A DNA stretch of 63,213 nucleotides, filler included, from Collodictyon triciliatum (taxonomy: Eukaryota), in assembly GCA_043381765.1 (NCBI GenBank). It is 5 parts of 5 records of this genome, joined end to end, with 100 filler letters (N's around TTAATTAATTAA, not from the genome) between each part and the next. Parts side by side here need not be neighbours in the genome. Positions count along the whole stretch, not along the records: positions 28,990 to 42,973 come from JBHJMP010002356.1; 4 more parts are not named here. The stretch is one strand, 5' to 3'. The stretch's first letter is position 1. Each line of letters begins with the position of its first letter. Positions 1 through 63,213 of this stretch are shown here, piece after piece. The notes below the pieces were generated by a model. It was not told the origin of the DNA. It worked only from the letters and a program-made list of their open reading frames with translations, and did not search any database. A program made the position numbers and the translations under genes.

Positions 1-31
1 TATTTATGCAGTATTTAGTGCAGCTGGATAC

Positions 32-1133
32 TTGAGAGATAATCGCAACATGGTCGGTGCATGCTTCATCATTTTGAGACCTTTAGTTCAAACATTTATC
101 AGTATTATTTATAGAACTGTGCTGGAGGTGTATTGAGAGCATCTTGTATAGCATGTCTTACCACCCCGCTGCGACAATATTCAGTCCAAGCAAGACCAGA
201 GCATCAATTAGTGAACCAGACGAATTTTAGGAGGAGTGCACAGTATAGTATATAATCGTGCGCTAAGTAATTACAAGAGAAACTGAAAATTTCAAAAGTG
301 TACGAATGATTCTCTTCACGAAAGCAAATAGAAGAAAAGAGAACCTCCTACAAACTCAATCTGTCCGCTCTGAACAAGAGCCTTCCAGGCATCCTTCGTT
401 TCGAGGGTTTGCTCCTCGTACCACCGGCTGAAGTATGATCTACACATCATCACAATTAATGAAAAAATATAATTGTGCTAGCGATACATCTCCACCATCT
501 TGCGCAAAATTGAAAGGAAGAATAAAAAAAAATTGTGCTAGCGATGATGACGATGGTGAAAAATTTGATAATCGCATAGCTGAAATGCTGTTATCAAAGC
601 AAATGATTCTATGCAGCGAAATGACCATCGAAAGCGTAGTTGTTTTGAAGTATGGGCATCACGAAACCCACATTTCTGACCATATGAAGCGGCGCGAAGG
701 GTCTCTTTGAAGGGCAACAACGACCCCACTGAGGATGACTTTGACTTGTTCCTGGTAATACTCCTGAAAGCAGAAAAAGAAAAGCAATTATGACGAGACT
801 ATACAGGGTTGCAAGCCAATGTAGTTCCTTTGGCCTCAGATCGCAGAGAATCCGACAGAAATGCCATGAACCCACATATATTTTTTTTATAAAAGAAAAG
901 AAGCGGGAAGAATACGTCAAAAACAAATAAAAGGCGAAGAGAAAAACCTCGAAGGTCAACAGCCAACCAGGATCGCAATGGCTGTGGGGAATGATGTGCG
1001 CGGTAATGACATTATTCCCGTCTTTTGCTTGCCCCGGTTGTGGCGTGTCTTTGCTTTTTACACACAAAGCAAGCAGAAGTGCTGCGCCGACCACGTACCA
1101 GAAGCCGTCGGCTGCGCGTCGAGTTCTTATCAT
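32..1133 (-). CDS. Glycoside hydrolase family 38 alpha-mannosidase, 5' part (gene continues past the left edge of the window)
   Basis: GT-AG exons 1133-948, 763-672, 439-345, 168-162 and 80-32 splice to a signal anchor/peptide followed by HIIPHSHCDPGWLLTFEEYY...RRFIWSEISYFSRWY...GQIEFVGAGWSQNDEACT. These are GH38 N-terminal motifs (HSHxDxGW, RFIWxE, GQxEFVxGGWxxNDEA). Confidence 0.93.
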
Positions 1134-1873
1134 CTGATAGGCGTGATAAGAAAAAGGATTTGGGATTTCTGTGTGCCGGTCTTTTCAATCGGCGGCGTTC
1201 GGTTGGACTTCGAAGAGTTTGAGCGTATTTTTTTTTCTTCTGTTGATGTCCTGAAGGCTTCTAATTGAGTCAAACAGCGTAGCATCTGATTGTGTCATCA
1301 AATAATCTTTGACAGTGCGAGTTAAATTGGGCGAAGCGCCAAAAAATGTCTTTTTCCGTGCAACTCACGCGATAATTATGGGTGTAGACTCTGCAGCCAA
1401 AATGTCGACTGTCACTTGACAGGACTCCCAATAGAAAAAAATATGGCCAGAGATAGGGAGCTGACACTCCTATTCTTTGGGGCGCGGTGCTTGCAGGGAA
1501 CGCCTTTCTGAAGGATGATGTTTTATTCGATGGACAAGTGGCACGCTTAGATATAAGCGTCTGCCCATTTAACCGACCCAGCGAATAGCCACATGGGGAT
1601 GATTAAAGAACCAATCGACTTACGTCGGGGTTTGGCCCTGGAGCTGTCGTAACAAATCAGATTATGCTCATATCAGGCGGTCGATGGACAATACTTACGC
1701 CTTGGAATAATTTGCAATTATTTTGTCGAGAATCTTTAATGAAAAATGAATCTGCGAATCTATGGACAAAGTGATCGAGTGTATTTAATCGACCGCTTCG
1801 GCATAAGAATATTCTTTCACTTTCCGTTTATTTTCATTTACTCATTTCTAAATTAACAAAAACAAAAAACAAA

Positions 1874-1874
<1 letters not shown>

Positions 1875-1928
<54 letters not shown>
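1875..1928. repeat. Poly-A tract upstream of the haloperoxidase ATG
   Basis: More than 50 consecutive A. Confidence 0.95.
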
Positions 1929-1929
<1 letters not shown>

Positions 1930-2021
1930 AAATCATTCACTACCCAAGAGGACTATAAGAAGCAGGAATCCTAATTGATAACACGGTGGGCACAGTAGGA
2001 GCAGCAAACAACAAATCCCAA

Positions 2022-5000
2022 ATGAAAGACTACAAAGCGAACTTCAAGTTGATATGTATTTTTTATTTGATTGGTGCAGTAAGCTTAGTTATGGGAAAAT
2101 CAGATAAGGTGACAATTAATCTCGTAATTCTCTATAACTATCCGTGAACCATCGGGTATTAATATAACTAACGCTATTATGGTCTCTATCTCTGAAGAAC
2201 CCTGCCTTAATTTGGACAAGTTTCTTTTTGAACCAAACAGTATCTCCTCCATTTACGAGTTCTCCGATAGAGATGGCAAGGTGAGCGAAAGCAAAAGAAA
2301 TTTATCATAAAGACAAACAATCACACTATCAATAGAAACTTATAAAGCGTCACTTCCGATAATTTCAGACAAACAACGATGTATCAATATAATTTTATCC
2401 TTTGAGGAATAATACCTTCGTTCGTAGATATTTGACCATTATACACGGATGCCTGTATAACACGTGGGCTGTATTTGACGAAAAAGTAATTATTCAATAA
2501 ATTTAAACATTACATGCACCATCCTGTATGTTTGACTATAGTATAATCATCTTTATTTTTCCTTTATTCGACTCAAAGATAGTATAATCATCTTATTCAT
2601 TTCGAGTAGGCTGTCTCATTGACAACCTCATCAATCGAAAAGCAAGTATTCGACGATGCATCGGTTAAGCAGGTGACATTTAGAAAAAAAAAACATAAAC
2701 ATGATTATTTTTATGACAAGGTTTTAATTAAATTGTATTCAATTTCCAGGCCATAGCCTACGCGGGATGGTTTTCAATTCGAAATATATTTATAAAAAAC
2801 AAATTATTGGTTCAAAGTACAGATAACCTATTAATTTCCATGGGACTTGTACCTCCCATGAGTAATTTTACACCTTATTCAGCAGCACATGTCGCAGTAA
2901 CAAGTTGTAAGGTACATATTGATTTCATTTCGTCAATAAGATATGTGAATAAAAGTAAAATGGTATTCAAAACAGGCTGTGATTAAGCTAAAAAATCGTG
3001 ACGGGCTAAATCAGAATGGGAAGTCATCGTGCTCCTCTGGTCAAAGCTATTCCGACACAACGTAAGAATGAATAAAATGGATATGAATTCAGTAGAGTAT
3101 AAATACTTATTCTTTTCAAGGGGCTATTATCCTATAAATGACGCCCAAGACGCTCCAGGGAGGACTAATTGCACTAGAATACGCTCTTTGGGGCATTGGC
3201 AACCAGCACTTGTTGCGAAAAACGGCATTTTCCAACCTCAAGAATTTATCTCTGTCCACTCAATTAAGACAAAGTCGTTTTCTGGTTTCAATATCCCAAA
3301 CCTTCCATTAGGGGGTAAACTTCTGCAATTATATCTTTACATCATTCCACAATTTTAATCAATATAGCTTTTCCCCGTTACTTGAGTGATTAAAAACAAT
3401 AAATCATTTTATCAGGTCCCCCGCTCATGAAAACACAGTCACAAACAGAATGTGTTAGACAATATGATGAGATTTTGAATATTAGCTCCAAACTTGACGA
3501 CAACTCAAAGGTGATAGCAGAATACTGGTATAATTCCAAGAGAGCGCTTTTGCCTCCAGGTCATTGGTATTCATCTAATACATTGAACCAACTATATTAT
3601 GGATCAAATAATAAAGCATAATCCGAAAAAATTTTTGTATAGGACACTTTTTGCTGTAAATATTATATCAAATTCCAAACTAAGTTTGAAAGACTCCATC
3701 GCCCTTCTGTTTGTCAACTCTAATGCTCTTCTAGATGCTGGCCTGGCAGCATGGTCAGTCAAGAGACTTTATCAAAGTGCACGGCCCATTTCGGTTGCAA
3801 ATTAATATTTAAAAGATTAAGCAAGCTGGATTTTTAGATAGAAGTCACGACATCGTACTTGAATATTGTTTTCGATTAAAAATAATTTTCTTGTTTGTAC
3901 TTTTGTTACTTAAAAGATTGGTTTTTTGAAATGAAACTAACTTATTATATTCAAAAGATGATTCAGTGCACTCACCAAGACCAGAAGGTATGGGCTTGGT
4001 CAGGTCCTTACAAAGGAGTACAATCCATAGACGGCTCAACATGGAACTCATATTTGGTCCTCAATTATTATCAATTGAAATCATCTCTTTGATAAACCGC
4101 AGGCTCAGGTGATGAATGATGCTCTACTAAAAAAAAATGCATCTTTTAATAGCCTTCTCCTCCATTCCCTGACTATGTTTCGGGGCACAGTTCATTTAGT
4201 GGAGCCAGTGCCCAAATATTCCAGCTATTTATGAAGAAGAATGATACTTTTATAGGGGACAATTATTTTGTTTATGAAAGCGGTATGTTATATCTATTCA
4301 GTCCATGGGATTTTTTTATAAAAAAAAAAAAAACACACATCCAGTTAACCAATGTATCGTTCGTTACAACAAGGCTCTTCGTCAGTCGAGCCCAGGATTA
4401 CAGATGAAACAGACCCCAGGTTTGTAGATGGGGTGACTAATGTCCCTAATAGTGGGCCGAAAACTGTGGGATATTCCCCTGCAACTCCGATTAGGATAAG
4501 GTCTTTTGTCACAACCAATCTCATGTTCAATTGCACATTTTTTACTTTACTAAAAGTATAATAACGTAACATTTTCTTTCAAAGATGAATTCATGCAATT
4601 TTTTGGGGGGTTCCATTTATTTTTCACTTGGTTTATTTCCCTTTGAAAATTTTTTTAAAATCTTGAAACTTTTCATTCTAATCTAATATACTCACGAGGA
4701 AGTTGGGAGACGTACACTGTTGCTGCGAAGCAGGCAGGTATGAGTCGCCTATTTGCCGGTATACATACTTTTAGCGCCAATATTGACGGCATATTTCTCG
4801 GTCGATATATAGCGACTTTGGTTTGGAACCGGGTATGAGAAATCTTGTAATTAAAAATAAAGAGAAAATTATCCTCGCTACGGCGGTGGCTTATTTGCGC
4901 AGAATATGATTTGTGCAATCTCACATGCACAAAATTGAAAGGAAGAATAAAAAAAAATAAAAAAATGATTTGTGCAATCTCCTCTTTGCAAAATTTAACG

Positions 5001-5928
5001 CTGAAATGTTGCAGTTCAAGCAGTATTCCTCTGTCACGAACTACGAGGAAACTAGGGATGAATGTAATTCATCTGAGAAGGAGGTATGTTCAGGAAATGG
5101 GTATTGTGTTTCCGGTACTTGTGTTTGCCGGCCAGAGTATTCCGGTTGGCAATGTAGTGGAGGTGGGTATCGCATTATCATGTGCTTGCTGGCATCTAAT
5201 TTACTATAGTGTGTTTATTATCAAACAACGAGATTTAGTGAGAAACCGGTCATTCTAATTCCAACAAATGTGCGATAGTTGTACAGACGACAGAGTTCTT
5301 TATACAAGATACCATCACAGAACAACTGGGTAACAAAGTAACCACGTCTGGCAGAGTGTGCGCAAAAGTGATTATTTTAAACTACGTGTATAGAGTTTTG
5401 ATTAGAGCATCTGCCATATTTCTACGATATTTCAATTTTCCACTATTTTTATATATTTTTTTTTCATTTTACACATCTTGAGAATCTCTTCAGTTCTTTA
5501 ATTTTCTTAATGACATCGCTCATTCTTTAAGGACGTCTTATTGGAGGCACATCCGATAAATGGCGTCGTTGTCGTTGGGGTGCTTGTGCTGCCAGATGGA
5601 AACCGGGTCAAGTTCCAGTCCACCAGCGATGAGCTTGGCCATTTCAGATATCGCTTCAAAATATCTCCTGGCGTGAAAGGTCAGTTATCGGCTTTGTGTA
5701 TCTGGAAACCTTTTATATGTTCTTATATTTACCTGTACATGTGTATTGTGACAAAGCACAAGACCTTTTTGTGTCCGATGTTCGTGCATTTTGGCAGTTA
5801 GAATAACAATTGCAAAATCTGCAGGGGTTATATCATGCTGCGTTGAGTCAGCACAAAAAAATGGCTATGTGTGGGTATCCGCTTCGCCAGCAGCTAATCA
5901 GTTATGCTCAAGTGTAGAGTACAATTGA
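2022..5928 (+). CDS. Secreted vanadium-dependent haloperoxidase-like protein (PAP2 superfamily) with a C-terminal EGF-like module and a beta-rich tail; multi-exon
   Basis: Hydrophobic N-terminus MKDYKANFKLICIFYLIGAVSLVMG. Spliced product has IAEYW...PPGHW, DAGLAAWSVKRLYQSARP (K-x6-RP), PPFPDYVSGHS and GMSRLFAGIH (R-x5-H), the three vanadate/phosphate-binding motifs. Then CSGNGYCVSGTCVCRPEYSGWQC (EGF-like). Inferred stop TGA at 5926-5928; the last exons are less certain. Confidence 0.85.
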
Positions 5929-6870
5929 CACTCCAACATGTGTATCGAATCAAAACTTTGAGAACTAAGCGATGGTGCGCGATTTGATAAATGTTCGTGG
6001 GAGTTGGATTTCGCTTAGACAAATCTTTATTTCAAATATCGAATCCAATACTTGATAAGAATGTTACAATTCATGTGAAAAATAGAACTGGAAGGATGTT
6101 AGTGTGATGAAAGAGGGCCCAGTTTGCTTTGATTACATCAATAAAACAAAAAACTTCAAAAAAAAGAAGAGAAAAAGGAAAGAAAAAGGAAAGAAAAGAA
6201 TGACAAAACGAGGGACTTTAATATGAGAAGCTAGACGGGAAAAAAGAGAGAAGCGCGCGTAATGGGTACAACACTTTTAAAGCAGGCCGTAAACCCCATA
6301 TCTCTTTCACAGATGTACAAGGAAATAACTGAACAAAATCTTCTTGGCCACATGCACGATTGATACATAAATGATGACAGGTACTGGAGAATTCAACAAA
6401 CATCTATTTGTCTTCAAAAATCGATGAGCCTCCCTTCAGAAGTTAACTTGTGTAAGCATGAGTCTTCCTGTCACACCCGGCATGCAAACAGGAATACACG
6501 GCAACTGATTGAATTTGCAAAGGGTGTTTGGAATACCAATAGCAATGCCTTGTTGAGAGCCAAATCCTTTATAGGTTTGGTTCAGTTTGAAATCGGCATA
6601 AGGTGTTGCCCGGCTTGTGTAATACATAAAAAAAAAAAAAAGGAAATCAATGATTACGAGCGGCTTTCTGTCAAAATAAGGAGTAAATCGATTGAATGGG
6701 GCTTATTCCTCTTTTTTCACTATCTAATTTCTTTCTGGATTGACATATCGTACAGTTTGATAATTTCACGATGCAACTAACCTTTTGTTTGATTGATAAA
6801 GTAATGTAATTGATAATATGCATTTCATCAAATAGAAGAGTTTGGATACTGAGAGTATCAAATGCGACCA

Positions 6871-9800
6871 TCAAAAGCGTCGATTTCTTCCCAGGCCAGA
6901 GGATAGATTCGATTCATATCCAGACCCACTACTCCCAACCGAGGCCGAGGATGCAGTTGCCCCGACTCCATTCATGTAGTTGTTTAGTGTCCTCTCTAAT
7001 TTGGCGGTGATTGATGCGGCTCTTTCAGATTTCATGGAAAGGTTGCTCGACAAACTTGAGCCGTAGTAATCTGGCTGGGAATTGTCTAGAGAGCTTCGTA
7101 TACCACGGTCACCAACTGATGGCTTTGATGAAAGCGACCGGGATGCTGTAGGTACGGAAGGTAGTGAACTTGTATATGACGATGTTGACTTTGGTGGTGT
7201 TGAAGGCTGTCGTCCTGTTGCTCCTTTAACTGCAATTTAACCAAATGATTTTTAGGAAGGGTCATGTCAGGAAGAAAAGGTACAAATAATGGCCCCTCAT
7301 TCTTATTGGGGAATTTTCGCAGTAGGAAAAGGCAAACATTCCATTTCTTTGTTTATTTTTTGTTTCTTTTTTTTTGTTTTTTGTTCCTTTTTTTTTGTTT
7401 TTTGTTTCTTTTTTTGTTTCTTTTTTTGTTTCTTTTTTTGTTTCTTTTTTTTGTTTCTTTTTTTGTTTCTTTTTTTTGTTTCTTTTTTTTGTTTCTTTTT
7501 TTTTGTTTCTTTTTTTTNNNNNNNNNNNNNNNNNNNNNNNNNNNNNNNNNNNNNNNNNNNNNNNNNNNNNNNNNNNNNNNNNNNNNNNNNNNNNNNNNNN
7601 NNNNNNNNNNNNNNNNNNNNNNNNNNNNNNNNNNNNNNNNNNNNNNNNNNNNNNNNNNNNNNNNNNNNNNNNNNNNNNNNNNNNNNNNNNNNNNNNNNNN
7701 NNNNNNNNNNNNNNNNNNNNNNNNNNNNNNNNNNNNNNNNNNNNNNNNNNNNNNNNNNNNNNNNNNNNNNNNNNNNNNNNNNNNNNNNNNNNNNNNNNNN
7801 NNNNNNNNNNNNNNNNNNNNNNNNNNNNNNNNNNNNNNNNNNNNNNNNNNNNNNNNNNNNNNNNNNNNNNNNNNNNNNCTATTTTGTTTCTATTTTGTTT
7901 CTATTTTGTTTCTATTTTGTTTCTATTTTGTTTCTATTTTGTTTCTATTTTGTTTCTATTTTGTTTCTATTTTGTTTTGCTCATGATTCAAAGCTGTCTG
8001 AGGCTCGGACCTTTGGGTATTTTGACATCTGACTCGCGATTGGAAAGCTTACCAGGGCCATTTGGGAGACTCGATGTGGAAGGTGTCCCGGATGCTATTT
8101 GATAAGGAATATCGTAATGAGGGCAAAAAATATATTGAGGGTGTTATCAAATCTGATTGGCTCATCGCGCTTTGAGATATAGAAGGAGTAAACTATCAGA
8201 CATATAGAGGGCGATGGCAAAGCAAACTTACGAGCTGGTCTGGGAAACCTTCCCAGCTGGCTACTTGTGGAACCCTATAGCAAACAATGAAATTTTGAAA
8301 AGGAAAAGTTAATTAATCAAGTCCTGGCAGATATCAAAATCGAATGTCAGCCAAAGATGTACAAAGTTTGGGTTCGAATGGGTGAAAGTGAGAAAATTAC
8401 TGATGAAGCGGAGTAGTTTGCTGAGCTTAGCTGGCTTCCCATACTCGAAAGAGATGACACAGAAGATACCGATGAGGAAGCAGATAGGTTTGGTGATCCG
8501 CTCGTCGTTCCTGTCAATCCACCAGTGCCCTGACTGGTGAATGGCGACTTCTTCAGAGCGCTAGGGAGGGACAACTTAGTCGTTGAGGGCAATCGATTGT
8601 CGCTCACATCTGCAATAGGGAGCAAGTTAAGTCACGTTCTGTAGAGATACTAATGTTTTGATGTATGATGATCTGTCGAGGGTTTTGGACAGGCGATGAC
8701 GCTAGCTTACCTGAACTTAATGTCGGAGGTCGACCTGGTGGTGCTGATGAAAACTTTCCTGTTGATTTGGCGGGTGAGTACTTCCCCTTTGATGCCTGTA
8801 GGTCGGTGGGCTCCCCAAATCGTTTGCGAAAGTCCATTCTTCCTTTGTCAAAGTCAAGCTCTCGTCGACCACCACCGTCATAATCGGAAGAGTCCTGTAT
8901 TTATTCATTTATTTTGAAATATTTCCAGTGAGTATTGAAAAAAGGAGCAAAGATGACTGGGAGGGTATACATGATGTATGGTTTACAAAATATATATATA
9001 AGGGATGTCTGCGTACTGCACTAGCTAGAACTGCTTTCTCTTCCTCCTCCTTCTTTTTGTCAGCTGCTTCAGATGATGGGGAGTTTCGGTTATTTGTAAG
9101 ATCCACCTGAATCTGTAAGGACAGCAAAAATTAGGGCGAAATCTTTTGTGCTTTCTATCGAGGAATTCTGGTGTTTTGACATTTTTTATGATTTTTTTGA
9201 TTTTTTTTGATTTTTTTGATATTTTTTGATATTTTTTGATATTTTTTTTAACCTGAGACATCGTTTGTCTGGCGGCTGTGGAAACATCTCTATCTTTGTC
9301 ACTCATTAAGGTCTTGAGCAATAAATGAAAATAAAATTAATCTTCAGACAACACAATTACAGTGTCAAGGATTTTTTTTTAAAAAAAAAAAAAACTAAAA
9401 GAAAGGGCCAATGATTTCGGAACAAGTCTGCCACACATCGCTAGAGCGCCAGACATACCTCCATAATATCATCCAGCCTTCTGATTGCAGGCTCATCATA
9501 AGGTCCTCGCAAGATTCGCCTCAAGTATGGAGCCAATTTACAGAATTTCAGTCTGACATTTGGGACTGAATCCTGTTTGATGTCAAAGATATTAACATTT
9601 GAAAATGCGCATGATAACGATACATGGTAGGTATTAATTAGGATATCATTGCATAATGTTTCGACTTTATAATAGAGGAAACAGCCATCACTAATGTGCA
9701 GAGATTTGATTATACTCTTCCGAGGTCGATAGCAGCGTCGAAAAAGTGCTCCCTGAAAAATTTTCTGCTGAACATGTCCGTAGCAGAGATGCAAATATCT

Positions 9801-11523
9801 ACATATACAAGGCGGTTGTAGCAGCTTTTCTTTCGACCAAATCGCTGGACGAGCTGGGCACATATGTTTGAACGTTGATAGCTCTTCCTGTTTTTTCGTA
9901 TGTATAGACATATGTTCTTTGTTGCTGTTTCTTTCACAGGGGCTGGTGCCTGGAGAATGAATTAAAATCGAATAAGCAACCGAACAATAGCATATTTGTG
10001 ACATGGAAAAGAGAAAGACCAACATGTTACAAGAGAAATAGTCTATCCATGGAATGTATTCATAGTTAAAAAAAATCATTTTCAAAAAAAAACCTCCTCC
10101 ATCAAACGGAATATTAGCGGTACAAAGTATTCGTAAATTTGGTCGCTGGTGTAGTACTCAGGAATGGTTAAAATTTGACCAAGGAATACCTGTGTCACTC
10201 GCCAGTTTTTCATTATCGATGTTTGATAATCCATAATCAATGGGAGGAATTCGCAGTATATTGCGTACTAAAATAATGTATACTCGATGTTGGCTTGTGT
10301 TTTAAATAAATAGAACTTCAAAACGCTGCTATCAAACGTATAATGAAATATTTCATAAGGGTAGATAAATCAAGGCACAAGCAGAAAATAAAAGAGAAAA
10401 ACAGGTTCACCTAGCAGAGTGAAAAGGCAAAATCATATAAACTGCTACCTTTTGGTCTTCATTTGATATCGAAAACATCGACAATATCTGATCAAAATGA
10501 TCTGCAAGGGCTAACTTGACTTCAATGCTGTCATCTTGAAGTAAATACACGAACGAGTCTTTTAAATATTTTACGCATCTCTCTTTCCCAAGAATTGTTG
10601 CAACCTGCAAGAAAATTCATTTTTCGGCCACATCAGGATTAAATGCCAAAGATGATTTTTGGAATGGAATACGCTAAATGTTGCTTTTCTGTATTCTTTC
10701 TTTCAGTTTGTGTTTAGTGTCGTTTTCTAGTTTGACCATACCTCATGGAATCCACAAGCCATTGTCCTTCGCACAAGAGCATAACTGTCTCTTACGAGTT
10801 GAGAAAAAGTATCGTGAAGATTCAAGGCATATCGTCGAGCACCCATGCATTTTATCACCGCCTGATGTGATACAAATGGGTTATCTTCCACCAAAAGGAC
10901 GATGAATTTACTTGTTGAAATCTGTATTCGGTCCATGATGGTTGACCTTTAGATAGTGGTGTAATCAAGACAAACGGGAAAATTGTAGGCAGAATTCTTC
11001 CGTGACTCAAAATCCGGTCTCTTGGCAAGCAGTTTGAAGAAGTTGTAGAATACCATAGCTTCGTCTTCATCTTCAAAGTCATCTGCGTAGTATTGATGCG
11101 TCTGTAGTTAGCAATATATGGCCAAGGAGAGGGATGGGGAAACAAATCACTGTGATGAAGAGTATAATAAAAATAATGACGTAGAATCAATAGTAAATGG
11201 AAGATTACTTGCTACTCGAAAAAGCATTTCTCCGAAAAGTTTGCTGATAATTGTAATCATATCTTCTGGAGGATTCAGACAGAATGTCTTGAACTGGGGT
11301 ATTATGACCTCCTTCTTTATTTTCTTATCGAAAAAGTCTGATAGATTGACGAAAGTCTGAAATGCGGCGTTTTTGACAGAAGTCTCTTCATCTTTTAGAA
11401 GCTCTTGAAGTTCATATATGAGGTCTGCTTGGGACACGTTTGGTCTATAGTTTGGAATAGGTGAACAAGGGGGAATCGAATATCGGAGTCGATCATTTAG
11501 CTTTGTCAATTTACTGACATACG

Positions 11524-11610
<87 letters not shown>

Positions 11611-13843
11611 NNNNNNNNNNNNNNNNNNNNNNNNNNNNNNNNNNNNNNNNNNNNNNNNNNNNNNNNNNNNNNNNNNNNNNNNNNNNNNNNNNNNNNNNNN
11701 NNNNNNNNNNNNNNNNNNNNNNNNNNNNNNNNNNNNNNNNNNNNNNNNNNNNNNNNNNNNNNNNNNNNNNNNNNNNNNNNNNNNNNNNNNNNNNNNNNNN
11801 NNNNNNNNNNNNNNNNNNNNNNNNNNNNNNNNNNNNNNNNNNNNNNNNNNNNNNNNNNNNNNNNNNNNNNNNNNNNNNNNNNNNNNNNNNNNNNNNNNNN
11901 NNNNNNNNNNNNNNNNNNNNNNNNNNNNNNNNNNNNNNNNNNNNNNNNNNNNNNNNNNNNNNNNNNNNNNNNNNNNNNNNNNNNNNNNNNNNNNNNNNNN
12001 NNNNNNNNNNNNNNNNNNNNNNNNNNNNNNNNNNNNNNNNNNNNNNNNNNNNNNNNNNNNNNNNNNNNNNNNNNNNNNNNNAACAAACAAACAAACAAAC
12101 AAACAAACAAACAAACAAACAAACAAACAAACAAACAAACAAACAAACAAACAAACAAACAAACAAACAAACACAAAAAATCGAGAACAATTGTATTATA
12201 AACCAACCCGACTCCTTTTGCTATGAACTCGAGCTGTTGACAAATAGTGGCTCTAACCTCGTAGTCAGTATCTTGGCACAACATAAGACATCTTCGAAAA
12301 AATGTGGATTCAATCACCTGCGAATGATGCAGAAGATAATGTTAAGTGCTAATCAAACAAGATATTATTTTGTTTGTATGTTAGATGTGATACAATCACG
12401 ATTTGCTGATCGGTTGTAATGAGTTTCAAAAAATATAAAAGTTGCTCCTGAATCAGCGAGATAGGAACATCAGCAATCGACTGAAAAGAGGACAAATAGA
12501 AAAGTATGAATAAATGGAATATGTTTGAATATGTTACTTACGTGAGGGTCAAGGTAAGCCGCAAGAGCACCCATTATTTTAGCGGCAATTACTCGGGTAG
12601 GGACCAAATTACTTAGGTCTGATTTGCTGATTACAAACTCAACAATCTATGTTGATTAATACACAAGTGAAAACGGAGTGACTAGAAGATTGAGAATAAA
12701 CTGCCTTGGTATACCTTTCCCTTTAGTACTTCCGGGGGTAGTTGACCCATAGCAGACACAAGCGTATTTGACCAGGCGTTCGTTACATCCCCATCTGAGC
12801 GGCCTTGTAGCATATTTAACATACTAGGAAGGAAATATTCGGCGACCTAAAAGTAATTTTAGGCATTAACAAACGATTATGGTTTCCCCATTCACATAAA
12901 AATATTCAAATTGCCAAGCCGTGCGATATAAGCAGCAAAAAAAGATATATTTGCGCTCTACTCAAATGATACAGAACGACCAGATAGAGTTTCACTGCTA
13001 CAAGAAAGAAAAGATAAATGTGTGTTGTGAAAGTAACCTGCTTTGGTGTCAGAGTCTTTGTCTCTATACAAGAAACTACGGTTTCTGCAATCATGATTTG
13101 GAGCCCAGAGTCCATGTTATGCAAAATATTATCTTTCTGCGAATGCACGCGGCGCAGAAAGTTTGAATGATACAGCAACCAGTGGTCAAGATTCATCAAA
13201 GCAAAATAAAATAAAATAAAAAACTAAAACATCACTCGATTTCTTCATTATAGGAACAAAGTGACGGGCGGGTTCCGAATAATAGTCATAAGATTTTCGT
13301 CTCTCGGGTAGAGTTCATGGGCGCAATATCATGCAGTAGACAAAATATTACCAGGAGTTTCGGGAAGATCCTTTCGGCAACTGTTCGGTGGTTTTGCTTG
13401 AAAAGGTACAAGATCGACTGGATGCCACTGGCTTTTTGGATCAGATGCTGACTCTCGATCAGGATACAGACGCGGTCAAACTCGGACATATCATCAGCCA
13501 AGGTGAAGATTTGCAACTCTTCCTCACTCTAGCAAGGTATATAGAACGAAGGTTTGAGAATCACAACCAAATGCGCTCATGCTCATGCTCGAAGTATAAT
13601 TGTTAAGGACACACTGGTATTGGAGTGCCTTGTGTGTATTAAGTAAAAATAAAAAAAAGAAGGAAAAGTGGGAAAAAACAAAAACAAAAAAAAGGAATAT
13701 ATATGTAAGGTATCTATTGAATGAAAGACAAAGCGAAAGGGTTTCGAGTGAACCTTGAGGGACTGTTTCAGGGCATCCATGCTCTCGCTGACCATCTTTC
13801 CAGTGTCCCAGTCAGCCAGCAAGGCTTCGACTTTGGTCCCCAT
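6871..13843 (-). CDS. PPP4R4: Serine/threonine-protein phosphatase 4 regulatory subunit 4 (HEAT-repeat) with a long Ser/Pro-rich C-terminal tail; multi-exon, spans two sized gaps
   Basis: N-terminal SEEELQIFTLADDMSEFDRVCILI...RIFPKL and HEAT motifs LCQDTDYEVRATICQQLEFIAKGVG, ELLKDEETSVKNAAF, LLQDDSIEVKLALADHFDQIL, DSVPNVRLKFC and DKDRDVSTAA match my recollection of PP4R4. The last exon ends GLGRNRRF* at 6871. Confidence 0.85.
7356..7976. repeat. Intronic T-rich minisatellites (TTTTGTTTC-like and 11-mer CTATTTTGTTT) flanking an N gap
   Basis: Directly visible on both sides of gap 7518-7878, inside a PPP4R4 intron. Confidence 0.93.
11525..12172. repeat. Intronic (CA)n and (AAAC)n microsatellites flanking an N gap
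   Basis: Directly visible around gap 11611-12080. Confidence 0.95.
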
Positions 13844-14589
13844 TCGAGCCGCTGCTTCTTCTGCTCTTTGTCTTGATGTTCTTTGCACGTAGTTGCTGAT
13901 TCAATTACTTTCCAGGATCAAAAAAAAAAGGAGAAAAGGGGTTTTCGAGAGAGAAAAAAAAAAGCTTAGGGTTCGTGCAAAAAAAGATGAAAAAAAAAAG
14001 GAGAGTCTTAGGTCATCAAGCTGATCGCGAAGAAGCGCGGCAAAGAAAAAAAAAGCTGATTCGATTTGTGATTGATCACATTAGCCAGCTCAATTTTTTT
14101 GATGGTGTGATGAAAGATACAAACGGCGGTCCAAGAATAGGTTTATTCACTGAATTGCATGCTCCTAGTCCATATATGGACATTTCTTCATGTGGCTCGC
14201 AACGGTTTCCAAATTCCACAACTGGGCGATGAAAGAATCTGTGTACTTTTGCCTTGATGCATTATCCGCTGTGTTAAATTGTAATACATATGAATTTATC
14301 TAGCAATTATTGTTTACATAAACCATTAGTACCAGATATAAACGCTCAGGTCATGTCGTTGCTAGCCATAATTCTAATATTTATAAATTCCAGATTTAGA
14401 AAAACAAATATCTTTTCATCGCCAATGAACGGCATCCCTTTTCGTTTGCTTCTGTCTGGTTTATTCATTCAGCCGACTCAGCGCAAGAACACGAACATAT
14501 TCTTTTAATCCATGCGTTAATGACTCTGGTGCATCATCGGTGCGGTTGGGCATCATATGTAAATAGCGAGGGTGATTTGCTTTGTAGGC

Positions 14590-16720
14590 CTACTCCCAAT
14601 CGTCCCACCCTTCTTCTTCAGCAGGCTTTTTCCCTGCCTCGGCGGGTGCTGCCACTCTGATTTCCTTCGGGGGCGCCACTACAATCTCGTAGTCTTGTTC
14701 GGCCGGCTCAGTAGAAGTGTTTTGCAAGCTGCACGCTGCAAGAGAGGCTCTCAAGTCAACCACAACTACATCACTGGAGGAGGAGGAGGAATAAGCCGAT
14801 TCCTCCTCGAGAGATTCTTTGTGTGCGTTTCCGCTAGGCATGTCCGACTGATTCGGGTTTGTTTGTTCTGGTTCCTGTCCTCCAGGGTGCTTTCCTTGTG
14901 GATCTGAAAGTAAACCAAGAAAGTATGGTCAATATCCGATACAAACACGCGAAAAACGTTGAGCATTCATTTTATTATTGAATACTCTGGTAGGTGTTTG
15001 GGGGTAGATTACAGTGAATGGGAGCCACATTGGTATTTATCAGTTCTTTGTAACTAAAATATGAAATCCAAAGGCTCATTGTTGTAAAATCACTTGCCTT
15101 TGCATTCTTCTGATGGTTCTATGTCCTTTTCCTTCGATTGTCCGTCACTGGTATTCTGGTTGATTTCTTCAGTAACAATCGTGTGCTCTTCCGTTTCGTC
15201 ATCCCCAATGTCCCAACCCAATTCGTCATCCACGTTGCTTCCTTCCACCGTTTCTATTTCATGGATGAAAACAAATGATACATCATTGGGGTGTTTCGAT
15301 GGAGATTTGGATTGCTCTTAAATTCTGTTCAATATTAAGGTGGTGGCATATAGCATATTGTAATATTATTGGATTGTTTCTCAGGTGTGTAAGCAAGTTA
15401 AAGAAGGGAGAAACATCCTACTTTTAAGCAAAGCTTGTCGACGAGCTTCCTCTTCATGAAATTTGTGAATCTTAAAGAAGTAACGAGTCCAAAAGTCATT
15501 ATAATTGACGGTCTTCGGGACTAATATAATCACAACAAGGTTTTACGCACTGCACATTTGTGGCAAATATGACATCGAAGAAAAAACAAGGAAAGAAAGT
15601 GATATCTAGCGCGAAAGTCTGACAACATATACCTAGTTTATGATGTATGGATCGTAATTCATCGTTGGTTCCAAGAAGCTGGGCTATTTCTTCAGTTTTA
15701 GTGTTCAGGTCAAATGCTTTAAGCCACAGGGTATATGTATTCTCTGGAGTTGGTTGAGCAGTGTATGTTTGTGTATCTTTCTGAATAGCTAAAATTTGAG
15801 CATCCACTCGATTTAATCTATATTTTTCATTGAGGAAAATGAGAAAACATGAGACTGTAGCAAAAAAAAAATGAAAGAAAAAACATCAAATATTATCATG
15901 GACTATTCAGTTCGGATAGCAGGTCGGTTACATTTGCATTTCGGGCATTTGCTCTCCAGGGAACTTTGTAAATGTAGAGTTTTCATCAAGCATATCGCCG
16001 AGCCATGCAATTGATGCCTTGACATGCCCAGACAATGCCGCAAGTGATGGCGCTGGGAGGATAGATACTCCACTAACGGAGTCTTTTGGAGTTTTTGAAG
16101 ATGATGTTTCACTTGCCGATGGTGTAGACGAAGACAGAGAGTTTAATACATCTTGAGCCTCATCATCGCCTTCTGTGAGAGGATTTGCTCTCCCTCGGAT
16201 GGCCTCTTTTGTGTCATCGGTGATAGTCTTTGCAAATTCGTTCACATCATGCCTTATTACATCAGTGATTACGACCGTCTGACATACATGAAAAACGTCA
16301 ATTATGGAGGGTCATTTAATGTGAAAGACACCAAAAAAAATAATAATAATGGCATTTTCTACCTTACAACTTCATAGCGATGGACAAAGAGATATATGCA
16401 CACATACAACATATGATGCTGAATGCTAGAATAACCTTTTCTTTTATGAAGCCCCAGAAGGAAGATGGCTCCTGTTCCTTTGCAGGGGCGGCAGCGGGCG
16501 TGGTAAAGCTTGTGGCAAAGGAAGAAAAGAAGCCAAACCCTGCCGAGGGAGCAGCCTCTTTCTTGGAGTCAGATCTGGTTCATTCCTCTCGGTTTGAGTC
16601 GAGCCACGTCAATAATTAAAAAAACCAATAAAATAATGAAACAGAGTGAATGGAGAAGAAGCAAGGAAGAGATAATAAACACAATCACCCGCCAGGAGTA
16701 TTGGTTTCAAGGGGATCCAT
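14590..16720 (-). CDS. BSDC1: BSD domain-containing protein (BSDC1/DOS2-like); multi-exon
   Basis: Spliced BSD core FDLNTKTEEIAQLLGTNDELRSIHHKLVPKTVNYNDFWTRYFFKIHKFHEEEARRQALLK and acidic C-terminus EEEGWDDWE*, typical of the family. Start MDPLETNTPGG at 16720 joins in frame to the next exon (SDSKKEAAP...SSFWGFIKEK). Confidence 0.85.
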
Positions 16721-17184
16721 AGACTGGGCCTAGACTAGGAAAGTCGTTTGAGAGCGCAATAAGATCGTGGCCGAGGTTGAAACTGCAGCAAGCACTCTGC
16801 ACCGAGTTTCGAGCAGGAGGCAAGAGAATAAAAACTTGGAAAACAGAGAGTGGTTGGAGCAAACAATGCTGCCCAGTACTTGATAAATGATGCTACACAG
16901 CAGACTCTTCAAGAATCCCTCAGAAAGAACACGTCTTCTCCCACCGCGCCGCCTGCTTTTTCACGACACGTATCTACCGATCCAAGCAGGGTTTGGTAAT
17001 ATCGAAAAGTTCAAATTCCACAATAGACACAGAATCTATTACCTATAGTGGAAGAGATGAACATTTTTTTTTATTCGAAAAGTCTTAGCTGTTGAGCCCG
17101 TCTCAACAATCTTTCATTCAACCATCAGGCAAGTAGTTCCAAAGTAGGTGGGGATGTGTGGGAGATAGAAAAAGAAAAACAGGG

Positions 17185-17284
17185 NNNNNNNNNNNNNNNN
17201 NNNNNNNNNNNNNNNNNNNNNNNNNNNNTTAATTAATTAANNNNNNNNNNNNNNNNNNNNNNNNNNNNNNNNNNNNNNNNNNNN
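17185..17284. other. Artificial 100-bp scaffold join
   Basis: 44 N + TTAATTAATTAA (17229-17240, stops in all six frames) + 44 N. Confidence 0.97.
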
Positions 17285-17388
17285 TAGAAAAATAGAAAAA
17301 TAGAAAAATAGAAAAAAAGAAAAAAAGAAAAAAAGAAAAAAGAAAAAAAAAAAAAAAAAAAAAAAGAAAAAAAGAAAAAAGAAAAAAG

Positions 17389-17466
<78 letters not shown>

Positions 17467-17500
17467 AAAAAAAGAAAAAAAGAAAAAGAAAAAAAGAAAA
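17285..17500. repeat. A-rich low-complexity tract (GAAAAAA units and poly-A)
   Basis: Directly visible at the contig start. Confidence 0.93.
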
Positions 17501-17597
17501 GTAAACACAAACATGAACATGAAAAACAAACCACTACAAAAAACGAACAACGACAAACGCTTGTATAAACTATCTGACTATTTATATTTTCTCACAG

Positions 17598-20500
17598 GGA
17601 GATAGTTGGGCCAGTTTTGATGAAGTTCACAAACATATGGTCTTCTATAGTCCAGGCTCTGTGTCTTGGATACCTTTTTTTCAGCGCCGTATAAAATCTC
17701 CACCAGTGAGGTTGGTTTCTGATATGATCACAGATATGGTTTATTTTTTTTTAATTTTTCCTTCTTTCATATAGTAGCATCTGTTATGAGTCAGGCCTCA
17801 TATACCATTATTAGGATAATAATTAGCAAATATAAACATCCTACATAATCTATTTAATTATTTCCCTATGATAAACGATATTATACATTTTCATAATCGT
17901 GCACGCTTAATATTGAGTGCAACTCAGTACGATGTATGTCTCTCTTACTTACTGAACTTATGTCTACATGGAAAAATCATTTTTTCACAGCATACAATAT
18001 ACTGGTCCAATATTAGCCGCAAAACTCTCTGTAGATTCAGCCCATATTTGTTATCAAATATCGACGGTGGAAATAGTAATAATGCCGTCTACTTATCAGA
18101 ATATTGTTCACCTCATTCCAATTTTCATGCTTGTAATATTTATATACTCATGCCTTCCTTCAGCATATTCTGATTAATCTTTTGGTTAAACTAATATCTC
18201 AAAAAAAAAAAAAAAACAACAACAACGAACAAAGGTTTTCAAATGTTTGAAAAAGAATATCGAGTTTCCATACAAGTGCCAGAAAATTGGCAGTGGCAAC
18301 CAAATCATGCAAATCATATGGACACATTCAGGAGAGCTGGTTCTGGTGACAAAAATGAGCCTTGAGTTTCTGAAAGTACAAATTTTCTTTACCAAGAAAT
18401 ACATCCAAAAAACATGAACCTGTTTACCTTAAACACTGAGAGTATACGTTTATATCAATGATGTACCATACAGATATTTGACAAGATTTTATATATACTA
18501 TATGCTGACACAGAACGCATAGCCACAAATATTCCTACCAATATTAAGACACTTTACTATCAACTATTATGTTAATCGTGATGAAATATATTCAAGTTAA
18601 CATCAAAGAACACAATCCGTCTCATAACTACTTTGCCTATCGACGTGTCTTGGTTCGTTTATTCGGTGTGTATTCGATCTTCAACCGAAATATTTTAAAA
18701 AAACCCTCGATTTAGTGTATCCAAGGTTTTATTAACTAAAATTCTGTAAATAGCATGAAAATAGGTTATTATCAGTTGGAACGACCCCGTCAGGAAAGTA
18801 AAAGGATATTTTATTCTTTCCTTTTAAATATAGCATCCAATAATTAATTGTTGATAACATTTACTAAATTGCATGCGTTTTGTCTCATTTTCCCCAGAGT
18901 AGTACATCTTTACCATTTCCCTCCTGAATCTGTTATCAAACTACCTAAGTTTAACCTGTCCATCAACCCGGATTCATACATACAGTCAAACGAGATTTAT
19001 ATATCGCAAATGTAATTTTGAAGCACATATTTTATCGAATGAAAATCATGCAGGCCTAGTGCCAAGTTTAATTCTGTCCTTAGTAAATCTTGCAATTTGA
19101 AAGATCTAAAGAATTCAACTTTAGTGCCATAGCGCTTTTGACTAAAGCGAGTCAACATATATTAGATATGAAATTCTCTTCTTTATACATATAGACCCTG
19201 AGGCAAATAAAATGTTTCTTTATCAGGTATGTTCTGATACTACTAAAACCTAACTGATAAAGTATGGATATTGCCTTATATCGCGAACCTTTCTCCATCT
19301 CATCAGCCTATGGATTTATTGATGTTTGTTAATCAGATTGGCCGAGATGATGTCAAATTACGCCGAGTTATCAACCTCCCAGTTGGACAGGAGTATGCAT
19401 GCAGCGTCTTGGACAACATTCTGATAATTCACGCTACAGATACCAAGGTACATTACATCATCCGATACGACTTTTTTATACACAAGCACGGGTTGAGTAC
19501 ATAATTCCTTATGAATCCTTCATCTCTGCTTTCATACACATGAGTACATCACGCCTCTTCTGGACACTAAATTATGTAATTTTTGAAAGGTCTCGATGCT
19601 ATACGACTTGAAAAGCACACTCGATGTAATGATTGCATACATATAAATATTCTATCATACTACATTTTTCCTTCAAATATTATATTTTTAGTCACATTTC
19701 CTAGTTTATATCTTTGGCTCATTTATTTATATAGATGTCACCTTTCTTTTTATAAAAAAATACACTTGATTGCAGGGTTTATACACCATGGTATACTTTT
19801 AACATTCACCATCTGTAAAGCTCGCCATATGATGGGCCATTAATATGAAACATTTGAAAATACTTTTAGATACCTGTGTCTCTCCCATCCACAATTACTT
19901 ACCAGTTGTCAGAACGCGTTTTGAATAAAATCAGCAGCCTACCACAATCCAGCTCTTCGGGACCACAATCTGATTCAGGATTTTATTCTGTGCCAACATC
20001 AGACACATCTACCTTAAATGTATATCCAAAAGTATCAACTAGTTTTTCATCTCCTGTATCTTCTCGGTCAATTTCCACGCCTGGTTCAAACTCATATGGA
20101 GGGATATATGAGTCGCCTTTGTCCTCCTCGAGTCTTGATTCTTCAATAACACTACCAAGTTCCCCAATGACATGCCCCCAAATATGTAATTTTAACACGA
20201 AAATTATCTTAAAATTATTTGGTCCATATATCAATTTAGATGTTTATTTGCTACTGGTTTCCTTCCCGAACCCTTTTTTTTCCTGTTTTTTTCTTGTGGA
20301 GATAACCATACGTTTTTTTTTTTTTTTTNNNNNNNNNNNNNNNNNNNNNNNNNNNNNNNNNNNNNNNNNNNNNNNNNNNNNNNNNNNNNNNNNNNNNNNN
20401 NNNNNNNNNNNNNNNNNNNNNNNNNNNNNNNNNNNNNNNNNNNNNNNNNNNNNNNNNNNNTTTTTTTTTTTTTTAAAAAAAAAAAAAGATACAGGCATCG

Positions 20501-23500
20501 GCTTATTCTACTTACCGAATATATTAGTTGATTCAAATTTGGTTTGTTATCAAAATTAAACAATATTTATTTATGCTCTTTTTAAAGTGATATAAATAAT
20601 GAAATCTAAATAAGGGGGTTTATTTGAAGTTTCCCCAATTACTGATCTGAATTCAAAAAGAATTCATTTTAAAATAAGTATCTCATTTATATTCTGAAAA
20701 CGCCAATTCTTCCAACACAATGAAACACAATAGGGTATGGCATTCGATGTTAGAGTAAATCTGAAGGAACTCTCAAAAGATATAACAGATGCCTCTCGTA
20801 TGATAAGCTTCTTGTTAAGAAGAACAGGCGGAAAACCATTTGCCCTTGAGGTATCCTAACAAATAAAATAATAATAATAATTTATAGCACATCATTAAAG
20901 CTTTTCTAGTTTGTAACTCTTTACTCATGTTCAAAATCTCCTCGGCTGTAGCTTTTACGAACTTGTATTGAAAAGTCTCTTCGATTACCCGAAATAACTC
21001 TAGTTTTCAACAATATTAACGCGACATACAGAAGCGTGTTGGTCGACAGGTTCTTTACAATCATATTTTCCCTCTACGTCAAAGCTATTGTATTTTATTT
21101 ATTTATTTCTGTATTTCCAATTATATTCACAAATCGAATTTTTTTTTTAAAAAAAATTATGTTGGGTAAATAAAAAAATATAGAATTCGAGAATCATCGT
21201 TTCGGCAGGCTAGGAACCAGCCCTTACTTAAAGGAGACAGGTACGTATGATAACGGAATTCGACATGGATTATACTTTTGTATATGCTTTGTTTGCGTTG
21301 CTAATAAACTATGCATATGAAATTCAGAAGAACTTCGGTCAGCGCTAATATTGCGACTGCTTTCGACGATTTTATCATGGTCGACAACATACTTGGTGTG
21401 ATACTTTATTATCATATAATTATGTTGAAGTTTGGATTGCCTCTCACCCTAAGCAACAAGACTGAAAAAGTCTATTTTTTTTATTGGCAAGTAAACTGAA
21501 CCAATAATTGCTAAATGAGAATTTATTTCCCATGAATATATTCCATAGATATTCCTGAACCTAGCATGCCCAGCCTTGATGAACCCATGTGTGTGAAATA
21601 ATTTAGTTGATAATAGGCTATGTTTTTCCCCCTTCCTTCTTTCAATCAAAAATAATCGGTCATGCCTTTGACATTGATTCATAACCTCTTTGACTAAAGA
21701 CCAATACTCCCTTACTCTATCTAGAAGTGGAGATGATGCATCCAAGGCGACACAAAAAGTATATATGTACATATAATATTGCCATTTTAAAATTAAGTAA
21801 GGAAAATAACACCCAATAATATTAAAATATGTAGTGTGCCCTTTAGTAATCATACAATATGACTAAAATATCATTACAGAGTATTCGGGCTGAAGGTCAT
21901 GTAGAGAATCAAATATTTATAGACCAGGATGATATATACAAGGATGTATTTTGTCATTTAGGGGAAGCGAAGGTTTGATATACATATTTTAAGTAGCATC
22001 TATAACGGCCTTCGCGCTTTTTTTTTTTATAGCCATATATTCGAAACCCCCTTTTTTATTCCCCTTAGCAATCAATTATATATATTTTTCATATTTGATA
22101 ATCGACGGCTCAAAAACGAACGCAACGAAAGACAATCAACTTCAAGTATCTTCTTGCGGTTTGCATGGAATACACCCGTAGCCTTCTGGATAATCGATTA
22201 CGAGTCAAGCACTTCATCTACCAGTTCATTATTGATTTGTTGATACAGCAAAAAGCGTTCTACCAACTTCACCAGGTTCTTAGCGTACCATAAAAAATGA
22301 AACGTTTTAAATCAGTGGAGAGGGAAAAAATAATGAAAATTGATAGATTGATATTATATTTATCTATATAGTTAGATAAGTATAGTATCATAGATGGAAA
22401 TACCATATATTTTATGTTAAACGCAACCTCCGAACAAATTATGATGAAGAGAACTATATAGTTCCTGCAGTATCATGTTATTTCAGATTCGCTCCCGGTC
22501 GCTTGTCAACTCCTATCGCTAGAACAAGTCTACAAACCAGCGTATCAGGTATTCTACACATTTAGGATACTCTATATTACTGAATCATACTATAAATCCC
22601 TCCGATAAACAAATTTTGAGTGCAATTATTCTACTGTAAGTGCGATTTTGCTCTCTTTTCTCTTATAATTATATCCCCACAACCCATCTATTAGTTTTTA
22701 AATTAATCTATTAGTATTATTTTTGCATGCTAGCTTGCGTTGGATATGTTCAAACGTCTTGGGGATGTCGACACAATTATGGAGGCTCTTTTGTCAAGAA
22801 ATCAGGCAAGCAAATTCGTATTGCTTCAGATGAAACTGAGCATTTCTCATTCACTCCCACCTGTGCTTATACACCTTCACTTACCGTTAAGTTAATACAA
22901 GACAATCAAAGTCCATCCGATAACGATAAATACGGAACCTTCATACTTTACACATTTTTTTATTTTGTGAATAAATTTGCGTGGGATAATTGTGCTCGCT
23001 TTATACACGCATAGCTAATAATGTTGTTTTCAAAGATAAAGAAGAAAATACCCACCGTAACACGCATTCACTCATCAAAAAGGTATTGGCAGCGATGAGG
23101 TTTGCTCGGGGCCAAAAAATCAGCAGTGTTATACCACGGAGAATATTAGAGGTCGCCAGTACAATAGGAGACCCAACTACTTTTTTCATTGCTTACAAAG
23201 TAAGAATGACATAATCTTGGTGGTGCACACAAACATATTCACACTAAAGGAGCCCATTAGAGGAATGATAACTAAAGAATTGTTCGGAAAACATTGAAAG
23301 CCATATATAATAGTTTCTTTTGTAGAAGCCTTTTTCATTTAATTATCTCGTTTCGTCCCCGAATATCATCAAAAAGTAATCGTCATCTATATCTGGCAGT
23401 GGTTAGAGATGAGGAATGAAGCACTTCGGGGGCTGCCTGATTTCACACAGGAGGATGCTTGTGAAGAGTTTGTGGTGATGTTCCGAGACATGTTTGGGAA

Positions 23501-23528
23501 AGAGAAACCGGTCAATGCTATAAATTAA
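17598..23528 (+). CDS. RMC1: Regulator of MON1-CCZ1 complex (RMC1/C18orf8/Mic1); 5' end lost in the assembly join at 17185-17284
   Basis: Exons encode SFDEVHKH..., IDVSWFVYSHENRLLSVG, YACSVLDNILIIH, FLLRR and the Mic1 C-terminal block FYQLHQFLQYHVISDSLPVACQLLSLEQVYKPAYQLALDMFKRL...VLAAMRFARG...RNEALRGLPDFTQEDACEEFVVMFRDMFG. Stop TAA at 23526-23528. Confidence 0.9.
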
Positions 23529-24054
23529 GTTCGCGTGAAGATGTTGCTCAAGATTACAGATGGGATAATTAGAATCCAGCCAGCAGATTCTCTCCTATGT
23601 TTTTTCTCTCTTTCTCTCTCTCTCTCTTTCTTTCTTTCTTCCTCGCCTGTGGCAGCTTTCATGCTCTTCCCAATTCATATTATTCAGCGATTATCTCAAA
23701 AGGGGAAACTATATTATAAACTCTTTTCAATAATTAAAGAATAGACGCAGACATCCTCAACGTAGAGCGAATAAAATATTTTCTTCTTCAAAGAATGCCT
23801 GTGTAATTTTGGCAATGGTATTCTTTCTTGCTGCCGTTACTAACACCATCGTAGTTTCATGTCGTACTACCTCGATAGAAATATAATAAATAAATAAAAT
23901 AGCAATCGACATGAGCGCCGAAAACATTTAAAATAATTCACACATTTTATGGTTTCCTGAATGGAGATAGTATATAGTCTTTATTAAGTCTATATGATGT
24001 GCCTTTTCATATGAAAACAGTCCACCAAACAATGACACGGGATTATTCTGGGAG

Positions 24055-27000
24055 CTAAGAATGTTCTCTCTGGTCGTTTTCGAGAAGTCGTATAAATTCT
24101 TTCTACATTTTATATCACTTTTACAAACACATTTTGATTGACAAGAAAATAATGCATATTTGTATCGAAAGCCACAATATAATTAATTTTTTTTCCCGAA
24201 TCCCAAACCATATCAATCTTAGCAAACTCTTCATAGGTGAATTGTTCCAGGATCTTTGATACTTGTGGACGGACGTGTTGCGATAGCAAAAACATATTCC
24301 ACGACAATTTCACTATTTTTCGATTCAGGATTTAAAGAGAAGGAAGAACGATTCTGATAAAGTAGTGTAAGTAAAGTGAAATATGCTGAACGAAAGATTG
24401 TTGGCACATACGTCAACAACAAAGATATTTAGAATGAAAAAGAAAGCGACATATATCAGGGCATTACAGAGCAAATGGTGGCAGTCTCCAGGTTCAAAAT
24501 TTTGGATTCTCTCTTGGAAGCGATTTGCCTAATAGTACACGTTACTTTGTTTTTCAAATAAATACTATGCATACGAATTGATATTTTTTTTTTATTACGG
24601 TCTACTTACAAAAACAGGATTCGTGAGAGTGATGTCATCCAGCAACGATCCGTTTCCTGGTATCGATAATTATATTTTATTATTATTATTATTTTTTAAA
24701 AAAAAAACAACAACTAAGGTTTCTCAAGTCAAAGATGGAATTTGATTATAAAAATGATTTTATCTGGAAATATAAATCCCTGCAAGATAACTGGAGACAT
24801 AAAAAAAAAAAGAGACAAAGTATCGTCAATTAGGTATATGTTTGCAAAAGTCACCTGCTTGAGCGGGGTGGGTCACATCGTTCTGGAGTTCTGTTGAATT
24901 TTGTATTGTAATGAATTGATTCTCTTGCAAATTCTCTTCAAGTTTTTGTTGAGGATGTAAAGTGCCGATAGGTGCGTTCTGTGAGTTCGATTCAACGAGG
25001 GGTTCTACGTCTGCGGATGTGACTAAAATCTGATTGGTAGCCTGTGCCGCTTTCAGAGGTTCATTGGGAATATTTTCAGGTAGTAGAGGATTTATCTCAT
25101 CTTCTTTTGCTGTAGGCAAACTACTGAGCGGATGAGTTTCATCGCCTTTGGCTTGTTCATATTGTATTGTAGGGATATCACAAGCCATTTTATCTATTTG
25201 CTCGTTATGTCCAAGTAAATCCTTTCTGATCATTTGTGTCGAAATTGGAGGATACATATGGTTCATAGCAGGCTGTGGAATTGATGTATGAGGTATTGGG
25301 TCAGGTGGTTGATTTCCACGCTCGGGTTGATTCTTATCCAGATCTGACTGCTGCTGGTGTAGTATGCAAATCTTGAAATTATCCGTGAATTTAAAATAAA
25401 AATAAATAAGCAAAAGATAATAAAGGGAAGTTAAATTTTTTTTTTTTAAAAAAAAAGGCAAAAAAAATTATTTATATTGAACCTGACTTCATCTATGAAT
25501 TAAAAACGAAATAACTTGAGTATTTGTAAATACCATGTTGCCGATGGGTGCGATTTTATCAGCAGTTGATTCTTTATCACACAAATGTGCAAGTTGAAAT
25601 ATTTATCATGTTAGATTCAATGTTTTATTGTCAACTGAATTCAATACTGAAAGCAGTTATTGCATATAAATAATACCCTTCTGAACTGAGGATGGTACTT
25701 CTTTCGTGGTCGTCGGCTGCAATCTGGAAAAACACATTCCAATAAGAAAAGCGTGATTTGAGTTAATATAGACAACTACGAAGGCATGCTTTTTTTAGAT
25801 TATTTTTCTTTGGATGTATGATGGAAGGAGGTAAATAATGCACCACGATGAATCTCTCAGGATCGGGAAAGTATTTACAAAAGACGAATTACATGGGGGG
25901 CAGGGGATTTCCAATATCTGTGTGCTCTCCAATACTGCATTCGGGATCTTTCATATCGATTGTGCCTGGGTCAGGAATGTGTCTTAGCCAGAGGAAGACT
26001 TTTTCTCGTATTCCTTGCAGAATTAGTTGGACCTCTGTAAATAAATAAAGAATATATAAGAGGGTTTCTTTTAGTTGGACTGGCACAAAGAATATAGACC
26101 GACAATAAAATAATTCATATACGCATGAAGATTAGAAAGGATATAATATTATGTGTGCTCAACAACATGCATGTAAAAGAAAACCTGATCTAATTGATTG
26201 CATTCGGTATCAGCAATAAGTGTAAATATATCAAACAATTTACAATAAAAAGAGAATATATTAGTGTTTGGCCGGCTGGGTCTATTTTAAAAAGGACATA
26301 GTTCACGCATTAATTCGCATTTCATGAATTTTATAGAAGTACTGAATTATGCGCGGCTCTATATTTTGTCGCAGATTTGGCGGTTCTGCTGGTTCCGGTA
26401 TGGGTGGTGCAAGAGTCGAATGCAGAATACGATTCAACTAAACATCAACAAATGTTGAGACAGATATCACAAACTCTTAAAATTAGAGATAATAAGTACG
26501 TATCCAATCGATATTTTGTATGTTAGGGATATGAAAATTATAATCAGTTACCTCTCTAGATAATTTAAATGTGTTTGTTACATTCATATGTGAAATTTCG
26601 GAGATATCCGAAACCACACGGAGCCATCTCTCTGTGTTAACCGAATTATCATATTTTTTTCAATCAAAATATTCTTATGGTATCTTTCAGTTGCGTACGA
26701 TGTTCTAATTTACCATCATGCGTCGTTAATTTCCGTGGATCTATGTTTTTAATGTCGGGTTAGGGCATTTAACTTAATTCCTCATTATGAAAGTTTTTAT
26801 ATTCAATTTCGCCAATACCCATAGTCGTATGATATGCCCTTTCGAGAGTCTTTTCTAAAGCCATGGGTACTGAATCTAGGAATGATAAATTTAGCATTAC
26901 TGATCCCCAAAAAACATATCATCGGTGCAATTGGAATTTGGATCGAATTTTAAATTGGGCATGAAACTGAGAATACTATCGATTTAAGTGGTTAATGCCA

Positions 27001-28686
27001 ACTTACATCGAAGATTGATTTTGCTTGGGTTCTGTCTAGTTATTTCAACATCTTTATCAACGCCTAAACCAGAGCCACTTTTGAAAAAAAAAATAAGGCT
27101 GGTTAAAAGGTTGAATACTTTACTTGCAGAACAAAAACAAATTGTATCTCAATTTTTCTTTACTTTATAAATAATTAGATTGTTGCATAATAGAAGCCGG
27201 TTACTTATTTTTCTTCCGATTTTGAGCTTTTCTTGAAGGAGCCTTATGTTGTTTTGTACTTGCTTTGTTCAACCCAAGGGGTAGAACATCATATAAAATA
27301 GGGTTTACAATTCAATAAATTCATATATTTCTGTGTGAAACCAAATAAATAATTAATTTGTATATGATACCTTTCTTAGTTGGTGACTTCTCTCCACTTT
27401 TTAGTCTCTCAGTAACTTCATTATCTATTTGTGGTGGGATATCTGCAGTCTCTGTGGTCACTTTTGAGTTTGGCCCTTGAACCCCATCCAAAACCTCGGG
27501 TGGGTTTGGTCCAAGACATGATTGTGTGGTCCTGGCAGGCTGATCTCCAATATTTATTTGTTCAGTCGAGACGGCTGTGGTCGTTATAGTAGATTTATCT
27601 TGTTGCTGGTTGGTATTTTCTTCAATCTGCCTCGACTGCGATTGATTTGAATCTAGGGCTTTGGGTGTTATCATCGGTATATCATGTTTTTTTTCTGAGT
27701 TGATTAGTGGTGCAGAGGTGCAATCATTCTCAGTATTGGCATCAAGGGTCAGATTTCCATCAAGAATACGAAGCACACGAGAGTTTCCCACCTGCTACAG
27801 TATTAAATTAATATATAGATTTGTCGGTGATCGATGTTGATTTATTGAATAGCTTAAACAAAACTTAAGTAAAGAAAACAACGATAGAAGATATGTAGTT
27901 GAGGGCTTACTTTGTCGTTTTGTGCAGGATTCATTAGTGTATCATTCCTATTAGATATGCTCATTTCTATTGGTCCTTGCTTGGTTTCGAATTTTTTATT
28001 TTGGACGATACTGACGCCGCTCATGTCACCATCTTCTTCCTGATGTTTGGATACACTTTTCATGCATGATAGAGCACCATCTATGTGCATTTGGGGGGTT
28101 TCTGGAATTTTAGAGTGATCGTTGTGAACGGCGACCGAGTCTTGTAACAAAGCTGTTGTATCGCCAGAACATACATCTCGGTGCTTTGTTTGGCATTTTT
28201 GGGCCAATTCATCTATGAACTTTGGAAATCTTGGAACAATTATTCGAATTCTAGGCTCTGCCGACAAGAATGCCTCAAAGTTATCTTCAGTAGAGAACCA
28301 TTCAATCTTTCTGGAATTCAGTTCTACTTTGGACAAAGCGATTTTCGATTCAGAGTTTTGATGAATGCCTTCCAGGTTTGTACATGGTTCTTCTACGAAG
28401 GACTCACCTTGTCTAAATATGTATGTATTATCTTATTTTAAAAGAAAGTTATCAAATTTGGATAAATGTAAACTTTTTTTGTTTTACTAGTACGGATGCC
28501 AACTAACTAAGGTATCCCATTGGATCCCGATAATAACTCGATGATGAAATAGAGAAAAAAAAACATGACAATATATGATAACACCTTTTTAAAAAATAAA
28601 ATAAAATACGGGATTAAAATTTTGCTCTCAAGGGCAGTAGTTATATCGCTGGTAGCCTTTTCATCTCCCTTGATGTTTTTTGACTC
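24055..28686 (-). CDS. Uncharacterised multi-exon protein, largely low-complexity (Q/N/P/T/E-rich) with a few predicted ordered segments; 5'-truncated at the join
   Basis: A series of same-strand open exons bounded by GT-AG (for example 27854-28336, 27321-27791, 25889-26086, 24826-25461, 24110-24313). Tentative last exon KEFIRLLENDQREHS* ends at 24055. No family motif recognised. Confidence 0.55.
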
Positions 28687-28740
28687 CTATTTAAATTACA
28701 TGTTTACTTTCAATGTCTCCCCAAAGGGCGCATGATACGC

Positions 28741-28889
28741 ATAATATGATATAATATGATACGCATAATATGATATAATATGATATAATATGATATAATA
28801 TAATATAATATAATATAATATAATATAATATAATATAATATAATATAATATAATATAATATAATATAATATAATATAATATAATATAAT
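28741..28889. repeat. (AATAT)n microsatellite
   Basis: Directly visible at the contig end. Confidence 0.95.
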
Positions 28890-28989
28890 NNNNNNNNNNN
28901 NNNNNNNNNNNNNNNNNNNNNNNNNNNNNNNNNTTAATTAATTAANNNNNNNNNNNNNNNNNNNNNNNNNNNNNNNNNNNNNNNNNNNN
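28890..28989. other. Artificial 100-bp scaffold join
   Basis: 44 N + TTAATTAATTAA (28934-28945) + 44 N; truncates the RNF213-like gene. Confidence 0.97.
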
Positions 28990-31370
28990 TGAGTAGTTGC
29001 AATGACGATACATTTGAAAGATGGATTAACTTCAAATGGCTCATCAGCTTGTGGACCAATCGGAAGATAACAATAGGATACATCTCCGACAGTAAAATAG
29101 TGCTGTTATATTTGAATAATTCGTTAAAACCTTTATTTGATTGATTATTTTTTTATTCAAGCCAAATATAAGAATAGCGCCAAAAATAAGCAAATCTACC
29201 AAGTTGAACAAGTCATAAAGACTTTCATATATTTGGGTCTGATTGACCAAGATAAGACGGTCTCCTCTCTCCATACAGTTTCGGACTTTGAGAATTGAAT
29301 TATATATATTGTACTCCTAGATTCAGAAAGTAAATAGGTACATTTAATGACACATATAAGCAAGAAAATAGCATCTAATAAAAGAGGATAGATGAAATTC
29401 ATGAACCTTTCGCTCGTCCGGAAAATCAGAGGAGAAAAATATTGTGGAGCTTTTGAAATCCAACATTCCGCATTGATAAAGATTTTGGAGGGCCGAACAA
29501 TCATCACTGGTAATCAACATTAGATGGCGACCCAGATTATCTTCATGATTGTCCCTTACCTACAAGAGCAGATTATGTGATACTTATTTTTTGTACCCTA
29601 ATGCATGAATTATCTCCTTATTACTCTTCCTTACCAGCGCTAGTGTAGGGATGTCGTATATGTTTCCACTCCCAAGTCCTTGAAAAGATTCCTGTACCCA
29701 TTCCATTTTTTGTCTGTCTAATCCGTTAATATTTCCTGATATACATTTTCTGCTGTTTTTGAGGTTGAGTCTATCTCCTTTGTAAATACTGTTCATAATG
29801 AAGTAGAAGTCTCTCAGTCCTTTTTTTTTAAAAAAAAAAATTAAGATTAGCTCCTCTATCAGAACTATATAAATTAATGAGTAAAAATCGACAAATAAAT
29901 ACGTTATTTCCTCACCAAAAAAGTGTTTTCCAATTTTTTCGTATTGCCCTTTGTATATATTTGCAAATCCTTCGGCTATGTGAGTAATGAAATCCATGTC
30001 CTATTACACCACGAAGTCAGATATAACTATCAAAAAGGAAAAGGAAAACAATAATACAAACAGATTCTGAATATCTTTGAATTCCAATGAGGCCTTTTGC
30101 CGTGGAAATGAGCTCGTTGACTGTAGGTTTTGGCCTGGTGACAAGAATCTGTAATATAATGGGTTAAGGAAAAGAGGCATAGTTGATAAGGCTATTTTGA
30201 AAATTTCTCACAGCTCTATTCATTTTTGCAGCATCCAATGACCAATTTGACAACCCAAGAAATCCAACTTCTTTGTCTTCAAAGAGCCAATGAAGAACCT
30301 TCAAAGGATTCTTTGGACTTTGCTCAGCAAGGCCAATCTATTTAATAAAAAAATGAGAAATTTAAGTATCCAATAATTTTTTTTAGAAGGGGTGGTGTAA
30401 AATGTCCCAAATTCACTATCTATCAACAATTCTACCTCATCAAGAACTACAACCGGAACCACGGAGGTATCTTCCTTCTTCTGCTGAGAAGCTCTTTCAT
30501 GGACTTCCATAATGCCTGTAGTATTTTTATCTTGTGAATAATGCATCTATATTCCAAAGGATTTTTTATCTTACAAATATCTAAAATCCAGACCTTCTGC
30601 TGTTGATTCTGGTGAGCATTGATGTGTGAGGAAAACCATGGAGCTCAATTTTGACAGATGTGGGAAGTTCCTTTTATTTTCTGGAACCAAATTTCTCTTC
30701 AGAATATGGAGCCCAAATGATTTAGAGCAGCCAGGGTCACCCACAATCTAATAGTCATTTTATAATATCAGATTTGAAATATGATTTCGTGGCCAAGGGC
30801 ACGCAATTTGTCGAAGTGAAAAATATAGGTTACATAGAGCTGTGTTTGGATTTTTTTTTTCGATATTGCACTTACAATTAGAGGTATTTTGTTCGAAAGT
30901 GAGTGAACCATCATGAAGAGATTCTCAGTTAGGGCAATATTCTTTGCTGTTCCGATGGGAAGGTCAAAATTTTCGAGCAAGTGCTCGGCATTTTGGATTA
31001 ACNNNNNNNNNNNNNNNNNNNNNNNNNNNNNNNNNNNNNNNNNNNNNNNNNNNNNNNNNNNNNNNNNNNNNNNNNNNNNNNNNNNNNNNNNNNNNNNNNN
31101 NNNNNNNNNNNNNNNNNNNNNNNNNNNNNNNNNNNNNNNNNNNNNNNNNNNNNNNNNNNNNNNNNNNNNNNNNNNNNNNNNNNNNNNNNNNNNNNNNNNN
31201 NNNNNNNNNNNNNNNNNNNNNNNNNNNNNNNNNNNNNNNNNNNNNNNNNNNNNNNNNNNNNNNNNNNNNNNNNNNNNNNNNNNNNNNNNNNNNNNNNNNN
31301 NNNNNNNNNNNNNNNNNNNNNNNNNNNNNNNNNNNNNNNNNNNNNNNNNNNNNNNNNNNNNNNNNNNNNN

Positions 31371-31467
<97 letters not shown>

Positions 31468-34400
31468 TCACTTTAGGTGAATGACGATACATGAAAAAAA
31501 AGAGAGCGGAAAGAAGGGAGCAGAACCTTGCGAAAATAGCTCACTAATCGAAGTGACCTCTCTATATCTCTCAGACTAACGAAACTCTCTTCCCTACAGT
31601 GGTGTCTAATATATGCTTGGCTCTTTACCAAAGCCTGAGCATACTGCCTATTGAGTCCAGATTCCTGAATGTGCTGGGATGTAACCATGAACTTGATGTA
31701 TTCTGCCTCGTCATCTCCATAGACAGACCCAAAGTCCCAGGCATATTGCGCGAGGGAAAGTGGTAGAGGATATACTGCATACACGAGGTCATCAAATGCA
31801 GTTCTAGCCTGCAAGGTTTGTATATGCGAGTCTATTCCAACTTTGGTTTTTGATAGTTGTCCTCCAGTGTCCTTCTTTCTATATGGATTACAGGCTGCTA
31901 TAAATGTCAAGTTTTTTGGTAGAGCTTCTCCTTCCATCGTGTGGTCACACATCATTTCTATAATTTGGTATAGTTGGTTAATTTTATAATAAATTACAAT
32001 GAAACGATATAAAGAGCGTACCTTTAAATATCCCCAGTAAAGTAGAGGTGTTGATTTCATCCAAAAAGAAAAAGAACTTGCTAGTTGGATTCTCGATAGC
32101 CTCATCTACAAGGATAATAAATGAACAACCAATTTTTTCGATTCAAGCTAATATATGGAGATGTACTTATCAGAGGCCTTAGTTCTCTCTCAATGTCTCC
32201 TTTTTTCGTTCCTCCTAAATTTTGAAATATATAGTAACTAAAATAAGTGCAAAATGTCGTTGTTCCTCCCCCTAATTTGGCTAATACAAATATATTATGA
32301 CGTATGCTAATTAAAGAATCTGTAAATTCAGAATAGTATACCGTGCACTCTCAACGAGCCGAAGCCTTTTCCTACAATCTTGGAAATGAATTCGACCATT
32401 CTTGTTTTTCCACACCCAGTCTCTCCCTGTGATATGAAAATAATTTTTAAAAAGGATTCATTTAGAAAATTGAAGTTTCAAAATTAATGGAATGGACTAA
32501 TGAGACGAACCACAATCAGGACGGGCAATCCAGACTTGATTCTAGAATATATTGACATGATTTTTGCTAAGTTGTCAGGTGTGAACACATAGTTGCTCAT
32601 CCCAACATCTCCTTTTGCTGCTTCAATTACTTTTTCTTCTTCATTAGGTTTTAAGCCAAAATATCTCCTGATTATTTTGAAATAAGACTTCTGGTCTCTA
32701 TAATTGAATATCTTTTCTGGTTCTAACCGAGCTTGAGTCATAGCAGAGTCAGTGGGACAGTCTCTACTAAAGTGAAGGATTGATATGGAAGAGCCTGTTC
32801 CGTCACCAGAATCGTCATTGAAAAGGGCAATAGGTGTTGGTGAAGTCCTCCATCTTTTTTGAACATCGAACATAGTTGACAAAGAAGCATGCCCTGTTTT
32901 TTCGACTGGTTCATTTGAAAAGCAAGGTGTACATATATCCTTAGCAGCCTCTACAATCCATTCAGAAATCTAATAAAGCGAAACTTAGTCATTCTAATTA
33001 TGTAAAATTTTTGTAATAGACGGTAAATATAAAAAACTTTCAAGACGATATAATATGGTTAGTACTACCATGTAAACTTAATGTTAAGGAAACATGATTT
33101 AGAGATAATATGTACTTTTGGTCGAAGTACTGGTGCTGGCTCATTCAAACTCGGGTCGAGGAACACGGTCTGGTCAAAGAACTCCAACTGGTCGAACATG
33201 ATTTTCACAAAATTGATTTTCTCACTTCGCGTTCTTTGAGGGAAAAATGCATCCAAAAGGTTCTGACACCTTGATTCAGCATCGTTAGTATTTTCTTTCT
33301 GCAATATGAATGGTGAAGAGTAAAATTAAAAATAAGCAGCTGATGAGAACATACTCTGCTGAATTTAGGTCTGGTCCATCCAAGTTGACCTTGGTTTTAA
33401 TCGAGCCATTTCCAGATGGTATTCTCATAGCTCTCAAGTATTTGCACACGTACTGAATCATATTGAATTTTTTGTCCAACCGAACTCGAACAAGGTCAGG
33501 ATTTTCGAGAGACACGTCCAGTTCAGTTTGCAAGGGAGACACTTCAAACAAATCAAATATACTGAGAGACCTTTCGAGTTGGATCGGTTCTGGGGTACTT
33601 GGTAACTCAAAAAATACCGTACACTCATTAGGGAATTGGAAGAAAGTATTATCAGATAAGAGGATTCTCTTCATGAAAAGAATCATAAACAGGTGAATGT
33701 TGCAGGTGAAATCTAGCGTGGGACCGAGATTAAAGTGTAGAGAATTATTATGGCTTCGAATTGCCTCTGAAATCTTTCTTGTAAGGTCTACCAAAGTTCC
33801 GCTGTACGACAATTGGATGGACTTAGTATCCTTGGCACCTTGCATGATTCTCAACTTTTTAATGTTGAATGTTTTTCCTTCACCTGCAGACAGAGTTTTG
33901 AAAACACGAATACGCAATTTTCTCTTTTCTAACAGGGGTACAATGCTGCCCTTGAGTCCATCGCGCAAATCAAAAGTTTCTTCCTTCTGCTCTTGGCGGA
34001 AATGAGACCGGATTACATTGTCATGTTCAGTGGGCAAAAATATGACAAGGCAAAAACTATGATTTTTGAATTTGGATAAGAGTTTTTCATACATCTCACA
34101 GAATTCTACTTGTATAAAGTGGGATAAATTTTCCGAGCACGCAACACAAAACATATCTTCATTATTATCCTTATCTTGTAGTGACCTTCTCAGGAAAAGC
34201 TCGACATCTTCTGGTTTTGTCTCATAGGTGCACAACAATAACTCCCACGGATTTGGAAGTCTATTGGCCACTTTAATGTAGAGGGACATCACATTGTGTA
34301 GAGCACGACTGTTATCTTGTACTCGAATGACGTTAGGTTTCCCCCGAATGATTGATTTATGATTAATCCTCCGTTCCTTATTGAGTTCTGTTTTTAGAGT

Positions 34401-37400
34401 AGATAGATATCCTAGCGCAGATGAAACGTTTTTTACGTCTTGTTCTAGAGTATTTTCGGTTGACATTTTCATTTTTCTTTGTGTTTCCGAATACCATTTT
34501 TCGAAATGCTCCTTATTTATATCTGCAACATAGACTGACAAGACTTCAACAATATTATGTCTGTCAATCTGATGACGAAGTATTGTTTCGCCGTCTTCCT
34601 TTGGAAAGCCAATATTTCTCAGCTGAATGAGCTGGTGTGTCCTAAAATAGTTAACCACTGGATTACTATCTCTGACTTCATCGATGAGTGACCTCCAACC
34701 GTTCAAATCTTCAGTATATTGTTGCTTCGCATCCAGCACATGTTTCAAGTCTGATTTGCATTCAATCTTTCTTCGTCCTATATAATACTCTGGATGGGAT
34801 AAGTCACAAAGCTGCATGAAGATCGGGCGTATATCGAAAATAATGTCTAGAATTTTAATAAATGCCTCGATTGATTCAATATCTGATTTGTTTTCTTCTG
34901 TAGAGCGCGCCATCCTTAAGCGACTACGAAGTTGGTCAATGTCTTCTTCTTTGTAAATTTTCGGACCAATAGGCTCTTTTATTTTTTCTGATGGTTCTAC
35001 TGATGTTGGATTAGATATAGAAAAGCTCTGAGACACTTGCAGATCTTCCTGGAAATCCTCTACCTCTCTTGGAAAAGCGAATAGAAAGTTCTTCTCTGTT
35101 TTGCTTTCATCAGAATTTTTAAAGACAAAGACATACGACTCTATAATCTTCCTCATGACTGTCACAGCTTTGGCCACAGGATTAGCTCGTGCATCCTTGA
35201 TAATGAACGATATTTCGTCCAGTCTGTCAGAAATGCTTCGGATGATTCCAATTAGATTCTCATATGTCGCTTTCTTCTCTTTTTTTGAATCTGAGGGATT
35301 CTCCTCACTCTGCACCTCCATAATACCAGCCAAAAACTCGTCGAAATTTTGTACATTTCTTAACTTCATGACTGGAGCCAGTTGATATATGGCTTGTCTC
35401 AATTTTTTCAATAGAGCAAGGTATTTTTGGTCATCAACTTTGGCAAAACATAATTCAAATAGTTCTGCAAGTCTTCCTTGATGCTCTTTATGAATATCAA
35501 TCAAAAATTTCAATAAATCTTCGGTCAGATGTTCGAGGAGAGAAGAAATATAAGTAAAGTTTCGAATTTTCGAACCGAGTTGCTTCGTCTGCACTATAAT
35601 TTGAGAAAGCGAGGGGCCCTGACTTCTCAGAGTCAGTTGTGATGTAGAAGTTTCCTCCATAGTCCGGTAGAGCTGATAAAGCTGTTCCATTTGTCTGAAA
35701 GTATCTCCTTTTTTAATATCCGCTTGGATGTTTAATGCTGTTATGATGTTATCAAGCCCAGAAATAAATCCAACAATCCCTTTAATCGTAGCAATACATT
35801 CATAAACATCGAAAATCTGATCATCGTGGATTTGGATTCTGGCTCCCCTTGGGGAGTTCTCACATATTAAGCGGACATTGTCCATGAACTCCGACCCAGA
35901 TTTAACACCTCTTTGAATCAAGTGAAATAGGAAAGAAATAGATATATACCCACTTCTCATCAACTCCAAAAACTCTCCAGATTCTTCCAAACAAGGTCTC
36001 ACTAAGTGTGCCATCAAATCTGCCTCAGAATCGATTGGAATGTTTGATGTTATATCTGTCGTTTTTGTTGGTCCAATCACAAGTTTTCGTAACTCGATAT
36101 CCCATAGGAATTGGAATATGACAGACTTTGATAGTTGAAGCAAGATTTTCGAATGGCTTTTCAGTTCCCTGATTTCAGTATACTTTGAAATTATTTCCAT
36201 CTTCGATTTTTCATCTGCCAGTAGAACGACAATATGCTCGTTTAGTTGGGCAAAATATGGCTTCTGTATTAACACTGTAAACAGGGAAGTCTTGAATAGT
36301 TCGCATGTAGATTGCAACTCCTCGAGGTCCTTACAAAACCTATTGAATGTTGTGGATACCTCCGAGCCCGCACCATAAAACCCAACTACTTGATTGCAGA
36401 GTCTCGATAAGCGTTTTGCAACGCCAAGAGCCAGAGAACCTTGCAATAGTTCCTCTTTGATTGTATTTGAAACGGCATAAATAGGCCTGGCTATGGATTG
36501 GAATTCAGGAAGTGTAGATTGATTAGTTTTCAGAAACTCAACCCTTTCTCTCCACTCTCCAGCAGAGGTAAAGAAGGCAACAGGGTTTTCTGGGACTGGA
36601 ATAGATTTGATAACAACTCCGGCGATGTTCAGACAGAATTTGGACATTCTTGGATTCTTTAGTAAAATTCATAATATTTAGTATATTTGATTACAATTTA
36701 AGAATAACAATATTGGTTTTGATTTTATCATAAATTCTTACCCGAATAAGGCTGGAACACAATTGATTTAAATTTGGTATTCTTTTGCACAGCGTTTCAG
36801 CAAAGATTTTTGCTGCTTCAATTATATTTTCGTTAAAGATATCTACTTCGGTGCGATACAGAGCATCAAGTAGACTCTCAGCATCCATTTTATTAGCAAC
36901 ACCAATAAGCATATTATAAACGTTAGCAGCACCAGTAGATTCCACGATTTCTAATCGCTTTGCCTCCAAAATAAGCTCAATGAGGATGATTATTTTCTTT
37001 GCAGATGCTGATTCTTCAATACGTCGTTGGAGAATATTGACGACCTTCACACTCGTTGATGGCGAACAGCTGTTGCAAATAAGGCAGACGATGGATAACA
37101 TATTTTTTGGGTCTCTGAAACAGTTCTTTCTGAGTAGCTTCATGATGGTATACTCGTCTGAAAATGTATCAGCGACGCTCTTTTCTTTAAAAATTGAAAC
37201 ATATTCTGCCATCTGTAATTCCTCAGGCTCATATTCTAATAGGAGCAAAACGGCATCCTCCCTAATATCATATCTGAGAAGAATTCTAACGATACCCATT
37301 AATTTCCTTTTGTTCTTTGACGAGTTCAGCCTTGCGATGGACGACCAGAATTCCTTGACAGTTCCTGGTCTGTGTCCTCTTTCTCCAGATTTTAGAGACT

Positions 37401-40400
37401 TATAAACTTCGGAAATATCTAAATATAATGCAAATATGTTTGATTTATTAAATTCCATGTATTCAACAATTATTGTACGTAAAATCTTAATAATGGTTAA
37501 TCGTATAAGTATGCAATTGGAAAACCTTCTGAGCTCAAAACTTCGACGAGAAAATCCGGGATAGCAATAGGAGAAAGTATGCAATTAAGCTTCAAAACAT
37601 CTAAAATGTGCATTCGGGCCTCCATGTTGCCAGTATCGTATTGCTTGCAATCATCTCTGTATATAAAGAAATCAGTGGCCTTGATATCTCCCTGGTGAGA
37701 AGAAGAGACACATGATTCGAAAGAGAAATTAAGAAGCCAAGCAAGTATCGGCCATTCTGTGCTTGCATCCTTCATTCCTTGTTCAACTATGCTTTTTAGT
37801 GCAAACAAAAATTCCCTCAGGTTTTCTCTGGTGATGTGCTTGGGGATTTCTGACAAAATAAGCTCTTGTCCTCGCGTTATCGCCCCACCAAGAATGTCAA
37901 TGAATTTGGTAGACAAAATTATATTTCGAGCTTTTTGCGCTAGGAATATCAATAAGAAAGCAAGTCTGCAATAGTCTTTTTTATCTTTTGCAAGAGATCG
38001 AATATTTGAGATTGTATGATGTTCATCAAGTTTCCTCCTACATACAAATGCCAGTGCGTGGATAATATTGACAACAGTCTGAGCAGAATTATTTTTGACA
38101 AGGAAGAGTGGGTTCCTTCCTTCATCAACAGGAGAGAGGTAGCAAGAAACAATATTCTCCAATATCATATCGAATCCTTCATCAGATGAGTACCCTACAG
38201 AATTTGAAAAGAAGCCTGATGGGACATCCCACGAGAGATCAGGATGGAATATAAACGCTGGCTTACCATCATTATATCTGCATTCGTAATTAAATTTTTT
38301 TGACTTGATAGGATGGTTTGTTATTTCGAACGTATAGGTGCACGAGTAATATTTCTCAATTAGGAAATAGTAAACACCAGGAATAAAAGATGGCATCAAT
38401 ACCTTTCTTTTTTGGTCATATTTTTTTGCTTCCCGGTAATTTCCGGATAATTCCGTAATACAATAAGCAAATATCTGATTTTGGAGAAATGCCTTCGGGA
38501 AAGGTTCTTTCACTGCTACAAAGACAACAACAGTGTTACTGGACATATTGGACTGGTATCCTAATGTAACTGAACTAACACTGGACGACTCGTATGCTTC
38601 TACATCCTCTTTAAGTTTCTGGATAAACTTCGGTGGGTCAGCGACCAAATCCATGGGAAACTGGAGCCATCTTCCGGTTGATATTATTTCGACAAGTCCT
38701 TTGAACAACGGTATGGATTTTTCTTTGTTAATTTGTCCGAAATCGACTATGGGGCTTTGATATCTGGTATTGTACTGGTGGATTGGAGTTGCCTTTCTGA
38801 AACTCACCCCGCTGTGGAATATAAACCTGCTACTCTTGGGGTGATGTGCATAGTGAAAGGGTGATTGCGATTGACGATTTTCACCTTCCCAATTCAAAGA
38901 GAACCTATATTTCATGCTTTCAGCTTTTGGAAAAACACAGTAGAACAAACCTTTTTCGAGCTTGATAAGCGTGCATTTTTTTTCGGTCTTTTCGTTCATG
39001 GTGATTAGATTGATTGAAAATCCCGGGAGAGGTCTTCCTTCACAGTTTTCTTCAATGGCAAGAAAAATGAACAAGGGGTCTTCTCTCAGGCCATACTCTT
39101 TTTCCATATTGAATCCGACAGACTCTTCATCATTTGGCTCAGAGAAAGTATTTGTTTCATCAACTTGAGCAGATGTTTGTTCTGGGGAAGTGATAGAAGA
39201 CGATTCAACAGCCACCCATTCCGATGAAATCGATGACAAATTTTCTTGACGTGATTGCAAGTCATCAGTACCACGTAATATGTGACTATTTTCTTCATCC
39301 TTAGAAGATACTGCTGGTGCAATATGGAATATAGTTTGCTTTGCGGGTGGGGATGATTGAAGAACGTCATGTGTGATTTTTGGTGCTGATTGCGGGCTGA
39401 TTGGTGGTAATTCCACAGGATTTGATTCGGGAATAGAGTCATCTCTTTCTTCTTGATTCCTGTCTGCAGTAGAGTTGGGAGACGGGGTTTTTACTTCATC
39501 AAGATTTGCTGCTGGAGAGTTGCTTGGTGGGACATGTCCTGCTTTTGGGATTCCTTCGATCTTCTCCACCATATTCGGGATATCTGAGAATAAATCCTGC
39601 ACTTCCTTTTCCGTCAAGCTCTTCAAATCACCTTTATGGTAGTAGCCTCTGTATATCAGTATGATGGACTGTTCAACAGGAACACCCGCTTCCTTCCATT
39701 CACACACCATTTCGGACAGATTACAGAGCAAAGTTCGTGGTGCATCATAATGCAGTATTCCGTGAAAGGACGATATATGCGCGCGCACAACATCTAGTAG
39801 GCTCAAGTCTTTGAGTCCGTAAGAATTTAGATCACTTAACAGACCTTGTAAACCAAAAACCTGCAAGCCTGTGTTCAGGCTAGGGACTACATTAGGAATA
39901 AATGATTTAAAAGCTGAAGCCTTAAATGGAACTTCCATCTCCAAACGGGTTTGCACCAAGTAGCCATCTCCAATAGAATATTTCAACAACTTTGATTCAA
40001 CTTCTTCCTTATCCGTAGAGGATGGCCCGATTCCCATGTGAACGAATATGTGTGATATCCTCTTTAATTGAAGAGATCGGTCTCTCCACGGGTTGAACCC
40101 TTTTGCCTGAAAATGGAACATTTTTCTAACTTGAGGACTTAAAGACAATTCTAAACACAGCTCATCAAGTTCATGTGAATTGCAAATTGAAAGGACAAAA
40201 GGAGAACTGAATCCCTTTCTAGATAATGCCAAGACTTTCTCAGAATCCAGAAATGGAAAGAAATCGCTCCAATCAGGTTCCTTTTATTATTGATTTTTTA
40301 TTATAAGAATTTCAAGAAAATTATAGACTATACTCAATTAAAAACTTGAAAATGAAATGATTTCTATTCAAAAGGAATGTTTACCTGATAATCACCATCT

Positions 40401-42401
40401 GTCCCGTATTTCGTCAATGGGTTGCCGAAGTCGGTGTTAAGATGTGGAAAGAGTTTCCCAATTGTGGTTTGTCTAATCATTTTCAAAGGGTCGATATTGG
40501 GATATCCTCTGTAAATCAATTCCGGACTCGAAGGTAGCAAGTTTAAATAGCTCCAATAGTTTAAGGAGGCTATTACAGCATTCAAACGTTCAACTTCACA
40601 GCGTCTTAATTGGTCTCTGATGACAACATGGTGAATATTATGGGCTAATGTAACCAAATTGGTGATATCTCCATCAATTGGCGAAGAATTCATGTTGAGC
40701 TTTTGAATACCAAACTTCCTCAGTATATCTATCCCATCGATTTCAAACGGAATTGCATGGACTATGAGAGCCTTTTCATCAAATGGCATACCCATGAAAG
40801 AGTATAATTGAATGAGCTCTCCATCTTTAATAGGGATGTCAGTTGGCATACTACTCAACATGAAAGCAAGTTTATCAGGGGATATACCATGTCTAATAAA
40901 ATGCGGTATCAAATGCCTCAATGGTAAAGGAAGAGGGGTCCACACTTTAATTAGCTCGTATTCACGATTAAGCTGTTGTTGGGTCAGCCCTATTGAGTAT
41001 AGATAAGTGCCAAGCTCCAGTAATTCTTCCGGAATAAGATCGATGAGATGATGAGGTTCGTACACGCCATAGCTAGAGAGGGATGGAAATGATTCGGCTC
41101 GAAGAAGGGAGTATCTCACCTAAGTTGCAATAAATTTGAAGGTGGGCGTTATTTGGTTAGTATGCAAGGTTATCTTTTTCTTCTTGATAAATTTATTCAT
41201 AGCGTGACATCAAAGTTACCATGAAGATGTTCTTAAATATAAATCAATTTAATTACTGTGGCGCTTGGTGGCGTGATGAAGGGATTGGGTCCAGGAGGAT
41301 TGGGTCCAGGAGTCACTATAGATTGAGATATCAGTATTTGAGACATAGCACCAACTTCATCTGCATCCATCGTGGGGAAGAACTTAGAGATTCTCTCCAA
41401 AGGCAATGCAGGGAGGTCTTTTGGATGAAAGTATCCACGTGACATCAACATGCGGATGCAAGAGTTAATTCCGCTAGTTGACCAAGCCTTGGCAGAGTCG
41501 GACAAAATCATCAGTTTCTTGATTGAGCCAGCAGAACAGTTTACAGCTCGGAGACGATCCAAATGTGATTCGTTAATCGAAACTAAGCTAGCGATGCTAT
41601 GGAAATCGAGTTCACTGATTTTTTGACACAAGTATATCCCACAGAATGATTTCATAAAGACGTGATCGGATTCAAATACGGAGTGATTCATTGTTTTGGT
41701 TTCGAGGACATCTAGGCTGATATTTGCGTTGTCTGCTTTTGCTAATGCGTGTGTGAGTCCGTCACTGAATGGTAGCCCCGGGGCAGCGCCCGTCACACGG
41801 CCTGTCACGTCTCTCCAGCTCGCCATGCGGTACCGAGTGATTAAAAATATAGAGAGGAGAGAAGCCTGCGGAGATGGAACTCCGAAACGATGGCATTTTG
41901 CACAGAGATCAGCAATTTTGTACTTGACCGCTTCAGAGCCTTGCAACTGTCTGTGTACGAGGAGCATTTCCTCTGGAGTGAAGCGGACAAGGTCACCGGG
42001 AGTGGTGATTCCATGATAGTTGAGGATTCCAATGTCGGCGATGCTCAACTCAGGAAGCAGCTGCGCCCAACTGATATCTCCAAAGAGATACGGTGGTGGG
42101 AGCGGAGGGTTCATCCCTCGAAGGGTGGAAGGCGGGTTTGAGATCTGGTTGCTGGGTTGTTTTAAGATCGTTGGTTGAAGTTTGATGGAAGAAAACAGGT
42201 GGTTTTACACTCGGTAGTGAGGTGCTTAGTCTTGGTTTTGCGTTTTTTTTTAAAAAAATAAGGAAAAAATAAGGGAAAGGAAGGGGATACAAGGGTGAAA
42301 GGCCGAAGCCTCTTTCTTTTTTGCATGTTTTCTATAAGATCAGCAACGTGATTGTCGTGGGTGTGGCGCTGTGAGGATCGCGATGATTCTTTGTTCCCCA
42401 T
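28990..42401 (-). CDS. RNF213: RNF213/mysterin-like giant dynein-type multi-AAA+ ATPase; N-arm, stalk and AAA1-AAA5 visible, C-terminal part lost in the join
   Basis: Motifs in RNF213 order: LPNPWELLLCTYETKPEDVELFLRRS (AAA1), SAGEGKT (AAA2), YVFTPDNLAKIMSIYSRIKSGLPVLIVGETGCGKT...FLDEINT...FIAACNPYRK...LVYAVYPLPLSLAQYAWDFG...FVSLRDIER (AAA3), NIALTENLFMMVHSLSNKIPLIIVGDPGCSKS...HQCSPESTAEGI...VVLDEIGLAEQSPKNPLKVLH...SNWSLDAAKMNRA...FFGLRDFY (AAA4), CMERGDRLILVNQTQIYESLYDLFN (AAA5). Inferred start MGNKESS at 42401. Confidence 0.92.
31371..31466. repeat. (AAT)n microsatellite in an RNF213-like intron, next to gap 31003-31370
   Basis: Directly visible. Confidence 0.95.
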
Positions 42402-42731
42402 GTCTTTGTGCACATTCAGAGATCGCTTTTGATTGATTTTAAACACTAATTTGCAACCAACGGGAGTCGAGCAGTGAACATAGTCCATATGTTGACAGGG
42501 TATATGTACGGGGGTGAATTCAAGATGATGTCAATTCACCATAGTTTTGAAACCCATTAGTGGACGGAACATAAATTGTTCTACCTCGGAATAGATTTTG
42601 GAATATTGCTTTATCATATAAGTGTATTTTTGATTATATTATGAATCAGAATTCGTCTCAATAGCAAGAGTATAATTGACAACGGAGCAGCATAATAATA
42701 TCCAGATTTGAAAATGGTTTGAAGGGGAATT

Positions 42732-42973
42732 TGACCCGAGATATTTTGATTGGTTTTTTGTTGCGAAAATAGACTCGGCAGTAGGACAAACACGACGCCC
42801 ATGGGTCATGAATCAAAATATACTTTTCAACGACGACTTTGTGAATGAAACCCTCGTAACGTTGGAGAAAGCGATTGACCACACGGATAATCGTACAATA
42901 AACAGTAGGCCAGCAGCTGAAACTTGGACTATCGTCAAAGAGGCTATCATTGTTTCAGCCAAGAGACACTCCG
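42732..42973 (+). mobile_element. Probable L1/Tx1-clade non-LTR retrotransposon ORF2 fragment (end of endonuclease and tower region), running into the join
   Basis: Intronless frame ...RRPWVMNQNILFNDDFVNETL...AAETWTIVKEAIIVSAKRHS resembles the W-x-x-N-x-x-L-L-x-D-x-x-F...W-x-x-x-K pattern that follows the APE endonuclease in L1 ORF2. Its position at a contig end is typical of repeats. Short, so tentative. Confidence 0.45.
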
Positions 42974-43073
42974 NNNNNNNNNNNNNNNNNNNNNNNNNNN
43001 NNNNNNNNNNNNNNNNNTTAATTAATTAANNNNNNNNNNNNNNNNNNNNNNNNNNNNNNNNNNNNNNNNNNNN
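42974..43073. other. Artificial 100-bp scaffold join
   Basis: 44 N + TTAATTAATTAA (43018-43029) + 44 N; truncates the LRR receptor gene. Confidence 0.97.
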
Positions 43074-48913
<5,840 letters not shown>

Positions 48914-51900
48914 CGATCTGCTGTTAAATGAATTCAATAATGAGACTTGATCAAACTCTAGATTTTGTTAAATGGTCACAACTTACGTCACAGGCACTTT
49001 GAGAGACTGTCTTTTCCAATCAAAAAAACTATCACGTCGGATGTTGCCTTTATTTCCATCTGGCATGTGCATCCCTTGCCTATTGTGGCCATTATATGAT
49101 TTCTAATTTGGATATCGTGCATCTTACAAATATCATACTCACCAGATACAAGATTCAGCACAATCCACCTCGATAAGGCTCATTAGCCAATAAAGGAATG
49201 CCCACATGAATTCTTAGTAAACTGATCAATCAAATATTGTGTTAATCGTGAAAATCTCACAGATAAATAAAACTCATACTTTTTACGAAAGGGATTAGAA
49301 TTTGGGTACCTATGTGAATTTTAAATGTAACACAAATTCTGACTATTTATTTCACTTTCCATATCCACAAGTTTCATGAAAAAAAATGTGGTGCTATATT
49401 TTTCCATATGTAAAACGAACAAGAAAGTAAAAAAAAATAGACAAAATTAATTACGGTATTATAATATCTGCTAGTTAGATAATATAATATCAAATAAACT
49501 ATTTATTGATCGATCGATTTTTGTATTCGTTATTTGATAAGAATTCACAATAGACTCTTGCTTTCCATAATTTTTAATTTTAAAGATACGATGAATTTTG
49601 AAGTTTGTATTAATTATTCATATTGATATAAACTGTGGCAAACTTTTGGTTGAATTTCTTAATTTTCAAATAAAACGTATCACGTCTGTCTCTTAGATTC
49701 TTCATATATGTAATCAATATTTTCAGTGTTTAATTGTAGCATATTTTTAAACCCGCATTTTTCTTCTGAGCAATCCAATTTAATTGTGGGTCATATCCAG
49801 AATGTTTCCGATGGCCTGAAAAATTGCACCTATAAAAACTTCAAATCACTTCATCAGCTCGATATTCCCTTACTTTTATCTATAATTTAATATTTTGTGC
49901 TGCATGATAAAAGGACGAAAAAATTAACTACATATTTGAGTATTTAGGTCAACTCTAGAGTTTTCTTTCTTTTCCTATCTCTTAACGCTATTTCTGAGTA
50001 AATCAGAAATAAGATTTCATGAAGGCCAAATTATCATGGGAAAGTGAGTATGTCCCGAAAATTAATTATTCATAAAAAAATTCGTTTGTTAGACCAAGTT
50101 AAAGAATGATGCAGTGGGTATTCGTGGAATCATTTGGTGGGTTTGTAGAACAACATCTGTACCGCTGTAATAATTGTTCAACTCAATCATTTCAATCGAT
50201 TAGTACAATCAAGCTCTGTATGATATATGGTCAATCAAATAATTTTAATGATTGGAAATACTATAACCAACATGTATGTCTTCTGAGCGAAGCAAATGAT
50301 AACATCTACATGGCTTCTAAACAAGGGCATCAGAATAAAAAAATTGCTTGCTGAACCTTTAAAGCCTTAAATTAAAGTCTCGTGATGAATTTAGATACCA
50401 TATCCTTTAAGGTTGTAATAAATATGAATGGAATAAGATGCAGCTATGTACATTATTATTAAAGTCACAAATTAATTATTGAATTGAAATTTTACTAGAG
50501 TAATCGTAATGACGAACATATATGGTCCGCATTGTATCCTAAGTTGATTTGAATAGGAATTAAGAAGGCTATATGTTCTATTATCATCGACATACTCTGT
50601 AAAAACAAAATGACAGTAAATTAGTTTATGCGTATGAAAAAACAGGTAAGGATGATAATATGTTGTGGTCATTTAATTTTATTGTATTGAATTAGGAATC
50701 GTCGGCTAAGAAACTTTAGATGTGTTATAACATATCTCTATGACGATATATCAATAATTATTAGTTTTCAAAATGTGCAAACATGCATTCCAAAAGGCTA
50801 CATCATTGTGAGGCACACGCATCGTTGACAGAATTTCGCTTCTTAAAAATAGCAATTTCGAATAGCGCTATCGATGCTGCAAGTATGAGCCATATACTAT
50901 TAGATACAACACTAGTTAAAAAGAATGTGTCCATGCGCGATATTCTTCTTCATTATTGTTATTGTAATTGTTATTATTATCATGTCTGCTAAGCTTTGAA
51001 TGTGGAAAACAAAACCAGAAAAACTACCATTCCTGAGGGGTACAAGGGTAAATAGGGTATTAAAACTATCGCATGGTTTATGGGGATGAACGTAAGGAAG
51101 GTAGTCACCTATAAAGAAACACCTTTCCCAAAATAAATAAAGAAAATCGATATGTTTGCAAAATGTACAAACAGTGGGGTGGGATGGTACCAGTGCGCTG
51201 TCTGCCGTCCCACTGACCAGAGGCAGAAATGGGATGGCGGGCTCATGCAGCTCTTGTCCTTTTTTTTTTTTTTTTTACTAGGATGAGTACCCGTGCTTCG
51301 CAACAGGAATGAGAGAAGAAAAAGAAACATATAACGAGGCAAAACAATCTTTACTGAGCAATATAATCATACTTATTTTGCTACCCGTGGGTCGGGAGTT
51401 AGAGGTTGAATCCTACTAACCATTTCTCCAGGCATCTCATTTGGCCTCTTGACTTTTGCAAGACCGCTTTTTCTCTCCCTTTCTATTTTCTTTTGCCTCG
51501 CCTTGCTCCTCATTTTGCAGCCACTTTTCTTATTTTTTTAGCCAAATATTTGGAAACTTGATCGTCGCTCATGCTGACTGGACGCGATAAAATGATCATT
51601 TGCCTATCTTCTCGCTCCGTCAAATCGAACTAAATAGTTTTTTTTGTATTAATATGGCATTTGATATTCAAACTTCTTTAAACATAATTTATTATCATAG
51701 AAGCCATCAATAAAATACCTCAGTCATTTCGTATGAGGTAAAACTTATTCAATATTTTTAACCTAATTGTTTTGACCCAATCATTGAGGGGTGTTTGAAT
51801 TTACCTGATTCTTTATTTAAACATAATTTCAATGCCAAAGAATAAAATGTATTTGTATTATTCTCTGGGTTGCGATGTTGTATGGTTTCAGATCTCACTG

Positions 51901-53519
51901 TGATAGCAGGCTAGGAACGTTAGAGTCGTGCATGTCACAGAGTTGCGCTAATTGCGTGTTGCATGCTCAAACTCCGTGTGCAAAAGACTATTACTTCGCC
52001 TCTACCTCGCTCCATTACAGGATCTCGAACCGTCTTATTAGTAGGTTGTAGTACTCACGGGTCGGTGGCGGCTGGTATCCTGATCGTCGGCGCGTCTCGG
52101 TGCTAATCTGCGTCGCAGGGGATGTGGTAAAGTGTCCTTCTCGCTCGCTGGCTCGGCTGCGTCGGCCTTCTCGTTTTGTGTTCGGTCAGTAGGCGTTCCA
52201 TGGGGCAGGGCTGTGGCGCCAGTCTCCTGGTGGGCGGTCTCGTCCTTCTCAGCATCGCTCTTATCAATCACTTGCTTCCTTGCTTCCTTTTTTTTTCTGG
52301 CTTCTGAGTGAGGCGGGGGAAGAGGATGGCAAGGGGCTATTGTATCGCACTTCTTTGCTGTGTTTCTGGAAAATGGACTGTGCAGAGGCGAAAGGAAGCA
52401 ATAAAACTTAAATAAAGCGCACTTTGATGGGTATGATTGCTGATATGACTATTATGGCAAACGAAGACCACACCCAGGTTTCGATTTATGCTAATTCTGG
52501 AATCTGATGGGCGAGTGCATTCCATGATTGATGAGGGAGGAACCAAAGCGCCTCAGCACTCGCATTGCCAGAGGGTTACTGCGATTGGGCGCATTACGCA
52601 TCGTTTGTTGAATCGAAGTTTTGTGCACTGACTTGTTGGTCTACTGCTTCTTTAAGTCACTTCTGCTTTCCTGATGAAATGCCCAAATGCCTGTAGACAC
52701 AGAAGGCAGCCACCTCCGTATATCCAACATTGGATTGCTTTCGAAATGGTCAAACCAGAGACAAGCTCGAGAGCCGCTGCATTCCCTGTCGTTTTCCTCT
52801 TCATCAGTCTTTGGTGACAAATGTCAACTCAATACGAAGCGATGTGTTGTTTTCCGGTTTGACTGTCCATTTTCTTCTGTTTTTTAATGACGAATTCGAC
52901 CGAGACATGGCGACCTCGAGTTTCTCGTTGCGTCTTGTGCAAAGACTATCTTGGATATTGAGTTATACGAGAGATATCATGCATTTTCTGTTTTTGATAT
53001 TTTATATATGCTACGTGGCCTTAAACGCTGAGTGGATGAGGTGTTTTTTTTTTTTATTCTGTACATCATCAACAAAAGCAGGGTAGTAATTGATTGAAAA
53101 TGATAGCTGATTATGCAAAGGAGCCATGTGGGTGCCATGGATTATGTTTGTCACGCCCTTGTGGATAAAGTAGTTGACTTAGCATTGAATGCTGAGATGG
53201 AATCCTGTGATTGTGTTGTAAGGGATGTCCAAGTGGATTAAGTAATGCTGTTTTCACAAAACTCAATGACGCGTTACTGATTTGCGCTTCTCCGCAGCAT
53301 CGACCTCCTGGACTATTCAGCTCATCTTTTCCTGCCAAGTTGCTTTGCTTAAAACTATACAGGAGTACGTCGCATCCATGTTCATGTTTTATGCACAAAG
53401 TCTTGAAGCCTTCAAGCAAAGTTACGTTGCCCAATTTTTTAGGCGCGCTGCCATTCAACACTTTTTTGTGTCCTATTTTTTATTCACCTTTTGCTTATTA
53501 AGAGGGATTTGCAATCAAT

Positions 53520-54669
53520 ATTGTCTCGCCCGATGTAAAGCGCAAGCTGCGACCCGTCGAAGGCTTTGCAAGTTGCAGCCAGTTCTTCTGGTACCAACAC
53601 TGGCGCGGAAAACCCGAGAAACACGCAAGTCTAGGAAGACCCGTGCAAGGAAGCCGCCTGCAAGTCTGTCTGAGCGGACAGTATTTTTGCACGGGGTCGA
53701 GCAAGTCGTTTACAACAAGAACAAGGCCCGCAGACTCACATATGTGCTCGCCTCCTTCTTGAAAGCGAACAAACTTTGGGAAGAGTCCATCCAATTGCGC
53801 TTACCGGACAGCGAAGGCCTTTGACTGATCGCCTTCCGCACTGCAGAAAACGCCCGAAAGCTTCTGGAGCTGAAGCAGGTAAGTTTGAGCGATATTACGA
53901 TCATCTTTAGCAGAAGTAAACCAACAAAGACCTCGGTGATGCTCTACCAACTACCGCTGGACGTGTGGCCGCAACTCCTTCGCGAGGAGCTGAAGCCGTT
54001 CAGACCGACGCATGTGGATATCAAAAGGGACAAAGGCTTCTTCGCAGACACGGCCGTGGTGAAGCTTCTTTGCCACAAGAACCAGCTCCCTGCAAAGTTT
54101 ACGGTCATGGGTAAAAAGCGTCCAAAGCGCATCCTCACAGAGCGTTCGCCAGCCGCGAACAACGAACGACAAGTAAAAGCCCCGCAAAAGAATACACCTG
54201 CCAAGCAGACAAGCAGCAACGGGGTCAAGGAAGACAAGGTCAGACAACAACAGAGTCCGCATGACTCACAGCAGATACGCGCATACAGCGACAGCGACGA
54301 TAACACGGAGGAAATCTCGGTTCCTCTTCAGAATCCTCGCACTCGAGCCCTCCACCACCAACACCGGAAAAGCTCGCACATCGCAAGACCCAAGAGCAGC
54401 GCATCTCCAAACCCCGATAGAAATCCCCCCTTAAACTACCCATTCAGACTGACGTGAATATGGTTAACATAGGAGGCATCAGGGCAGTCTTCGTTACTTA
54501 TCCGAAAGGATACTCCAAAGCGAAGCCAACGCAAGAATCAGCGCCCACCAAAGATAGTCCGTTTATTATTCCCCAGCCCGTCGCACCGAGAACCAAGGAG
54601 CAAGAGCAAACAGCACAAGTCGAATCCAAGCTTGGAACTTCACACACCAAAGACAGTCCGAGCAAGCAG
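53520..54669 (+). mobile_element. Probable degenerate non-LTR retrotransposon ORF1-like sequence (tandem RRM-like segments plus a low-complexity tail) with an in-frame stop
   Basis: GC-rich and intronless, unlike neighbouring host genes. ORFs 53282-53824 and 53885-54457 share one frame broken by TGA at 53822-53824. RTVFLHGV...LIAFRTAENARKLL...TSVMLYQLPLDVWPQLLREELKPF resembles RRM-type ORF1. Ends at a contig join. No zinc knuckle is seen, so tentative. Confidence 0.45.
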
Positions 54670-54769
54670 NNNNNNNNNNNNNNNNNNNNNNNNNNNNNNN
54701 NNNNNNNNNNNNNTTAATTAATTAANNNNNNNNNNNNNNNNNNNNNNNNNNNNNNNNNNNNNNNNNNNN
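54670..54769. other. Artificial 100-bp scaffold join
   Basis: 44 N + TTAATTAATTAA (54714-54725) + 44 N. Confidence 0.97.
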
Positions 54770-55545
54770 AGCATGAGTCTCAGCCTTTACTTCAGCGTGG
54801 GTTTCAGCATGCGTTTCAGCATGCGTTTCAGCATGCGTTTCAGCGTGGGTCTCAGCGTGGGTTTCAGCGTGAGTTTCAGGTTGCGTTTCAGCATGAGTTT
54901 CAGCGTGAGTTCCAACCTTTTCTTCTGCATTGGTTTCGGCGTAAGTTTCAGTATGGGTTTCAGTATGAGCTTCAGCGTGGGTTTCAGCATGGGTTTCAGC
55001 GTGGGTTTCAACCTTCTCTTCAGTATGAGCTTCAACCTTCTCTTCAGCCCTTTCTTCAGTATGAGTTTCAGCGTGGGTTTCAGCGTGGGTTTCAACCTTC
55101 TCTTCAGTATGAGTTTCAGCGTGGGTTTCAGGTTGAGCTTCAGCATGAGTCTCAGCCTTTACTTCAGCGTGGGTTTCAGGTTGAGCTTCAGCGTGGGTTT
55201 CAGCGCGAGCTTCAGTATGAGTTTCAGCATGGGTTTCAGCATGGGTTTCAGCATGGGTTTCAGCATGGGTTTCAGCATGGGTTTCAGCATGGGTTTCAGC
55301 ATGGGTTTCAGCATGGGTTTCAGCATGGGTTTCAGCATGGGTTTCAGCATGGGTTTCAGCATGGGTTTCAGCATGGGTTTCAGCATGGGTTTCAACCTTC
55401 TCTTCAGCATGAGTTTCAGCATGAGTTTCAGCATGAGTTCCAGCGTGGGTTTCAGGTTGAGCTTCAGGTTGAGCTTCAGCGTGGGTTTCAGCATGAGTTT
55501 CAGCCTTTACTTCAGCGTGGGTTTCAGGTTGAGTCTCAACCTTTG
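54770..55545. repeat. Coding 12-bp minisatellite (unit GCTGAAACCCAT on the minus strand) with variant units
   Basis: Visible period-12 repeat. Perfectly homogeneous core cagcatgggttt at about 55225-55392, with more diverged units (AEEK, AEVK, AQPE) on both sides. Confidence 0.97.
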
Positions 55546-56956
55546 CTTCAATGTGGTCTCCACCCTTCGTCATACCACTGTCTTCCTCTCTGCGGCTTTC
55601 ATCCTTCTCTTGTGAGCTATGCTTGTCTAAGTGCCCTTGACCTGTTGCAAGAGGATCACGTGTTGATTCCTTTGGATTGTGAACTTCTTGCACACTCTGA
55701 TCATCATGGTTGTCTTTGGCTTGAGATACATCTGAGGCTGAATTATAAGGTATTGTATCATTTTTCGCCTGTTCGACATGTTGAGTCACTTCTCCTGGCT
55801 GGTCCTGTGATTTGATCTCGGCTCCAGTGTTTGAATCCGCTGATTCAATTGTATCAACTGTTTTTGTTATAAGGGAGAAAAAGTTTTGTGGATGTTAAAT
55901 GACGAAAGATAATGTAATAACAGTCTGCAACTCGCCTGGCAGGACCACCGCAGTTAATATGAATAACGAATGTATCAATATGGAGGATTTTCAAGTAGGT
56001 GTAATATATTTTACTTTCGATCAATATGTTGGAGTGTGAAGTAACGGAACCCGTTGGGAAATGAAAAGAAGAAAGAAGGTAGCTGACATAGGTTGGGAAC
56101 ACAACTGACCTGGCATAATGTGTCGACTTTGTTATTTGTGCCAACTATGTAATTAGAGTGCTATAGCAACAGGGCTTCAAGCGACTCGCTAAAGGGAATG
56201 ACACGCGTGCTCTCTTGGCGTAATTCGAATACTGCAGCAAGGGGGAATAAATGATCAGTAAATGGTATGCGGAAGAGAGAAAGCAGATACGTTAGTCTTG
56301 TGGTTTTGGACAGCGACATGAAACCCCTCAGGGTTAAACTTCACTTAAATGAACGAATAAAAAAAAAAAAAAAGGAAAATTATGAACTTAGCGCCCTGGT
56401 AAATTAGCAAAAACAATGTATTATGAATAAGAGAACGAAGATAGAGGGAGAAAGAAAAAAAAAGCCTTCGCGACTTAGGCGAGCAACCTAGAGAGAGACG
56501 GGTTTATCGAAGTGAAAGGGAAGAAACATTATAAAATGGAACCATTTACGTGGGAAAACTTGTAGTTTTTTTTCCCAAGAACCGAAAGAGAAAAGAATTA
56601 AAAGGGAGAAAGAAGCTACGAGAGAGTTACTCTGCTTCAATTGCAGAGACATAAGACAGTAATTCATTCCCCTTGGACAGGCTTTCCGCCTCCCAGACTC
56701 CATATTCCGTACTGCAGTCAGGCCACCTCTTTGTTTCAGCCTTCTGCGAAAGCCGCCCACAGAACGCAACAGCTTCCGACAAGAGGACTCTCCTGCCCAA
56801 GGGCACAACGCCAAGAAGCTTCTTCCTTCTTGCCTCGCGATCTTCCCAGAACCTTGCTCCTCGAATCAAAGCCCCCTTCCACACAACACTTTCTTGGGCC
56901 TGCGAAACCAAGTCTGGCTCGGCTTCACAAGCGCACGGCTTTATCCACAAGTCCAT
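54770..56956 (-). CDS. Uncharacterised protein with a long (AETH)n His/Glu-rich tetrapeptide repeat; 3'-truncated at the join
   Basis: A large exon from about 55857 to the gap reads ...GGDHIEAKVETQPETHAEVKAETHAETH.... A probable first exon MDLWIKPCAC...SAIEAE (56956-56631) has a GT donor. Linkage through small intermediate exons is tentative. Confidence 0.6.
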
Positions 56957-58178
56957 CCCCACACACACTCACACACAAACACTCATACACACCCACACAA
57001 GCAAAAGTGCCTCGGGCTCTGATTCATGGTTGGGAGGTTCGTGGGAATTTCGCGAGACTGGGCGATTATTCCGTGATTAAAGGCTTCTTTGGTAATGCCA
57101 CAGGCCGGTGACGGGAAGGCGGGCGAGAGAAGGCAAAGGCGCCTGTGTCGCGGTTTCGACGGCAAGCCAGCGCGCTTGGGAAATTCATAAGTGGTGTGTG
57201 GTGCGGACGTTATGCGCTAAAGACATATGGGATTTCCACATAAGGTCTAACTGCCGACGTATGTGGGAAAACGGATGCACCACTCGTAACGCATTCTTGT
57301 AATGGATGTATTCGGTAGCTGCTGCGAGTGTGCTCTGGCCTCTCGCTACGAAAATGGTCATTTCTGGAAAATAAAATATTCTGAATTTATACCCAAATTT
57401 AGTCCATTTAATTACTCTTATAAATTACTTTAATCACTAATGTATAGACATGTGATGATTATAGTTGTTCTACACACCTAATTGAATTTTGTGCAGTACA
57501 TATTAAAACAAATACAACAAAGTGCCCGTGCTTTGTTGTGCAAATCCAAAATGCATATAAGTCATACTTCATCAATTATTCAATATTATATAGCATATCT
57601 AACAAATTTTTGAGACTTTAAGATATAATTACAAAATAATCCACATATAGAAAATTCAATAATTGTGTCCGTATTTGCTTTCGCCACACGTTCGCATCGC
57701 ATCCGCAACTATCGAAGGAAACACGATTGCAACGAGGGTTATCCAAGATCTGCGATGAGCTTCAAAGCCAGCACCGAGAAGGTGCCAAGGGGCAGAGAGA
57801 GAAGCGAAAGCCATATAGTCGGCAGTAATGAGAGAAAGAAGTCAGCTCTGTTATTGAGGCTCCTGGGTGTTGCTGGGGCTGACTTTCTGTCCAAGAATCC
57901 TATTTCACCAGCCTTTTCATATTATCTCTACATATTTAATTATGGCTCCCTTTGGAAATATTCAACTCTGATGTTTTCTGCCTCTAATTTTATCGTATTG
58001 TATTATCTAATAATAATAGTTGAGTCGAATAAAGGAAAAAAATCTTATTACAATGTATTTCTCTCTCTCTCTTGGTGATTAGTGTAAACTCATTTTCTCT
58101 GACGCTCGGCCGATTTATGTGACTTTTTTTTTTTATTTATTTATCTTTTTCTACTTTCGATCTCTCTGCAGCAGCAGG

Positions 58179-60320
58179 ATGGGTAACAAGCAAGGGAGCC
58201 TGAGCCGTGAGGAAATGGAGCGCCTTCAAGAGGCTACCCACTGTACAGTATTTCTCTCAGTTTAAGTTCTTTGTGTTACTGTCCTTCTGAATTCACTGAT
58301 GTGTATTTCTTTGGCTTCTAGTCAAATACATAGGGAAAAAGTATCTCTTTGTAATATTAAATCTCATTTGTCTTGGATGAGTTGAAGGTCTTTATTTTAT
58401 TTGGGCCTGGTTGCCTTCTTCCTCTTTCTTAACATAGTCGTATTATCTTGCCCTTTTTCGATACTCTATACATCACCGCTTGTCTTTGGTCTTTTAAACA
58501 CATTTAAATACAAACTAATTACTGAAGAGGGTTATTCTTTTATAAAAAAAATAATTGGTACTCTAAGCACCATCAATAAGGTCAAGGAGACATCGATATT
58601 CTTACTCTTTCTTTTAAAGAAAAATTATTTCTTAACTAAATTGTTCGATAGTTGATCATAAGGAGTTGAAGGCCATCCACAAGCAGTTTTATGCAGACTC
58701 TCCTAGTGTACTGTTTTCCCTAAAATTTTATTTTTATTTTCTCTTGAATACAAACTTTTTTTGCTGGTCATATTTTCAGACTCTATCGAGGGACGATTCT
58801 CTGCCAAAATAACACCATATGAGTCACATCATGTGTTATCAGCCTTTTTCTTTTGTTTTAGTCACTACAATATAAACCTTCGGCTCATTTATTTCAGGGT
58901 GAAATCCAAAAAGAGGATTTCTTGAGAACGATGGAGCAAATGGGGATAAAAGACGCATTCTTAAGAGACTTGGTATACTTTGAGTTTTAACTTCTCGTCC
59001 CTACACAAACAAAAATATTTTCTTGTTGATATTATCCAATATTTTTTTTTTGTTCTTTATGAAGAATGATTTCCTTTAAAAATTTTGATAGTACCAATTC
59101 CTTCATTCTTAAATCAAAATAAAATATAACCCATAGGTATTCAATGCGTTTGATGAGAATCAAGATGGGAGTATCAACTTCAATGAGTTCATCCTCGCCC
59201 TCTCTGTCATGACCCGAGGAACCGCAGATGAGAAACTAGAATGTAATCACCATATTTGCATTTTTTTCGATATACTCATGAATGAAACATTCATATGATA
59301 TCATATAATACTTTTTTTTTAATCATGACAGCCTTAGATATTATGCCATAGAATATATTTAAAGTAAATTAATAAATAATATAAGATACATAGGCAGCGG
59401 ACATTAATTCATGAAAAAGATATATATGTACTTATTTGTACACTGTTGATTTTCCATTTCCATTTTAACTCTACCCCTTGAATCGAAAGGGAGAAAAATC
59501 ATTTACAATTGCATTTGCTTCTACTTTTGTTTTACTTTTGCTTTTACTTTTGTCTTTACTTTACCAATAAAACATGTATAAGGACATCACTTGAATTTGA
59601 TATGCGACATAGTTGCCTTCTCAATGTATGACCTAGACCACAACGGTTGCATCAGCAAGCAAGAAATGGTGATTATCATGGAGAGTTTCTGTAATCTTGT
59701 GGGTGGTTTGGTGAGGATCCATGCCAAAGTCGATATACCATTTCTTTCAAGATTACCTTTTTTTTTTATGTTTTTTTCAGTCTAACAAATGAACAGCAGT
59801 TTCACACTCATATTCACTGATTGATATATCCCCACTTACATCATATCATATTCTATGGGGATTATAAGGTATCTTACGGAGGAGATGCCTACCAAACCCC
59901 GAGTCAGTTTGTGGACAAGTTTTTTGATGAAATGGACGAAAATAAGGATGGAATGATCACATTAGAGGTAATGATTGATAATATAATATACCATAATTGG
60001 GCATAACCTCGCTACACTTTGAATCGAATAAAGGAAAAAAAAAATAATATACCATAATGGATTTTTTTTTTTTTTTACTACCACATACGCTTGCAAAATC
60101 TTGCTTCACGCAGTTTGAATACCGAGCGATGTTTCTAAAAATCGACTATTAACAAAACCGTCTATCTTCTTTTCTTGAGCCCGTTTCATTGGCTTTGTCG
60201 ACTTTGCAAATAGGTAAGTGCGAAATATATTGATTTATTTGTCTTCTGTGGTTGCAGGAATACAAACGTGGGGCCCTCAAGAACCCTGATATCGTGAAAG
60301 GACTTAAGTTGTTTTCGTAA
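58179..60320 (+). CDS. NCS1: Neuronal calcium sensor-1/frequenin-like N-myristoylated EF-hand protein; 7 exons
   Basis: Spliced: [48 protein letters not shown]...[54 protein letters not shown]...[39 protein letters not shown]. Three canonical EF loops plus the degenerate EF1, as in the NCS family. Confidence 0.93.
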
Positions 60321-60362
60321 GAGGCAAGCCTCATCATTCTGACAAGGAGTTTATCCTTCCTG

Positions 60363-60363
60363 A

Positions 60364-60430
<67 letters not shown>

Positions 60431-60432
60431 AT
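60363..60432. repeat. (AAAT)n microsatellite in the NCS1 3' region
   Basis: Directly visible; contains multiple AATAAA hexamers. Confidence 0.93.
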
Positions 60433-60960
60433 AGAGAAAAAGTTATTCATCTGCATATTATACCCCACAGTTAAACCCGAAGAAAATAAAGATACCCATC
60501 ATTACATGCAGAGGTGAATGTCAGAAGCTGTTAATTCACATCAAAATCATTACATCTTGTCCAGCATTTTCTCCCAAATTCAGCTGTTTTCTTTTTTCGG
60601 TTGTATCTAGACAAAACTTAACAATATATTTATCAAGAAACGGAAGAAAGTGAGAAACCGCTTATCCAGTCTATATCTTTAAATGAATTCAACCATAAAT
60701 ATCCTTTTCTTTCACATTATTATCATCATCAGTATAAACATCATAATAGGCTAGTGGGAAAAAAAAGTACTCATAATTCTTAGGAAGCGACTTCCCTGAC
60801 TTTTCTTTACCAAGATTCATTGTCTTCCGCCTTCCTCTTTTTTTCTTTCTTTTCTTCATTCTCTTTTATTCGCCTCAAGCAGAGAGGAGATTTTCTTGTG
60901 ATTTTTTTCTTCTCGTAGAAAGAGAAGGGCGTTTGTTTATCTAGAAGAGGCTTCACAGGC

Positions 60961-63029
60961 TCATGCCTTGGAATCTGTATAATTCTGGGGCGTGGGACTA
61001 AGCTCCCTGGTGCGTGGCTGGGAGTGGGGCCTTTTGTTCTTGCTGGCCTGTACGTGAAGGAAAAGGCCAAAGAACACGGCAGACAGGCCTGTCCATTGCA
61101 GAATACCGAGGTCGTGCGAAAAGATGTAATCGGAGGAGACTATGCTGATGAGTTGCCGGATGGTCATTATCACAGAGTACGAAACAGCCCCAAACTCTTT
61201 GATGGTGGCGTAGATGAAGTTCTGCCCGATGGCTCCGCTCAAGGATAAGACAGATAAATCGTAGAGGACAGAAGGGTGGTCTCGGATGAATGATAGCGCG
61301 TCAACCCAATAGTTGTCCCATGAGAGACCTATTATAAGTCGCAGAAGGATAAATAAAATATAAATAAAAAGAAGATAAGGAACAAGATATATTAAAGAGA
61401 AGCATAGTCACAAATTTGATTGCTGCACGCATCGATACATGAAAGAATTTAAGCTTAAATCCACCACAAACAATACATTATTCTTCATAAAAATGAACGG
61501 AAGAGAAAAGATTGTGCAATGAAAACAAAAAGATATAATGTAAAGCTTATACCAATTAACAGGGATGGTGTTGACACTACATTCACATAAAACATCATCT
61601 GGTGCGTCGACATGGAATACTGTTCGTAAAGCTTTGATTGTATCGTACTTGTAAAAGAATCAAAAATGACATAAGTGAACATTAAAAACAACCCGTAGAT
61701 GGAAAGCTCCTGGTTATTTCCTCCACCAAACTCCTAAAATAAAAATAACCAGTATACGTATTACTTCATAGAGCTCTATTGTGTAATAATTTGAGGCTTG
61801 TTTCATCATAAAAAGATTGAAGGGCGATGGTGGTGATAGCCTTACATTATCAGAGGCGATTAGAAACAGCCCAGTTCCAAATGATATTGACATAGCACAG
61901 ATGTATTCATTAATTGTATATCTTCTACGAGACAAAATAACGCCCATAATCATAACTACATATTTTAAAGGTTTAGCAATGTGTGTGTGTGTGTGAGTGA
62001 GTGATAAATAGGAACTGGAATGTAAGAAAGGTCATATATCCTAATATTGTTACCTGGTATGATTTTAGCTGATTTCATAAGAACCTACAGATGGTATGTA
62101 TTAAAGTGCGATGGAGGGAAGACATTAATTTTTCTTTTAGAAAAAGACAAATGATAAGAACATATTAGTCTGTTTGCAATCGAAAATGAAGTCGCACTAG
62201 AGCTAGTATCGATGTAAAAAATATTAAGCCTAAAAAGAAAAATTAATTAAGCTCACTTGGGTAATAAAATCTATGTGCTTTAGGGCTTCGTATTGACAAT
62301 ACGTCGATATTAGATTAGAAACAGACGGATACAAGTAGACATAAATTGGGGCAGAGTGAGTTGGTTGTTGTGTCAATACTAGAGTGAGCCCGGAGACAAT
62401 CATAGCTGCCATTCGGTTTCCAAGGATACAAACGAGGGAGTAAGCAAACAGTGCATTGTCTGGGGGGTATCCGACGGTCATGCTAAATGATGTTTTTTCT
62501 TGTTATTATAAAAAAATTAGCTATTATATATCTGAGTGACATAAGGAAGTGATTAATACAAAAAAGAAAAAAGAAAAAAGAAAAAAGAAAAAAGAAAAAA
62601 GAAAAAAGAAAAAAGAAAAAAGAAAAAAGAAAAAAGAAAAAAGAAAAAGAAAAAAAGAAGGTTATCCATGAAGCAAAAATGAAAGGGGGAATCACATTTG
62701 CTCCTGAAAGATGCCCCACAAAACGAATGAAATAATCAACCCAGAGGCAAAGAAGACAAAGGTGCATTTCCGAATTCTTTCATAAGATGCCTGTGTCAAG
62801 GATTGTTAGTGTAGTAAATTAGTATACGTCAAATTTTATTAGCAAAATACGTAGTACTTTATGACGTGACCTTGAAAGAACCTGAAAATATGAATCATAT
62901 GGAGTCTACCTGCAATTGGGCTCTCTCTGCTTCAGTTAGATCAGTCGTTTCTTCTGAAGAATCAACCTCTGGATTCTGAGAGAGATGAGAATTCACCTTC
63001 TCGGTATGGTTTGCTTCATGATGTTGCAT
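60961..63029 (-). CDS. SLC35B2: Adenosine 3'-phospho 5'-phosphosulfate transporter 1 (SLC35B2/PAPST1, UAA family); multi-exon, start could be 63098
   Basis: LWGIFQEQIMT, HSAPIYVYLYPSVSNLISTYCQYEALKHIDFITQVLMKSAKIIPVMIMG, FDSFTSTIQSKLY...QMMFYVN and GAIGQNFIYATIKEFGAVSYSVIMTIRQLISIVSS follow the SLC35B2 motifs. Confidence 0.88.
62560..62658. repeat. (GAAAAAA)n intronic repeat in SLC35B2
   Basis: Directly visible. Confidence 0.93.
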
Positions 63030-63213
63030 ACGAGATTTTCCTCTCACTATATAATCATACGAATAGAAAAATAAATGATAATTTTCCGGGTGTCCCATAG
63101 TATGCCTTATAGTCCTAACGAAGTGCAGGAATATATGATCACGTAATAAAAAAAAGAAGGAAAAGAAAAGAAGCAGTGAACGCTATTTTATTAGAGTCTA
63201 GTTTGAATTTTGT

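Follow-up and report, generated by a model that had tools for sequence, protein, structure and literature searches.

An expressed RNF213-family gene with a triplicated, probably SAM-type N-terminal head in the flagellate Collodictyon triciliatum

Introduction

RNF213 (mysterin) is a giant ubiquitin ligase of human immunity. It has been described as conserved in vertebrates (PMC7311170) and, elsewhere, as conserved in protochordates and vertebrates (PMC6400562). Its AAA units present a particular pattern, reported as a dead AAA1, a P-loop without Walker B in AAA2, and active AAA3 and AAA4 (PMC7311170). In the mechanism outlined for the mammalian protein, ATP binding at AAA3 and AAA4 leads to ubiquitin transfer by the cysteine of the RZ finger (PMC7311170, PMC12075652, PMC11549300). 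The mammalian protein is also reported to act on lipid droplets (PMC6400562), and positive selection has been reported around the CBM20 domain of simian RNF213 (PMC11549300).

Here we analyse a window, i.e., the whole stretch of 63,213 nucleotides from the flagellate Collodictyon triciliatum, in which an RNF213-type core had been predicted in a non-animal host. RNF213 relatives are common in single-celled eukaryotes; what is new in the window gene is its triplicated, probably SAM-type front end.

Gene structure and expression

The original prediction placed the AAA core at 28990..34345. The core is indeed located there, but the gene starts about 7.8 kb further upstream, at 42114 (the assumed start codon).

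28990..42114, minus strand: gene of the RNF213 family as far as visible, modelled with an open frame in 21 exons separated by GT-AG introns
33355..36656, minus strand: large exon with the helical stalk/linker, degenerate AAA1 and AAA2 (PDB matches, motif alignment)
31003..31370, no strand: assembly gap (368 N) adjoining an (aat)n microsatellite; an exon of about 70 codons probably lies within it
28890..28989, no strand: artificial scaffold linker, 44 N on each side, with another contig beyond

The visible gene amounts to about 3,600 codons with zero stops, and all of its 19 complete introns display GT..AG ends and keep the frame. The cDNA contigs, which derive from a strain 97-98% identical to the window, are free of indels and show splicing of five of the ten introns in the range tested (31480-42970), the nine AAA4-AAA5 introns (28990-31479) and expression there lying outside this range. 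Intron 3 (37525-37419) was placed from RNA, intron 2 is spliced in RNA run X1, and the joint over intron 1 comes from one RNA contig whose short side has only 22 letters. Among the cDNA contigs there was no RNA bridge over intron 4, which connects the stalk-AAA exon with the part encoding head and beta region, and the coverage of RNA run X12 was limited to one 31-letter spot. A spliced cDNA contig (34872-32743) covers part of the large exon. The gene is intact, spliced and expressed, and the frameshifted or unexpressed copy that the original prediction had allowed for was not borne out.

The join at 28990 cuts the gene within AAA5, and the C-terminal ~1,900 residues of the protein fall outside the window. 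As had been anticipated, any E3 module is hidden by this artificial linker. When the window was searched by tblastn with five full-length relatives, there was no RNF213 match outside the gene. The internal gap probably conceals about 71 codons of AAA3, corresponding to residues 2581-2651 missing in the alignment with the Diphylleia rotans protein EukProt EP00002 P020237 (4,950 aa; hereafter P0020). A metagenome scan for close relatives on longer contigs retrieved one distant locus (L001, 38% identity) among 178 candidate stretches.

The AAA ring and the identity of the family

The AAA units of the window protein are located as follows.

34343 (beginning), minus strand: AAA1 region, lacking Walker A/B (motif alignment)
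33890-33872, minus strand: AAA2 P-loop (SAGEGKT), no Walker B (motif alignment)
31527..32426, minus strand: AAA3 on four exons (Walker A/B, sensor I, IR3, sensor II)
32426-32403, minus strand: AAA3 Walker A, GETGCGKT (motif alignment)
32067 (beginning), minus strand: AAA3 Walker B, FLDE (motif alignment)
29811..31001, minus strand: AAA4 (Walker A/B, sensor I, arginine finger, sensor II)
30741-30718, minus strand: AAA4 Walker A, GDPGCSKS (motif alignment)
30447 (beginning), minus strand: AAA4 Walker B, VLDE (motif alignment)
28990..29559, minus strand: AAA5, degenerate, with the IR5 insertion, cut by the join (motif alignment)

AAA1-AAA5 are collinear with Xenopus RNF213, AAA6 falling past the join, and each motif occupies the same alignment column in Xenopus RNF213 and in other relatives. 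The Walker A/B motifs of AAA3 and AAA4, the AAA2 P-loop and the degenerate AAA1 noticed in the original prediction are all real. AAA3 holds sensor I, the IR3 insertion and sensor II, and AAA4 holds sensor I and an arginine finger (KMNR). The arginine with which AAA5 would serve AAA4 sits past the join, about 19 residues beyond the aligned end in P0020. Both signature insertions, IR3 and IR5, were found, IR3 being somewhat shorter than in Xenopus. The window protein has in common with mammalian RNF213 (PDB 6TAX, 7OIK, 8S24, 9JW1) the stalk, the dead AAA1, the AAA2 P-loop without Walker B, the active AAA3 and AAA4, IR3, IR5 and a predicted beta-sandwich preceding the stalk. This active-site pattern, formerly presented as that of animals, is rather a pattern of the family, common to nearly all the protist, fungal and animal relatives retrieved.

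In searches of solved structures, RNF213 was the sole significant match for the AAA core. The AAA3 exon matched human and mouse RNF213 (E 3.5e-14), the stalk-AAA2 exon matched RNF213 (E 2e-6), and P0020 matched a solved RNF213 structure with an E of 6e-114. The short AAA4 and IR5 exons alone, queries too short for the purpose, had no RNF213 match in the PDB. Along the helical stalk/linker, weak pieces match the mouse RNF213 stalk, and the identity to P0020 is 25%, continuous from model residue 1845. In our tree, which included no dynein or midasin outgroups, the window protein groups with two Diphylleia paralogues (SH-aLRT 99).

It is extremely improbable that the core belongs to midasin or dynein, or that it represents a pseudogene or an assembly artefact. 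Pfam AAA_5 and AAA_7 (dynein-related) match the relatives weakly and the assembly contains gaps, but no dynein or midasin chain was present among the solved-structure matches at E up to 1 or up to 10, the RNF213-specific IR3 and IR5 are found, AAA1 lacks a Walker A (dynein AAA1 is active), and a reading frame with zero stops and indel-free cDNA contigs speaks against decay or misassembly. The midasin or dynein placement that could have overturned the prediction was not recovered in these searches, and the gene almost certainly belongs to the RNF213 family, which it represents in the diphylleids (CRuMs).

The closest named relatives, in agreement with a non-animal host, come from C. triciliatum itself (EukProt EP00001 P023624, or P0018, a fragment with 84% identity to the window protein) and from D. 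rotans, which has two paralogues, P0020 (40% identity over AAA4-5) and P032595 (P0021). The head module occurs once in P0020 against three times in the window protein, and P0020 also has a counterpart of the beta region, whereas P0021 displays a low-complexity N-terminus without head-module match. We found no paper describing P0020, P0021 or P0018.

The probable ligase end

P0020, the nearest full-length relative, contains a complete RZ motif (PF20173, E 5e-14), and its sequence surrounding this motif matches Xenopus RNF213 (E 7e-14); in P0021 the RZ match is weaker (E 7e-5, below the cut-off). A Pfam RING was not matched in P0020, P0167 or P0021, in a search that recovered two of its three controls (found in P0066 and P0079, missed in Xenopus P0186). 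Since this orthologue from Diphylleia, a full-length protein, bears an RZ finger but, in contrast to mammalian RNF213, no detectable RING, the window gene probably ends in an RZ-type ligase module beyond the join.

An RNF213-type AAA motor bearing a different or dead C-terminal effector would also fit a C-terminus located outside the window. Among the long relatives scanned, some of them partial, the RZ finger was found in 4/11 and 5/11 in two scans; it was not found in P0037, P0043, P0062 and P0069 (4,357-4,870 aa), and P0099 carries a kinase domain. An AAA core of this type thus need not come with an RZ finger. Nevertheless, the complete motif of P0020, together with the weaker match in P0021, makes this alternative distinctly unlikely.

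The triplicated N-terminal head

Outside 28990..34345, the N-terminus is formed by a module of about 250 aa in three copies, the most distinctive part of the window gene.

41257..42114, minus strand: module copy A, exon 1, ~260 aa (Z 9.4 to B, 8.0 to C)
40385..41119, minus strand: module copy B, exon 2, ~240 aa (Z 13.8 to C, 5.2 to the Diphylleia copy)
39546..40280, minus strand: module copy C, first part of exon 3 (predicted structure)
40280-40071, minus strand: predicted SAM-like five-helix domain of copy C (AlphaFold model)
~39743-39549, minus strand: predicted HhH/NusA-AR-like domain of copy C (AlphaFold model)

These Z scores were computed against 300 shuffles. In mammalian RNF213 the N-terminus differs from these ~770 residues of SAM/HhH-like modules. 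The AlphaFold model of copy C, for which copies A and B were supplied as alignment, has a pLDDT of 70-88 over residues 1-60 and 64-77 over residues 191-240. Of the 50 structural matches listed for its first domain, 26 carry SAM in their titles; the highest Z is 6.8, and most top rows have an rmsd of 2.2-3.4 A over 56-68 residues. This domain is predicted to fold as a bundle of five helices over some 65 residues, as do the SAM domains of EphA2, Odin, ASK3, SARM1, LEAFY and tankyrase. There is no match at the sequence level: eight segments of the head gave no Pfam SAM or HhH match up to an E of 10, nor was Pfam SAM found in whole-exon searches. Foldseek with the head model returned nothing significant, and a PDB profile search with the module gave just two chance matches. 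The model of copy C lends moderate support to a module that starts SAM-like and ends HhH-like, around a middle part without an assigned fold.

Matches of the last domain of copy C include NusA AR (Z 6.4) and the polymerase beta HhH (Z 5.5), and among those of the first are also Rad51-N, BAF and domains of Y-family polymerases. These resemblances would fit a head that binds nucleic acid through HhH/NusA-AR or RNA-binding SAM units, in a nucleic-acid-triggered antiviral ligase instead of a surface coat. This reading is highly unlikely, as protein-binding SAMs make up most of the first-domain matches listed, every Z is below 8, and the Pfam searches of the head segments support neither fold.

The linker and the predicted beta-sandwich

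Two features separate copy C from the stalk.

39101..39545, minus strand: low-complexity Pro/Ser/Glu-rich linker (sequence; predicted coil)
38799..39089, minus strand: Ig-like beta-sandwich where RNF213 has CBM20 (low-confidence model)

The single-sequence fold of exon 3 has a mean pLDDT of 36, the beta-sandwich reaching about 55. Its model matches CBM26 (Z 7.3), CBM41 (Z 7.2) and the STBD1 CBM20 (Z 6.9), and other Ig-like folds tie with them. The sandwich is homologous to a stretch in P0020 (Z 5.1); no sequence match to Xenopus RNF213 was found. Between strains, 11/12 of the differences listed for the beta-rich region change an amino acid, versus 9/17 across module C and the stalk (Fisher p 0.04), a comparison drawing on 40 of 156 differences with module C and stalk, not the AAA core, as control; the excess over neutrality is not significant (P 0.10). 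This gives only a hint that the CBM-like sandwich may diverge between strains chiefly by amino-acid changes, echoing the positive selection reported for the simian CBM20 (PMC11549300).

Proposed function

We propose a protein with an N-terminal head and stalk and a six-unit dynein-like AAA ring with working ATP sites at AAA3 and AAA4, followed beyond the join, most likely, by an RZ-finger ligase module without RING. The variable beta-sandwich and stalk would detect a surface that is foreign or damaged, for example that of a microbe or of a food vacuole that has ruptured, and the SAM/HhH-like head may aid the gathering of molecules on it, a part in assembly that we consider tentative. By extension from mammalian RNF213, ATP binding at AAA3/AAA4 would pass ubiquitin to the RZ cysteine and on to the target, and the ubiquitin coat would route the surface to autophagy. 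The chances that this explanation holds as a whole, i.e., that diphylleid RNF213 is an RZ-type ligase tagging such surfaces for autophagy, appear evenly poised, and so, by analogy, do those of a role in defence or vacuole damage.

A housekeeping RZ-type ligase with no antimicrobial role, which would police organelles such as lipid droplets or the membranes of food vacuoles, seems rather unlikely. The stabilisation of lipid droplets reported for mammalian mysterin through its ATPase and ligase activities (PMC6400562) is consistent with it, as is expression in ordinary samples under no known challenge, but the two Diphylleia paralogues, the lineage-variable head and the amino-acid-rich variation of the beta region fit, weakly, a receptor under pressure better. 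Extending the surface-tagging proposal to an ancient, eukaryote-wide RZ-type defence older than animals, in which diphylleids gained a tandem array of at least six polymerising SAM/HhH domains and the CBM-like domain diversifies under pressure from prey bacteria or giant viruses, is unlikely; if true, the array would offer a built-in mechanism for cooperative coat growth, which is unexplained in mammalian RNF213.

Distribution and evolution

The AAA core and its motif pattern were also found in the forams Reticulomyxa and Nonionella, the diplonemids Flectonema and Sulcionema, the amoebozoan Soliformovum, the glomeromycete fungus Acaulospora and molluscs. The RNF213-like protein of Flectonema has an RZ finger. 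Leave-one-out profile searches gave no head-module match in any of these taxa, and none appeared among 4,267 candidates of 130-457 aa; a word-index search with the large exon had one match among 2,912 candidates. A viral scan with P0134 gave no match, which is weak evidence because the patterns were exact peptides. Homologues are already listed in public databases under RNF213-like names.

An intact, expressed CRuMs homologue and the RZ fingers of relatives from other supergroups suggest that RZ-type ubiquitin tagging began much earlier than the published ranges imply, and that the RING was added to the family later. The weight of these results is limited by the homologues already in public databases, a ligase end absent from the assembly and an inferred function. 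A culturable flagellate could show whether LPS ubiquitylation predates animals, and the triplicated head shows a presumed sensing end remodelled through exon duplication.

Within the LVYRV motif, the window protein has an alanine in place of the conserved arginine of mammalian RNF213. This substitution was dropped as a lineage novelty, since the position is non-arginine in 38/122 matched sequences (168 scanned), with arginine in 84 and alanine in nine.

The RNF213-type core and its gene model

The PDB matches of the large exon were all RNF213 chains (five sequences, E 2e-6), and the AAA3 exon matched nine RNF213 sequences (E 3.5e-14 to 2.8e-13) together with four chance rows, confirming that the original prediction of an RNF213-type core was real and correctly named. 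P0020, the full-length orthologue from Diphylleia rotans (EukProt EP00002 P020237, 4,950 aa), retrieved RNF213 at E 6e-114, and neither dynein nor midasin was present among its 21 PDB rows. An alignment of the window protein with Xenopus RNF213 (P0139) and eight other relatives bore out the active sites noted: a dead AAA1, an AAA2 P-loop without Walker B, and full AAA3 and AAA4, with the IR3 and IR5 insertions also present. This pattern of AAA units has been described for mouse RNF213 (PMC7311170). Nearly all long relatives where motif patterns matched carry the same motifs; therefore, the pattern is a family trait and not the animal trait initially proposed. The arginine of the LVYRV motif, kept in 84 of 122 matched sequences, is an alanine in the window protein and in 8 others. 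The core is thus a further member of a known family widespread outside animals, and the gene encodes an ATPase ring of RNF213 type that is intact and bears a remodelled head.

The window is composed of eukaryotic contigs, its four joins each being an artificial linker between 44-N runs. The RNF213 gene contig (28990-42973) is AT-rich and intron-rich, and its minus-strand translation displays long frames over 42204-33288, then short pieces down to 28990. Introns were set by hand, intron 37525-37419 being taken from RNA. Nineteen complete introns (56-146 nt, GT..AG ends) keep the frame open. One more, the twentieth, extends across an (aat)n microsatellite together with a 368-N gap, where about 71 residues are absent relative to P0020. 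The model (3,196 + 408 codons) contains no stop and ends at the join within AAA5; five full-length relatives used as queries retrieved no further RNF213 match in the rest of the window. On the neighbouring contig, 24829-28432 (minus strand) holds Q/N/T-rich low-complexity exons, outside the RNF213 gene and with no Pfam hit.

Expression

Among the 12 runs listed, X1 contained a share of 0.24 of the words, and four runs were compared with 31480-42970. X1 and X3 are catalogued only as "RNA?", yet their contigs skip introns; these contigs end in a template-switch adaptor. They differ from the window in about 2% of letters and therefore come from related strains; they show no indels, which, with the open frame, argues against a frameshifted gene. 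Expression is supported by five of the ten introns within 31480-42970, seen as RNA joints:

Spliced introns of the RNF213 gene seen in RNA contigs
33115-32970, minus strand, joint in X1
33354-33270, minus strand, joint in X1
40384-40281, minus strand, joint in X1
37525-37419, minus strand, joint in X1 and X3
41256-41120, minus strand, joint in X6, with only 22 letters on one side

No contig of the four runs bridged intron 4 or the four AAA3 introns. X1 and X3 contigs also cover 42766-42970, with a loose end of 200-255 letters, upstream of the assumed start; they may belong to the transcript of a neighbouring gene or to a 5' exon that the model lacks.

Relatives and phylogeny

With an E cut-off of 0.001, the AAA3 exon matches 962 cluster representatives, the best being from Collodictyon triciliatum (84%) and Diphylleia rotans; Soliformovum, Flectonema, Sulcionema, Nonionella, Reticulomyxa, Acaulospora, molluscs, and Xenopus are also represented (30 proteins looked up). 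Many of these proteins are already reached by the Pfam RZ model and by database names of the type "R213A-like". A search by title and abstract start, outside subscription journals, found no paper on non-animal RNF213, and the orthologue alignment of PMC7311170 could sample more taxa.

A quick maximum-likelihood tree of AAA3-AAA5 was built from 100 of 168 proteins (68 with short coverage dropped; 22 cluster siblings omitted before). The window protein branches with P0020 and then with the Diphylleia paralogue P0021 (P032595), with SH-aLRT 99 each, and this diphylleid group sits within an unresolved 45-row set (SH-aLRT 100) including forams, diplonemids, and the vertebrate clade. The topology supports descent within diphylleids, which makes the host Collodictyon-like, and it dates nothing because the tree is unrooted, without outgroup. 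Diphyllatea are heterotrophic members of CRuMs (PMC11603278, PMC5793813), and Collodictyon bears a feeding groove on its ventral side as well as pseudopods (PMC3351787).

Some relatives are unusual. P0069 (4,357 aa), an RNF213-like protein deposited under the name of a Candidatus Paceibacterota genome bin, is probably eukaryotic contamination of that bin. P0099 (2,877 aa), grouping with Acaulospora, combines an N-terminal protein kinase domain with an RNF213-like core. P0126, P0134, P0065, and P0157 (RZ-bearing, RNF213-like, 3,660-4,718 aa) lie on short environmental contigs of 12-20 kb, which implies intron-poor genes or transcripts of eukaryotes.

The triplicated head

Residues 1-775 are three copies (A, B, and C) of a module of about 250 aa, whose borders track exons 1 and 2 and the beginning of exon 3; the introns separating the copies are in phase 0. 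Pairwise Z among copies was 9.4, 8.0, and 13.8, with 0 of 300 shuffles as good for each, against at most 2.5 for 15 control pairs, and each of the four leave-one-out profile searches placed the left-out copy at the top of 313 targets. P0020 has a single copy (Z 5.2 with B, only 1.8 with A and 2.3 with C). Pfam, PDB sequence, and word-index searches returned no match for the module.

When A and B supplied the alignment, AlphaFold modelled copy C with a mean pLDDT of 59 and both ends ordered. For residues 1-70, 26 of the 50 match titles listed name SAM (best Z 6.8, 68 residues aligned at rmsd 2.7), and residues 180-244 match NusA AR (Z 6.4) and polymerase beta HhH (Z 5.5). The SAM-like start and HhH-like end, modelled from copy C, form a coherent assignment of moderate strength, since no Z reaches 8 and nothing significant came from Foldseek. 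If it holds, the head would contain at least six SAM/HhH-fold domains. The triplicated SAM/HhH-like head sets the gene apart as a variant within the RNF213 family. It could aid coat assembly; alternatively, it could sense nucleic acids, as the NusA and polymerase beta matches of the copy C end would favor.

A low-complexity linker follows the head, and then a predicted beta-sandwich. Its weak model matches other Ig-like folds about as closely as it does the starch-binding CBM26, CBM41, and CBM20. At the same position human RNF213 carries a CBM20, which is under positive selection (PMC11549300). Of 156 strain differences, 40 were compared; those changing amino acids were 11/12 in the beta-rich region, 3/7 in module C, 6/10 in the stalk, and 7/10 in the linker. 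The point dN/dS was 4.5 (P against neutrality 0.10), and this amino-acid-rich variation is only a hint.

The ligase end and possible function

In P0020, PF20173 detects an RZ finger (E 5e-14) whose cysteines and histidines are spaced as in its animal counterparts. No RING was hit, in a search whose control recovered the RING of two of three animal-clade proteins. RZ was detected in only 4/11 and 5/11 long relatives (two scans), and therefore such a finger is likely, not certain, in the window gene; a non-ligase C-terminus is the alternative. In mouse RNF213, ATP binding at AAA3/AAA4 leads to ubiquitin transfer to RZ Cys4462 (PMC12075652, 10.1101/2021.05.10.443411). By extension, an RZ ligase end beyond the join would perform ATP-gated thioester transfer, the beta-sandwich and stalk would provide recognition, and microbes or damaged vacuoles would become coated. 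A rival to this defensive role is a housekeeping one, on lipids or membranes.

Other genes in the window

The next contig holds an intron-rich leucine-rich-repeat membrane-protein gene (43204-48820, minus strand; Pfam LRR hits), its product having several segments predicted to lie in the membrane, and cysteine-rich repeats. A frame at 612-1184 (minus strand) begins like a signal peptide and contains the motif HSHCDPGW, resembling a glycoside hydrolase family 38 alpha-mannosidase; exons at 2732-4560 (plus strand) with a DYVSGHS motif and "DAGLAAW" resemble a vanadium haloperoxidase/PAP2 protein, and those at 60964-62500 (minus strand) encode a probable nucleotide-sugar (UAA-type) transporter. 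The long, GC-richer frames at 53270-54669 (plus strand) contain an RRM-like region and a stretch rich in cysteine and are possibly a retroelement gag-like gene. Finally, a 375-codon open frame at 54770-55894 (minus strand), mostly a four-residue ETHA repeat, runs into the join.
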